Position numbers and translations under genes: made by a program | The notes under the pieces: generated by a model | The model's input: only the letters and a program-made list of their open reading frames with translations | What the model was told of the DNA's origin: nothing | Database searches by the model: none | In this document: positions 1 through 64,000 of the stretch, in pieces | Position numbering within the stretch: the first letter of the stretch is position 1 | How the letters are laid out: every line of letters begins with the position of its first letter | Virus record (IMG/VR): IMGVR_UViG_3300042731_011319 | Span: 32,001-96,000 of that record | DNA length: 64,000 nt | DNA from: a virus | Reading direction: 5' to 3' (one strand)

Positions 1-73
1 CTTTTTAAGGAGCCAGATGCAACTCCTACTTGCAGTATACCAATCCAATTTAAATCAAATCCAGTACGTGCCC
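1..73 (-). ncRNA. ssrA: tmRNA (SsrA), 5' part only, truncated by window edge
   Basis: Minus strand reads GGGCACGTACTGGATTTGAT...GCAAGTAGGAGTTGCATCTGGCTCCTTAAAAAG. This matches the tmRNA 5' layout: GGG start with G3, a GGATTyGAy element, and a PK1-like GGAG/CTCC stem followed by an A-rich loop. No ORF here; tag frame and 3' end are outside the window. Confidence 0.7.
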
Positions 74-109
74 ATAAAATATTAAAGAACAAAAAAATAA
101 TTACACTAA

Positions 110-1234
110 TTATTGACCTTGTGCAATCTCTTGATTGCCATCTTGAGTTGTAATAGGGTTCTGGGATCTAGCAGCTTCATAAAGAGCATTATAGTTTTTG
201 GTTACTTTTTGATATCTACGCCTAGTTATTGTTCTGAGTGATTCTTCGCTCATTCTGCTGGGCCCTTCTTCGCTAAATAATTTTAAGATAGCTATATCTT
301 TTTCTGTAACATCTACTTCCCATTTAATTTGATATCCGAAATCAGGAATCGGCGATGACAATTCCGGCGCAAAAGCCCTAGGCTGATCAGCACTTTTAGA
401 TTCGGTCCAAGTAAATACTGGAACAACACCATGCCAAGTTTCGTGAAAAGCACCGATATTAATCTTGGGTTCAACTACAGAATTATCGATACGAGAAGGA
501 TTAATTCGGTCAAATAAATTATTATAAGCCAACGGAAATCCAAAATCGTTTTCTTCATAAGAATAGACATGCAAATATTTGAATAAATTAAATGCAGACC
601 ATGAGCCATGGTCAGCATTTTTCAAAACCAATCTTCTTTGAGCTGAAGGATCGAGCTTTTTAAAATTTTCATAAAAACGATCCGCAAAATCACAATAAGA
701 ATCATGATCTTCTTTTGCTGGTTGAGAATTTAAATGAAGCAAGATAGGCGCAGAGATATTTTCCTGCAACCCAATTTCATCAAGAAACCAAGAGTAGAAA
801 TTAATTTCTTTGATTGATTTTTCAACGACTGCATCATCATCATCAATAAGTTTACAGAATTTATCAGGCTGAATAGATAAAGAAACTCCTTTTGTAATCG
901 AAGCCCTTCCAATTGATTGAATAGCTTCCGTAACCTGTCCATAGTTAGGTAGGTCTTGAATGGATAAATCAAACGAAGGATCAGAAAGAATACCAAATAC
1001 GGTAGCATTTAATCTATAATGATCAATTCCGCTATCTCTACAGAAATCAATAATTTTAATTGTAAGATTAAGATTTTTTAAGATCTCAGACTGCAATTGA
1101 TTTATTGCAGCCTCATCTCCTTGCTGAGAAGCTAATTCGGTATAAGCCTTGCGAGTTAAGCCGACGAACTGATTGGCGGGATCCTCTTGTTGGAGGATTT
1201 TAGAATTACAAACTAATCCGTATTTGGTATTCAT
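110..1234 (-). CDS. UV-damage endonuclease (UvsE/UVDE)-like protein, probably catalytically degenerate
   Basis: YGLVC, NL...YRL, SIQPDKF (usually SxHPxQF), LLHLN, LVLKNAD (usually LxLEND), W..xP and KDIA in UvsE order. Confidence 0.75.
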   Translation of the reverse strand: MNTKYGLVCNSKILQQEDPANQFVGLTRKAYTELASQQGDEAAINQLQSEILKNLNLTIKIIDFCRDSGIDHYRLNATVFGILSDPSFDLSIQDLPNYGQVTEAIQSIGRASITKGVSLSIQPDKFCKLIDDDDAVVEKSIKEINFYSWFLDEIGLQENISAPILLHLNSQPAKEDHDSYCDFADRFYENFKKLDPSAQRRLVLKNADHGSWSAFNLFKYLHVYSYEENDFGFPLAYNNLFDRINPSRIDNSVVEPKINIGAFHETWHGVVPVFTWTESKSADQPRAFAPELSSPIPDFGYQIKWEVDVTEKDIAILKLFSEEGPSRMSEESLRTITRRRYQKVTKNYNALYEAARSQNPITTQDGNQEIAQGQ

Positions 1235-1239
1235 TCAAT

Positions 1240-1515
1240 TTAAATAAGATCGATTTCTTCTACCTCTTCTGCAGGAGTATCAAGATCAGAGGAGTTCGTT
1301 ACTTGAACCGTGGAATCTCCCTGCTCTTTCTGGCGATAGATCCTGAAGTCAGGAGCTTTAGGATTTTCATCCTTGTACTTATTCTTAAATAGAATAACCT
1401 TCTCGCCATTCACTTGACCGGTAAGATACTTCTCGTTACCACCGTTCTTTACGTTAACCCAAAGGGCTCCAATTTCTCTATCACTCCACTCATTATTATC
1501 TTTATTTTCACTCAT
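1240..1515 (-). CDS. DUF736-like small protein, putative ssDNA-binding
   Basis: IGALW...KYLTG...N.YK....PDFRIY motif and acidic C-terminal tail. Confidence 0.55.
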   Translation of the reverse strand: MSENKDNNEWSDREIGALWVNVKNGGNEKYLTGQVNGEKVILFKNKYKDENPKAPDFRIYRQKEQGDSTVQVTNSSDLDTPAEEVEEIDLI

Positions 1516-1520
1516 AATTT

Positions 1521-1549
1521 ATTATATAGTATATTAATATTTAATTCAA
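1521..1549 (-). promoter_or_regulatory. sigma70-type promoter (leaderless) for 1240..1515
   Basis: TTGAAT-17 nt-TATAAT, 5 nt before ATG. Confidence 0.55.
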
Positions 1550-1626
1550 AATTTTCTAATTTCACCACTGTTTTTACATAGTATGTAAGCTACGAAAAGC
1601 ATTATTAATATTTTAATTGTTATCAT
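1546..1626 (-). CDS. possible 26-aa hydrophobic peptide (MITIKILIMLFVAYILCKNSGEIRKF)
   Basis: Manual translation; fills the gap between neighbouring genes; TM-like. Confidence 0.3.
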   Translation of the reverse strand: MITIKILIMLFVAYILCKNSGEIRKF

Positions 1627-1631
1627 GTTTT

Positions 1632-2168
1632 TTATCTGTATTGTTTTCTTAGTAGACGCCAGCGATCAGAATCGATAGGTTTGCTGCCATTATCTATAGC
1701 ATACAACATATCTATGATTTCGTCAAGCGAATTATAAATATATTTGTGGGGCATCATGCCAAGCATCCATAATGGGGTCTTTGCTTTGCCGCCTTCCATG
1801 CTGATAAAGATTGGTTTTTTCATGCGTACTGCGGTGACGATTTCTTCGCCGCTTCCCCAGCTTGCAACTTCTGGTACAAGATGGGCAACAATAAAATCAC
1901 TACGATCAACAAGGTTCAAGTCATATGAACGAACAGTCTTCATTTTCTCTGCGACACGATCATATTGCTTGGTCTTCATCCAAGTCTCCATCTCAACACG
2001 AGAAGCTTCGTCTTCTTCCACATCCTTAATAAAAGGTTTTTCATAGGGATTAAAACAGGTGATATTAAGGTCCGAAAGTTTTTCGGTTACTTCTTGTCGC
2101 CAGTCTCGACCGCTCAAGTACTGCATGTGGCCAACTAAATATGTTTTTGTTTTATATAAAAGATTCAT
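1632..2168 (-). CDS. nucleoside 2-deoxyribosyltransferase-like protein
   Basis: YLVGHM...WR...FNP...DL..VDRSD....S.G...E pattern. Confidence 0.75.
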   Translation of the reverse strand: MNLLYKTKTYLVGHMQYLSGRDWRQEVTEKLSDLNITCFNPYEKPFIKDVEEDEASRVEMETWMKTKQYDRVAEKMKTVRSYDLNLVDRSDFIVAHLVPEVASWGSGEEIVTAVRMKKPIFISMEGGKAKTPLWMLGMMPHKYIYNSLDEIIDMLYAIDNGSKPIDSDRWRLLRKQYR

Positions 2169-2178
2169 ACTGCCATAT

Positions 2179-2207
2179 AATATAGCAAATATGAATTAGT
2201 TTGTCAA
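2179..2207 (-). promoter_or_regulatory. sigma70-type promoter
   Basis: TTGACA-17 nt-TATATT with extended TG, 10 nt before ATG 2168. Confidence 0.7.
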
Positions 2208-2217
2208 CACTAATATT

Positions 2218-2349
2218 TCAACCTCGATTATAGATGTTAAACATGTTGCCAGCCTCATTTTGAGAAGTTACAAATTCACCAAGCACAAGCTTGCCTAACT
2301 TAGGTAAGTCGGATATTTTAGCTGGTCGGATTTTTGCTTTAAGGTGCAC
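2218..2349 (-). pseudogene. 43-aa ORF resembling a GNAT acetyltransferase N-terminus (truncated)
   Basis: Manual translation VHLKAKIRPAKISDLPKLGKL...; IRxAxxxDLxxL is typical of GNAT beta1-alpha1; stops before motif A. Confidence 0.35.
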
Positions 2350-2354
2350 CAGTA

Positions 2355-2726
2355 TTACGCATCGTAAACGCGATGTAGTGAATTTACCTCAAGAACAATA
2401 ATCTTACCCAAGTTTTCTCCATTTGGACGAACAGGATCAAAAGGCTTTAACTCCTCTTCTGTTAAGCCTGAATCAAGTAGCGCTTGCTTTTCTTCTTCAG
2501 ATAACCTGGAAGTGGGTAGAGTCCATCCAACTGCACTCTTTATTGCAGAAATAACTGAATCAACCTCTGAGTCTTCACAATATTTTTCGACCCTTGTTGA
2601 GGTTTGCTGATTACCTGTTGAGTCAATTCCGTAACATGAACTAAAACTAAGTGCGGATACTTGATCACTAATTTTGTGTATTATATTAGGATCATGTAAA
2701 GGTAAGTATGCGATTACTAATTTCAT
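2355..2726 (-). CDS. divergent PII (GlnB/GlnK)-fold protein
   Basis: MKLVIAYL / SALSFSSCYG / RVEKYCEDSEVDSVISAIKSA / GENLGKIIVLEVNSLHRV align with GlnB MKKIDAII / TGMTVTEVKG / KIEIVVPDDIVDTCVDTIIRTA / GKIGDGKIFVFDVARVIRI. Start moved to ATG 2726. Confidence 0.7.
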   Translation of the reverse strand: MKLVIAYLPLHDPNIIHKISDQVSALSFSSCYGIDSTGNQQTSTRVEKYCEDSEVDSVISAIKSAVGWTLPTSRLSEEEKQALLDSGLTEEELKPFDPVRPNGENLGKIIVLEVNSLHRVYDA

Positions 2727-2728
2727 AA

Positions 2729-4435
2729 TTATGTCCACTCAGATTTCCATGGTATTATTGCAGAACCGCCAGTAGCCCAGCCGCTATTATGGTCACCACT
2801 AGTTAAATATATTGGAGTACATGTATCACTCTCACTACTTCGGGTATTAAATTGAACCTGATAATTTTTTGTCTGATTTCCACCGGGGTAATATGAGTTA
2901 TCTGGGATCACAAAGGATTTAACATAATCTAGACCACTCCTTGATTGTTGGACGCCACTTTTTAATATGTTCACAAATGCCTCATAATACTTATATGCCC
3001 CGCTTCCAGATGGACTGGTAAGTTGCCAAACTTGCATATGGTCATCGCCTCCTGTAACATAAATATATACTCTTCCTGTTGATGGATTAATACCGCAAAT
3101 CAACATGTGATGCTTATACTTTTGCGAATCTGTCAAAGTTGCAGGCCCTGGGCTGGTTAAATAATCAGATGTAATAGGGAAATATTTTTTATTACCAACG
3201 TAACTATACGCACTAGGACCGTATGGTGTGTTGAGGGCACCTTTCGTCATATTCCAAATTTCCGCATTATCTACTTGGGTGTTACCGTTGCTTTCGTATC
3301 CGAAGCCCATGATCATATCGCCATTTGATCTTCGGCATGCTATATTCCATCCATTCCCAAATGCATTACCTCCACCTGTAAAAACACCATCCACTCCCTT
3401 GTCTGCAATAGTTGCTGCACCGGTTGATAAATTTACATCAATATGAGAAAAGAAATTAGCTGAATATTTAATATATATTCTTGCAGTACCACCTACATAT
3501 GCACCATCAGTCCACATGTGTGGCCATGGCGTGTCCCAAGCTGTTGTATGTTTAAAAGGCCAGGATGTGCTATTACTATAACCTGCAGAATCACGCGGGA
3601 GTATATGACTAACTAATGTGCCGTCCAGTTTGTACTGAGCCAAATGCTGGCCAGTGGTGGAAGCACCATAATTCGAAACAAATACCCAAGTGTCATTTTC
3701 ACCAGTTATAACAACTGGTGGGCACATAACATTTCCCTTTGACCACCCTGCTCCTCCACCCGAAGAAAAAGTTCGATAGGATCGCCAGGCAGGGTTGCCT
3801 GAGTCATCAGTCATCCATACTGCATCAGCATTGCTACCCCCTGCAGATACAACTCCGGCGGCAGTTTTAGTATTTGTCGGTAAGGGTAGCCAGCTACCGT
3901 CAGCATTTAACCATTCTTTTGATGCCACTTCTGTAGCTGATGGTCCGGGCACTAATCCCGCATATTCACTGCCAAAAGTTCGATGGGATCGCCAGCCGGG
4001 ATTGCCTGAAGCATCAGTCATCCATACTGCATGGGTATTAGCAGCCCCTGCAGAAACTAATCCTTCTACAGTCTTTGAATTTGTACGAACACTGCCCCAA
4101 CCAGGGTTGCCATCCGCATCAGTAGTCCATACTGCATGGGCATTGCTGCCCCCTGCAGATACAACTCCGGCGTCAGTCTTGGTATTCGCAAAAAAACTAA
4201 TCGGCCTCCAGTTTCCATCAGCAACAAGTATTTCTTTAGCGACCATTTCAGTTTCAGTTGGGCCGGGCACTAAGCCTTTGACATCTTTGGAAAATACTTG
4301 TTGTAGTTGCATCAGCTCGTGAACTGATATTTTATAAGTGATCGCACTATCAAAATCAGAAATCGCTAAAAGATCCTGATCGTTTAGAGAGTTTGCGGCA
4401 GGGGAAGTTAAATTGCGAATAGTATTAAATGACAT
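2729..4435 (-). CDS. tail fibre / receptor-binding protein A
   Basis: Repeated GLVPGP...L.ADG.W and AGVVSAGG..A.AVW.TD..GNP.W modules; G/S/T-rich beta C-terminus; in a virion gene cluster. Confidence 0.7.
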   Translation of the reverse strand: MSFNTIRNLTSPAANSLNDQDLLAISDFDSAITYKISVHELMQLQQVFSKDVKGLVPGPTETEMVAKEILVADGNWRPISFFANTKTDAGVVSAGGSNAHAVWTTDADGNPGWGSVRTNSKTVEGLVSAGAANTHAVWMTDASGNPGWRSHRTFGSEYAGLVPGPSATEVASKEWLNADGSWLPLPTNTKTAAGVVSAGGSNADAVWMTDDSGNPAWRSYRTFSSGGGAGWSKGNVMCPPVVITGENDTWVFVSNYGASTTGQHLAQYKLDGTLVSHILPRDSAGYSNSTSWPFKHTTAWDTPWPHMWTDGAYVGGTARIYIKYSANFFSHIDVNLSTGAATIADKGVDGVFTGGGNAFGNGWNIACRRSNGDMIMGFGYESNGNTQVDNAEIWNMTKGALNTPYGPSAYSYVGNKKYFPITSDYLTSPGPATLTDSQKYKHHMLICGINPSTGRVYIYVTGGDDHMQVWQLTSPSGSGAYKYYEAFVNILKSGVQQSRSGLDYVKSFVIPDNSYYPGGNQTKNYQVQFNTRSSESDTCTPIYLTSGDHNSGWATGGSAIIPWKSEWT

Positions 4436-4444
4436 AACAAGAAA

Positions 4445-5236
4445 TTAAAATTCATATATTAAAACAGAAAGAAATCCAGAATCAAGCCCTTGGCCGTTTT
4501 GATCTGCAATAAATACATCGATATATTGTGTCGATTTCTTCACTTCAACATGAGACAAGCTAGAACTAGAAAATGAATTAAATAAATCGCTAGTTGAGCA
4601 TACTACCTGATAATCAGATACACTTGAATAAGTAAAACCACTAAACCACAAACGATACATGCCAACGCCCAGCCTTCCTATTGTTAACCCTTTGCTTTTA
4701 ATACTAGGAGTAGTGCCCAATGTAACTTGACCCCCACGAGTTGGAACCAGTTGATTATGTAATGAGCTATTAACAGTTAAAGTTCCATCAACTTCCATAG
4801 ATGAACCAGAAATTGTAACAAAATTATCTTGAGCTAAATCGCCAACAATTAACTCGTCAGATAGGTGTCCGGATATGCCGTCTAAATCTTGATAATATCC
4901 ACTAGTACCGCTGACCCTTCCAAGGTCATATTGATAAATAAAATTTTCAGATCCGACTAAAACTGAACCGCTAATAAATTGAATATATTGGTCTCCAGCT
5001 AAATTAGTTGCCGAGCCACCGCGTGGCTCACCAAGTTCAGCAATTTTGACCCAGTCAGTATTATTATTTTCTCCAGTCTTTTCATACAAGAAATTGCTCG
5101 AAAGATCTAAAAATTTAGACCCACGTATTCCAGCTGCTTTTGAACTCTTGGCATCTCCTGTAGGGGGAGCAAAGTCAGAAATAAAAGGCTGACGTATGCC
5201 TAAATTTGAATTTACAAAATCTTCGAAAGCTCCCAT
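4445..5236 (-). CDS. putative virion/tail structural protein
   Basis: Context; G/S-rich; C-terminal R.G.G.Y...F beta-sandwich pattern seen in fibre proteins. Confidence 0.5.
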   Translation of the reverse strand: MGAFEDFVNSNLGIRQPFISDFAPPTGDAKSSKAAGIRGSKFLDLSSNFLYEKTGENNNTDWVKIAELGEPRGGSATNLAGDQYIQFISGSVLVGSENFIYQYDLGRVSGTSGYYQDLDGISGHLSDELIVGDLAQDNFVTISGSSMEVDGTLTVNSSLHNQLVPTRGGQVTLGTTPSIKSKGLTIGRLGVGMYRLWFSGFTYSSVSDYQVVCSTSDLFNSFSSSSLSHVEVKKSTQYIDVFIADQNGQGLDSGFLSVLIYEF

Positions 5237-5238
5237 AA

Positions 5239-8028
5239 TTAATCCTCTTTAACTATATATTTCGCTGGATTGTTTACATCAGCATTAGCTGCGCGGGAAA
5301 GTGAGTCGAGATTAAATACATGATCTCCATTATTATTAACTACACCGTTAGAATCGCAAACACAAAATCTATTGTCGTGATTGAATGAAAAGTCTAACTG
5401 AGTGCCTGGACTCAACTCTAAAAAACTATAAATTGTACCTCCACTTGGTCCTGACCCGCCCTCGCTAACATTTTCAAAATTAACATTATTAGGATTCGAA
5501 ACTGTTGTGCCAATGTACGCTAAACCTCCTGCCAAACCGTTGGGAGATGCAGAAATTTCACGTTCACTAAAACCAGCAAGAGTATAGTTTGGGTTTGTAC
5601 CTATAGTAGTGGTCGTAATATTCGCTAAATTAGAGGCTGAAACAACCCAAGAAAATTCACCTTTTTGATCGACATCTTTAACTGTTATAGTAAAATTATT
5701 AGAATTCAATCCTGTGCCGCTATTAGTTTGTGTCAGTAAAGAAGCGGGAGACTGCTGGGGATCGGTAGATAATGTAGGTGGCGAATTATAAACCTGATCA
5801 CTAACTAAATTAAAAGAATCGCTCAATCCTGAGTTAGAGCTAGCCAAGGTAGATGCAAGATTTTTGACTTCAAGGATAAGTGCTGAGTTGGCAATTTGTA
5901 CAATAGTAGATGCAGTAGCTTTTAGGCCATTACTATTTTTAGTGGCAATAATTTGAAAATTATTATTAGTTACATTATATCCTCCACTATTGTAGGTACA
6001 TGTTTTAGATGATTCAAATGTAGAGTTATTATCGATGGTGATTTGTTTTGTGCCTGATGTTGGGTCAGTATATGAGATAGAATCAAAATTAGATGCTACA
6101 TTGTTGACTGTAGCAACCTCTCCAGATTTAATTGCCCCCTGCCCTGCAGGATATGACACTGAACTAATAGTGAGACTTGGGCCTACATTATTAGTGCTTG
6201 CCGTATCGGAAGTTGCAGTATCACTGGTAGTACCATATTGATTTTGAGCCTGTAACTTAACAGAAAGATTGCCATTTCGCAGCCCAGTGACCTTCACTGG
6301 AATCGTATATCGATAAACATCTCCACTAACCAAGACTGAGTTATAATTAACAAAAGATGTTTGAGAGCCGTCAGATAATCCTTCTGAGAATACCTTAAGT
6401 TTAATCGATGTATTCAATTCGCCCTTTGTATCAATATCCGCTGTGACATTGACTGTGTCTCCACCTTTTAATTCAGTAGTCCCTATATTATGGCTAGATG
6501 CAGAACTAATGGCTGGTGTAATAATGGATGCATTACTTATAACAGGGCCATTGGCTATTTTAATTTTTACAAAATCTTGGTCTGTGGCTCCGTTGGCATC
6601 TCTAATAGCTTCAATTTTTAAGTTGTCTTCATTTGCAAAAATACCATCCGAATATGATACAGTTTTAGTAGCTTCAAAAGTAGAAGGATTACTAACAGTA
6701 AAAGAACTACTATTCACAGTCTGCGCAGAATAGGATATAGTATCGGTAGCCGTATTAAAATTAGATATAGAGTTAGAAAATGTTGTCGACTCGTCTTCTC
6801 GCAAGCCATCAGTACGACCATTATAGCTAGCAGGATCATTCGCAGAAATATTAGGATAGGTTTGGTCCAATAGAACAGATTCACTAAAATTGGAATCGGA
6901 AGATTGCTCAGCTCCAATAGAACCTAAATTATTTTTTGAGCGTATTTTAATTCCCTGATTGCCTGAACGATTAGAAACAGTAATAGAAATTGTAGCTCTT
7001 TTAGTGTTAGCATCAAGGTCTACGAAATTATAGTTGGTGAAATCAATACCGCTAGAAATACCATAATCCAAGACTTCAATTTGCTCAGGAGTTGTTAGGG
7101 GGTTGGCGAATAAACTGGCAGGGTAATCAATGAATACATTGATCTTGTCGCCAGACTTTAATGCGCTTGATCCAAGCATTTCTCCAGTTTTTGGGGTAGC
7201 ATTACTGATGGCATCAATAGTAATATTATTAGCTGTAGGCCCGGATCCAATAACTACTAAGCTGATTGTAGACTCAATGCCATTAACGGAGCCAGTAAGT
7301 TCAGATAACCCTTCTGCATTAAGATTATCGAGATAACCTTCAAAGCGTCTAGTTCCAGAGCTTATTTCAGTAATGTTTTCTTGAGGTATAACTGTTCCAT
7401 TAATCGATGCAGTACCCATATATTCATTAAGTGGGCCATCCCACCTGAGTGTGACTTTTAAATTATTAGCTGACTCAACGGAAACACCAGATAGGTATGT
7501 TTCGGGAGTAGGAGTATTATAATAAGTTGCAATACTTGCGCCTTCATTATTCAGAACATCATGAAAAAACACAAAAGAAGTATCTGGGCCTTCTGGTGTG
7601 GGTATTGTATCTATTTCGTTTTGAAGGTAGCCGCTTAAGCTCGAAATCGGCCCGTCAATATCTGGTGTGGGTATTGTATCTATTTCGTTTTGAAGGTAGC
7701 CGCTTAAGCTCGAAATCGGCCCGTCAATATCTGGTGTGGGTATTGTATCTATTTCGTTTTGAAGGTAGCCGCTTAAGCTAGAAATAGGACCACTAATGTC
7801 TGGAGCAGGAAGGTTATTGATAGATGTATCTACATAATCACGAAGGGCCTGAAACTCCCCTGATACATTTGGTGCGATACCCTCAGACTCTATTCTGCTT
7901 TTAAGAGTGCTAGATAAATCAGCAAATGTAACCCTATAATTAGTCTCAACAGTAGCAACTAAAAAGTTAAAGTCATCCTGGGGAGCGACCTTATCGAGCT
8001 CTGTAATCTTTTTACCTGGAGCAGCCAT
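5239..8028 (-). CDS. large S/T/N-rich virion protein with Ig-like repeats
   Basis: N-terminal KITEL motif, 23-aa tandem repeats, duplicated ~250-aa beta-rich unit (LKSGDKINV / LKGGDTVNV). Confidence 0.6.
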   Translation of the reverse strand: MAAPGKKITELDKVAPQDDFNFLVATVETNYRVTFADLSSTLKSRIESEGIAPNVSGEFQALRDYVDTSINNLPAPDISGPISSLSGYLQNEIDTIPTPDIDGPISSLSGYLQNEIDTIPTPDIDGPISSLSGYLQNEIDTIPTPEGPDTSFVFFHDVLNNEGASIATYYNTPTPETYLSGVSVESANNLKVTLRWDGPLNEYMGTASINGTVIPQENITEISSGTRRFEGYLDNLNAEGLSELTGSVNGIESTISLVVIGSGPTANNITIDAISNATPKTGEMLGSSALKSGDKINVFIDYPASLFANPLTTPEQIEVLDYGISSGIDFTNYNFVDLDANTKRATISITVSNRSGNQGIKIRSKNNLGSIGAEQSSDSNFSESVLLDQTYPNISANDPASYNGRTDGLREDESTTFSNSISNFNTATDTISYSAQTVNSSSFTVSNPSTFEATKTVSYSDGIFANEDNLKIEAIRDANGATDQDFVKIKIANGPVISNASIITPAISSASSHNIGTTELKGGDTVNVTADIDTKGELNTSIKLKVFSEGLSDGSQTSFVNYNSVLVSGDVYRYTIPVKVTGLRNGNLSVKLQAQNQYGTTSDTATSDTASTNNVGPSLTISSVSYPAGQGAIKSGEVATVNNVASNFDSISYTDPTSGTKQITIDNNSTFESSKTCTYNSGGYNVTNNNFQIIATKNSNGLKATASTIVQIANSALILEVKNLASTLASSNSGLSDSFNLVSDQVYNSPPTLSTDPQQSPASLLTQTNSGTGLNSNNFTITVKDVDQKGEFSWVVSASNLANITTTTIGTNPNYTLAGFSEREISASPNGLAGGLAYIGTTVSNPNNVNFENVSEGGSGPSGGTIYSFLELSPGTQLDFSFNHDNRFCVCDSNGVVNNNGDHVFNLDSLSRAANADVNNPAKYIVKED
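7592..7803. repeat. 69-bp in-frame tandem repeat, ~3 copies (PDIDGPISSLSGYLQNEIDTIPT)
   Basis: Units start at 7592, 7661 and 7730; first two identical, third diverges after ~7779. Confidence 0.95.
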
Positions 8029-8034
8029 TGATTA

Positions 8035-10254
8035 TTAAGATTCTAAGCTGTCAATGCGCGATTTTAACTCTTGATTTTGATGTTGTAATTCTTTAATTGA
8101 CTCAATTAATACCGGAATTAATTTATGGTAGGCTACTGTCTTATAGCCGTTTGAATCAGATTCAACTGCCATAGGCAAAACAGCTTCCACATCTTGAGCG
8201 GTTATGCCAATATCATAAAATCCAGGCTGTCGACTATTTTCAGACCAATTAAAATAGACTCCGTCAATTGAGTTTAACAAGTCAAGAGGGTTAGACACTT
8301 TTTTAAAATTGTTTTTAAGACGAGCATCGGAAGAATAAAATTGAGCTTCTAGTAAACTACTCCATCCATCAAACTTCAAAAATCCGCCCTCCATATATAA
8401 ACCTCCGTATCCAGGTCCAGGATCAACTCCACCAGATAATGTAAGATTGACTGCATTATTAGCCAAGAAAGTGCCGCCTGTGCCAGGGGTCGGAATCGCA
8501 TTAACCCAAAGAGAACCTACAGGTCCATTTAAGGCTGCTGAAAAATCTGTTCGAGTAACTTCTGTGATAGAATTGGCTCGCATTGTCACAGTTAAAGTAG
8601 TAATCCCAGTGCCAGAATCCGTAACCTCAGTCACTTTAAAAGGTATAGCCGTTGAATTTTCTGACAAAGCCGGATCTACAGCAGAGTTAATTCTAATTTT
8701 ATTTGCATCAGCTCCAGGGTTACGACCTTGAATTGTTATACCTTCAAAAACAACATTGGCATACACTGGTTGAAGGCCAATTTTGACAGCGCCAGGAACG
8801 GTATCAGTTGCTAGAATTAGTTCTGACCAGCTACCATCTCCTTTAATATAGTAATCTTCTTCTCCTGATTTAGGCTGTGGCACAAGGCCTTCAATTCCAT
8901 TGTTAGTAGAAGTAGATCCAGTAAAGGGTGCGGATATAGCGATATCTTCCCAATATAAGTCACTTTTGCTTTCTCCTGTAGTAATATGAGAATATAATAA
9001 ATTATTCGTGTTGTCAGGTTTCTCGTAAACATCTTGCCCTGCAAATCGCGATGTCCTAATAATGTCAGGTAGTCGAACACCTTCTCCGAATACACCTACC
9101 TTATCAACATAGAAATTAGTATTCATGCGCCAAGTATCACATTCTTTGAGCCATTGAATATATCTATGAACTCCACCTGCACCTGCGCCCCCATCAAGTA
9201 ATTCCATTTGGTACTCTGATATTAATGAGGATGCACTGTTATTTGCGGCAGCTTTAATAAGATGACCCGCTTCACTGCAATTAATTAATTCAGCAAGATC
9301 TGCTTGAGTTCTTTCAGTAATCTCCCCTGCTGCTGAGCATGCAAGAAACAGCTCGATCATAATCAATGGATTAGCAGTCTTATCAATGATAGCATAATCA
9401 TCAATCCCAGGATCTCCTTCGATGCCGAGAATTGTTATTGAAATAAGATTGCCATTTTCTCCAGCTTCTTGAGCGGTGATAGTTACTCCATCAAGAACAA
9501 TGGATGCATGAGTCGTGTTGTCATGGGTTTTTAATGTGATTCCGCCAAAATTAGCGCTATCTTGATTGGTGCCTCCTGCAGATGATTTATTGCCCAATTC
9601 AATATTACTGTCTTCTACAACCAGTTTTTCTGTCTCAAGAATAGCATCGTCACCTAAAATAGTTAAATTACCACTGATGGTTGTATCTCCGGCCACATAA
9701 AGATCATCACGCATATGGCTATCTCCGCTAACAACAAAAGTTTGTCCAATATAAGCATGATCAGATACATGCAAGTCGCTTTGAAGAAAAGAATCCCCAG
9801 TGACAGAAAGATTATCTGTAATAAAAACATCAGAATTTAAAAAAGTATCACCAATGACTGTTGAATCTCCTTCTACTTTTAGTGATTGCTCTAGAAGACT
9901 ATGACCGGTGACAATTAAATTTTCTCCAACAAATGCATCTCCAGTTAAATAAAAATTATGATCACCATTAACATCACCAGCTACATAAATAGAACGACGT
10001 AAAGTTACATCACGCACGTCTTCATCATCTACAGCTCCAAGATGAATCTTCTGTGTATCAGTAAAAAAAATAGGTGATCCGCCTCCAAGGGCAAGATTAA
10101 CATCATTGACTAAGCCAGTAAAAGGAATACGATAATTTGTTGCATCTCTATTTTCTGCCGCTAAACCGCTTGCGACTACATAGTAAATGTCAGCATTTTG
10201 ATAGACTTGATCGTGTGGAAATTCTGGTAATTGTGATATTTTTCTATCTGCCAT
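8035..10254 (-). CDS. tail fibre with C-terminal intramolecular chaperone (peptidase S74)
   Basis: KISQL N-terminus, V.GD repeats, GLVPQP...GDG.W, C-terminal SDARLK.N...F.W...G.AQDVE...Y..L...L.E.IKEL. Confidence 0.85.
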   Translation of the reverse strand: MADRKISQLPEFPHDQVYQNADIYYVVASGLAAENRDATNYRIPFTGLVNDVNLALGGGSPIFFTDTQKIHLGAVDDEDVRDVTLRRSIYVAGDVNGDHNFYLTGDAFVGENLIVTGHSLLEQSLKVEGDSTVIGDTFLNSDVFITDNLSVTGDSFLQSDLHVSDHAYIGQTFVVSGDSHMRDDLYVAGDTTISGNLTILGDDAILETEKLVVEDSNIELGNKSSAGGTNQDSANFGGITLKTHDNTTHASIVLDGVTITAQEAGENGNLISITILGIEGDPGIDDYAIIDKTANPLIMIELFLACSAAGEITERTQADLAELINCSEAGHLIKAAANNSASSLISEYQMELLDGGAGAGGVHRYIQWLKECDTWRMNTNFYVDKVGVFGEGVRLPDIIRTSRFAGQDVYEKPDNTNNLLYSHITTGESKSDLYWEDIAISAPFTGSTSTNNGIEGLVPQPKSGEEDYYIKGDGSWSELILATDTVPGAVKIGLQPVYANVVFEGITIQGRNPGADANKIRINSAVDPALSENSTAIPFKVTEVTDSGTGITTLTVTMRANSITEVTRTDFSAALNGPVGSLWVNAIPTPGTGGTFLANNAVNLTLSGGVDPGPGYGGLYMEGGFLKFDGWSSLLEAQFYSSDARLKNNFKKVSNPLDLLNSIDGVYFNWSENSRQPGFYDIGITAQDVEAVLPMAVESDSNGYKTVAYHKLIPVLIESIKELQHQNQELKSRIDSLES

Positions 10255-10299
10255 AATATATTATATACACATACAACAGATTAAATATATAATTTTATA

Positions 10300-12702
10300 T
10301 CACATTATTTTATATGAAATGTTATCATCTGATAGTTCAAAATTTAAAGTAACTTTTGAAGTGAGTTGAGTCTCATAGTAAAAATCAACAACCTGGTCTT
10401 CTATATATTGTTTTATTAGCCTTTTAAGTGGCCTTGCCCCCATCTTTTCTTTACTGGCAAGAGTGCATATATAACTACAGACAGCATTAGAATAATTAAC
10501 TCTAATTTTTTTGATTTTAAGTTTATCGTTGATTTGTTTAACCTCATGATTGAAAATAGCTACCAGAGAATCGTGTTCAAGGTGGTTAAAGACTATCACA
10601 TCATCTAATCTATTAATTAATTCTGGGCTAAGTATTTTTTTTGCAGAATCGATAATCTTAGATTTATTGTCGATGGTGTCGGGAGAAAAGCCAAGGGTAG
10701 ATTTAGTAGTTAATTCAGCCCCTATGTTGCTAGTTAATATAATTATAGAATCTTTAAAATAAAAAATAGATCCATTATTATCTTGCACCTCGCCCTCCTC
10801 CATGATTTGAAGCAATAATTGCTGAACACTCGAGTGCGACTTTTCAATTTCATCAAACAGAACAACAGAGTGAGGATTAAGCTTGATTTTTTCAGTTAAT
10901 AACCCGCCCTCTTCATAGCCAACATATCCAGGAGAGGCTCCAACTAATTTACTCACTGAAATTTTGTCAGAATATTCTGACATATCAAATCGGATGACTT
11001 TATTAGATGAACCAAAATAATGAAGAGCTAACATTTTAGCAGTCCAGGTCTTGCCCACACCGGATGACCCTAAGAAAAGAAATGAACCAATAGGTTTATT
11101 GTTATCCTTTAAACCTAATTGAGAGCGCATGATGGATTTAGCAATCGCGGATGTAGCCTCTTCCTGGTCGATCACATCTTTAGTTAATAAGCCAGACAAT
11201 TTAAATGCTTTTTCGTTTTTATCGCCAATTAAATGAGAGACTGGGATTTTAGATTTACGAGAAACAATATGATACACATCTGATTCTTCAATCCTTCGTT
11301 TTGGTGATTTTTTCCATTCGTCAGATAAAGTTTCATACTTCTTAAGTAATAAATTTTCTTCATCAGACTCGCAAGAGTTTGCATGAAAGCAATCATACAA
11401 ATCATTTTCAAGTTCGCGTAACTCTTCAGGGGCGGTAGAGTTATGAATTTTAATCATAGCTCCAACTTCATCAAGTATGTCAATCGCTTTGTCTGGAAAC
11501 TTTTGACTGGGTAGGTAAATATCTGCTAAATCAATTATTTTACGCAAGATTTTTTGAGAGTACTTTGTGTCATGAAATTTTTCGTAGCGACTCTTGACCC
11601 CTTTGAGTATTTCAAAGCATTCTTGAGTGCTAGGCTCTTCAACTGTAACTGGCTCAAACCTTCTGGTTAATGCAGGATCTTTTTCGAAATTCTTTTTGTA
11701 TTCAGAAAAGGTGGTCGCTGCAATTAATTTAATTTTACCGCGAGCCAATGCTGGTTTTAATATATTAGCAGCATCCATAGCTCCCTCGGCACTTCCTGCG
11801 CCAACAAGGGTATGGGCTTCGTCAATAAATAAAATAACATTTGGTTTTTCGCTGCACTCTTTAATTAACGATTTAATACGTTGCTCAAATTGCCCCCTGT
11901 ATTTTGTGCCAGCAATCATAGATGCGAGATCAATTGCATAAATTTCTTTATCAATTAAAAAATCAGGTACATCTGACTTAAGAATTTTTTGAGCTAATCC
12001 CTCAACTATAGCTGTTTTACCCACTCCAGGGTCACCTAATAAAATAGGGTTGCTTTTGTTTTTTCGGGCTAAGATTTCGCAAATTCTTGAGATTTCGAAT
12101 TCTTTGCCAATGATGGGGTCGATTTTTTTATTACGACACTCAAGGTTCAGGTTTACCCCAAAAGATTCAAGCGCACTATCTTGAGTTTTAGCATGAGCTG
12201 TAGAATGATTAGAGTCAAAAGGGGTTAAGGTTGTGTCATTTTTCTCAAAAAAAGCCCGGGTTTTCATTTGAATTAAAAATGATTCAATAGCAGATCTAGC
12301 GGGAATTTTATGACTATTAAAATAATGATAGATGGCACCATCTTTATGATTAATGCAGCAAAAAAACATATGATCTATATCAATATAATCATCTTTTAAT
12401 TGATTAGCTAAATCATATGTACTTTGCAAAAAGTCAGTAAGCTCTTTAGAGTAATCAGCAGACTTATAAGAAGGTTCTTCCTGGTTTTGAATATCATAAA
12501 AGAAAGTAATAAATTTAATTAAACTATCAATAGAGATATCTAAGGAGCTTAAAAAACTATTAATGGAGGGGTTATTATATTTTAATAAAATAATTAAAAC
12601 ATGAAATGTCTCTACTTCAGAATAATGTAAAGACTCGGCAAATTGCTTTGCCTGTTTAATAATTTTTTGAACTTGAGGAGTAAAGTTTGCAGGTAATTCC
12701 AT
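10300..12702 (-). CDS. clpC: ClpC/ClpA-type AAA+ unfoldase
   Basis: Clp N-domain, GDPGVGKT/IDEAH, GTKYRG, GSSGVGKT/FDEIEK, PGYVGY, LGF ClpP-docking loop, GARPL. Confidence 0.93.
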   Translation of the reverse strand: MELPANFTPQVQKIIKQAKQFAESLHYSEVETFHVLIILLKYNNPSINSFLSSLDISIDSLIKFITFFYDIQNQEEPSYKSADYSKELTDFLQSTYDLANQLKDDYIDIDHMFFCCINHKDGAIYHYFNSHKIPARSAIESFLIQMKTRAFFEKNDTTLTPFDSNHSTAHAKTQDSALESFGVNLNLECRNKKIDPIIGKEFEISRICEILARKNKSNPILLGDPGVGKTAIVEGLAQKILKSDVPDFLIDKEIYAIDLASMIAGTKYRGQFEQRIKSLIKECSEKPNVILFIDEAHTLVGAGSAEGAMDAANILKPALARGKIKLIAATTFSEYKKNFEKDPALTRRFEPVTVEEPSTQECFEILKGVKSRYEKFHDTKYSQKILRKIIDLADIYLPSQKFPDKAIDILDEVGAMIKIHNSTAPEELRELENDLYDCFHANSCESDEENLLLKKYETLSDEWKKSPKRRIEESDVYHIVSRKSKIPVSHLIGDKNEKAFKLSGLLTKDVIDQEEATSAIAKSIMRSQLGLKDNNKPIGSFLFLGSSGVGKTWTAKMLALHYFGSSNKVIRFDMSEYSDKISVSKLVGASPGYVGYEEGGLLTEKIKLNPHSVVLFDEIEKSHSSVQQLLLQIMEEGEVQDNNGSIFYFKDSIIILTSNIGAELTTKSTLGFSPDTIDNKSKIIDSAKKILSPELINRLDDVIVFNHLEHDSLVAIFNHEVKQINDKLKIKKIRVNYSNAVCSYICTLASKEKMGARPLKRLIKQYIEDQVVDFYYETQLTSKVTLNFELSDDNISYKIM

Positions 12703-12730
12703 ATGTAAGTATGAATATATTGATATACAC

Positions 12731-15310
12731 TTAAGATTTAATATCTTTTAGGTTCATGTAGATCATTTCATCAATTACTTTCATATTGTTTACAAAAATA
12801 GCATCTCCATCTCTAGTTTTTTCTCCGTTGATGGTAATTATACTGCCCTCTTTAGGCACAGGGTTGTTTTTTAAATAATTAGTGCACTTTTTTTCTCTGG
12901 CAGTATCGCAGAGTATGGCATCTACTGTGCCGAATTCATCTTCTAGCTCTAGCTTAATATAAATATTGCCATTCCTGGACTTATCTTTCTTGCAGAAGGC
13001 TATATTGAAAATGTATTTAGCAGTAGAACGTGGCTCAAGGGAGTGAAAGTGAATTGAGTTTTGAGGAGGGTGATCTTGGTTGTGAAAAACTTTGCATAAC
13101 TCAGATGAATAACTAAAGCCTAAAAGCTGCTTTTCGAAATACCAATTAGCAAATTTCTGGCTCTTGTTGTTTTTATAATAAATTTTCTTATATGGATCAT
13201 ACTTCTTTTTTAATGTTTGATATCTTGACTCTTTAATCAAAGGTTTATTATCATCTCCAATCATTTTGAATTCAGAATCTGTAACATCTTTAAATATAGT
13301 AAACAAATCTTTGTTGTCGTTTTCTGAGATAGCCATAAAGTTTCGTTTTTCGCGTTCTGTTAGAATGTTAAACAATTGAGCTTCTAAAACCAGCTTCGAG
13401 CGATCTTCATTGGGGTCATCACTTAGTGCTCCTGCTTGTATTAAGGCACTTAATACTCCAATATTTAAGCCCGCTTGTTTTGCGGCAAGAAATAATTCAA
13501 ACTTAGTGGTGCTTTTTTCATCTCTAAATTTACGAAGGGCATCAAGTGATTTTTCGCTAATTCCTTTTATGCTGCTAAGACCATAGCGGATATTGTCACC
13601 CTCAAGAGAGAAATCCATTTTAGATTTCAATAAACTAGGGGGCAATAATTTAATACCAAAAAAGGGTAACTCTTGACTGATCTTAGCAACTTCTGCTTGA
13701 GGAGCTGGTTCAAATTGAGTCATTTTTAATAAAGAAAGAAAAAATTGCTGAGGATGATTGAATTTAAGGTATGTGGTCCATGCAGATAATGTAGAGTAAG
13801 CAATAGAGTGAGACTTATTGAACGAATAATTAGCACTATCTTCAGCAACCCGCCATAAAATATCAGCAGATTCAATGGGCAAGTTATTCTCGATGACTTG
13901 CTTTTCTATTTTAGCTTTCCAAGCCGGCATTTGATCTACTTTTTTCTTTCCGACAATTCTTCTTAATTGTTCGGCTTCATCTAAAGTAAAGCCAACCTGA
14001 ACTGCCATCTTCATTAATTGCTCTTGATACAAGGGGATTCCTCCTGTGTACGAAAGAACATCATCATATAATTCGTGCTGACTTTGAAATTCACCAGTCC
14101 TAACATAATCCGCATATTGGTCAGCGAAATCTAATGCTCCTGGCCTGGCAATAGCTACTACCGCACTAAGTTGCTCTAAATTTTGAGGTTTAATTTTTTT
14201 GCAAACACTAAAATTTGTATGAGCTTCAATCTGGAATAAACCATGTGCGTGATCAAGTTCTTGAAAGGGTAGGTAAGTTTTTTCGTCGTCAAGAGGTATA
14301 GACATGGGGTCAAAGTTCAAAGCTTTACATGCATCATGTATGACACTTAAGGTTCTTAAACCTAATATGTCAAACTTGACCATTAGTTCGGCTACCCAAT
14401 TCATGTCATATGCAGTTACTAAAGCACCTTCATTAGTAGCTTGGAGCGGACAAATAGAGGAAATTTTATCGTGAGATATTGCTATGCCAGAAGGATGGAC
14501 ACCGCTATTCTTATTTAGGCCTTCAATTTTTTGAGCTATATCAAAAGACTCTTTATTAGATTCCGCCCAATCCTTGAATTTATCACTGTCTTCAATTGCA
14601 TCATTAAGACTCGCGACCTTACCAAAATTCTTGGGGATAAGTGCTGTAATAGCATTGATGTCAGTTTCGCTATAACCTCCAACAATTTTACCGCACTCGC
14701 GGATACATAACTTACTACTTAATGTATTTAAAGTTAATATCTTGGCAGTTCTTCCGGGGTATTTATCTTCAATGTAATTGATGACTTTGTAACGATGTTC
14801 GTAAGAAATATCATTATCAACATCAGCTAAAAGACTTCCATCCAAATATGTAATCCCATCTTTTTCTGTTTTTTTAGCCCTGCTCTTACTTACAAACCTC
14901 TCAAAAAATAAATCATATTTGATGGGGTCAATCTTCGTCACATCAATCAAGTATAACACTAATGAGCCAGCTGCACTCCCTCGACCTGGCCCAGTAGGAA
15001 TATTGTTTTGATGGCAGAAGTTTAATATGTCCCAGTTTAATAAAATATAATCAATAAAACCAAGCTCTTTTAATATACTAAGCTCTTCTTTAGCTCTATC
15101 ATAGTATTCCTGTTTATTGCTTTGTTGGTCAATTCCTTTGTCTTTAACCCCTTTCAAGCAAAGTTCTCGCAGAAAGTCATAATTAGAAATGTCGGGAGAC
15201 TTGCCTATAGACTTGTATTGCTCTGGGCTAATTTCAATTTTTGGTAACTGAACACCGGGAGGTATACAATCTTCATAAGCAACAAATTCATCTGTAAAGT
15301 TGGCTGTCAT
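12731..15310 (-). CDS. dnaE: DNA polymerase III alpha catalytic part (lacks PHP domain)
   Basis: GPGRGSAAGSLV, FERF, DVDND, HPSG, KFDILGL, LYQEQ, YSFNKSH, C-terminal OB. Confidence 0.95.
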   Translation of the reverse strand: MTANFTDEFVAYEDCIPPGVQLPKIEISPEQYKSIGKSPDISNYDFLRELCLKGVKDKGIDQQSNKQEYYDRAKEELSILKELGFIDYILLNWDILNFCHQNNIPTGPGRGSAAGSLVLYLIDVTKIDPIKYDLFFERFVSKSRAKKTEKDGITYLDGSLLADVDNDISYEHRYKVINYIEDKYPGRTAKILTLNTLSSKLCIRECGKIVGGYSETDINAITALIPKNFGKVASLNDAIEDSDKFKDWAESNKESFDIAQKIEGLNKNSGVHPSGIAISHDKISSICPLQATNEGALVTAYDMNWVAELMVKFDILGLRTLSVIHDACKALNFDPMSIPLDDEKTYLPFQELDHAHGLFQIEAHTNFSVCKKIKPQNLEQLSAVVAIARPGALDFADQYADYVRTGEFQSQHELYDDVLSYTGGIPLYQEQLMKMAVQVGFTLDEAEQLRRIVGKKKVDQMPAWKAKIEKQVIENNLPIESADILWRVAEDSANYSFNKSHSIAYSTLSAWTTYLKFNHPQQFFLSLLKMTQFEPAPQAEVAKISQELPFFGIKLLPPSLLKSKMDFSLEGDNIRYGLSSIKGISEKSLDALRKFRDEKSTTKFELFLAAKQAGLNIGVLSALIQAGALSDDPNEDRSKLVLEAQLFNILTEREKRNFMAISENDNKDLFTIFKDVTDSEFKMIGDDNKPLIKESRYQTLKKKYDPYKKIYYKNNKSQKFANWYFEKQLLGFSYSSELCKVFHNQDHPPQNSIHFHSLEPRSTAKYIFNIAFCKKDKSRNGNIYIKLELEDEFGTVDAILCDTAREKKCTNYLKNNPVPKEGSIITINGEKTRDGDAIFVNNMKVIDEMIYMNLKDIKS

Positions 15311-15534
15311 TAGTTCATGATGGAATCATTTCTGCATTCTTCTAAAGCCTTATGATGAATAGATAATGATTCTATTTGATTAGATATTTTATTATATTCA
15401 ATTGGATTGTTTTCCCAGTACTCAAGCGACTCAGAAAAAATTCTTGAGTATAAGTCTTCGGCTTCAAACAATAACCCCGATAGCTCTGATTGATACAAGT
15501 CAAGTTGCATGTTTATTTCGTCTTTTAATCTCAT
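15310..15534 (-). CDS. hypothetical helical protein
   Basis: ORF overlapping both neighbours' ends. Confidence 0.55.
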   Translation of the reverse strand: MRLKDEINMQLDLYQSELSGLLFEAEDLYSRIFSESLEYWENNPIEYNKISNQIESLSIHHKALEECRNDSIMN

Positions 15535-16172
15535 ATTTTAATATTCCAAATCATTTTTTTAAATACTTCATAGTTTTTTTGTATGTCATAAAGTGCATCA
15601 TGTAACTTAGCAGGGTCGAATTCAACATCATAGGTTTTACAGCATGCTCCTAAGTTTAATCGCATTCCTCTTTCGTATATAGAGTTTAATTTAAACTGCC
15701 AAGATAATAGATCTAGCTCCTTGTCATACTCAATATTTTTATGAATAGCTTTAGCAATAGAGAGAGTATCAATAGATTGCTTTAAATAAGAATAATCAGT
15801 TGGTCTGCCTAAGAGCTTTCTGAAAATGTTGTGAATATAAATGTCAAAACCTAATATATTGTGCCCCAAATTAATATACTCATCATTATATAAATATTTT
15901 TCAAAATGATCAAGAACTTTTTCGGCGGGTTGAGCTAGTTTTTTATATTTAGCATCTTTAAACCCTGTCACCTTACGAGCACCATCTGACATGCGAAGGT
16001 CTTCCCAATAAATATGATAGTCATTTGACTCAATTAATTTTTCACCTTCATAAACTAAGAAAGCAAGTTGCCATGGCTTATTGTGCTCAGAAACTAAGTT
16101 TAAATTACATGTTTCAAAATCAAAAACAATATATTTTTGCTTCTTTTTAAATCGTAATAAGTCTTCAATCAT
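15531..16172 (-). CDS. DEDDh 3'-5' exonuclease (DnaQ/epsilon-like)
   Basis: DFET, HN..GFD, DTL, HDALYD. Confidence 0.9.
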   Translation of the reverse strand: MIEDLLRFKKKQKYIVFDFETCNLNLVSEHNKPWQLAFLVYEGEKLIESNDYHIYWEDLRMSDGARKVTGFKDAKYKKLAQPAEKVLDHFEKYLYNDEYINLGHNILGFDIYIHNIFRKLLGRPTDYSYLKQSIDTLSIAKAIHKNIEYDKELDLLSWQFKLNSIYERGMRLNLGACCKTYDVEFDPAKLHDALYDIQKNYEVFKKMIWNIKI

Positions 16173-16957
16173 ACCGTAGTTAAATTATTTTTTTCAAGAT
16201 AGCTTTCCCAACAAAACTCATCACTCCCTAGATGATCGAAATTGGGTTTCTCGAGAGAAAGATCGCGACCAGCAAAAGAACTCCGCCCGCATATTAATTT
16301 ATAAGTTAAATAGGCGGAAAAATCTTGCTTGTTTTTATAGAAAATTGATTGAGTCGACTCGGTTTGGAAACCATGAGAGTCGCAGTATTTAATTACAGCA
16401 TCCTGGGTCATTGCATCAAATGGCAGGCTATTACTTTCGATAAAAAAAGTAGGTGCGGTAAAAGTAAAATGAGCAAAACAAGACTGAAATGTAGTTAAAT
16501 TTTTAAAAATAAAGGAATCATAAAAAGGGATACATAGCTTTAGGCAATCTTCATCCCAGAACGATTGAAGAAAATTAAAGTCCATCCATCCATTATGTTT
16601 TGTTTTACATTCAGTATAAATTTTGTTTAATAATTTACAGCCGTCTGAGTTTTTAGGAAATAATATAACTTTATGGCTGCATTTTATATCTTTTGGATCG
16701 ATAGATTTTGATAAATCATCGCACATGTCTAACCTTAAGCCAAAAATGAGTTGCTTGTTTAAATCAAAGCATACTTTGCGGGCTTGCAGGAATCCCATGA
16801 AACTGTCTTCAACCAGAATAATTCTATCAAGAGAATAATCTTCCGCAATATCAAATATAGAATCAGGATTTTTAGTATTAGGATCTATCGCAGGAGAATC
16901 TAAAGTTAAAATAGATTTTCCTATAGAAAAATGACTTTTAAATAATGGTAAGATCAC
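16169..16957 (-). CDS. stand-alone PHP domain of DNA Pol III alpha
   Basis: FKSHFSIGKS (HxHSxYS-like), GLRL, HKVILFPKN.DG.K.L.KI typical of the DnaE N-terminus; metal ligands degenerate. Confidence 0.85.
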   Translation of the reverse strand: MILPLFKSHFSIGKSILTLDSPAIDPNTKNPDSIFDIAEDYSLDRIILVEDSFMGFLQARKVCFDLNKQLIFGLRLDMCDDLSKSIDPKDIKCSHKVILFPKNSDGCKLLNKIYTECKTKHNGWMDFNFLQSFWDEDCLKLCIPFYDSFIFKNLTTFQSCFAHFTFTAPTFFIESNSLPFDAMTQDAVIKYCDSHGFQTESTQSIFYKNKQDFSAYLTYKLICGRSSFAGRDLSLEKPNFDHLGSDEFCWESYLEKNNLTTV

Positions 16958-16963
16958 CCATAC

Positions 16964-16992
16964 AGGGTAACACTAAAGAGTAAAAAAGTCAA
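16964..16992 (-). promoter_or_regulatory. sigma70-type promoter (leaderless) for the PHP-exo-pol operon
   Basis: TTGACT-17 nt-TACCCT with TG extension, 6 nt before GTG 16957. Confidence 0.55.
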
Positions 16993-17804
16993 GTATTAAT
17001 TGCAGATCCGTAAATTTTAGGCCAACAATTAATGGGTATACTAATCCGAGATTCAGAAAGAGGTCGCTGTCCAGAGTTTGAATTACAATTTAAATGTAGA
17101 TAATTACCGGGAAATAAGATGACCGAACCTGGCAACGAATCAATAGAAATAAATCGATCACTCTTATAGTCTAAAATTTTAGAGCTAACATAATCAAAGG
17201 ATGAGTCTATAAAAGAGGGTTTGAGTACCCAACTATAACGAAGTTCGTCGAACTCGGGATCTTTTTCGATTGTAAAATAATCATTCAAATCATCGATAGT
17301 CGTACCATCAAGAATGTGAAGTTTGGAATTTGTTTGGGAAGTCTTGTTGAAAGGCAAACTTACAATACTGTATTTTGGGAAGTCTTGATTCAAGATAGAA
17401 TCAAATAATTCAATAGATTCATCTCGATCAATATGAGGAGCTCTTGAGCTTCTGCTAGCCCATGTTTCATAGCATTGAATATTAGATATATCTAATAGAT
17501 TCAAAGAAATCAAAGAGTTAATAATGTGCTCGGTATATCTTTTGCGAAGTTCTGACTGAGCTTCGTTTAGCTCGCCAAACTTTTGAGAATATTCAATTAA
17601 TTTTTGATTACTAGAGGCGATAGAGTTGAAATTCTTATCAAACACATGAGTGTAGCGAAAAATGTTGTCTGAATTTATTGGATCGTTTACTGAGCTGCCA
17701 GAGAAAATACATTGCTCGATTAAATTACCGCCATAAGAATCAAATAAATCTTGGATGATGCCGCTTATAATATATATACCTGAACCTAATTCTTGTACCT
17801 TCAT
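16989..17804 (-). CDS. 2OG-Fe(II) oxygenase-like protein
   Basis: HID...G..ILFPG..LH...RISI.IN.W (HxD...H...R). Confidence 0.65.
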   Translation of the reverse strand: MKVQELGSGIYIISGIIQDLFDSYGGNLIEQCIFSGSSVNDPINSDNIFRYTHVFDKNFNSIASSNQKLIEYSQKFGELNEAQSELRKRYTEHIINSLISLNLLDISNIQCYETWASRSSRAPHIDRDESIELFDSILNQDFPKYSIVSLPFNKTSQTNSKLHILDGTTIDDLNDYFTIEKDPEFDELRYSWVLKPSFIDSSFDYVSSKILDYKSDRFISIDSLPGSVILFPGNYLHLNCNSNSGQRPLSESRISIPINCWPKIYGSAINT

Positions 17805-17806
17805 AA

Positions 17807-18397
17807 TTAAAAAGTAATAAATGAAACTAAAATATATCTAGTGCCTGATGTAACTGGTCTAGATCCGTGTTGATATTTACGATTGCCGGGATGCATTAAA
17901 AGATCTCCTTTATTGGGTTGAATTAATTTTCCATGAAATTTTTGATCTCCTACAAAAAAAGTGCCTCCTCCTTCAAAGTTGTCAGACAATAAAATATTAA
18001 TAGTATACATAACATGATCACCGTCAGTATGCAGCTTGAGGTGGCCTTGTGTTTCAGGTGTATATTTAGCAATAAAACTATGATCCGAAAAAGTTTCTTT
18101 GCAAACAACTCCAGGGACGAAAGATAGGCAGTATAAAGCCATGGGGTGAATATACTTTCTTAAAAATTCTGTGTATTCTTCGTACAAGTCTAAAGATACA
18201 TCCTTAAGTAAAATATCAGTAGTTGGTGCAGTTTGATGGCGATCTGTTAAAAATCTAGATTCATCTAAGCATTGAATAAGATGATCGCATGTATTTCCAG
18301 AAAAACAAGGTATTTGAAAAATTCCAGGATGAACTTCATCAACCATTAATTCCCATTCTTGGCTCAACAAATGAGGCGATATATTTAGAGAATTCAT
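17807..18397 (-). CDS. 2OG-Fe(II) dioxygenase, lysyl/prolyl hydroxylase-like
   Basis: KY.PETQ..L.LHTD...T.N..L...FEGGGT.F...HPG...H...PVT.GTRYILVSF, closely following the PLOD-type catalytic domain pattern. Confidence 0.88.
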   Translation of the reverse strand: MNSLNISPHLLSQEWELMVDEVHPGIFQIPCFSGNTCDHLIQCLDESRFLTDRHQTAPTTDILLKDVSLDLYEEYTEFLRKYIHPMALYCLSFVPGVVCKETFSDHSFIAKYTPETQGHLKLHTDGDHVMYTINILLSDNFEGGGTFFVGDQKFHGKLIQPNKGDLLMHPGNRKYQHGSRPVTSGTRYILVSFITF

Positions 18398-18402
18398 TAA
18401 AT

Positions 18403-20094
18403 TTAAAATGAATCGAGGATGTCTAGGCTGCCATCAGGTGGTGTTAGCCGATAGCCGCCATGAATCCAAAGCTCGATGCCATGATCGGGCATACTGGTGC
18501 CTATCGGATACCTCAAAGGAATATCATGAGTAATATCTAAATGATTTGTACTGCCATCGTCTTTATAAAGACTATCAAACCAATCCCTCGGATGAGTTCC
18601 TATATCAACGCCCTCAAAAAAATATACCGACCACTCATAAAAAGCGCATGGATTATCTAATTTTCCGCCATATCCATTCGATCTAACCCATGTTCTATTT
18701 AGTTTTCTAATATGTCCGTGAGGTAAAATGATAGCCATCGAATAGTATCCATTACCCAAGAGGGTGCCGGTATCACCAGCATTAAATGTGGTGGTGTAAT
18801 TCGGCCATTTTGAGGTATAGCTAACCAAAGGCCAAGTTTGATGCAGAAGATGAGCATACATGGGTCCATGGCTACTACCACAACCGCCTTCGAGAAAAAC
18901 CAATCGCTGTTGATTGCCATATGGGTTGCCAGTCTTCCATTCGACATTGAGTTTTATTTCTTCGCACCCACCTCCAGATTTAAGAGCTTGAAACCATATA
19001 TAAGAACCCTCCTTGCCAACCGTGTCCGCGTAGTTCTGTCCTTCAATTAAAAAATCAGTATAATCACTGCCTGCACCATTGCTATTACCATGAGCTATCA
19101 ATTGCCAACTAGGATAACCTGTGAGAGCCGGCGGGTTTGGTTTTGCGGAATAAACAATTTTAATATACTTGCCTTGCCAGCTTACGCGACCATAACCATC
19201 TACCCAAAATCCATAAGTAAAAGCATCGTATCGACCATTGGTATTCTGGCCATCTTCTAACATAATATTAAAGCCAGCTTTACTCAATTGAACATCAAAC
19301 TGTATATTACTGGTTTGTATAACCGCAACGCCTGAAACCTCTAGGCCTGTATCATAATCCAATACTTCAACTCGATGTGCATTTCTACCATCAGCGAAAG
19401 CGGAAACCCAAACCTCTACAAGCATGGATGTGGTGTTATGGCCATGATATACTGTCCATGCACTTCCTGGACTAACTGGGCCTACCCACCCAGTAGATTC
19501 AACAGAGCTGGTGGGCATTTCAATGGCGCCCCAACTGCCGTCACCTTTAAGATATGCATTTTCGCTTCCAGCTGAAGGGGCTGGCACAAGACCAGATGTT
19601 CCAGCCGTACTTGAGCTTGCGCCACTAAAAGCAGGTGTGACGGGCAAAGGCCTCCATGTGCCGTCAGCATTTAACCATTCTTTTGCGGCCACCTCTGTAG
19701 CTGTTGGTCCGGGCACTAATCCAGTATGGCCACTACCAAAAGTTCGATGAGATCGCCAAGCAGGGTTGCCTGAGGCATCAGTCATCCATACTGCATGGGC
19801 ATTGCTGCCCCCTGCAGATACAACTCCGGCAGCGGTTTTACTATTTGCAAAATAACTAATCGGCCTCCAATTTCCATCAGCAACAAGTATTTCAGTAGAG
19901 ACAATTTCAGCTTCAGTTGGGCCGGGCACTAAACCTTTAACATCTTTGGAAAATACTTGTTGTAGTTGCATCAGCTCGTGAACTGATATTTTATAAGTGA
20001 TCGCACTATCAAAATCAGCAATAGCTAAAAGATCTTCATCTTTCAAAAAATTTGCGGGAGGAACAGATAGATCTCGAATAGTATTAAATGACAT
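18403..20094 (-). CDS. tail fibre / receptor-binding protein B (paralogue of 2729..4435)
   Basis: First ~150 aa nearly identical to fibre A modules; unrelated C-terminus. Confidence 0.7.
   Translation of the reverse strand: MSFNTIRDLSVPPANFLKDEDLLAIADFDSAITYKISVHELMQLQQVFSKDVKGLVPGPTEAEIVSTEILVADGNWRPISYFANSKTAAGVVSAGGSNAHAVWMTDASGNPAWRSHRTFGSGHTGLVPGPTATEVAAKEWLNADGTWRPLPVTPAFSGASSSTAGTSGLVPAPSAGSENAYLKGDGSWGAIEMPTSSVESTGWVGPVSPGSAWTVYHGHNTTSMLVEVWVSAFADGRNAHRVEVLDYDTGLEVSGVAVIQTSNIQFDVQLSKAGFNIMLEDGQNTNGRYDAFTYGFWVDGYGRVSWQGKYIKIVYSAKPNPPALTGYPSWQLIAHGNSNGAGSDYTDFLIEGQNYADTVGKEGSYIWFQALKSGGGCEEIKLNVEWKTGNPYGNQQRLVFLEGGCGSSHGPMYAHLLHQTWPLVSYTSKWPNYTTTFNAGDTGTLLGNGYYSMAIILPHGHIRKLNRTWVRSNGYGGKLDNPCAFYEWSVYFFEGVDIGTHPRDWFDSLYKDDGSTNHLDITHDIPLRYPIGTSMPDHGIELWIHGGYRLTPPDGSLDILDSF
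19940..20018. repeat. 79-bp exact direct repeat of 4281..4359
   Basis: Base-by-base identity within a longer ~400-bp similar region. Confidence 0.9.
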
Positions 20095-20117
20095 AGCAAA
20101 TATATATACACTAAAAA

Positions 20118-21281
20118 CTATCTACGGGCACGGTCAATGAAGTGATCTGCTAGCCCACCTTCATTTAAATATTCCTCTAAATCATCAAGCAATTTATTCC
20201 GTATTTCTTTTACATCAGCAGGCAAGTCTTCTTTCTTGTATTTAGCGAAAGTCATAGTAGATGCTATTAATAATAAAATAGCCAGCGGATCAAAAACAAA
20301 TATCAAAGTAATAATAACGATTCTGATGGCTTGATTAGTGTCAATGCTGACACCCCCCCATTCATTTAATAGATTCGCAATATATAATATCGGACCAATC
20401 TCGACTTCCAGGGCCCTAAGCTTGGACCCATATTCAAATTTTTCAGATTCGAGCAAGGTGATACGATGATATGCATCCTCTATCTCTGAACGAGAGGGAT
20501 GATCAAAGGCGTCAATAGTTGAATCTTGAGGTGAAAAAGATAAAATGGAGTCAATTTTTGCTCGAATTTGTGATATGTCAGTATCAATATCACTAGATAT
20601 TTTTTGAATTTTATTTTCGGCGGCTAATTTACTATCAGAAATAGATTTTCGTTCAAGTTCTTGGTTCGAGATTAATTCTTTGTATCGGCTTTGATTGCCA
20701 AAAAGACCGCTAGGCTTGGTGTCGGATAGTTGTTTGTCAAGTTCAGTTAATCTAATATTTAATTTATCAATAATATCATTTTGTATTTTAATTGAATTAT
20801 TTTTTTCTTGCTTTAAATCTTTTACTCTGTTTTGTAATGTTGTTATTATACTGTCTGAATTATCTTTTTGATGGTTTTTATTATTATTAAATAATTCAAG
20901 TTGTTCTTTTTTTCTGGTGATGAAGTTTTGTTCTCGAATGATTTTCTGATCAATTTGATGGATGATGGCTTGTTCTTTTTCTATAGAAGCATGATGCTCA
21001 ACATGAGAGCGGGATAAGAATCCAAAGATGCCCATGCTAGTAATCAGACTAAGCACTACAACCGAGAATAATAAATATCTTTTCAGAAACTTAAATGAAT
21101 CATTCCAGTTATGGTGCAGCCAGACTGAAGCAACTAGTTTGCCCACTTCAAGCACTCCGCCCATTATGATAATAGCATCCCTTGAGCCAGGGAACATAGT
21201 AGCTAAACCAATTACACTAAAGTATGCCGCAGTTAACGAAATTGAAACAGCCGACAAAAAAGTTAATGCCGCAAAAAACAT
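20118..21281 (-). CDS. membrane protein with long coiled coil
   Basis: Three N-terminal TM segments, coiled coil, C-terminal TM with FDPLA. Confidence 0.7.
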   Translation of the reverse strand: MFFAALTFLSAVSISLTAAYFSVIGLATMFPGSRDAIIIMGGVLEVGKLVASVWLHHNWNDSFKFLKRYLLFSVVVLSLITSMGIFGFLSRSHVEHHASIEKEQAIIHQIDQKIIREQNFITRKKEQLELFNNNKNHQKDNSDSIITTLQNRVKDLKQEKNNSIKIQNDIIDKLNIRLTELDKQLSDTKPSGLFGNQSRYKELISNQELERKSISDSKLAAENKIQKISSDIDTDISQIRAKIDSILSFSPQDSTIDAFDHPSRSEIEDAYHRITLLESEKFEYGSKLRALEVEIGPILYIANLLNEWGGVSIDTNQAIRIVIITLIFVFDPLAILLLIASTMTFAKYKKEDLPADVKEIRNKLLDDLEEYLNEGGLADHFIDRARR

Positions 21282-21548
21282 TTAAATCTCCCCTATCTGA
21301 TCGTTGTTATTACAATCTATAATATTTTTATTTAATAATTCGAAATGCACTAATGTAAAGTACTTTCCGCTTCGCTTATTGGATGAATATCCATAGCCAT
21401 GATTTGATAAAAATTTTGTTAACTCAGCGATATACTGATATTCAATATAAACTATGATTTTTAGAGGATATCCGCAATCAGATACTTCCTGAGAGAACAA
21501 GGAATCTTCGCAATACTCATGGCAAATTGCTTCTACTGAATGTGTCAT
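21282..21548 (-). CDS. hypothetical protein
   Basis: ORF; start moved to ATG 21548, 10 nt after a GTGTA motif. Confidence 0.5.
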   Translation of the reverse strand: MTHSVEAICHEYCEDSLFSQEVSDCGYPLKIIVYIEYQYIAELTKFLSNHGYGYSSNKRSGKYFTLVHFELLNKNIIDCNNNDQIGEI

Positions 21549-21587
21549 TAAAATAATGTACACATATAAAATTATTTAGTTAATAAT

Positions 21588-22652
21588 TTATAAAAGGTCA
21601 TCAATGTCTGTTTCAGGTTTATTCCAGTAAGGGCATCCTTTATATTTTAATAACTCCATTGTTTCACCTTCTTCTTCTTTAAGAATAATGCTATCTTTGT
21701 CCTCTTCAAAATAGGATTTGATAATCTTCCCGCTTGAATTTTTGACTGCATAATAATTCATAGGTTTGCGATATGGACAAATATATGCAACAATAGGATT
21801 TCCTTCTTTGTCTAGAACAGGACTACCTCGAGACATCTTATATCCATCCTTGCCACACATCAATGGGCCGCCAAATGTTCCGTCTGCAGGATAACTCTGG
21901 GCTCCTGCGAAATTTGAAGTAGCATCTTCTTCGTCAAAATTATCAAGAAAAGACTGGATACTGGTAAGAAAATATTCAATGCCTTCCAGCTCTTCATCAG
22001 AAATTTCTGACATTTTAACACAACCAGAAGCATGTAAATCAAATTTTAAAAACAGGAATTCAACTTGCCGCTTCTTAAAGTGAGGAAATAATTTACGAAC
22101 AGCCAAAGTATAAATTAAATCCTGCAAATTATCGGTAATTTCTTTGCCTTTAAAAACAGACTTGCTACTTTTAAAATCGCGAATAACCGCTAAATCAGAA
22201 TCTTTGTACAAAAATAATTTATCAATAAAGCCACGAACCCTGTAGAGTTTATCAGCTTCATCCACTGTAATATTAAATTCTTGCTCAGAAATAGCTTCAT
22301 CTGGCTCTCCTCTGGCACCGCCAAAAAAATCAAAATGTAGACCTGCTAGAGTCATGTCATTGATGAGCGTCAGGTTTTCTTGGTCATTGACATTCAGTTT
22401 TTTTGCGTGGTAATGAACAAGCCTTCTTATGGGTTCACATAGGAAAATTGAGTCCTTTAAAATGATCTCATCATAAATATCTCTATGCTTCGGGTCTCCT
22501 AGTAGCTCGAAAATTAAGTGGCAAATCCAACCCCGACTAGCTCCGTCATTACTGCGGTCAGGAACTTTTAAGTGATAGGTGGCCCAATAACTCCAAGAAC
22601 AACTTTGAGCTTTTTTAATTCTGCTAGCAGATAGTGGTGTTAAGTCAATCAT
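21588..22652 (-). CDS. PD-(D/E)xK RecB/AddB-family exonuclease
   Basis: LSAS.I.....C, G..H...E, GFID...DFKS, Q..IY, C-terminal cysteines. Confidence 0.85.
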   Translation of the reverse strand: MIDLTPLSASRIKKAQSCSWSYWATYHLKVPDRSNDGASRGWICHLIFELLGDPKHRDIYDEIILKDSIFLCEPIRRLVHYHAKKLNVNDQENLTLINDMTLAGLHFDFFGGARGEPDEAISEQEFNITVDEADKLYRVRGFIDKLFLYKDSDLAVIRDFKSSKSVFKGKEITDNLQDLIYTLAVRKLFPHFKKRQVEFLFLKFDLHASGCVKMSEISDEELEGIEYFLTSIQSFLDNFDEEDATSNFAGAQSYPADGTFGGPLMCGKDGYKMSRGSPVLDKEGNPIVAYICPYRKPMNYYAVKNSSGKIIKSYFEEDKDSIILKEEEGETMELLKYKGCPYWNKPETDIDDLL

Positions 22653-23694
22653 TAAAAAATTTTTGTTTGTATAGACTAGCGGAAATTTCTTGAGATTTTA
22701 CAAGAGATTCAATTTCTTTCTGGTAAAAAGCTTGATCAAAAATATACTCTTCGCTATCTAGATAATGTTTCCACTTTGGGAATTGATCAGATTGCATATC
22801 ACCAAAATCATTAGCCAATGGATGGTGTATAATGACATTGGATCGATCAAAATAATTTAATAATTTTAAATAACATTTAAACGACCCAATTCTACCCCGG
22901 TTAGAATCTTTGTCTTGATCGTTATTTAATGACAGAACGATTTTAGAGCAGCCACAAGAAACCAAAAAGCAGATCATTGCGGAAGAAATAGATGTGCCAA
23001 ATAAAACTAATACATTCTTGATGCCATGCTGGTGAAGATTCAATAAGTCGCCAATACTTTCCACAAGTATAATAGTTTCGGAATCATAAATAGATGATTG
23101 TATTGATTCTCCATAATCATTAGGAAGGTAAAAAGGGTAAATCCAAGATGATTTTTTACCTACATGCTTCCATTTTGGGCGATCTTTATTGCTTGGAGCC
23201 ATGTCTCTTCCACTAAACCCACAAATTAAGAAATCTGAATTATAAATAGGAAAAACAAATCTCTGGTACATCGAGCCTTCCGTGCATAGTCCAGAAGTAA
23301 AATTTCTTAAAACTATATCATCAATGCCCTTATTGTTGTAAAATTTGTAATGAGGCAATAGCCGATCAAGCATTGAAGTCGGGTATGTTTTTTCCATAAT
23401 TAGCTTGGGTTGAGAGGGCTCGACGATATTTGGTACATCAAAATCATATCCGCCAGTAATTTTTGAAATTTCATCCCTGTCGTTAGTTTGTAAAGTGGCT
23501 GAAACTAAAGACTCTAAAGGTAGATAGGATGAATTTTTAACATGATCTACCCATACTCCTGAGTCCTTATAAACTTGCAAAGCAGTTGGGTTAGTGCCAC
23601 CTCTATAAATAGCATTTGTCCGCCAATGATTACCAAAATCAGATAATTTATAACCTAAATTTGTTAAGATATGTTTAATTTTTTCAGAGGTCAT
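22645..23694 (-). CDS. dnaG: DnaG-like DNA primase (TOPRIM)
   Basis: R.VFPI...GFSGR, KW, VES..D, LFGT, NND, DFGD. Confidence 0.85.
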   Translation of the reverse strand: MTSEKIKHILTNLGYKLSDFGNHWRTNAIYRGGTNPTALQVYKDSGVWVDHVKNSSYLPLESLVSATLQTNDRDEISKITGGYDFDVPNIVEPSQPKLIMEKTYPTSMLDRLLPHYKFYNNKGIDDIVLRNFTSGLCTEGSMYQRFVFPIYNSDFLICGFSGRDMAPSNKDRPKWKHVGKKSSWIYPFYLPNDYGESIQSSIYDSETIILVESIGDLLNLHQHGIKNVLVLFGTSISSAMICFLVSCGCSKIVLSLNNDQDKDSNRGRIGSFKCYLKLLNYFDRSNVIIHHPLANDFGDMQSDQFPKWKHYLDSEEYIFDQAFYQKEIESLVKSQEISASLYKQKFFND

Positions 23695-25190
23695 AAATCA
23701 AGTAAGGGGTCCATTGTACCTTGGCCGGTTAAAGAAACATCAACTTGAGAATCTACTACATCTTGAAGATCTCCAACTTCTGTAATATCAAAATTATCAA
23801 AATCTAAATTAATAAAATTTCTTTTTAAATCTCCTGTGGGCATACGAACGGGCTGTATTGCTCTATGTACATCTTCACCTAAGTGTCTGTATTTAAAGCA
23901 TGTTAAACGATGTGTGCCAAACTGATTATCTTCTTCTGCTAATTCATCCATTGTTTTTTGACGCAGGCCAAAGAGGTGTGAGCTGAATTGAGTGATGCGA
24001 TCAGAAAGAGAAACTATACTATCGTCTTCTACAATATTATCGGAGTGACGATTATTAGTTATACCAGTACGATTACTCTGAACACTAGTCATCATTGAAA
24101 TCATTGGGTCTCCGTCACAAGTAATATCTCGCTGAATTAGTTTTTTAAATTTGTCAACCATTTCACCTACAACTTGCCATTCTGTTTTATTGCCGACATT
24201 TTCTGATGTAGTCTTGATATAGTCAAAGCTTAAGATCATTTTATTGCCTCGTTTAACATGACCATAGTAAAAATGCTTCACCATTTGAATCATTGTGTCA
24301 ACTGGCATGCCGCCGACATTTTGATAATAAAACTGATAGTTTTTAATTAAAGGCCAAACACTTCTCACTTTGTTAACTATTTCTTCTCCGGCATTGCGCC
24401 ACTGTCCAGTCTCTAGTAGGTGAAGTGGTATTTTAGATAAGGCAGCACATTGACGCATCATTAGTTCTTCTTTACTCATTTCACCATTATCTAAATGCAG
24501 AATAGGTATTCCTTCATTTTGAGAAACTTTTAAGCAGAAGTCCATAACGAATTGAGTTTTACCGACACCAGTACGAGCAACTATAGTAGTAATATTACCT
24601 GGCCGTAATAATGAACCATATAAACTATGCAATCTAGGATGAGGACCCCTTGGTCCAAATTCTGTTTGGGGGTTGTTGCCTCTAGCTTCAATCAATTCTT
24701 CCATTTCAGCGAAAACATTTTGAGGTGCATGATCTCCGTTTTCATATAAAGAACTGTTTTTAGAATAAAAAGATTCAGCTTGATGAAAGATGTGATCCAT
24801 ACCTTTTGCAGGATCTAAGTCTTTCATTTCTTTAATAACACCCTGTGCATTGCCTATGATTTCTCTCCGTAAAGACAATTTTTTGATCTCAACAGCTGAT
24901 TCGGTTACTGATGAAATAGATGCACGTTTAAGTTTTAAGGCTCGAATGTAGTCAGATACATTGATGTTATCCTCAAAAGAAACTTGAGCTAGCCTAAGCC
25001 TTTCAGCTAAAATAACTTCATCTACAAAGTTGCCTGATTCATAATCAACACTTAGATGACTATAAATTATACGGTTTGGCTCAAAGAAAAAGTCTTTAGG
25101 TGAAATAAATGCGGCAATTTCAACATACTTATCAGGATGATTAAGTAAGCCAGCAAGAAATTGCTTTTCAACTTCAGCAGAATATACCAT
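23691..25190 (-). CDS. dnaB: replicative DNA helicase
   Basis: E...LA.LL N-terminus, ARTGVGKT, EM, DY, QSNR, K.R. Confidence 0.92.
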   Translation of the reverse strand: MVYSAEVEKQFLAGLLNHPDKYVEIAAFISPKDFFFEPNRIIYSHLSVDYESGNFVDEVILAERLRLAQVSFEDNINVSDYIRALKLKRASISSVTESAVEIKKLSLRREIIGNAQGVIKEMKDLDPAKGMDHIFHQAESFYSKNSSLYENGDHAPQNVFAEMEELIEARGNNPQTEFGPRGPHPRLHSLYGSLLRPGNITTIVARTGVGKTQFVMDFCLKVSQNEGIPILHLDNGEMSKEELMMRQCAALSKIPLHLLETGQWRNAGEEIVNKVRSVWPLIKNYQFYYQNVGGMPVDTMIQMVKHFYYGHVKRGNKMILSFDYIKTTSENVGNKTEWQVVGEMVDKFKKLIQRDITCDGDPMISMMTSVQSNRTGITNNRHSDNIVEDDSIVSLSDRITQFSSHLFGLRQKTMDELAEEDNQFGTHRLTCFKYRHLGEDVHRAIQPVRMPTGDLKRNFINLDFDNFDITEVGDLQDVVDSQVDVSLTGQGTMDPLLDL

Positions 25191-25196
25191 GAGGCT

Positions 25197-25225
25197 ATGT
25201 TAGCAGAAAAAAATCAATTAGTCAA
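25197..25225 (-). promoter_or_regulatory. sigma70-type promoter (leaderless) for the dnaB operon
   Basis: TTGACT-17 nt-TAACAT with TG extension, 6 nt before ATG. Confidence 0.65.
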
Positions 25226-25496
25226 CACCATTTTCTGGGTCATCGTTTTCTGCACCATACATTAAGTCAGATTCTTCTAAACTTAATAAGTATTTTTCTA
25301 CAGCCTTTCGTAGTCCCATCTCAATAATTTGGTTTTGACATCGTGTGTAAACCATAGGGCTTCCATGTTGGTCTACATATGCAAGAAGAAATCCTTTATT
25401 ATGATCAGCATCACCGGTTAATTCGAAAATTTTCTCGAGCAAACTGTCGGGCAACTGAAAAGAATGAAAATTATTTGGATTAATTTCTTCGCTCAC
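25218..25496 (-). CDS. hypothetical protein
   Basis: ORF with GTGTA motif 9 nt upstream. Confidence 0.6.
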   Translation of the reverse strand: MSEEINPNNFHSFQLPDSLLEKIFELTGDADHNKGFLLAYVDQHGSPMVYTRCQNQIIEMGLRKAVEKYLLSLEESDLMYGAENDDPENGVD

Positions 25497-25516
25497 AATA
25501 AATATTACACATAGTG

Positions 25517-25927
25517 TTATAAGATAACACCAAAAGATTCAAACAAATCCTTGGATAATACATCATTTGGATAAATTTCGACAAGCTTGATATTATTTAA
25601 GTCACAAAATTTTTGTTTATCATTATCTCTTCTTATTTGACTTAGAAATGTAGACTTAGATTTTCCATGAAAAAATGGAGTATACTTCAAGTGTTGTCCG
25701 CCTTGCACTTCGATGGCTATATTTTTATTAGAATTATAAAAATCAAAACTCATTTTAGTGCCAGCAATAGGAAATTCTTCAAATACTATATCCATATCCC
25801 AATAAGGCTTAATGAATTCTTTGACTGAATATTGCAGTTTGCTTCTACTTGATGCGCCCCATTTAATTAAATAAGATTTTGGTTTTTTTACTCGTTTGGT
25901 TGAACCTACTAATGTTTTAAATATCAT
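25517..25927 (-). CDS. Vsr/DUF559-like endonuclease
   Basis: DFY.....AIEVQG.QH...RD..K...C....I.L. Confidence 0.8.
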   Translation of the reverse strand: MIFKTLVGSTKRVKKPKSYLIKWGASSRSKLQYSVKEFIKPYWDMDIVFEEFPIAGTKMSFDFYNSNKNIAIEVQGGQHLKYTPFFHGKSKSTFLSQIRRDNDKQKFCDLNNIKLVEIYPNDVLSKDLFESFGVIL

Positions 25928-27052
25928 TTATGAGTTTTGTTGGTAAATCAATTCTTTAAAATGCTCAATAAGAAAAGAGCAAAGATCTGCAGAGCCTTCT
26001 AGCAAGGCATTTAATTTAGGTTCACCTTGAATTTTTTCTGGAAACTCGAGTTTATTAGATGCAAGTATATCAATAAAGTCTTGCTCGACAGAAATCCATG
26101 CCCCTTTTTTATTAATATAGCCCCATAGATATAACATATCAATTAGCTCTCTTTCTATCCATATAGATGTACCGTTAGTTCTTCCATATTTAATAGGATA
26201 TTCTAGAGTATAGTTGGTTTTTTCATTGGGAGATTTTTTAACAGTAATCTTAGCAATATGACCCAATATTTTATTCTTTTGCTGATCAATGGGCTGAGTT
26301 TGATTCTCAAGTATTAAGTCTTTCTTAAACCGTGGCTCAAACTCAAGGATGTAATTTGCAAAATGCAGCAAGGCATTACCACCGGTTGCTGTAGTCTGGC
26401 GAATTGGGGCTTTGCTATAAGGGTCTAGTTTAATATCAGCACGAACCTGAGAAATGAATATAGCCATATGCCCTCGTTTAGCCAAGGCGATACTCATCTT
26501 TTGCATAAATTTAGCTCCAAGTAATGCACCTCCTGCAACCTTATGAGAGTCCTCGAAGCCCTTATTAAGGTCGTCTTTCATGATTAATCCATCAAGTGAA
26601 TCTAGTATAAAGCAATACTTTGTGCCTTCGGGATTTTTGGCAACTAGAATCCTCATTAAATCAAGGACTGTTTCGTAAATGTTGCAATCAAAAACAAAGC
26701 ATTTGCCACAATCCCATTCGTCTTCTTCGTATGTAAAATCGATTCCGCATCGAGCTCGCATTTCTTTGGATAAGCGTCCTTCAGCTTTAATATAAACGCC
26801 TTTAGAGTCTGGCATTTTCAGGAAGTTCTTCATAACCTCTAAAGCTTCAGAGCTTTTGCCGCCTTCATTCATTCCTGTAAAGCGATGCAGCCCAGGACCG
26901 AGTCCACCGTTCAATTCAAAATCAACTTTTAAACTGCCAGAAGATACTTTATAATCAATTTCTTCTTCAAAATTATAATGATGCTCTTCATTCTGTTTAA
27001 GGAATGATTTTAATGCCTCTTTAGTCTCTGATGGTTCTAATGTTTTGCTCAT
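25928..27052 (-). CDS. recA: RecA-family recombinase
   Basis: SSGS...D..L.GG, GMNEGGKS, ILDS, ISQVR, GGNALLH.A, KKGAW. Confidence 0.92.
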   Translation of the reverse strand: MSKTLEPSETKEALKSFLKQNEEHHYNFEEEIDYKVSSGSLKVDFELNGGLGPGLHRFTGMNEGGKSSEALEVMKNFLKMPDSKGVYIKAEGRLSKEMRARCGIDFTYEEDEWDCGKCFVFDCNIYETVLDLMRILVAKNPEGTKYCFILDSLDGLIMKDDLNKGFEDSHKVAGGALLGAKFMQKMSIALAKRGHMAIFISQVRADIKLDPYSKAPIRQTTATGGNALLHFANYILEFEPRFKKDLILENQTQPIDQQKNKILGHIAKITVKKSPNEKTNYTLEYPIKYGRTNGTSIWIERELIDMLYLWGYINKKGAWISVEQDFIDILASNKLEFPEKIQGEPKLNALLEGSADLCSFLIEHFKELIYQQNS

Positions 27053-27381
27053 GATAAAAAGTCTCTCAATGTTTTGGGCCTATTGTCTATTTTAAAGTCT
27101 TCTCCACATTTTTCCCCTAATTTAAACTCTTTTTTTTCAGGGATATTGTATTTAAATAAATTATATTTTCTTTTTAATTCCTCGCTAAAGAATCCAGAAC
27201 GAAGCACAATCATACTGTCGAGTTTTTTGCTAAAAGTTAAACCTTGCCAGAATTTAAATTCAGGATATAGTTCTAATAAAATATTAAAAGTTTTAATTTC
27301 TCGACCCCAGAATAAGCGTTTTTGCTTCTCTGGAATATTGATTAAATTCTCAATTATTTTTTTCTTTTCAGTGTGAGTCAC
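27049..27381 (-). CDS. hypothetical protein
   Basis: ORF coupled to recA. Confidence 0.6.
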   Translation of the reverse strand: MTHTEKKKIIENLINIPEKQKRLFWGREIKTFNILLELYPEFKFWQGLTFSKKLDSMIVLRSGFFSEELKRKYNLFKYNIPEKKEFKLGEKCGEDFKIDNRPKTLRDFLS

Positions 27382-27387
27382 TGAATA

Positions 27388-27416
27388 AAGATAACAAATA
27401 AATGTTTAAAAGTCAA
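27388..27416 (-). promoter_or_regulatory. sigma70-type promoter (leaderless) for the recA operon
   Basis: TTGACT-17 nt-TATCTT with TG extension, 6 nt before GTG 27381. Confidence 0.6.
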
Positions 27417-27418
27417 GT

Positions 27419-27655
27419 TTATTTAGGTCTAAAGCCAGAATCGTAATCACCTACAATTTGAGACGACAATCCGAAAGTATATAATTTTCTATTTAATTCG
27501 CGACCTGTGTGGTTGTTGTAATAGTTTGTTTGACTAGAGTCTGCGGATAAAATAGTATTAATTCTACTGCGAATATCACTAAGCTTAGCTGATAAAATGT
27601 CGGGAGTGGATATAGAGTGAATTTCTTGCAATAAACTAGGTAAGGTGTCTTCCAT
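27419..27655 (-). CDS. hypothetical protein
   Basis: Start moved to ATG 27655 (GTGTA 9 nt upstream; avoids overlap). Confidence 0.5.
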   Translation of the reverse strand: MEDTLPSLLQEIHSISTPDILSAKLSDIRSRINTILSADSSQTNYYNNHTGRELNRKLYTFGLSSQIVGDYDSGFRPK

Positions 27656-27668
27656 AAATATATGTACA

Positions 27669-28103
27669 CTATCTTCGCTTGCTTGGGATTGCATAAAATC
27701 CCACCACCATGAAACAAAGATCAATAAAAGAAGAAAGCATTAAGCCTCCCGTAAGCTTAACAACTTCCCAGTCTTTACCACCAAAAATCCAGCTGAAAAG
27801 CCCCCATTTTGAGCTCTCGCCCCTTGGCACGATAATTTCATAAGAAATATCAGGGTTATGAGCATAATAAACCATTAAATAACACATGGTAAAAGTAATA
27901 GACATAAACAGTATCCTGCGAGTAATCTTTACAAATGGGTCACTAGCCTGCTGAGCTTGATTGTCAAGCATTGCCCTCATCATTTCATTGTCTCTGGCGG
28001 CGAGCATCATCTGATCTTGGCGTTTTTGTTCGAGCCAAGCATTTACTAGGTTGCAGGCTAGTTTTATTCCAGCCCCTAAAATAGTATTAAAGATGGGACC
28101 CAT
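27669..28103 (-). CDS. membrane protein, possibly holin-like
   Basis: Two clear TM segments, amphipathic N-terminus, basic C-terminus. Confidence 0.45.
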   Translation of the reverse strand: MGPIFNTILGAGIKLACNLVNAWLEQKRQDQMMLAARDNEMMRAMLDNQAQQASDPFVKITRRILFMSITFTMCYLMVYYAHNPDISYEIIVPRGESSKWGLFSWIFGGKDWEVVKLTGGLMLSSFIDLCFMVVGFYAIPSKRR

Positions 28104-28294
28104 TAGTCTGGGATACTATCGTAATCAGCTTTGCTGCAGAATTTAGTTAACTTTGTGCCATCATCAACTGCTTTTAAGCAATACCTAATAGAGAGCTTAC
28201 CTGTTTTGGTAGTTTTTTCGATAGTATGCTTGGTTACATCTGACTCAGAGATTTGAACCTTTTCTTTTTTCTTTACATTGTAGAACTCGATCAT
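28103..28294 (-). CDS. small Lys-rich protein, CC1/DUF5679-like, putative DNA-binding
   Basis: FYNVK.K....IEK.T.TG...A..DGTKL.KF pattern. Confidence 0.45.
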   Translation of the reverse strand: MIEFYNVKKKEKVQISESDVTKHTIEKTTKTGKLSIRYCLKAVDDGTKLTKFCSKADYDSIPD

Positions 28295-28306
28295 AATATT
28301 CGGGGT

Positions 28307-29299
28307 TTAATATCCGTCAGAATCATTACAATTCTGCATTTGATTATAAATCCATTCGTATGTTTTTTCAAGTCCATCTTCAAGAGTAATCGATGGAGCC
28401 CAGCCAAGAACTTCTTTGATCATAGTATTGTCACTATTGCGGCCACGAACCCCCTGGGGTGCATCCAGATTATAGTTGCGTTTTAATTTAAGCCCAGCAA
28501 TACCTTCAACAATATCAACAAGTTGATTGATTGAAACCATACGGTCGCTTCCAAGATTCAATGGGCGGGAGTCTCCCTTGTTCCACATTAGTTCCATGCC
28601 AGTAATGCAATCATCAATAAACATAAAAGAACGGGTCTGTTCGCCGTCTCCCCAAATTTCGATTTCATGCTTACCACTCATTTTAGCCTCAATAACTTTA
28701 CGGCAGATTGCAGCAGGAGCTTTCTCTCTACCACCTCTCCATGTGCCGAAAGGTCCATAAACGTTATGGTAACGACAGGTGCGAGAATCAATATCAAAAT
28801 CTTTTCCGTAATAGTAGGTGATGAGTTCGCTAAATAACTTCTCCCATCCATAACCATCGTCTGGATTAGCTGGAAATACATCAGATTCTTTGAGGGCTTG
28901 AGACTCTTGGTCTTTAATTTCAGACTGAATTGCAGCAGGATAAACACAAGCAGTAGAGCTATAAAGAACTTCTTTTACTCCATTATCTCGTGCAGCCATC
29001 ATCATATGAGTCTGGATAAGTACATTTTCCATACAAAGGGCTTGGTTGTGCTCGACGAAACCCATGCCGCCCATATTACAAGCAAGGTTATAAATTCGGT
29101 CAACTCCAACACTTAGCTTATAGCAATGATTTTTTTCTTGGAGGTTACAATCAGGATGATTTTCGGCCGCGTCAAATGTCTGATACCACATATCTGCGGG
29201 CTTAATATCGGCCGCAATAACTTCGTGCCCTTGGGCCAATAAATCTTTAACTAAATAACCAGCAATAAAGCCGCCTGCTCCTCCAACTAGTATTTTCAT
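28307..29299 (-). CDS. GDP-mannose 3,5-epimerase-like extended SDR
   Basis: GAGGFIA, NLA.NMGGMGF, S.ACVYP, YGWEK, GGREKAPAA.CRK, GVRGRNSDN. Confidence 0.88.
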   Translation of the reverse strand: MKILVGGAGGFIAGYLVKDLLAQGHEVIAADIKPADMWYQTFDAAENHPDCNLQEKNHCYKLSVGVDRIYNLACNMGGMGFVEHNQALCMENVLIQTHMMMAARDNGVKEVLYSSTACVYPAAIQSEIKDQESQALKESDVFPANPDDGYGWEKLFSELITYYYGKDFDIDSRTCRYHNVYGPFGTWRGGREKAPAAICRKVIEAKMSGKHEIEIWGDGEQTRSFMFIDDCITGMELMWNKGDSRPLNLGSDRMVSINQLVDIVEGIAGLKLKRNYNLDAPQGVRGRNSDNTMIKEVLGWAPSITLEDGLEKTYEWIYNQMQNCNDSDGY

Positions 29300-30078
29300 T
29301 TTATATGTTTTTTTATAGTGTCATCGAAATCTTCTAATTCACATTCTGCTTTATAATGGTTAAACCAAATTTCTTCATCATCTTTAAATGATTTAATCTT
29401 AGACCCATGAAACTTAGCACTATGTATTGATAGCCTTTTAATTCTTTCTCGATCAGGAGGATTTATTAGCCATTTTTGTGATCCATCTAGATAAAGACCG
29501 CAATTTGAGTATATATCTCTTACTGATTGATTTCTGATTCTTTGGGTATAGGTTTTACCGTAAAACTCAAAATAATTAAAACCGTTATTGTCTGAAATAA
29601 AATCTTGAATGGAATCGTGATTCCTTAATACCATATATTCGTCTGGGTCTATGTTTAGTATCCATGACTCAGGGCGTTGTAGCATATCCCAATACATTTT
29701 AACTTGACAAGAAGGGTGGCCACTATTATGGTCAACCCCATAAACCCAGGGAACTTCATGTACATTGGGGTACTTTGATATAACTTCGTTAAATTTAGAA
29801 AGTATATCATCATCAGAAAAATCATGGAAATAATCTAAATTAGGCTTGCAGCCCCATACCATTTTTTCTGGAGCAGTTCTTAAGGATTCCCTTCTTTCTA
29901 ATTCTTCTTTTTTTATGTTTTTCCAATACGCGTTTTGGTCAGAAATGGAAGTTAGCCCATTATTATAAATGTATATTGAATTTATGCCCAAGCTTAAATG
30001 GTGATCTATCCATTCTTCTAAAAAGAAAACTTCTTTTCGAAGTAAAATTACTGCGCACAATGTAACTGAGTTATTCAT
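29296..30078 (-). CDS. GT-A glycosyltransferase (GT92/GT2-like)
   Basis: EWI.HH..LG...IYIY.N; W...ID.DEY. Confidence 0.75.
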   Translation of the reverse strand: MNNSVTLCAVILLRKEVFFLEEWIDHHLSLGINSIYIYNNGLTSISDQNAYWKNIKKEELERRESLRTAPEKMVWGCKPNLDYFHDFSDDDILSKFNEVISKYPNVHEVPWVYGVDHNSGHPSCQVKMYWDMLQRPESWILNIDPDEYMVLRNHDSIQDFISDNNGFNYFEFYGKTYTQRIRNQSVRDIYSNCGLYLDGSQKWLINPPDRERIKRLSIHSAKFHGSKIKSFKDDEEIWFNHYKAECELEDFDDTIKKHIK

Positions 30079-30901
30079 CTTTTATATTTTCTACCCAATA
30101 ATTAAAGTCTAATGTTTTATAATAAGGTTTTATTTTTTTAGATAATATATTATACTGTTCATTTAAGAAATTTTCAGTAATTTTTTGATAATCTTTTTGG
30201 TGATCTAAGAATAAAATTGGCAATTCAGAGTGATCAAATTGATTATACATGGGATCTTTTATAACGATAGGTATGGCTCCACAATAAAGGGTGTCATAGA
30301 ATCTAAACGAATCAGGCGCTGTACCCCTGGGGCATATAACAAACTTACTCCTTCTTAATTTAATAAAAAAATCTTCATTAGACATAAACCAAGAGCGCTT
30401 TGAGCCATTAAGACCTCTTAGGCCAATATTTTCCAGGGTATAAATGGGGTTGTCTTTTATAAATAAATAAATAGCCTTTCGGATCCAGCTTGTATTTAAT
30501 GAAAAGTTGCCGTAAACTAAAATATCGCGATCCCTCTTTTGAGTACTTTTGTGAAAACAATCTCTTGCCCTAAAATCTCTGCCCATTGGAAGAAACTTAA
30601 TAATGTCGTGAGTATAGTCGACATTATTGCAATAAATTTTTTTAATGTTATCAGGTATGTCTATATCTTTACTTAAGCAGCGATCTGTTTTGCCGCAAAT
30701 AATTGAGTAAATAAATGGTTTTTTAGATATAGGTTCAAAATATTCAAGTATCTTTTGAGGGTTAAAGGTATGCCTATGGCTGCCAATAAAAATAATAGAA
30801 TCTTGGTTTGGTATATCTTTGGCAGAGTTAACGGTAATAATACCGTTTTTTTTAAAAAAGGTTTCGTTAAATAAAAGCAGTATATCTTCCATTGGAAGCA
30901 T
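30071..30901 (-). CDS. exostosin-like glycosyltransferase (GT47)
   Basis: SKF.ICP.G...D.FR.Y.L..GAIPI. Confidence 0.8.
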   Translation of the reverse strand: MLPMEDILLLFNETFFKKNGIITVNSAKDIPNQDSIIFIGSHRHTFNPQKILEYFEPISKKPFIYSIICGKTDRCLSKDIDIPDNIKKIYCNNVDYTHDIIKFLPMGRDFRARDCFHKSTQKRDRDILVYGNFSLNTSWIRKAIYLFIKDNPIYTLENIGLRGLNGSKRSWFMSNEDFFIKLRRSKFVICPRGTAPDSFRFYDTLYCGAIPIVIKDPMYNQFDHSELPILFLDHQKDYQKITENFLNEQYNILSKKIKPYYKTLDFNYWVENIKDE

Positions 30902-31479
30902 TACTTTTTTTGAATGCAGAATTGATCTTGCTGGTTGTCGAAATCCTCTATTTCGTCGAAACGGTCTTCGAGGAAACTATCAACTGCGGGCACTACACCG
31001 AAATCTAATAATCTTACTTGAGTATCACCGTCGATATATGCATTACCGCATAAAAACCCTTGAGGCTTTAATTTAGTCCACCAGATGTCAAGGTCTTGGC
31101 TTACAAAAGAATAGGAATGGTTAGCATCCAAGTATATCCAATCTAGTGATTCGTCTTCAAATTGATGAAGCGCATCAACAGAATATTTTTTGATGATATT
31201 TACCTTTGGCTCTGTAGAAAATCTAGAGGAAACTTCTTTGAAAATTTCGTCCATATCATCTTGTGGAATAGCATGCCATCTAGCAGGAATATCCATAATA
31301 CTATCCCAAGGATCAATTAGATTTAATTCTGAAGGGGATTGATCTAAGATACAAGATGAGAAATCGCCTTTGAATACTCCTACTTCCACACATTTGGAGT
31401 TAGGAGTAATTAGTTCTAATAAGGACTTTCGGCCGCTAGATAATTCAAAATAATAAGGAAGTGGAAATTGATCTGTCAT
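30901..31479 (-). CDS. class I SAM methyltransferase
   Basis: EVGV..G, D.W, D.IY.DA.H.Y..V..D...W..KL...G. Confidence 0.88.
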   Translation of the reverse strand: MTDQFPLPYYFELSSGRKSLLELITPNSKCVEVGVFKGDFSSCILDQSPSELNLIDPWDSIMDIPARWHAIPQDDMDEIFKEVSSRFSTEPKVNIIKKYSVDALHQFEDESLDWIYLDANHSYSFVSQDLDIWWTKLKPQGFLCGNAYIDGDTQVRLLDFGVVPAVDSFLEDRFDEIEDFDNQQDQFCIQKK

Positions 31480-31482
31480 TGG

Positions 31483-32070
31483 TTAAAATTGGTAATTATA
31501 TTTATTAATATCCCCTTGATATATATTATACACAGCTCTTTTACTATCTTCCATATATAATTTTCTATAGTCTGAATTATTTGTTGAGTTAATTTTACGA
31601 AGATTAGTTCTTGGTAGTTGAAGTTTTTTTAAAATGTATGCATAGTCTTCTTGAATGTTTTCAAATCTAGCAAGATAATCAATATTAGAATCAAGGAAAT
31701 AATCATAAGCTTGAAAATGGATGCCAGATTGAAAAGAACCCTCTTCCCGTTTCATTAGTTTCATGAAGTCAGGGATATGATTGACGAATTCATTAAAATC
31801 CATTTCGTTTGCAGCATCTGATATAATGCTATTTCTTTTATACCAATGATGTCCTGGTTTTAGTTTGCGAAAATATTTATACGCCGAAACTACCCGATCA
31901 TATGGATTGCGAATAAAAGTAAACGAAAAATAATTAGAATGTTCAGAGTGATAAGACATTGGGGAATGACCAGAAAACCCAAGCGACTCTAAGTTAAGCT
32001 GTTGATTAATTGAACTGCCAGCGCACTTTGGTATGTGGATGAAAATACATTTGTGTTTGTGATTTATCAT
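31483..32070 (-). CDS. carbohydrate sulfotransferase (Sulfotransfer_2)
   Basis: FIHIPKCAGSS and RNPYDRVVSAY PAPS-binding motifs. Confidence 0.9.
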   Translation of the reverse strand: MINHKHKCIFIHIPKCAGSSINQQLNLESLGFSGHSPMSYHSEHSNYFSFTFIRNPYDRVVSAYKYFRKLKPGHHWYKRNSIISDAANEMDFNEFVNHIPDFMKLMKREEGSFQSGIHFQAYDYFLDSNIDYLARFENIQEDYAYILKKLQLPRTNLRKINSTNNSDYRKLYMEDSKRAVYNIYQGDINKYNYQF

Positions 32071-32104
32071 ATTAAATTTAAAGTAGTTGTTAAAAAAAGA
32101 AAAT

Positions 32105-32923
32105 CTAAACCTTTATCCATTTTTCTGGCCTCAAGTCTTTTGCGTTATCTAGTCCTAATTTATAGTTATCAAGTTTAAGATTCGAGCCAAACCATATTTG
32201 CGGACATATGACAATTTGATCGGAGTGAGTATTTAACCATGCTCCCCACCATGAAAACGATGAGTTTGCTATTATATTATAGTTACACAAAGACATCAAC
32301 CACATATCTATATAATCTTTATTGCCCTCCATAAAAATAAATCTATCCCCTTTAAAATTTTCTTTGCACCATGGTATATCATCAGAAAAAATCAAGAATT
32401 TAACTCCGTCCCCAATCAAGCTAATCGATTCTAAATAATACTCTAAACCACATACTGGATGTTGATCAGATAATGTTAAATAATCGCCCCGCCTAACATG
32501 TATTGAGCATGTAAAATCATTTAAGAATCTACCGTACTTGCTAGTGATAATATCCATGCTGCTCTCATCGATGCTAAATAAAGATATTATGTCATCTCTG
32601 TTATGAGCGAAATATCTTTCGCTTTGGAAATACCCTGACAACTTAAGATTGGGCTCATAAGGTATCTTAGCATACTCGAACGCAGGTTCTTGATAAATAG
32701 TAGCCGTAGTAAAATCATCGGAAAACACAACATTTCGTAATATATTCTCTTTGTAGCTACTAATAGCGCCATGTGGCGAAAAAACATCATTCGGGTCAAA
32801 CGCGCAGTTATCATCATTATCTAGAGCCATAGAAAAGGCCGCAGATATTTGAAACATATAATTCCCCAAACCTCCCATTAGCGATGTTGTTATCATTTTT
32901 ATATTTAGAATAGATTTGTACAT
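32105..32923 (-). CDS. alpha-1,2-fucosyltransferase (GT11)
   Basis: GGLGN.MFQ, GYFQS, HVRRGDY, FSDD, NSSFSWW.A. Confidence 0.93.
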   Translation of the reverse strand: MYKSILNIKMITTSLMGGLGNYMFQISAAFSMALDNDDNCAFDPNDVFSPHGAISSYKENILRNVVFSDDFTTATIYQEPAFEYAKIPYEPNLKLSGYFQSERYFAHNRDDIISLFSIDESSMDIITSKYGRFLNDFTCSIHVRRGDYLTLSDQHPVCGLEYYLESISLIGDGVKFLIFSDDIPWCKENFKGDRFIFMEGNKDYIDMWLMSLCNYNIIANSSFSWWGAWLNTHSDQIVICPQIWFGSNLKLDNYKLGLDNAKDLRPEKWIKV

Positions 32924-33633
32924 GCGGCGCCATACCCGCGAGCGTATTCAAAAAATAAATCTTTATTATCTTTATAAATATGCGTCCACAGAACTTGATC
33001 TGTCCAGATATTATTTCTATCCACTAATTTATCAAGGTATTGTTTATATAAAACAGCAAATTTATTTATCATATTTTTATGAATTACGAATGATGTGCCA
33101 GCTATATGTTGGTAATAGTTATCGCGTTTAACTTCTTGCTCAATATAATCTTTGCTAGAAGAATATATTAACTTGTCTTTTGGTAAATTATTCAATTTAC
33201 CAATATTTGGAAAAGGAACAGAAGGAGGAGGTTCCGTGCGGTAATTACATATACCTGCATCTACCCATGCAAAAAAATCTGACGAAAAAGGATTTATTTT
33301 CGAAGCCCGTTCAATCATGAAAATTTTTTCATTCCATATTAAATTCAATTCTACAGAAGGACAATGAGTCGCATCTGTAATCATTTTATTTTTGTATTTA
33401 TATGTTGTAAATTCTTCAATATCAAACTCTATATAATACGTAGGCAATTCTTTCCTGTATTTTTTTGCTAATTTAATACTTTCTTTATCCCCAAAAAACG
33501 CATAAGGGCAATTAATTTTTAAGGTATTTTTAAACCAATTATTATATTTAATATCGTGTTTGTTTTTAACAGCCCAATATCCAGATACACAAGTTAATTT
33601 TGAATTATTCATACTCGTGTAAGTTTTTTCCAA
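32905..33633 (-). CDS. HtrL/YibB-like glycosyltransferase
   Basis: K.....A...NPF....F.W.DAG; DQ. Confidence 0.75.
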   Translation of the reverse strand: MEKTYTSMNNSKLTCVSGYWAVKNKHDIKYNNWFKNTLKINCPYAFFGDKESIKLAKKYRKELPTYYIEFDIEEFTTYKYKNKMITDATHCPSVELNLIWNEKIFMIERASKINPFSSDFFAWVDAGICNYRTEPPPSVPFPNIGKLNNLPKDKLIYSSSKDYIEQEVKRDNYYQHIAGTSFVIHKNMINKFAVLYKQYLDKLVDRNNIWTDQVLWTHIYKDNKDLFFEYARGYGAACTNLF

Positions 33634-34376
33634 TCAACTTTGCCCTCAGTTGAGTTATTGAATATAAGACTTCCATATTCTGAATCAGAATCTTCTAGAC
33701 TTTTAGCGCCGCAATAGTTTAAAAAATCTTGTTTGTAAGCGGCGCCATTAAGCGAATCGAATACTGGAGGTCTCATAAGTATTTGGTCAATGTGGTCATT
33801 CCATGGCAATTGCTTTAATATTTTAGACACAGAATTAATATGAAAAGCTTGAGCAACTGTACCCCACGATGGCATCAGTTTATAAAAACCGTCAGATATA
33901 TGCCTCGATTCATCAAATTGCAATTCAGGTGAAAACTCTATAATTTTCCCGTTGATATTTTCTTTACCTGTTGTTATAAAAAATTTAACAAAATCTAAAT
34001 CTAGTTCAGATGCCTTGTTTAATATGGAAGAAAATACAGAAGTGGCGCCCCCTATTTTAATTTCAACATCATCTTCTATAACAAGAAGCCAAGAAGGAAA
34101 GTCGGGATAAAAATTATAATTAAGATGGTAATCTTTCAACAATTTAACATAAGACAAATTACATCCCAGTTTGCCAGGAAGCCATTTCCACTTATCAATA
34201 TATTGATGGGTATGATAATTATTTTTTCTATCAATTGATTCAAAATGGCTGTAATGATCAATAGCATTTACCGCGTCAAATAATTCTAAATTATCTAAAT
34301 TTAATTTAGCCTGATTGAAATTGATAAGACGATTGTGATCTTTAGTAAAAGTGATCATGTAAGATTTAAAATTCAT
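33609..34376 (-). CDS. GT25-like glycosyltransferase
   Basis: R....F.AV, GC.LS, EDD. Confidence 0.75.
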   Translation of the reverse strand: MNFKSYMITFTKDHNRLINFNQAKLNLDNLELFDAVNAIDHYSHFESIDRKNNYHTHQYIDKWKWLPGKLGCNLSYVKLLKDYHLNYNFYPDFPSWLLVIEDDVEIKIGGATSVFSSILNKASELDLDFVKFFITTGKENINGKIIEFSPELQFDESRHISDGFYKLMPSWGTVAQAFHINSVSKILKQLPWNDHIDQILMRPPVFDSLNGAAYKQDFLNYCGAKSLEDSDSEYGSLIFNNSTEGKVDWKKLTRV

Positions 34377-34377
34377 T

Positions 34378-35187
34378 CTAATGTATTTTTTGGGCAGTCT
34401 TTATGACCATAAAGGGATTATTTTTTGTTTTGTGCTGATCTAGATCGAGTGTTTTTGAGATGTAATCAAAAAACGGATAATGGCCTGCACCAATAGCCCT
34501 ATCTTGAGCGGTTTGAGCTTGTACTTCTAATATTTTAGTGCCTGGTTCGCAAAAAAATAAATTACTCATGCATGCTCCGTGTGCGCATATAATAAATTTA
34601 GCTTGATTGAATAAAAAAACCTGCATCCGAAAAGGCATTTCTTCGAGAACAACAGAGCGCATCCGACTTCCGTATATATTTTTTAATTTTTCTTCAACTT
34701 TATCTACCCCTAATATTTCTCGTCTTTCTTTTCCGTTAGTTTGATTGGGGTTCGCTAGTTTTAATTCTTCGTCACTTATTAGTTCGGTAGGCTCTCCCCT
34801 TTTGATTAATAATATTTCAGGGGCCGAACAATAAAGCTTGTTCATTTCATCAACCAAGGCTTTGATATCTAAGCGGTTGAATATAAATTTTCTGAAAGAT
34901 TCAAAATTAGCAAAGTCATTTTCGCCTTCCTTCCTCTGGCAAACAACATGTTCATAATCAAGAGAATCAAAGGAGTCTAGTGCTAATTCGTGATTTTTCG
35001 CTCCAGAAATTTCTTCGTAAAAAGATGCGAAGTTTCCTAATGTCTGATGGATGCTTTTTAATCTGAAGACATCGGTATAATCAAAAACTCCAGATAAAAA
35101 TTCAGGATATAAACAATCACAAATAAAATGTGCATAGTGGAATAAATTCCCGCCAGTACGCTCATTAGTAACTTTGATAGGTTTCAT
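34378..35187 (-). CDS. GT61-like glycosyltransferase
   Basis: N.FH, R, LE.M....Q..LF..A..I...HGA...N..F. Confidence 0.8.
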   Translation of the reverse strand: MKPIKVTNERTGGNLFHYAHFICDCLYPEFLSGVFDYTDVFRLKSIHQTLGNFASFYEEISGAKNHELALDSFDSLDYEHVVCQRKEGENDFANFESFRKFIFNRLDIKALVDEMNKLYCSAPEILLIKRGEPTELISDEELKLANPNQTNGKERREILGVDKVEEKLKNIYGSRMRSVVLEEMPFRMQVFLFNQAKFIICAHGACMSNLFFCEPGTKILEVQAQTAQDRAIGAGHYPFFDYISKTLDLDQHKTKNNPFMVIKTAQKIH

Positions 35188-35192
35188 TTCTT

Positions 35193-35996
35193 TTAATTAC
35201 ACTTCTTGGGGGTTTCCCATGAATGCTTGTATACAAATTTTCTTTTGCTCATTGTTATTGCATTATAAACGCTTGAGTTCTTAAAATCAACAGAAGTAGG
35301 GTCGGGAAATGAATCCATGAAAAATTTAGTTAATTTCACGACATAGGGAGGAGTATTTAAAAATATATCTGACCTGAATTTATTATCGTTAAGCCAATCT
35401 GGTGATTCAGCCCTGGAACCATATTCAGAATTCATGTCTAAACCTTTTGCATAGCAACAATTGACCCATTCATCTCTAAATTTATTATCAGTAAAAAATA
35501 AATCTTTAAAAATAGAATTCATCCATAAGAAGGTGTGCATTTTTTGCATTTTACTCCAATAAATATCACATCCCTCTTTCCATTTGTTGATGATGTAGGA
35601 AGATTTTTCTGACAGTATGAACCAGCTAGCACACCCTATGAAGTCAGTTTTTGGGTCTATGCATGCATGATACATCCATATACCTGAATGAGACACGGCT
35701 TCTTGAGCCCAGTGATCCAAGGGCTGCATGCAAAGCAAGGAAGCGTCAGCCCATATACCCCCGTGATTTTTTAATAAAGATAAGCGTATGATATCGCTTT
35801 TAGCAGGCTTTCTTATATCTTTACTTTTGTCATAAATATAATCTATGTCATCAACATGATCTTTTAAATTATTGAAATCTATATAATGAATTTTCCAATC
35901 TGGGTTATTGATTTCCCAGGATTCAGACACTTCGCGATATAACCATGGAGCATTGTCCCATCCTTGCAGACATAGTAAGAAAATATTTTTGTTCAT
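35193..35996 (-). CDS. capsular polysaccharide synthesis / GT32-like DxD transferase
   Basis: SW...NPDW, SD..RL.LL...GGIW.DA. Confidence 0.85.
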   Translation of the reverse strand: MNKNIFLLCLQGWDNAPWLYREVSESWEINNPDWKIHYIDFNNLKDHVDDIDYIYDKSKDIRKPAKSDIIRLSLLKNHGGIWADASLLCMQPLDHWAQEAVSHSGIWMYHACIDPKTDFIGCASWFILSEKSSYIINKWKEGCDIYWSKMQKMHTFLWMNSIFKDLFFTDNKFRDEWVNCCYAKGLDMNSEYGSRAESPDWLNDNKFRSDIFLNTPPYVVKLTKFFMDSFPDPTSVDFKNSSVYNAITMSKRKFVYKHSWETPKKCN

Positions 35997-36649
35997 TTAT
36001 TAATGTTGAATTTTAAAATAGTCTTACCTTGCCAGGGATCAATTTCTGATGGAACAATATCAAACTTAAATAAATATTTTGCCACTGCAAGGTCTTCGTA
36101 TATATCATTGTATCTAACTTGATTAAGCCCAGTAAAACCTTTCCATTTGTTTAATGCATGCGAGCTTAGAAAATAAGTAGTACCGCCATCAATCCAGTCT
36201 ATGTACTCTCCATCGTATCGCTTGTTGTACCAAGGGGAATCTTCTTTTACTCTGCCAATGTGCCAGCCTCTTTTACCACCTTTATGTCTAGGCTTAAGTT
36301 TAAAGCCGCAATAATGATGGTTCTTTAATTCATTATATAGATTTGCTTCGCGATGAACGTTCCATTTAATGAAGTCTATGTCGTCATCTATTTTCCAGAA
36401 ATAATCATAAAGGTCTGCATATCCACGGTTAGATAGATAAGTGTAAATCGCAAACATTTTCTCTGGAAGGTCTTCGTATAGATCCCTGCATTTTAATTGA
36501 ATGACATTTTCTTCTAATTCTTTTTCTTCTTCGCCGCCAACAAAAATTAAATAATCGCCAAGGTGCCATTTATTAACACGAGCTTTTATTTCTTCTACTC
36601 TGTGGATATATTTATGGCAACATACAAAAACTTTTAGAATTTTTTTCAT
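35993..36649 (-). CDS. GT31-like galactosyltransferase
   Basis: D.YE.L..K, K.DDD, GG..Y.LS, ED..V. Confidence 0.8.
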   Translation of the reverse strand: MKKILKVFVCCHKYIHRVEEIKARVNKWHLGDYLIFVGGEEEKELEENVIQLKCRDLYEDLPEKMFAIYTYLSNRGYADLYDYFWKIDDDIDFIKWNVHREANLYNELKNHHYCGFKLKPRHKGGKRGWHIGRVKEDSPWYNKRYDGEYIDWIDGGTTYFLSSHALNKWKGFTGLNQVRYNDIYEDLAVAKYLFKFDIVPSEIDPWQGKTILKFNINK

Positions 36650-36708
36650 TAAAATAAAATTTCCCTCTTTAAATGATTTGTTTTAACCTTACTTGATTTA
36701 ATATGATT

Positions 36709-37317
36709 TTATGACCATTTTTTGTAATTCATGAATTTAAAATCATTTGCATAAACATGCTCCAATATATTTAAAGACTCTTTGCTTAAAATTTGATCCT
36801 TGTCTTTGTTGCCCCCTTGGTTCTTATGAGGTATATCTGTTTCGATTCCAAGCGTAGATAGAACTTTAGGCAGTTCATTGCTGATGTTTTCTAACCTAAT
36901 CAGGTTATCGACAAGAAGGTTGTTGCGAAAATAAAAGCAATTCCATTGAAGCTGAAAATGTAAATCTATCTTGTTTGGATTGGAGGTCTTTGTTAAATTT
37001 TTACATACAAAATCATTTATATCAGAGCATGGATCTATTCTCTTTTTTTTTGAAAGATAAAAATAAGCCGAAATGAATTTGTCAATAGGGTGCCTAGATA
37101 TTCCAAATGTTGTTAGGTTCGACCATTCTTTGGGGTTTAGATAAATGTCGGCAAGTTTCATCCATTCTTTTTTATCATCTTTTTTGACAACAGCCCTATC
37201 TTTGAGAATATTTCTGGTAATGCTGGTTTGAGCTGCTTTATTAATAGGAATGTAGGCGAACTGGCCAAGCCTGTCAAAAATAACAGGATTGGGAAGCTTG
37301 AAAAGATATTCGAACTT
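36709..37317 (-). CDS. carbohydrate sulfotransferase (Sulfotransfer_2)
   Basis: I.KAA.TS, RHP.D.F.S.Y, HF..Q, Y..D; exact start uncertain (ORF track gives 37338). Confidence 0.85.
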   Translation of the reverse strand, partial: KFEYLFKLPNPVIFDRLGQFAYIPINKAAQTSITRNILKDRAVVKKDDKKEWMKLADIYLNPKEWSNLTTFGISRHPIDKFISAYFYLSKKKRIDPCSDINDFVCKNLTKTSNPNKIDLHFQLQWNCFYFRNNLLVDNLIRLENISNELPKVLSTLGIETDIPHKNQGGNKDKDQILSKESLNILEHVYANDFKFMNYKKWS

Positions 37318-38113
37318 ATCCATGTTTAAAAATTTCAAGGAAAGCTTTATTTTTCGCCTCGAATTCTGATAGTCCAGATGAAATTAAAGACCATTTTTTA
37401 CTAAAATAAGTCTTACCTAAATGAGATGTAAACTTTTTCGGTTTTTTATCATGATCTAAATGGAAACCAATAGAGTCAAAAGAAAATTTAATAGATTTAC
37501 CTCTTATTAAAAATCTTCTGGCAATATCAAAATCTTCCCCTCCCCATCCTCGAAAATTTTCATCTAACCCATCAACCTCTAAGAAGTCGTTTTTTTTACA
37601 AGACCAATTTCCTCCATGCATTCTCTTGGCTACAGTATTCTTGCCGTCAAAAATATAAGGCCTTTCTTTTTTTTCAATAAACCTGGCTCTTCTATCTTTA
37701 GTCGCTAAAGACAATATAGAATTAAAATCATTTTTAATCACATCACTTGTAATCAGGGAGACTTTATCCGTAGGGATAGAAGGGTATAAGCCAGCAACTA
37801 CATCATCGTTAAATTTCAAATGAGATGCTATGTGATTTGGGGACCAAATTATATCAGAATTACCAAAGATAAATCTATCTCCAGATGCTAGTTCTGCGCC
37901 CCGATTCCATATATACGCAAGTCTATACCCTTTGTTTGGACGACTAAAATACTTTATGCCTTCTTTTTCTAAGTATTCTATTGTTCCATCTGTTGAGCCA
38001 TCGTCTGCTATAATAATCTCAAAGTCTTTTTCTGTTTGGTATTTTAAACTTTCAATACTTAACTTTAGTGCAGATAAATTATTGTAGGACGATAATATTA
38101 AAGACGCTTGCAT
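37316..38113 (-). CDS. GT2 glycosyltransferase with GT7-like C-terminal motif
   Basis: YN, DDGSTDGT, N.G, G.DE.F.GWGGED. Confidence 0.9.
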   Translation of the reverse strand: MQASLILSSYNNLSALKLSIESLKYQTEKDFEIIIADDGSTDGTIEYLEKEGIKYFSRPNKGYRLAYIWNRGAELASGDRFIFGNSDIIWSPNHIASHLKFNDDVVAGLYPSIPTDKVSLITSDVIKNDFNSILSLATKDRRARFIEKKERPYIFDGKNTVAKRMHGGNWSCKKNDFLEVDGLDENFRGWGGEDFDIARRFLIRGKSIKFSFDSIGFHLDHDKKPKKFTSHLGKTYFSKKWSLISSGLSEFEAKNKAFLEIFKHG

Positions 38114-38121
38114 TTTGATTC

Positions 38122-38841
38122 TTAAAGATCAGTAGGTTTTTTATTGATTGACGACAAGTATTCAATCATATCTTTTTTATTTGGTCTTTTGTAAGTATGA
38201 CAATAAAAGTTTTCAAGATACATGTCGTTTCTACCGACAAAGCTATGAGTTGATTTTTCGTCTACTTGAACCATATTATTAATTGTTTTTTTTATTTTTT
38301 CATCAGAATCGTATAGTTCTGATATAACAGAAAAAACGGCATGGTATTCAAAGTCCTTATTCCGATCAAACATAAACCTTTTCTGAAAATTTTCTCGCCA
38401 CCGTTGTATAATGTAGGAATCTTTATTCGGACTCAAAAGAAAAAAACTAGCAATTTCTTTGGGGCCCGCATCGTTGATAAGTCTCGGCATGTACCTATAT
38501 GCAAAGAAGCCTTCTTCATTAAGATAATCTTTTGCGATATCATTCATGCCAGTAATTGGATATAAGCTAGCATCAGCCCAAACACCCCCATATCTTTCGA
38601 GTAAAAGAAGTCTTAATAGGTCTGACTTATGGGACAAGCGAGCCCTATAAGGAGAATTTTCAAGGATGTCAAAAAAATCAGGCACATAAAATTTAACATT
38701 CTTAAAAGAAATAATATTTACCTCCCAATCTTTATTTAAATTTTTCCATCTTTCTATACATTCGCGGTTTAACTCTGGGATCTTTGGGGATTTCTCCCCT
38801 TGAAACCAGCACATCCATATTGTCTTATTCATAACTAACAC
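38122..38841 (-). CDS. capsular polysaccharide synthesis / GT32-like transferase
   Basis: IW.CWFQG, SDLLR..LL..YGGVW.DA. Confidence 0.88.
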   Translation of the reverse strand: MLVMNKTIWMCWFQGEKSPKIPELNRECIERWKNLNKDWEVNIISFKNVKFYVPDFFDILENSPYRARLSHKSDLLRLLLLERYGGVWADASLYPITGMNDIAKDYLNEEGFFAYRYMPRLINDAGPKEIASFFLLSPNKDSYIIQRWRENFQKRFMFDRNKDFEYHAVFSVISELYDSDEKIKKTINNMVQVDEKSTHSFVGRNDMYLENFYCHTYKRPNKKDMIEYLSSINKKPTDL

Positions 38842-39484
38842 TTCCTCCTGTTTTGTTTTTGTTCCACTTTTTTAAATTATATTGCTCGCCCCATTTTCTG
38901 CCAGCATCTTGAAATACACCGTTGAAATTTATCCGATTAACATGTTTTAAATGATTGGAGTCTTCGGCCCTGGTTTGTTTGTGGTGATTAATTAGCAATT
39001 GCTCTGGGTCAATAGATTCTTCTGAAGCCGCAAAAGGCTCATATACATTTTTTGTAAAAAAATCTTTGCTCCACATGGTTGGGTTAAACGAAAACTCAAA
39101 AAAATGATGAAAATGAAAACCAATATATTCATAATTACTGGCGACTAACTCTCTCATATTAAATGGAATAAGTAAATCCCAATCATCTTCGAGCCAAATA
39201 ACATAACCGTTTAAATTATCTAGCTCATTATATGCAGAACTGATCACATGTTTTGCGGCCGAATAGAAACATGCCTTATCCGATATATGTAGGTCTTGAG
39301 TGCCCCCAAGAAAATTTTTAAAGTTACTTACAGCTTCTTCTGTTTTTTTGAATGGAGAGTCTAAATTAATAAACCATTTATAGTTAATATTTTGCTCTCT
39401 AAGTATGTCAAAAAATGGAGGCAGTGTCTGATTGTGCAAATCAGGTCTATCAATTGCTGTAGTTAATATATATAAGTCATGCAT
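38825..39484 (-). CDS. GT-A glycosyltransferase-like protein
   Basis: T...RP, WLEDDW, NP. Confidence 0.6.
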   Translation of the reverse strand: MHDLYILTTAIDRPDLHNQTLPPFFDILREQNINYKWFINLDSPFKKTEEAVSNFKNFLGGTQDLHISDKACFYSAAKHVISSAYNELDNLNGYVIWLEDDWDLLIPFNMRELVASNYEYIGFHFHHFFEFSFNPTMWSKDFFTKNVYEPFAASEESIDPEQLLINHHKQTRAEDSNHLKHVNRINFNGVFQDAGRKWGEQYNLKKWNKNKTGGSVSYE

Positions 39485-40421
39485 TTTGAGAGGTCTTGAT
39501 TACTTCTAGCCACTTTTTGTTTACAGCATCTATAGAGAAATTTAGTATACTAAAATTAAAAGCATTTTCTATAATTTTTGCAACTGCTTTAGGATTGCTG
39601 TTTGCCCAATTAATTTTATCAACAAGATCAGATAGATCTTTTTTGATTGGTATATAATGCTCCATGGGAACCAAATCTTTTTCATAGTATGCTTTATGAA
39701 AGCGCTCCTGTAAAAAAGTCAAACGATGAGACTGAAGAAAGTATTTAACCCTTGGGCTCCAGCCAGAAGCCTGTAGGTCAATAAAATAACTGTAACCAAG
39801 AACAGCATCTTCTAGAGAAATAAAGTTTTGGTCATTTTTATTAGGCTTTGCAAATTTTGCATCAATTAAATCCGGGTTCTGCTCGCTAAGATCAACCAAA
39901 GGGCCACGAAGTTTTGGGTATTTTGTGCCACGCCAAAACATTTTTGAGGAAGCTGGCTTTGACTCTCCAGCAGTACGGATTTTAATAAAGTAACGATCAT
40001 ATTTCATTCCACACCAATCCCAAAAAGTGAAATCGGGGCAACAAATAAAATCTGGATGATTCCTTAAGTTAAGGGGGCATTCCGGTTCGTTTTTATCAAT
40101 GTAAGACTGAAATAAAATGGGTTCAGTTGATTGATTTATGATATCAGCTTTGGGTGGGACATCTATAAAATAAATTTTAACTGGATTGAAGTCTGGAAAG
40201 TTTAGAGCCGTATCAGCCCTTTCAATCTGCTTGATAAAGCTAACTGCTTTTGAGTTTTTTGCATCAAATTTCCATGGAGAGTGATCATAGTAATGGTTTA
40301 ATAATGAACCATTCTTTTTTTCAACTACAACCCTGCCAAACCGAAAGCGATCCTCTTCGCAAGTAAGGTCAAAATCAAAAGGTTTTCCTATAATTCTGTA
40401 TGGTGTAAAATCAGAGCTCAC
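39477..40421 (-). CDS. GT90/CAP10-like glycosyltransferase
   Basis: PD..F..W, FWRG, Y.ID....WS.R.KY.L, L.P..HYIP...DL.DL...I.W. Confidence 0.85.
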   Translation of the reverse strand: MSSDFTPYRIIGKPFDFDLTCEEDRFRFGRVVVEKKNGSLLNHYYDHSPWKFDAKNSKAVSFIKQIERADTALNFPDFNPVKIYFIDVPPKADIINQSTEPILFQSYIDKNEPECPLNLRNHPDFICCPDFTFWDWCGMKYDRYFIKIRTAGESKPASSKMFWRGTKYPKLRGPLVDLSEQNPDLIDAKFAKPNKNDQNFISLEDAVLGYSYFIDLQASGWSPRVKYFLQSHRLTFLQERFHKAYYEKDLVPMEHYIPIKKDLSDLVDKINWANSNPKAVAKIIENAFNFSILNFSIDAVNKKWLEVIKTSQNA

Positions 40422-42162
40422 TTTTTGTTTTTACTTGAGAGTATTTATCGCTATAAAAATTACTAATAGCTTCATCTAAATCAGATGGGGAAGCTAGGGG
40501 GTTTTTGTATACCGCAATCTCTCTAATTAAAAGCTCAGAAATGTGAAGAGCCAATAAAAAAGGAGAATTCTCTTCTTTTAATCTTGAAAACTTCGGATTA
40601 CCTTCGTTAATTAATATAGTGAAATTTTCATTATCATCCACTCTTGACATTAGGTTTTTCTCTTCTTCGCCAAAATCGATAATTATATATCGAATTCTCT
40701 TCGATTTCTTAAGTTTTTGATTTTTAAATCTATTCCATAGTGGAGGAATGTTATTTTCGGGTTCAGGCTCTTCCTCCTCTTCCTCTTCTTCGGGCTCTTC
40801 CTCTTCTTCGGGTTGAAAGTCCAATTCTCTTCTGGCAACAATCTCGGCAAGCTCTTTAAGTTCCTCTTTTTCTTTTTCCTCTTGCTCTTCTTCTTCTGTT
40901 AACTCTTCCTCTTCTTCTTCGTCTTCACCTTCGTCGTTTTCCCAGAGGTCCGAAAAATCTTCTTCGTCAAAATATTCAGCAAGCATAGTTGATACTTCGT
41001 TGGCTAAAGCATCAAGCATATTCATTTTTTCCTCTTGATTTAATTTAATATATTCAATGATCCATTCAATAACTACCCTATAACATTTTTCCAGAAAAGG
41101 CTTAGTGATTGGGTGGTCATCTCTTAAACTATGGTGAGATAAATCTTTAGCAGGCATACCCGTGTCGTCAAGAACTTCAGAAAGAGCATTGCACGAAATA
41201 AACCCAACTAATTTATTAAACACATTATGTATTTTATCGTGATCTAAAAATTCTTCTTTGTTTTTGGATTCAATCCAGCTTATTGTTGATTCAAGTAAAT
41301 CTTGGTCTGATAAATGAAATGGGCATATTTTAACTTTTGAAATAATATCAATGTTTTTGAGCGGGTGATTTTTCAACAAAGATCGGTTGTAAACTAAAGA
41401 TAGTCTAAATTCGATATTAGCTTTTTTATTTTGACCATAGTAATCATATTCGAATTCCCTATTAATCACTGGAATATTAGACCCTGGAAGTTTATAAATA
41501 AACTTTAAACTCTCTCCATTCAAGGTAAGGTCAAACTTTTTACCCTCTTTCTCTAATTGAGGAATAAGGTGTCCAAAAAATGTGCGAAGCTCATTCTTGA
41601 TGATTTCCTTGTTCCAGCTATTTGCTTCAATTTTTCGTTTAACTTTTTGTATTGTTATCCTTGTTCCAGTATCACTTTCAATAGAAGATTCTTGCAAGCT
41701 AAGTTCTCTAAGAGATGGAGAGTATTCGTTTAAGAATGTGACATTAGTTGGTTTATATTCTAAGAGAAAACATTTACCATGAACATTTTTGGTTTCAATT
41801 GTCCAGTGAATTTCTGTTTCATGAGAAAGTTTGTCATTAGCCAGTTTACCTCCTATACCCATTTGACCTAGTTGAACACCTTTCCCGCCAGTAGTATCGT
41901 ATGAATTTCCAAAAACAAAATACTTGTCAAAAGCGTTCATTCCATTTTCATCAGGAATATGATCAAATCCTTGGCCATTATCAGTTATGATGGCGCAGCA
42001 ATTCGTGTCACCATAATAAGGATGGTGCAAGTCAATAGAGCAAGATGTTGCAAAATTTTGAATGGAATTTTTAACAAGCTCAGTAAAAGCTTGAGGTATG
42101 TTTACTGTAGATTGAAGGAGCCTGCTTAAATTAGCCCCAGTTTTGATCTGTATGTTATTCAT
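40411..42162 (-). CDS. GHKL (MORC/Hsp90-like) ATPase with acidic linker
   Basis: ELVKNS, DNGQG, GQMGIG, GT.I; poly-Glu tract; C-terminal I.IN..NP. Confidence 0.85.
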   Translation of the reverse strand: MNNIQIKTGANLSRLLQSTVNIPQAFTELVKNSIQNFATSCSIDLHHPYYGDTNCCAIITDNGQGFDHIPDENGMNAFDKYFVFGNSYDTTGGKGVQLGQMGIGGKLANDKLSHETEIHWTIETKNVHGKCFLLEYKPTNVTFLNEYSPSLRELSLQESSIESDTGTRITIQKVKRKIEANSWNKEIIKNELRTFFGHLIPQLEKEGKKFDLTLNGESLKFIYKLPGSNIPVINREFEYDYYGQNKKANIEFRLSLVYNRSLLKNHPLKNIDIISKVKICPFHLSDQDLLESTISWIESKNKEEFLDHDKIHNVFNKLVGFISCNALSEVLDDTGMPAKDLSHHSLRDDHPITKPFLEKCYRVVIEWIIEYIKLNQEEKMNMLDALANEVSTMLAEYFDEEDFSDLWENDEGEDEEEEEELTEEEEQEEKEKEELKELAEIVARRELDFQPEEEEEPEEEEEEEEPEPENNIPPLWNRFKNQKLKKSKRIRYIIIDFGEEEKNLMSRVDDNENFTILINEGNPKFSRLKEENSPFLLALHISELLIREIAVYKNPLASPSDLDEAISNFYSDKYSQVKTKSEL

Positions 42163-42291
42163 GTTTCTATGGTTTTAGGATTGACCAGCTGGGATAATCT
42201 GGCTATTTGTATCCAACTATAACTTGTAGGTTAAATAAATATAGCAAATGAACCCGATTTCTATATGTTGGTATTGGTTTTTTCATCAAGA

Positions 42292-42765
42292 TTATATTAC
42301 ACTATATAATAGCTCTGTCCTATTTTGTTTGATGAATTTGTATTTATCTTTAAGCAGTAACTCTATATCTTTTTTATTTTGTTTAAAATTTTTGTTTTTT
42401 AGTGGATTAATGGCTACACAAAGATATTTGATTTTATATTTAGAGTGATCAATAGATTTAAGAACCTCAAAAGCATTGTCGGGGTCTATTACAGAAAGAA
42501 AATCTATGTCATCCGGGGCATTATCAAAAGAATTATAAACTTTATGTTGAAGATATTTTTTGCCGACAAATGTATTAGAGTCTTTATTGTTTTTAAATGG
42601 ACTAATTTCAATACATGTTAAGTTTCTTTTAAAATTGGATTTCCTTAAAAACCAACGATCAGTTAACCATTTACTTGTCGAGTTGACAACTTCGCCACTA
42701 TCAAGCTTAATTAAATTGATGATGTGCTTGTTTGGGCCTTCGAGGTGTGATATTAAATTTTCCAT
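42292..42765 (-). CDS. degenerate FkbM-methyltransferase-like protein
   Basis: P..IDFLS.I...EVL.SID..KY.I..L.V, without a clear SAM motif. Confidence 0.4.
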   Translation of the reverse strand: MENLISHLEGPNKHIINLIKLDSGEVVNSTSKWLTDRWFLRKSNFKRNLTCIEISPFKNNKDSNTFVGKKYLQHKVYNSFDNAPDDIDFLSVIDPDNAFEVLKSIDHSKYKIKYLCVAINPLKNKNFKQNKKDIELLLKDKYKFIKQNRTELLYSVI

Positions 42766-43499
42766 TTCCCTCTGTCGACGAATGATTGTTTTTTATGCTC
42801 AGCTTCTTTTCTTGTATTTGGATGCCATACATATGTTTCATTTTCTATAGGCCCTCGCTTTACTAGAGGTTTGCTCAAAGCTAGTAAGGAGAGTTCATGA
42901 TAATTATAATCTTCGTCAGCTGTGTTATCAATTGTTAGCTCATCGCCAAACTTATGAGTTTGAGAAGATGGACGATTGTTTAATAAAAAATGATTAAAAT
43001 TTTTCTGATCAGAACCTTTGATTTCTCTGGTACTAAGGAATTTGTCTAGATAGCTTATTGTCCTGTAATTACTGCGAAAGAAAATCCAGCCCATGCAGCA
43101 TGTAAATCCAAAGGCCTCACGAACTTCTGATGGAAAAGCTCCCTTATGGCGAACCGTAGAAACAATAATATCTTGATTGTTTGATTCTATTAATTCAGGT
43201 ATTGGGTTTTTGAGCCAAAGTGCATCAGTATCCGAATGAATTATATCGAAACCTTCTTCTAGGTATTTTTTAAAAATAAATGTCCTGCGCATAGTGTGCT
43301 TACATCCGGAAATCCAATCATCATTAAATTCATCAAGAACTCTTGAGTGGCATCCGTGAGATTTTAAATATTCATCTGATTCAGGATCAAGGCATAAAAC
43401 CTCATAGTTATCTATAGATAGTTCCTTAAGATGTTTAACCCAGTTGAGAGCTATTTCTCTATAGCGGTAATTGCAGAAAGATATAATTTTCAAGCTCAT
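42753..43499 (-). CDS. nucleotide-diphospho-sugar transferase (GT77-like)
   Basis: NW...L, L..G....D.D.W..NP, G....R, DQ..FN; start likely ATG 43499 (track gives 43535). Confidence 0.82.
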   Translation of the reverse strand: MSLKIISFCNYRYREIALNWVKHLKELSIDNYEVLCLDPESDEYLKSHGCHSRVLDEFNDDWISGCKHTMRRTFIFKKYLEEGFDIIHSDTDALWLKNPIPELIESNNQDIIVSTVRHKGAFPSEVREAFGFTCCMGWIFFRSNYRTISYLDKFLSTREIKGSDQKNFNHFLLNNRPSSQTHKFGDELTIDNTADEDYNYHELSLLALSKPLVKRGPIENETYVWHPNTRKEAEHKKQSFVDRGKWKI

Positions 43500-43600
43500 G
43501 ATATATATTTTAACAAGTATCCATATTTTCTGCATCCTCCTTTATGATGAACTATAAAATTCTGCCGGAGGGCATTCAAAAGAAATTACGGCAATGAAAC

Positions 43601-44215
43601 TCATTTTATGGAATTAAAAAAATACTCATCAAGTGGTTCAGTTTTCAGTATGTCACCTTCATTTGTTTTAACCCACTTTCTGTAAAAATTATTAAATTTA
43701 AGTTTTAGCTCTGGCCCGCACCTCTCCCTGAATTGATTATCAATATTGTCAATAACACCTGTTTTTTTGATTATGTCAAACAGCCGGTGGGCGCTTGATA
43801 GGGATGTTATGTATCCTTCGCCCCATTGGAAAAGTCTGATTATGTTTACTTCTTCATCAAGCATTCCCCATTTACCTTTCATTTGCTCATCAAGGGCATC
43901 AAAAAAGCCAGGTAAGAGTTTTGCATCGTCTTCAAGAAAAAGCGAATAAGGTATTTCGTTTTCGATTTGAAACTTAAGGAATTTAACCTTTGTAATCCAA
44001 CATGCAAGAGTTCCGTAAGTATTAAAGTCATTTAATCCTATTTTTAGCTGATGAAATTTGAGGCCCAATTTTAAAAACTCATCTACTGTTTCTTTTTTAT
44101 CGTATCCATTTACGGATTGAATTAAATTAACAAAAGGAAATAATTTAACTGTTTTATTGACATAAGTAAGTCTTTCTTCTGTCAATAGTGAAAAAATATA
44201 TGTTTGGTATTGCAT
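43601..44215 (-). CDS. GT25-like glycosyltransferase
   Basis: R, V.G, G..AC, LEDD, Y......A..L, ID. Confidence 0.7.
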   Translation of the reverse strand: MQYQTYIFSLLTEERLTYVNKTVKLFPFVNLIQSVNGYDKKETVDEFLKLGLKFHQLKIGLNDFNTYGTLACWITKVKFLKFQIENEIPYSLFLEDDAKLLPGFFDALDEQMKGKWGMLDEEVNIIRLFQWGEGYITSLSSAHRLFDIIKKTGVIDNIDNQFRERCGPELKLKFNNFYRKWVKTNEGDILKTEPLDEYFFNSIK

Positions 44216-44847
44216 TATTTATGATCCGGGCTTATAAAGAATCTTTTAAAATTAATAGACACAGGTCTTATGTTATTTTTTCTTAATAATGTGGCAATAT
44301 ATAAATCTTCGTAAGAAGCATATTCATTATAAGAAGAATCATCAAGAGATCCAATAAAATCAATAGCCTGACGAGATAGTACATAACCGTAACCACCAAG
44401 ACACCAGGGGATGAATTTTCCTTGATAAGGTTTACTATTCCAGTCTGAACCCTTTGAGCATCTTCCAATATGATATTCTCGATTGGCCTTGAGATATCTT
44501 TGGGTCACACCGCCATAATCAATGTCTTTGATTAAGTTATAATTAATATTATCTCCAAAAGTAATATCATCATCCAGCTTTATAAAATGCTTATATTTTG
44601 AAAACAAATGGTAATTTGATATAAATTTATAGGAATAAAAAACCTTTTCGGGTAACCCTTCATAATAATCGCTAGAACAAACTGAGAGTATTTTTGTATG
44701 TGGATCAAAAGAAGTCGCCTTATAACCACCCACAATAAAAATATAATCCTTTATTGATCTTTCTTTCATCATCAAACTGATACGTGGATACGCAAGGTCT
44801 ATATTGCCTTGATGACTTAAGAAGATGTATAAGATATTACTCATCAT
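44215..44847 (-). CDS. GT31-like galactosyltransferase (paralogue of 35993..36649)
   Basis: D.YE.LPEK, KLDDD, HIGR, GG.GY.LS, YED. Confidence 0.8.
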   Translation of the reverse strand: MMSNILYIFLSHQGNIDLAYPRISLMMKERSIKDYIFIVGGYKATSFDPHTKILSVCSSDYYEGLPEKVFYSYKFISNYHLFSKYKHFIKLDDDITFGDNINYNLIKDIDYGGVTQRYLKANREYHIGRCSKGSDWNSKPYQGKFIPWCLGGYGYVLSRQAIDFIGSLDDSSYNEYASYEDLYIATLLRKNNIRPVSINFKRFFISPDHK

Positions 44848-45620
44848 AATTCAGGTAAATAATAATCAGGGAACCAGGTTTGCTTACACTTGCTAACACG
44901 ATACATTTCAATGGAGGGGTTAATTATTTTTGCCCAGCTGGAAAAAGCGGAATGGTTTTTGATTACAAGTTTGCATTCTGATAGAGCCAACATTTCAGCA
45001 ACAGACTCTTTTGTTAAATCAAGCTTATCAAGCCTATCTTTTTGATTAATATGATATATGGGTTTAAAGGGAGATTGAAAAATTGGCACATCAAAAATAG
45101 AAGAAACTTGTTCAGATAAAAACAATTTAAGAGCTGGATCGTCAGACAAAATAAAAATGGTTTCAAACGAATGAGTTTCGGCCAGCTTTTTAATTTTTAA
45201 TATATAATCTTGATTGCTAATTGGAATGTTTTCTTTATTCTTTGCTAATGATTTATCATAACCTCTTAAGTGTAGGCCTAAGCAATTTTTAAAGTCTTTA
45301 GATATGTTTTTCGATAAACTAATTATATCTTCACTAAACTTAAAAAAATGATTAAAGTAAAAATGAGCATCATTAAAATCTTTGTAGTCAAATCTTTCAA
45401 TATCAAGAAGCTCTACATCTTCATTTGATGAATTAGAATCATGGCTGGGAATTATAATCTCAGGAATAATTCTGTTTAAATTACCTGGATCCCCGTGGTT
45501 GATGTTTCTTATATCCCAAGATGGATATATATTGTTTTTGTAGAGATACGGAAGCCTGGCATTGATCCAGTTCATTGTTGAGCCAAAAAGACCTTGCTTG
45601 CTATAACTGTTGATGTTCAT
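44844..45620 (-). CDS. GT-B fucosyltransferase-like (GT23/O-FucT)
   Basis: GLHLRG.DK, IF..SDD, E..LS.C......S.FS. Confidence 0.75.
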   Translation of the reverse strand: MNINSYSKQGLFGSTMNWINARLPYLYKNNIYPSWDIRNINHGDPGNLNRIIPEIIIPSHDSNSSNEDVELLDIERFDYKDFNDAHFYFNHFFKFSEDIISLSKNISKDFKNCLGLHLRGYDKSLAKNKENIPISNQDYILKIKKLAETHSFETIFILSDDPALKLFLSEQVSSIFDVPIFQSPFKPIYHINQKDRLDKLDLTKESVAEMLALSECKLVIKNHSAFSSWAKIINPSIEMYRVSKCKQTWFPDYYLPEL

Positions 45621-45648
45621 TTGTATTTACTTAATGGCGAAGTTTTTA

Positions 45649-46290
45649 TTATTCAATTCCTGGGTAGAATAGCATAAAATCTTTTTTATAGTAGTTATAT
45701 ATTTTATCTCTTGATAAATCACTCCATTCAAATTCTTCCTTGAAGTTTTTTGAATTGTATGCATGTGGAAGTTTTAATTCTTTGATGCCTATACTGGAGC
45801 AAACCTTATTAAAATCTTCATCCAAGTTTTCGAATCTACCAATAAAATCACAAGTGAAATCAGAATTGATTTTATCTGTAAAATAGTGACCGCCATTTAA
45901 GTGAGGGAAAAACTCAAACTGGGGCAGTGTATGATAACTGTCGTACTCACTCCAAAGGTCTTTGTTGAACATTCTATATTCATCATCTACCGTTAATTGG
46001 ACATACTCGTCAAAAGATACAGACCTCTTTTTTTGATAAAATTCTATATCTGGATGTACTCGATACTGTAACTCGCCCCATTTCCATGCAGAGACAAAAC
46101 GATCATATGGATTGCGAACGAAAGAGAAAACATAGTAATCTAAATGGTCATTAAAGAATTTACTGAACCCCCTCTTTCTTAAAACTTTAGATGGTATTTC
46201 TGGGTCGACTTGCCTTAAGAATTTTTCCACAGAAGTTCCGGCGGCTTTAGGAATATGTATAAATATGGATTTATGCTTGTGACTTATCAT
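45649..46290 (-). CDS. carbohydrate sulfotransferase (Sulfotransfer_2)
   Basis: FIHIPKAAGTS, RNPYDRFVSAW. Confidence 0.9.
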   Translation of the reverse strand: MISHKHKSIFIHIPKAAGTSVEKFLRQVDPEIPSKVLRKRGFSKFFNDHLDYYVFSFVRNPYDRFVSAWKWGELQYRVHPDIEFYQKKRSVSFDEYVQLTVDDEYRMFNKDLWSEYDSYHTLPQFEFFPHLNGGHYFTDKINSDFTCDFIGRFENLDEDFNKVCSSIGIKELKLPHAYNSKNFKEEFEWSDLSRDKIYNYYKKDFMLFYPGIE

Positions 46291-46293
46291 TTC

Positions 46294-46890
46294 TCATTCT
46301 CCAAATTTATATCCAAAATGCTCGATGTCTAGCGCATATTTGTCTGAGACGATTTGCTTGGCTTCATCATCATAGTATTCGGTGTAATGCTTATGCTTTG
46401 ATTTGTGTAGAGGATCATTAATAAGCGGAGGTAAAGATGTACCGATTGATTCACAAACAAACTCGAAGTCTTCATCTATGTTTTCAAACCTTCCTACAAA
46501 ATCTAGTTCTAAATTCAGAATATTTAAAAAAACAGAATTTTTTATAGGATTAAATGTGTCATCTTGACTTTTACTTCTTGGGTCTATTTCAATTTTAGGA
46601 AATTTTTTAAGATAATTTGATATATCGATATTTCCATTTTTTATATGAACCCCGTAAAACTTTGAAAATCTCTTCATAGAAACCATTCGATCCCAAGGGT
46701 TTCTTACAAAACTAAATTTAAAGTAATCATCCCAGTAGGGTTCATATATCTTTTTGGCGGTTGAGGCAACAAGGTGTTTTGTAGTTGGATCTATCTCAAA
46801 CCAATTGTCCCCAACTATACTGATCTCCATTGAGGTCCCACCGCACCGAGGGATATGTATAAATATGCATTTATGTTTATGGCTTATCAT
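46294..46890 (-). CDS. carbohydrate sulfotransferase (Sulfotransfer_2)
   Basis: FIHIPRCGGTS, RNPWDRMVS, D...FGY.F. Confidence 0.9.
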   Translation of the reverse strand: MISHKHKCIFIHIPRCGGTSMEISIVGDNWFEIDPTTKHLVASTAKKIYEPYWDDYFKFSFVRNPWDRMVSMKRFSKFYGVHIKNGNIDISNYLKKFPKIEIDPRSKSQDDTFNPIKNSVFLNILNLELDFVGRFENIDEDFEFVCESIGTSLPPLINDPLHKSKHKHYTEYYDDEAKQIVSDKYALDIEHFGYKFGE

Positions 46891-47778
46891 TTAATAACAT
46901 TTCTCCTGGAAGTTAATGTGGAAATTTGGTATGCCTTTGTATAGACAAAACTCATTAAACCTACTAAAGTTTTTAAATAAAAAGTTTGTATACTGAAGCA
47001 AGTAAAAATCAACCAATGCCTCTTTTGCTATATTAATCCTGCCGTATGTCTCTTCCATCTCTAGTTGTATATCTGTAGATTTTTCTCCTTTTTCGTGACC
47101 TGTGCCACATCCCGGAGGGGCGAAATACCTCTCTGTTGTAATACTATTTGGATATTCTTTTTCAAATAAATCAACGAATTGTTTGGAGTCTGTAGCAAGA
47201 AAAAACTTATAGTTATCACAAGATTTTAAAAATGCCCTAGGAGATTCGAATAAAACATTATCTATTTTATCTTTAAATATATCAAAGATAGTTTCTATAG
47301 CATTCCTCTCGCCCTGAAATCGGTTGGAGTTTCCTGTTTTTGGAGGAAGAACTTCTCCGTTTGATGTTCTGGCATGTACGCCGACCACATAATTACCTGA
47401 AAAATATTTCTCACGAACTTCATTAATTTCGGCGGCAATAGTTCCATGAACATTGATTCGATCAAATGTGTTATAAAACTTCTTAGACTCTTCTTTTGAT
47501 TTAAGTGGGTTTTTAATAACTAGCCTTGAATCTGAATGGGGTTCAGCTTCTTTTTTGTATTGATCTATATATTCTTCATTTAGGATGACCTCTATATCTG
47601 TGTCTATACTCTGAAAATATTCCCCGAATAAATTTTTGTCGCCCTTGCTAGCCCAGTGACCCCGCATATCAATAAGAATGTCTTTTTTATTCTGCTCGCA
47701 ATACATTAATGCATTAGTGAGGTGCCACAAGGTGTCACCCCATCCAGTATCACGAGAAAAATAATAAAAGTTACTCAC
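46891..47778 (-). CDS. NodZ-like alpha-1,6-fucosyltransferase (GT23)
   Basis: TG.GD.LW.L..A..Y......ID.R, GVH.R..NGE, FLATDS, AL.D.YLL. Confidence 0.85.
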   Translation of the reverse strand: MSNFYYFSRDTGWGDTLWHLTNALMYCEQNKKDILIDMRGHWASKGDKNLFGEYFQSIDTDIEVILNEEYIDQYKKEAEPHSDSRLVIKNPLKSKEESKKFYNTFDRINVHGTIAAEINEVREKYFSGNYVVGVHARTSNGEVLPPKTGNSNRFQGERNAIETIFDIFKDKIDNVLFESPRAFLKSCDNYKFFLATDSKQFVDLFEKEYPNSITTERYFAPPGCGTGHEKGEKSTDIQLEMEETYGRINIAKEALVDFYLLQYTNFLFKNFSRFNEFCLYKGIPNFHINFQEKCY

Positions 47779-48575
47779 AATATAATTTTTTCTTCCCCAT
47801 ACTTATCGAGCATCTCTTGATAATTTGATATTTTATCGTATGCTTTTTTGCCAAATACTCTTCTGTCTGTGCCGAGAAAGTTTTCTACATTGTTGTAGTC
47901 AACTTCTATATCTAAGTAGTCTATTAATTTATTAAATTTTGTGAGCCTTTCTTGATAGGTCTCGAGACCATAAAGGTCTTCGTATTTAGAAACATAAGCA
48001 TCAAAAGGTAGTAATGAGTGGTAATACGGTATGTATTTTTTATACCATTTAATTCTTCTTTTTATTGGAGGCTCTTCTAAGTCTTTGTATTGAAAAGACT
48101 CAACCTTGGATTTGTGCTCTTTATTTTCGCCCAGCTGCCAAACTTGAACTTGATTAGCTAATTGCCAAGAAATAGCGGGATAAAATGCACTTTCTCTATA
48201 TTGAAATATGATTTTAATACCGTGAGCAACACAATACTCCAGGAAGTGTTCATTGCCTGGCTCAGACACAGTACACCATACATGCTTAACTCCGTCAAAC
48301 TCCTCAAAAAGAGAGTCAAGAAAAGGCCAAAGTAAATCACGATCTTCAGAAATATTGTTAAATTTATTAAAAAAAGGTATATTTTGTGACTTAGGCAGAT
48401 GCTCAGGATTCATCTTATGCTTTTCAATAATCTTAGCATATCTTGGATTGTGCTCAAGGTCGCCAGTTAGGCATGATAGGGGCTCGTGAACTATCCTGTC
48501 GTTTTTATTCAAAGCAGCAATGAGACTGGTAGTCCCAGCTCGCTCCTGTCCGAATATAGCAAACTTAGAATCCAT
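47775..48575 (-). CDS. sulfotransferase (Stf0-like)
   Basis: RAGTT.L...L, HEP, R......AIS...A, YEDL. Confidence 0.8.
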   Translation of the reverse strand: MDSKFAIFGQERAGTTSLIAALNKNDRIVHEPLSCLTGDLEHNPRYAKIIEKHKMNPEHLPKSQNIPFFNKFNNISEDRDLLWPFLDSLFEEFDGVKHVWCTVSEPGNEHFLEYCVAHGIKIIFQYRESAFYPAISWQLANQVQVWQLGENKEHKSKVESFQYKDLEEPPIKRRIKWYKKYIPYYHSLLPFDAYVSKYEDLYGLETYQERLTKFNKLIDYLDIEVDYNNVENFLGTDRRVFGKKAYDKISNYQEMLDKYGEEKIIL

Positions 48576-49251
48576 AATTAAAATAATTTAAATCTTCTAT
48601 AAAATGATCACTTATTATATCTCTAGTGTCTGTTGTATAGTAATCTTTATAGCTCTTTTTCTTTTTATATTCACTGCTGCTGTTTTGCCGCCAATCATTA
48701 AAACCAGTATAGCTTGAGAAGTTAAACCGCTTTGATAAATCTTTTAAGCAAGATTTTATATCTTCAACTTTATAAAATTCATCTATAGACACCTTGACTC
48801 CAATTTGAATACGACTGACATAAGTGTCGTAATATCCCGCATGAAACTTCTTGATGTTACCCTGGATATAGGCATAATCAATAAACCCCTCAAAATCATC
48901 TCTTATATAATAGTCGTGAAACTTTTGAACATAAGGCATCATTGGGGAGTCAATGTTATTTTCAACAAAGTAGTCAAATTTCCATCCACCTAAGTATGTA
49001 TACATTGATACAACTCGGTCAAATGGATTCCTTACTATAGTAAATTTAAAATAATCTTTATATCCAGGCACATCCTGAACTATGCCAGAAAGTGCTCTTT
49101 CGCAAGTGGTTCTGTATTTATCATCATAATCTTGCTGGTTTTGGTTACTCTCGTATTTAGGTTCTATATTTGATAGAAGGTAATGCTTAATAAAGGTCCC
49201 AGCAGACTTGGGGATATGAACATAAATAAATTTATGTTCATGACTATACAT
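48565..49251 (-). CDS. carbohydrate sulfotransferase (Sulfotransfer_2)
   Basis: YVHIPKSAGT, RNPFDRVVSMY, D...FNY.F. Confidence 0.9.
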   Translation of the reverse strand: MYSHEHKFIYVHIPKSAGTFIKHYLLSNIEPKYESNQNQQDYDDKYRTTCERALSGIVQDVPGYKDYFKFTIVRNPFDRVVSMYTYLGGWKFDYFVENNIDSPMMPYVQKFHDYYIRDDFEGFIDYAYIQGNIKKFHAGYYDTYVSRIQIGVKVSIDEFYKVEDIKSCLKDLSKRFNFSSYTGFNDWRQNSSSEYKKKKSYKDYYTTDTRDIISDHFIEDLNYFNYGF

Positions 49252-58341: not shown

Positions 58342-59250
58342 TTAAGGTCGATTGTTAAGAACCCATTCTTCAAATTCTTGAACAGGATTCCAGTGCAAGA
58401 GTTTTTTGGCTTTGGTATTATCAGCTAAAGTTTCACGAGATTCACCTGGCCGAGGATCAATGTGGATATGTTCTCCTCCTACTAATTTTACAATATCGAG
58501 CACGGAATAATTTCTTCCAGTGCCAAGGTTAAACATTTCACCAATGATTTCTTTGTTTTCTGATTCACCAGCTAGATACATAGCTTGGGCAATATCTTTA
58601 ACATAAGTATAATCTCTTGTTTGTAAACCATCTCCTACCACTGTCATTGGTTCTCCGGCCTCCTTTTGCCTGAAAAATAATCCAACAACTGGAGCATAAT
58701 CTCCGCTTAAAGGTTGACGTTCACCATAAACATTAAAAAAGCGAAACAAAACAGTTTCTAACCCAAAAAGTTTGGTGTACATCTTGCATAATTCTTCACA
58801 GTTAGCTTTGCTAACAGAATAAGGATTTAAGCAATCATTGGGCATGTCTTCTTTTAATGGAATAGGATTTGCTAAGCCATAACAAGAAGAAGTACCAGCA
58901 AACATCACCCTTTTGCATTTGTTGAGTCTAGCTGCCTGTAATACATTTACGGTTCCGAGGGAGTTGTTCTTAACCGCATCAGATGGATCTTGGACACAAA
59001 TTTGAATACGAGACCTTGCAGCTAAATGAAAAACTAAATCTACACCTTTAAATAAGGGTTCTAATTTTTCGAAGTCACAAATATCGACCTTATGATTTTC
59101 GGTATCATCTCTCCAGTTGAATTGGGAATTTGCGGTAGAAGATTCATCATCAATTACTACAACATCATGACCTGCATTAATTAAGATTTCAACAAGGTGG
59201 CTGCCAATAAAACCAGCCCCTCCGGTAACTAAACATTTTTTCTTAGACAT
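58342..59250 (-). CDS. NAD-dependent nucleotide-sugar 4-epimerase-like SDR
   Basis: TGGAGFIG, HLAA, Y..SK, R.FNVYG, GDG.QTRD. Confidence 0.9.
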   Translation of the reverse strand: MSKKKCLVTGGAGFIGSHLVEILINAGHDVVVIDDESSTANSQFNWRDDTENHKVDICDFEKLEPLFKGVDLVFHLAARSRIQICVQDPSDAVKNNSLGTVNVLQAARLNKCKRVMFAGTSSCYGLANPIPLKEDMPNDCLNPYSVSKANCEELCKMYTKLFGLETVLFRFFNVYGERQPLSGDYAPVVGLFFRQKEAGEPMTVVGDGLQTRDYTYVKDIAQAMYLAGESENKEIIGEMFNLGTGRNYSVLDIVKLVGGEHIHIDPRPGESRETLADNTKAKKLLHWNPVQEFEEWVLNNRP

Positions 59251-59258
59251 GATTCTTA

Positions 59259-60203
59259 TTACACAGTATTTTTATACCATTGATAAGTTTTTTTAAGACC
59301 TTCTTTTAGGCTGTGTTTTTGTAGATAGCCTAAGCCTTTTATTCTAGAATTGTCCATTTTTTTTCTGAAAGTACCGTCAGGCTTAGATGAATCAAAAACA
59401 ACATATCCTTCGTAATTGATTGTTTGCTTGATAGTTTCAAGTAATTCTCTGATGGTAACTTCATCTTCAGATCCGCAATTAAGATGCGATATCCCAGATG
59501 AATATATGGATTCAGCGGTGACATTCTCTAGGCAAAAGCAAATTGCATCGGCAAGATCATCAACGTAGAGAAACTCTCTTAGTGGTTTACCACTACCCCA
59601 TATTTCAACATGGTCTGAGTTGGATTGTTTGGCGGTATCTACTTTACGAATAAAGGCGGGTAAAACATGAGAAGTTTCTAAGTCAAAATTATCTCCGGGG
59701 CCATATAAATTGCAGGGCATTAATGAATAAAAGTTAGAGCCATACTGGTGATAGAATGCTTCACACATTTTTAGGGCAGCTATCTTGGCAATCGCATATG
59801 GTTCATTGGTATTTTCAAGGAGACCAGTCAGCAAGGACTCTTCTTTTATTGGTATCTCTGCATGTTTTGGGTAAATGCAAGAAGACCCTAAATTTATCAA
59901 CTTTTTAACACCATTAGAATGGCTTGATTTTATAATATTAGAAGATATCTGTATGTTATCATATATAAAGTCGGCCCTATATGTATCGTTAGCTAAAATG
60001 CCTCCTACTTTTGCAGCACACAAAATAACATAATCAAATTTCTCATGAGAGAAAAAAGATTCTACTTGATTTTGGTTGGATAAGTCTAGCTCACTCCTTG
60101 TTTTTGTAACAATATTAGAGTATCCTGAAGATTTTAATTTACGTACAACAGAAGATCCGACCATCCCTCGATGACCAGCCACAAAGACCTTTGAATCTTT
60201 CAT
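59259..60203 (-). CDS. fcl: GDP-L-fucose synthase
   Basis: GHRGMVGS, AAKVGGI, GSSCIYP, YAIAK, SHVLPA, WGSG.P.REF. Confidence 0.95.
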   Translation of the reverse strand: MKDSKVFVAGHRGMVGSSVVRKLKSSGYSNIVTKTRSELDLSNQNQVESFFSHEKFDYVILCAAKVGGILANDTYRADFIYDNIQISSNIIKSSHSNGVKKLINLGSSCIYPKHAEIPIKEESLLTGLLENTNEPYAIAKIAALKMCEAFYHQYGSNFYSLMPCNLYGPGDNFDLETSHVLPAFIRKVDTAKQSNSDHVEIWGSGKPLREFLYVDDLADAICFCLENVTAESIYSSGISHLNCGSEDEVTIRELLETIKQTINYEGYVVFDSSKPDGTFRKKMDNSRIKGLGYLQKHSLKEGLKKTYQWYKNTV

Positions 60204-61231
60204 TTAGATAAAAGAGAATAGTCGTTGTGGTACATTTTTTCAACAAGACCATTAAAATCTGTCTTACGTACCCAACCCATTTCCTTTTCAGCTAAACTGC
60301 AATCTCCGCAAAGTTCGTGGACTTCGGCGGGACGATAAAATTTAGGATCTACTTTAAAGATGAGTCTGCCGTCTAGCGTACGGTATTCCTCTGTATCGTC
60401 CGACCCTGAGCTAATATAATCAATCTCTGCGCACTTTAAGCTTTGATTTAAGAATTCTCTAACTGTGTGCATTTTTCCGCTGCCAAGTACGTAGTTTTTT
60501 GGAGCATCTTGATTAAGCATAAGCCAAACACCGGGCATAAAATCTTCTGCATCACTCCAGTCTCTCTTAGCATCAAGGTTGCCAAGATATAATACAGGGA
60601 TATCCTTGTTTAATTCTATAGCTTTTTTGATGCTTGCAACTCCATGACTGATCTTCCTGGTAACAAAATCAAGTCCACGTCTTGTTCCTTCATGGTTGAA
60701 TAACCATCCTTGTACAGCATACAAACTGTAAGACTCTCGATACACTCTAACCAAATGTCTTGCAGCACATTTTGCAGCACCATAGGGTGACTGGGGTCTA
60801 AGTGGGTGACTCTCGTCTTGAGGACTAGTTATAACATCTCCAAATTCCTCAGACGATCCTGCATTATAAAATCTACATTCTGGCGCAAACCTTCTAATTG
60901 ATTCGAGCATATGAAGAACAGAATTAGAGTCAGTGTCCCATGTTTGAATAGGGAAATCCCAGCTGCCAGCAACAAAAGACTGGGCAGCAAAGTTAATAAA
61001 ATAATCAGGTTTAATATCAATAACAACATCTCTAACACTATGAGCATCATTTAGGTCCATATTGATGATCCTGAAACGATCAGATTCTTTTAGGTGAGCG
61101 ATATTCTCATGATTTTTAACACTAAGACGACGAACTGATCCATAAATCTCAACACCAGTATGCTTTAATAAATAATCGACCATATGACTACCGTCTTGGC
61201 CAGTAATACCTGTTACAATAACTTTTTTCAT
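60200..61231 (-). CDS. gmd: GDP-mannose 4,6-dehydratase
   Basis: TGITGQDG, AAQS.V, SSE.FG, SPY.AAK, FNHE, FVTRKI, RPAEV. Confidence 0.95.
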   Translation of the reverse strand: MKKVIVTGITGQDGSHMVDYLLKHTGVEIYGSVRRLSVKNHENIAHLKESDRFRIINMDLNDAHSVRDVVIDIKPDYFINFAAQSFVAGSWDFPIQTWDTDSNSVLHMLESIRRFAPECRFYNAGSSEEFGDVITSPQDESHPLRPQSPYGAAKCAARHLVRVYRESYSLYAVQGWLFNHEGTRRGLDFVTRKISHGVASIKKAIELNKDIPVLYLGNLDAKRDWSDAEDFMPGVWLMLNQDAPKNYVLGSGKMHTVREFLNQSLKCAEIDYISSGSDDTEEYRTLDGRLIFKVDPKFYRPAEVHELCGDCSLAEKEMGWVRKTDFNGLVEKMYHNDYSLLSK

Positions 61232-61281
61232 TAAATAATAATTTACACTTTGTATTAAAAATTACAATTAATATTTTTTAC

Positions 61282-61309
61282 TTGACATTTTCTTATTATA
61301 TGTTATAAT
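61282..61309 (+). promoter_or_regulatory. sigma70-type promoter for the sigma-factor operon
   Basis: TTGACA-16 nt-TATAAT with TG extension; a second TTGACA-18-TAACAT at 61382..61411. Confidence 0.65.
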
Positions 61310-61425
61310 ATTTTCCTTAAACTTTAGTTTAAGGATATTCTTATGTTAATCTTACTATCTATCGTAAACCTCATAATAATGTTGACATAACATATAATAT
61401 TATGTTAACATTTAAAAAATTCAAT

Positions 61426-62034
61426 ATGGAAAATTTAAAAAACATGACAGACTTCGAATTGATTTCAGAAGTCAAGGAAACAAGCGCATCCGGAGAGTGC
61501 CTGCAGGAATTAGTTGCGAGGCATAGTGGTATTTATATGACTATGGTGCATAGCTACTTACCTAATTCTGGCAGCAATGGGCCATCTTATAAGAACGAGT
61601 TAATTTCTGACAAGAATTACTTCATATACAAAGCCGCAATGAAATACGATGAGACTAAAAACACAAAGTTCTCAACCTATCTAGGAAACGAGACAAGATG
61701 GATGTGTCTGAATCTATACAATAAAAACAAAAACAAAACCATGCGCGAAACAAACTTGGCAACATTATCCCAAAAAGATATAATCACTGAAGATGATATA
61801 AAGTTATTAAAAATAAATAAAGAAATGCTGGATAAAATAATCAATCTAGCTGAAAAATCTAAAGATGAACGAGTTTTAAAGATTCTTAAATTAAGATATA
61901 TCGAAGCTGAAGGAAATAAAGTAACACCATGGAAAAAGATTAGCGATGAATTAAATTTAAGTATACAAGGTTGCATTAATATTCACAATAAAGGTATCAA
62001 AAAAATACAAAAACAACTTGAAAAAGAAATATGA
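61426..62034 (+). CDS. sigma70-family RNA polymerase sigma factor
   Basis: Region 2 (A..KYD..K.TKFSTY) and region 4 HTH (I..LRY...W..IS..L.LS...I..H...I.K); start probably ATG 61426 (track gives 61402). Confidence 0.85.
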   Translation: MENLKNMTDFELISEVKETSASGECLQELVARHSGIYMTMVHSYLPNSGSNGPSYKNELISDKNYFIYKAAMKYDETKNTKFSTYLGNETRWMCLNLYNKNKNKTMRETNLATLSQKDIITEDDIKLLKINKEMLDKIINLAEKSKDERVLKILKLRYIEAEGNKVTPWKKISDELNLSIQGCINIHNKGIKKIQKQLEKEI

Positions 62035-62414
62035 TTAATAAATTTATAGGTATAGGTAATCTCACTAAATCTCCCGAACTCAAGGATTTAAATGGCTATA
62101 ATAAATGTTCGTTCTCGATAGCAATAAATAGCTCCAAAGAAGAAGTTTTATTTCTGGATGTTGAATGTTGGAATAAGGTTGCAGACAACTGTTCAAAATA
62201 CCTATCTAAAGGGTCTTGTGTTTACATAGAAGGTAAAGTTAAGCTAAATAAATGGCAAGACAAGCAAGGATGCCCAAGGCAAAGGTTCTTTATATCAGCT
62301 GATATAGTTAGGTTTCTACCTAATGGAAAAAAAGAAAATACAGAATTAGTTGAAAACCCCCAACCTTCAGATAATATAAAAGAAATTATTAATCCCGAAG
62401 ACATGCCTTTTTAA
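62031..62414 (+). CDS. ssb: single-stranded DNA-binding protein
   Basis: N...GNLT..PE, W.K.A....YL.KG..V..EG, C-terminal DMPF. Confidence 0.92.
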   Translation: MINKFIGIGNLTKSPELKDLNGYNKCSFSIAINSSKEEVLFLDVECWNKVADNCSKYLSKGSCVYIEGKVKLNKWQDKQGCPRQRFFISADIVRFLPNGKKENTELVENPQPSDNIKEIINPEDMPF

Positions 62415-62415
62415 T

Positions 62416-63501
62416 ATGGAGTACATTAATTTTTCAGCCCCTATAAATTCATTAAGCTTTGGAAATGTATCACTAAATATGCTGAGAGCTTTTTATCAAA
62501 TTGATCAAAAAGTCTGCTTCTTCCCCATTGGTAATAGTATAGAATTAAAAGCATTCGATAAGATTGACGATGATTTTAAGTCTTGGATTCAGGACTGCTA
62601 TAATAATCGATACATTAATTTAAATAAAGATAACCCAAGTTTGAAAATGTGGCACCTGAATGGATCAGAGTCAAACATAGGTCCTAATAGTTTTCTGTAT
62701 ACATTCTACGAGTCTGATAATCCTACAAAGTCAGAACTTAATATTTCATCAGTTCAAAAAAGAACTATATTTAGCAGCTCTCATGCTAAGGAATGTTTTC
62801 AAAACAAAGGTGCATCAAATACTAATTATATACCTATAGGTTTTGATGAAGATTTTCATGTAACAAATAAAACTTACCTAAAAGATAAAATACTCTTTGG
62901 CTTAGTTGGTAAATTTGAAAAAAGAAAACATACATCTCGTATCCTAAACCTATGGGCGCAAAAATATGGGGACAATCCAGATTATCAATTAACTTGTTGC
63001 ATCACTAATCCTTTTTTTGAAAAGGAACAAATGAATACATTAATTAGTCAAGCTTTAGAAGGTAATAGATATAAAAATATCAACTTCTTACCCTATCTAG
63101 AAACAAACTCTGAAATGAACGAACTTTACAATGCTATAGATATTAACCTAAGTGGATTAAGCGGGGCAGAAGGATGGAACCTTCCTGCATTCAATTCCAC
63201 CTGCTTAGGTAAATGGTCTATTGTACTAAATTGCACATCTCATAAAGATTGGGCAAACTCCAGTAATTCAATCTTAGTGGAACCCAACGGAAAAGAAGAC
63301 ATTTACGATGACACTTTTTTTGTTGAAGGTAGCGAATTCAACCAAGGAAAAGTGAACACATTTAGCGACGAAGATTTCTATACTGCAACTGAAATTGCAA
63401 TTAAAAAACATAATCAAGAAAACAAAGAAGGACTTAAATTACCATCTACTTTTAACTACAAAAATACTATTAACCAAATACTAAAAATTATAAAATCATG
63501 A
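62416..63501 (+). CDS. GT4-like glycosyltransferase
   Basis: G..E.RK, EGWNLP. Confidence 0.8.
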   Translation: MEYINFSAPINSLSFGNVSLNMLRAFYQIDQKVCFFPIGNSIELKAFDKIDDDFKSWIQDCYNNRYINLNKDNPSLKMWHLNGSESNIGPNSFLYTFYESDNPTKSELNISSVQKRTIFSSSHAKECFQNKGASNTNYIPIGFDEDFHVTNKTYLKDKILFGLVGKFEKRKHTSRILNLWAQKYGDNPDYQLTCCITNPFFEKEQMNTLISQALEGNRYKNINFLPYLETNSEMNELYNAIDINLSGLSGAEGWNLPAFNSTCLGKWSIVLNCTSHKDWANSSNSILVEPNGKEDIYDDTFFVEGSEFNQGKVNTFSDEDFYTATEIAIKKHNQENKEGLKLPSTFNYKNTINQILKIIKS

Positions 63502-63689
63502 ATAATATAAGACGTGAAGGACCAAATGTTTTACTTTGTTGTGGAAAAGGCAGATGCCCTGCATTATCTAAACTTGAAGAAAAGGATGATCTATACTCTC
63601 TAACCGACGATTTTGGAGGAAAGGTTCATTTAACTAAAGAACAACTTCTAGTAATTCAAGAGGCGGTACAAGAACTTGATAAGTCTTAA
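63498..63689 (+). CDS. hypothetical Cys-containing protein
   Basis: CCGKGRCP; coupled ORF. Confidence 0.6.
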   Translation: MNNIRREGPNVLLCCGKGRCPALSKLEEKDDLYSLTDDFGGKVHLTKEQLLVIQEAVQELDKS

Positions 63690-63978
63690 TTTAATTGCTG
63701 CTATCGGGTTGATGTGGATTCTGAGATACGGATCCATATTTAATAGCCCCAGAACTTATTTATGCGATAAGTCTAAAATTCTAAATAAACTATTTAATTG
63801 TAGTTTATGTTTAGGTTTTTGGTGTGGATTAATTGTTGGCTTTTTTAATTATTTTTATATACAAGAAAGCTTAGTATATATATTATTTCCTTTTGCTTCA
63901 TCTGCATGTTGTTGGTTTTTTGATTCTTTACTTGATTTAATTCAATTATCTTGTAATTTTTTAGATAAAAAAGATTGA
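63676..63978 (+). CDS. DUF1360-like membrane protein
   Basis: TM segments with C..C.GFW. Confidence 0.6.
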   Translation: MISLNLIAAIGLMWILRYGSIFNSPRTYLCDKSKILNKLFNCSLCLGFWCGLIVGFFNYFYIQESLVYILFPFASSACCWFFDSLLDLIQLSCNFLDKKD

Positions 63979-64000
63979 CATTTTGCGGTAAATTGGTACA

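What the first reader, a model, noticed from the sequence alone, without database searches (positions are those of the whole stretch)
2355..4435. PII-fold protein coupled to a tail fibre: possible co-opted trimeric chaperone or tip
Seen: the gene starting 2 nt after the fibre A stop aligns end to end with GlnB/GlnK. The T-loop is shortened to ~10 residues (no GRQKG, no uridylylated Tyr, no clear K58), ~30 residues are inserted in the B-loop, and equivalents of G35, K90 and R101 remain. Known: PII proteins are homotrimers that sense ATP/ADP and 2-oxoglutarate; fibres are trimers, and the gene directly downstream is usually the assembly chaperone. Inference: the PII scaffold has been repurposed as a three-fold-symmetric fibre chaperone or cap (possibly nucleotide-responsive), or acts as a decoy subunit for host nitrogen signalling.
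Basis: partly seen in the sequence, partly recalled or inferred. Interest (0 to 1): 0.8.

Follow-up and report, generated by a model that had tools for sequence, protein, structure and literature searches.

The report
Loop-less PII protein paired with fibre tip
A marine phage carries a very rare, stripped-down relative of the bacterial PII nitrogen-sensor protein. It always travels as a two-gene unit with the sugar-binding propeller tip of a tail-fibre protein, so it most likely serves that tip rather than nitrogen signalling; no binding or function was tested.

Summary
The 123-aa gene at window 2355-2726 (minus strand) starts 2 nt after the stop of a 568-aa fibre-like gene. It is a true but very divergent PII homologue: profile-profile probability 96% over the whole length, and every top Foldseek PDB hit is GlnB/GlnK/GlnZ. 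About 13 T-loop residues are missing, about 30 are inserted before the B-loop, and the 2-oxoglutarate/Mg and most phosphate ligands are lost. It fails Pfam P-II and both PII signature patterns.

New here: the family is tiny, with 2 clusters among 1.84 billion representatives. In all three loci I could read, the gene sits 1-2 nt after a gene ending in the same ~340-aa five-bladed, glycosidase-like beta-propeller. Three more contigs hold both proteins, judged by matching contig lengths. One otherwise unrelated viral contig shares exactly propeller plus PII-like gene (1382 nt, 86% identical). The phage has a second fibre with the same N-terminus and a different tip.

Best reading (about 0.45, inferred): a trimeric partner of the propeller tip, either assembly factor or cap. 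Rivals are a regulatory inhibitor of the propeller, an independent small-ligand binder or enzyme, and a nitrogen-signalling decoy (unlikely). Another first-reader note in this scan describes the same gene on the same DNA.

The parts
2355..2726 (-). PII-like gene (123 aa plus stop). Divergent, T-loop-less member of the PII/GlnB-like superfamily. Core b1 2-8, a1 13-22, b2 27-34, residual T-loop about 35-41, b3 40-50, a2 52-66, lineage-specific insert about 69-100, B-loop motif RPNGE(N/D)LGKIIVL 100-112.
   Evidence: dN/dS 0.23 against L002
2724..2731 (-). Gene junction: TAA stop of the fibre gene, a 2-nt spacer, then the ATG of the PII-like gene. This is the most conserved DNA stretch between the window and L001 (56 nt, 80% identical). 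Spacing is 2 nt in L002 and 1 nt in L001, so translational coupling is likely.
2729..4435 (-). 'Fibre A', 568 aa. An N-terminal anchor and GLVPxP...DGxW repeats (residues 1 to about 225) are followed by the C-terminal propeller.
2732..3763 (-). C-terminal domain of fibre A (residues 225-568). Predicted five-bladed beta-propeller resembling GH130/GH32/GH43 enzymes and PLL-type lectins. It has an invariant C-terminal IPW.S.W tail.
   Evidence: pTM 0.70, pLDDT 59; Z 10-11.6
2353..3731 (-). Horizontally shared cassette of propeller domain plus PII-like gene. It is 85.9% identical over 1382 nt to L002:477-1855. Similarity starts at the beginning of the propeller domain and ends at the PII-like stop. 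Nothing else is shared between the two contigs.
3761..4435 (-). N-terminal module of fibre A, shared with the paralogue 'fibre B'. The first 60 residues or so are nearly identical.
18403..20094 (-). Fibre B (563 aa). It has the same N-terminal anchor and repeats as fibre A but an unrelated C-terminal domain. A 2OG-Fe(II) oxygenase gene (17807-18397) follows it 5 nt later.
4445..10254 (-). Upstream genes of the same tightly packed unit: a 739-aa fibre with a Peptidase_S74 intramolecular chaperone domain (8035-10254), a 929-aa repeat protein (5239-8028) and a 263-aa protein (4445-5236). Gaps between genes are 6, 2 and 9 nt.
10266..10270 (-). GTGTA motif 11 nt before the ATG of the 739-aa fibre gene. 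The same motif precedes fibre B and the ClpB-like gene. It is a candidate start of the five-gene fibre unit that ends with the PII-like gene.
   Evidence: motif lead from earlier notes
2179..2207 (-). Sigma-70-like promoter (TTGACA, 17 nt, TATATT, with TG; 11 of 12) in front of the next gene (1632-2168). It marks the PII-like gene as the last gene of the fibre unit.
2289..2309 (.). 9-bp inverted repeat in the 186-nt spacer after the PII-like gene. It may be a terminator, but the T-run is on the + strand, so this is uncertain.

Best explanation
The gene encodes a highly derived PII-superfamily protein that has lost the T-loop and the 2-oxoglutarate/Mg-ATP sensing residues. It has been recruited as the dedicated partner of a glycan-recognising five-bladed beta-propeller at the distal end of a phage fibre.

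Proposed mechanism (inferred):
- It is translated right after fibre A, through a coupled stop-start junction, as the last gene of a five-gene fibre unit.
- It forms the usual PII-type homotrimer.
- Its strongly conserved inter-subunit clefts (the CED.EV motif and the B-loop RPNGE..GKI.VL) engage the propeller domain or its invariant C-terminal IPW.S.W tail.
- It thereby helps three fibre chains to fold or assemble, or stays on as a three-fold cap or clamp.

Shown: PII homology and fold; loss of the sensor features; obligate adjacency wherever context could be read; co-transfer with the propeller domain as one cassette; purifying selection.

Inferred: trimer formation, physical contact, and an assembly or cap role.
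For: PII homology.

Adjacency at 1-2 nt in every locus with readable context:
- window;
- L001 (propeller 38% and PII-like 48% identical to the window's);
- L002 (75% and 88%).

Placement on the same contig, judged by equal contig length, for P0010+P0004 (21,789 bp), P0013+P0002 (4,956 bp) and P0034+P0012 (58,662 bp).

Cassette boundaries coincide with the propeller domain start and the PII-like stop, and no other ORF is shared. This is the pattern known for fibre C-termini and their cognate assembly proteins (general phage knowledge).

Fibre context:
- an S74-chaperone fibre lies upstream;
- the GLVPxP..DGxW motif is shared with that fibre;
- the paralogue fibre B has the same N-terminus and a different tip;
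- the gene is last in the unit, with a strong promoter for the next gene;
- a GTGTA motif sits at the head of the unit.

Purifying selection: dN/dS is 0.23 for the PII-like gene against 0.49 for the propeller.

Loss of sensing: the 2-OG/Mg and most phosphate ligands listed in PMC8395244 (Q39, G41, K58, R9, G87, R103) have no equivalent in the alignment.
Against:
- Beta-propellers fold as single-chain units and normally need no trimeric chaperone.
- The propeller family has at least 14 clusters at 90% identity. The PII-like family has only 6-7 clusters and just 2 clusters at 50% identity among 1.84 billion representatives. Many propeller genes may therefore lack this partner.
- The invariant residues are polar or charged and sit where PII binds ligands. 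That pattern suits a small-molecule site at least as well as a chaperone surface.
- There is no similarity to any known fibre-assembly family.
- 'Fibre' status of the 568-aa protein rests on context and motifs, not on a structural hit.
Confidence: 0.45

Rival explanations
1. Regulatory or inhibitory subunit. Like PII proteins that bind and switch enzymes (for example the T-loop-independent GlnZ-DraG complex), the trimer binds the glycosidase-like propeller inside the infected cell and keeps it inactive or masked until virion assembly or release. This could matter here because the phage itself builds large amounts of glycan.
For: - The propeller resembles GH130/GH32/GH43 enzymes.
- The best PDB sequence hit is the T-loop-deleted GlnZ crystallised with DraG.
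- Cassette co-inheritance.
- The conserved polar cleft fits a ligand-modulated switch.
Against: - No catalytic residues were identified in the propeller. Fold matches are moderate (TM 0.36-0.43, rmsd 4-5 A) and also fit lectins.
- No interaction was tested.
- The hit to 5ovo reflects the missing T-loop, not the DraG contact.
Confidence: 0.15
2. Autonomous small-ligand binder or enzyme of the PII-like superfamily that merely rides with the fibre tip. Examples would be an adenine-nucleotide or second-messenger receptor or sponge (PstA/DarA- or SbtB-like) or a lyase like the phage SAM lyases. It would act in the cytoplasm on host metabolism or defence.
For: - Phage-encoded PII-like trimers with enzymatic roles exist: SAM lyase (PMC7877911) and SAM-AMP lyase (PMC12255297).
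- The architecture of short T-loop plus long B-loop region recalls PstA (PMC4475381). The VIA hit 3m05 scores Z 8.6 at 27% identity, SbtB Z 7.4 and SAM-AMP lyase Z 6.7.
- The invariant residues (S27, G33, R45, E47, C50, E51, D52, E54, R100-E104, G107, K108) map to the inter-subunit ligand cleft.
- The propeller family is larger than the PII-like family.
Against: - Strict adjacency, coupled junction and cassette co-transfer with the propeller, and a position at the end of a structural operon, are unusual for early anti-defence genes.
- No Pfam hit to CdAMP_rec or any other PII-like family at E <= 10.
- hhalign to T3 SAM lyase gives Prob 0.2%.
- The phosphate-binding arginines are not conserved.
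Confidence: 0.25
3. Decoy or mimic of host PII that perturbs nitrogen signalling, either by forming heterotrimers with host GlnB/GlnK or by occupying PII targets. This would be comparable to the canonical P-II auxiliary genes of ocean viruses.
For: - True PII ancestry.
- Canonical P-II genes are known in marine viral contigs, some next to amt (bioRxiv 10.1101/053090, read).
Against: - The T-loop, which mediates most known PII-target contacts (knowledge of the PII family), is reduced to a few residues, and the modification site is absent.
- The 2-OG/Mg site is lost.
- Identity to PII is only 18-31%, so heterotrimers are unlikely.
- There is no amt or nitrogen gene nearby; the gene sits in a fibre operon.
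- The viral P-II genes in that paper were found through Pfam and keep the motifs; this one fails Pfam.
Confidence: 0.05
4. A decaying remnant of a captured PII gene with no present function.
For: Loss of the canonical motifs; extreme rarity.
Against: - The frame is intact in all 7 members at 43-88% identity, with blocks of invariant residues.
- dN/dS is 0.23.
- The start and the junction are conserved.
Confidence: 0.03

Closest known systems
Canonical PII signal proteins GlnB/GlnK/GlnZ (Pfam PF00543)
   Same: Same ferredoxin-like b-a-b-b-a-b fold and order of elements. End-to-end profile homology (Prob 96%). MKL.IA.I start of b1. Equivalents of T29, G35, K60/E62, the D67 region, G89 and K90 are kept. 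31% identity between the family member P0006 and a real PII.
   Different: About 13 T-loop residues are deleted and there is no Tyr51/Ser49 site. No Q39, G41, K58 or R/K9 (2-OG/Mg), and G87, D88, R103 are not kept. A 30-32-aa insert lies before the B-loop in most members. It is below the Pfam threshold and fails both signature patterns. It is encoded in a phage fibre operon instead of next to amtB, glnA or nif genes.
Engineered T-loop deletion GlnZ(delta 42-54) in complex with DraG (PDB 5ovo)
   Same: Best sequence and Foldseek hit. It shows that a PII trimer without a T-loop is stable and can still bind a partner enzyme through its body (entry title).
   Different: That protein is an artificial deletion of a normal sensor that still binds ADP/ATP. 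Here the deletion is natural and is combined with loss of ligand residues and a new insert.
PstA/DarA c-di-AMP receptors (PII-like; PMC4475381)
   Same: A PII-like protein with a shortened T-loop region and an enlarged B-loop region (the loop lengths of PstA are from my own knowledge). The structural match to 3m05, which I believe belongs to this family, is Z 8.6 at 27% identity.
   Different: No Pfam match to that family at E <= 10. The insert-free member P0006 shows that the long loop is not a family-wide feature. Canonical PII scores higher by sequence.
Phage SAM lyases (T3 gp0.3, Svi3-3; PMC7877911) and SAM-AMP lyases (PMC12255297)
   Same: Small phage-encoded or defence-associated proteins with a GlnB-like trimeric fold and active sites at subunit interfaces. 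They are a precedent for PII-like folds with non-signalling roles in phages.
   Different: No sequence relation (hhalign to T3 SAM lyase gives Prob 0.2%). The structural match is weaker (9gab Z 6.7 against PII 9.3). T3 SAM lyase is an early gene at the left end of its genome; this gene ends a fibre operon.
Canonical viral P-II auxiliary metabolic genes of ocean viruses (Roux et al., bioRxiv 10.1101/053090)
   Same: PII-derived genes carried by marine phages.
   Different: Those keep the PII motifs, were detected through Pfam, and some sit next to amt. This gene fails Pfam, lacks the motifs and is tied to a fibre tip.
Tail-fibre assembly proteins and adhesins encoded directly downstream of fibre genes (lambda/Mu Tfa, T4 gp38, gp57A)
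   Same: Small gene immediately after the fibre gene, co-inherited with the fibre's C-terminal domain and swapped as a cassette between phages (general phage knowledge; here).
   Different: No sequence or fold relation. The partner domain is a propeller, not an intertwined trimeric tip. Function untested.
Fungal het-B pair: PII-like Bp with the lectin-fold protein Bh (PMC10890737)
   Same: A PII-like protein genetically paired with, and proposed to be recognised by, a glycan-binding-type domain encoded next to it.
   Different: Eukaryotic allorecognition system. Bp keeps a T-loop. [quoted passage not shown] There is no homology claim; it is an analogy only.

Membership tests
Canonical PII (GlnB/GlnK, Pfam PF00543) | Scores above the Pfam P-II gathering threshold | tested here: not met
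   P0001 has no hit even at E <= 10. Only 3 of 7 family members hit, best E 5.1e-4. Genome search with PF00543 finds nothing in G000 at E <= 1.
Canonical PII (GlnB/GlnK, Pfam PF00543) | PII-type b-a-b-b-a-b fold with end-to-end homology | tested here: met
   hhalign Prob 95.9%, E 2.5e-9, query 1-123 against GlnB 1-105. All top-listed Foldseek hits are PII, E 3e-5. VIA Z 9.3 and 9.0. ESM Atlas model TM 0.56-0.63 to PF00543 clusters.
Canonical PII (GlnB/GlnK, Pfam PF00543) | Long T-loop (about residues 37-55) carrying the Tyr51/Ser49 modification site | tested here: not met
   13 residues are deleted between the G35 and K60 equivalents. The pattern Y[KR]G[AS][AE]Y is absent in 7 of 7 members and present in E. 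coli GlnB and two bacterial controls (pattern recalled from PROSITE).
Canonical PII (GlnB/GlnK, Pfam PF00543) | B-loop signature [ST]x3G[DY]G[KR][IV][FW][LIVM] | tested here: not met
   Absent in 7 of 7 members and present in 7 of 12 PII controls. The motif here is RPNGE(N/D)(L/Q)GKI(I/F/L)VL; only the G89 and K90 equivalents are kept.
Canonical PII (GlnB/GlnK, Pfam PF00543) | Mg-ATP/2-oxoglutarate ligand set (T29, Q39, G41, K58, G87, K90, R101, R103, R/K9; list from PMC8395244) | tested here: not met
   By the alignment: T29 to S27 and K90 to K108 are kept; R101 to R119 in 4 of 7; Q39 and G41 are deleted; K58 to S/G; G87 to N/D; R103 and R9 are not kept.
Canonical PII (GlnB/GlnK, Pfam PF00543) | Homotrimer | not testable with these tools
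   Only single-chain prediction was offered. The trimer is inferred from homology.
PII-like / GlnB-like superfamily (broad sense) | Ferredoxin-like PII-type fold, with superfamily members as nearest structural neighbours | tested here: met
   VIA-wide top rows: PII, LarC2, 3m05, DUF3240, HisG C-terminal domain, NIF3 insert, SbtB, CutA (Z 7-9.3).
PstA/DarA c-di-AMP receptor family (Pfam CdAMP_rec) | Sequence match to the family model | tested here: not met
   No Pfam family other than P-II and DUF2280 for any of the 7 members at E <= 10.
PstA/DarA c-di-AMP receptor family (Pfam CdAMP_rec) | c-di-AMP binding at the inter-subunit cleft | not testable with these tools
   Needs a binding assay. The structural neighbour 3m05 at Z 8.6 is only a lead.
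Phage SAM lyase family (T3 gp0.3 / Svi3-3) | Sequence or profile similarity to SAM lyases | tested here: not met
   hhalign of the family against T3 SAM lyase: Prob 0.2%, E 0.3.
Phage SAM lyase family (T3 gp0.3 / Svi3-3) | Structural match closer than to other PII-like proteins | tested here: inconclusive
   The related SAM-AMP lyase 9gab scores Z 6.7, below PII at 9.3. Svi3-3 is not among the 50 rows shown.
Tail-fibre assembly / chaperone proteins (functional class) | Encoded immediately downstream of a fibre gene and co-inherited with its C-terminal domain | tested here: met
   1-2-nt junction in 3 loci. The cassette is 86% identical over 1382 nt with exact boundaries.
Tail-fibre assembly / chaperone proteins (functional class) | Similarity to a known chaperone family (Tfa, gp38, gp57A and others) | tested here: not met
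   No Pfam or PHROG hit. No tblastn hit in 50,697 phage records.
Tail-fibre assembly / chaperone proteins (functional class) | Binds the fibre and is needed for its folding or trimerisation | not testable with these tools
   Needs co-expression experiments or multimer modelling.

The most novel reading that the evidence does not exclude
The PII signalling scaffold has been converted into a non-signalling, three-fold-symmetric structural or assembly partner (chaperone, clamp or cap) of a phage receptor-binding beta-propeller. It uses the former nucleotide clefts to grip the fibre's conserved C-terminal tail. This would be the first PII-superfamily protein with a role in virion assembly or host recognition.
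Probability: 0.35. Interest if true: 0.75.

Novelty: new variant of a known kind. Interest (0 to 1): 0.55.

Why it matters
PII proteins are among the most widespread signal transducers. Nearly all known roles depend on the T-loop and on ATP/ADP/2-OG sensing.

A natural T-loop-less descendant, locked genetically to a phage fibre tip, would show that the trimeric PII body can be reused for a quite different job: protein assembly, capping, or control of a glycan-binding domain. It would also add a new class of accessory gene to look for next to phage receptor-binding proteins.

Practically, the cassette (propeller plus PII-like gene) is a compact, exchangeable host-recognition module in a phage that also makes its own sulfated and fucosylated glycans.

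The limits are real. The family is extremely rare, the phage is uncultured, and nothing about function has been measured.

Tried and rejected
- Pfam and PHROGs on P0001: no hit.
- megablast and tblastn against 50,697 phage records: no match for the locus, for P0001 or for the fibre N-terminus.
The contigs of P0002, P0004, P0005, P0006 and of the other propeller homologues therefore could not be read. Synteny for those rests on equal contig lengths only.
- First metagenome scan with the family alignment: nothing. The second scan, with P0006, returned two canonical PII genes (L020, L021). They were useful as a bridge, not as family members.
- Viral-contig scans with P0006 and with the propeller alignment gave nothing new.
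- hhalign against single E. coli GlnB aligned only the B-loop and b4 (Prob 34%). A PII alignment was needed.
- Idea of a conserved inter-protein disulfide (C50 of the PII-like protein with the MC.P cysteine of the propeller): dropped, because that cysteine is not invariant in the wider propeller alignment.
- SAM-lyase membership: no profile similarity.
- Canonical PII elsewhere in the phage record or in the two related records: none found.
- BFVD fold search: only weak hits (E >= 5e-4, TM about 0.4-0.58) to uncharacterised phage proteins, which is uninformative.
- ESM Atlas feature search: no usable hit for P0001.
- tRNA scan of the window: none.
Full report
**1. The observation**

On the minus strand, a 568-aa ORF (2729-4435) ends with TAA at 2731-2729. 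Two bases later an ATG (2726) opens a 123-aa ORF that ends at 2355. An upstream GTG is possible, but every homologue starts MKL[VI]IAY, so the ATG is the start.

Pfam and PHROGs give no hit for this protein.

**2. It is a real, very divergent PII homologue**

Family size:
- The 5.8-billion-protein index holds only four relatives, at 54-88% identity.
- An exhaustive HMM search of 1.84 billion cluster representatives finds two clusters in all. One of them (P0006, 102 aa) lacks the insert.

Sequence evidence:
- A family profile searched against all PDB sequences puts PII proteins first: 5ovo_B, a T-loop-deleted GlnZ, at E 5.6e-4, and 13 of 18 listed hits are PII (weaker with five sequences).
- Pfam P-II is hit below threshold by 3 of 7 members.
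- I built a PII alignment from E. coli GlnB and nine archaeal PII genes. hhalign of the family against it gives Prob 95.9%, E 2.5e-9, covering residues 1-123 against GlnB 1-105.
- P0006 aligns to a canonical PII from a metagenome contig at 31% identity over its full length, E 1e-10.

Structure evidence:
- The AF2 model (mean pLDDT 66.5; core blocks 75-82; insert 41-56) has the order b-a-b-b-a-insert-b.
- Foldseek against the PDB returns only GlnB/GlnK/GlnZ in the listed top ranks, at E about 3e-5.
- An independent all-against-all aligner gives Z 9.3 and 9.0 for PII. Other PII-like superfamily members follow: LarC2, 3m05, DUF3240, HisG C-terminal domain, SbtB, CutA.
- The ESM Atlas's own model also matches PF00543 clusters.

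**3. What is kept and what is lost**

This uses the alignment and the ligand list in PMC8395244.

| PII residue | In this family |
|---|---|
| T29 | S27, invariant |
| G35 | G33, invariant |
| K60 / E62 | R45 / E47, invariant |
| G89, K90 | G107, K108, invariant |
| R101 | R119 in 4 of 7 |
| Q39, G41 | deleted, with 13 T-loop residues |
| K58 | S or G |
| G87, D88 | N/D, L/Q |
| R103, R/K9 | not kept |

Neither PII signature pattern is present in any member, whereas PII controls match.

A 30-32-residue acidic, partly helical insert lies between helix 2 and the B-loop in six members and is absent in P0006.

The most conserved blocks are b1, R.E..CED.EV at the b3/a2 junction, and RPNGE..GKI.VL. 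These are the walls of the inter-subunit cleft in PII.

Canonical Mg-ATP/2-OG sensing is not expected, but the cleft still seems to be used for something.

**4. The partner gene**

Fibre-type features of the 568-aa protein:
- Its N-terminal 225 residues hold GLVPxP...DGxW motifs. The same motif occurs in the 739-aa neighbour that carries a Peptidase_S74 intramolecular chaperone domain and hits many tail-fibre PHROGs.
- A paralogue at 18403-20094 ('fibre B') shares the first ~150 residues, and the first ~60 are nearly identical. Its C-terminal domain is unrelated. That is the usual design of two receptor-binding proteins that dock on the same site.

The C-terminal domain (residues 225-568):
- It is predicted as a beta-propeller (pTM 0.70, pLDDT 59).
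- It matches five-bladed GH130/GH32/GH43/GH62 enzymes at Z 10-11.6 over about 240-260 residues. Foldseek E is about 1e-4 with TM 0.36-0.43.
- The ESM Atlas model matches PLL-type lectin propellers and GH43.
- I read it as a glycan-binding or glycan-cleaving tip. Catalytic residues were not identified.

**5. The coupling is a cassette**

- In L001 (IMG/VR contig, 44 kb) a 398-aa protein consisting almost only of this propeller (38% identical) is followed after 1 nt by a PII-like gene (48% identical).
- In L002 (a 22.7-kb contig binned into an 'uncultured archaeon' MAG) the upstream protein has a different N-terminus but a 75% identical propeller. The PII-like gene (88% identical) follows after 2 nt.
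- At the DNA level, L002:477-1855 equals window 3731-2353 at 85.9% over 1382 nt. The block begins at the start of the propeller domain and ends at the PII-like stop codon. No other ORF of L002 has a relative anywhere in the 110-kb phage record.
- L001 shares just four ORFs with the phage. The only DNA-level match between L001 and window 1-8000 is the 56 nt across the stop-start junction.
- dN/dS between the window and L002 is 0.23 for the PII-like gene and 0.49 for the propeller.

**6. Operon context**

The genes 739 aa, 929 aa, 263 aa, fibre A and PII-like are separated by 6, 2, 9 and 2 nt.

A GTGTA motif, noted by earlier readers as a possible late promoter, sits 11 nt before the first gene. 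It also precedes fibre B and the ClpB-like gene.

After the PII-like gene comes a 186-nt spacer with an 11-of-12 sigma-70-like promoter for the next gene, a nucleoside deoxyribosyltransferase-like protein. The PII-like gene is thus the last gene of a fibre unit.

**7. A caveat that cuts against an obligate chaperone**

A profile search with the propeller finds 14 clusters, of 393-669 aa with varied N-termini. That is more than the 6-7 PII-like clusters.

Some of these are paired, as listed above. For the others I could not read the contigs, for three reasons:
- IMG/VR holds only L001.

Either those lineages lack the partner, or they use another one.

**8. Interpretation**

Best-supported reading: a derived PII trimer that works with the propeller tip.
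- Assembly factor or cap: 0.45.
- Regulatory inhibitor of a glycosidase-like tip: 0.15.

Other rivals:
- An autonomous ligand binder or enzyme, PstA-, SbtB- or SAM-lyase-like: 0.25. It is kept alive by the polar conserved cleft and by the precedent of phage PII-like enzymes (PMC7877911, PMC12255297). It is weakened by the cassette structure, by the lack of any Pfam match to those families and by Prob 0.2% against T3 SAM lyase.
- A nitrogen-signalling decoy: 0.05. This is unlikely because the T-loop and sensor residues are gone and the context is structural. The canonical viral P-II genes described in ocean viromes keep those motifs and sometimes sit next to amt (10.1101/053090).
- A dead remnant: 0.03. 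This is contradicted by conservation and dN/dS.

**9. Novelty**

PII-like folds in phages are known, and so are canonical viral P-II genes. I found no paper in the held library linking a GlnB-like protein to a tail fibre.

This is a new, very small, divergent family within a known superfamily, in a new genetic association. I rate it 'new variant of a known kind', with interest 0.55. The anatomy and the cassette evidence are solid and somewhat surprising, but function is wholly inferred and the family is rare.

Another first-reader note in this scan (e1-6047735) describes the same gene on the same DNA in nearly the same terms.

Noticed in passing
window 18403-20094 (-) and 17807-18397 (-): Fibre B shares the N-terminal ~150 aa of fibre A but has an unrelated C-terminal domain. 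A prolyl-hydroxylase-type 2OG-Fe(II) oxygenase gene (PF13640) follows it 5 nt later, in the same 'accessory' position that the PII-like gene holds after fibre A. It might hydroxylate the GLVPGP motifs before glycosylation (speculation).
   Followed up: partly
window 28307-51659 (-): A long run of back-to-back ~200-330-aa genes. It includes an NAD-dependent epimerase/dehydratase and glycosyltransferases of families GT2, GT11, GT47-like and GT61. Earlier notes of this scan describe it as a sulfated-fucose glycan island.
   Followed up: partly
window 10300-12702 (-) and 40411-42162 (-): The phage encodes a full-length ClpB-like double AAA+ ATPase (800 aa) directly after the fibre unit. It also encodes a 583-aa protein with an HSP90/GHKL-type ATPase domain. 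That is an unusual chaperone load for a phage.
   Followed up: no
window 10266-10270, about 12715, about 20105 (-): GTGTA followed by AT-rich sequence lies 11-23 nt before the ATGs of the 739-aa fibre gene, the ClpB-like gene and fibre B. It is not found before the internal genes of the fibre unit, which fits a promoter-like element marking unit starts.
   Followed up: partly
window 5239-8028 (-), about 7527-7781: The 929-aa protein has three tandem copies of a ~22-aa unit (DI(S/D)GPISSLSGYLQNEIDTIPTP). Its C-terminal half hits a PHROG labelled 'tail sheath' (E 4e-47), which looks like a doubtful label for a fibre-module protein.
   Followed up: no
L002 (CALIKS010000006.1, 'uncultured archaeon' MAG), 1846-11848: Downstream of the cassette lie five large ORFs (489, 476, 405, 229 and >1753 aa). 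They have no PHROG hit and no relative in the phage. The contig looks viral and may be mis-binned. The first ORF overlaps the PII-like stop by 8 nt.
   Followed up: partly
window 1632-2168 (-) and 110-1234 (-): A nucleoside 2-deoxyribosyltransferase-like gene with its own strong sigma-70-like promoter is followed by a 91-aa ORF and a UvdE-type UV endonuclease.
   Followed up: no
L024 (G000 96001-109722): 4858-7350 (-) and 7347-13721 (-): An 830-aa protein combines RCC1-like propeller repeats with a kinase-like C-terminus. It lies next to a >2041-aa ORF that runs off the record end.
   Followed up: no
L020:936-1271 and L021:10001-10336: Two canonical PII genes from metagenome contigs share the exact N-terminal octapeptide MKLVIAYI with the phage family, as does an archaeal PII in L011. 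This is a possible hint at the donor lineage but is too short to use.
   Followed up: no
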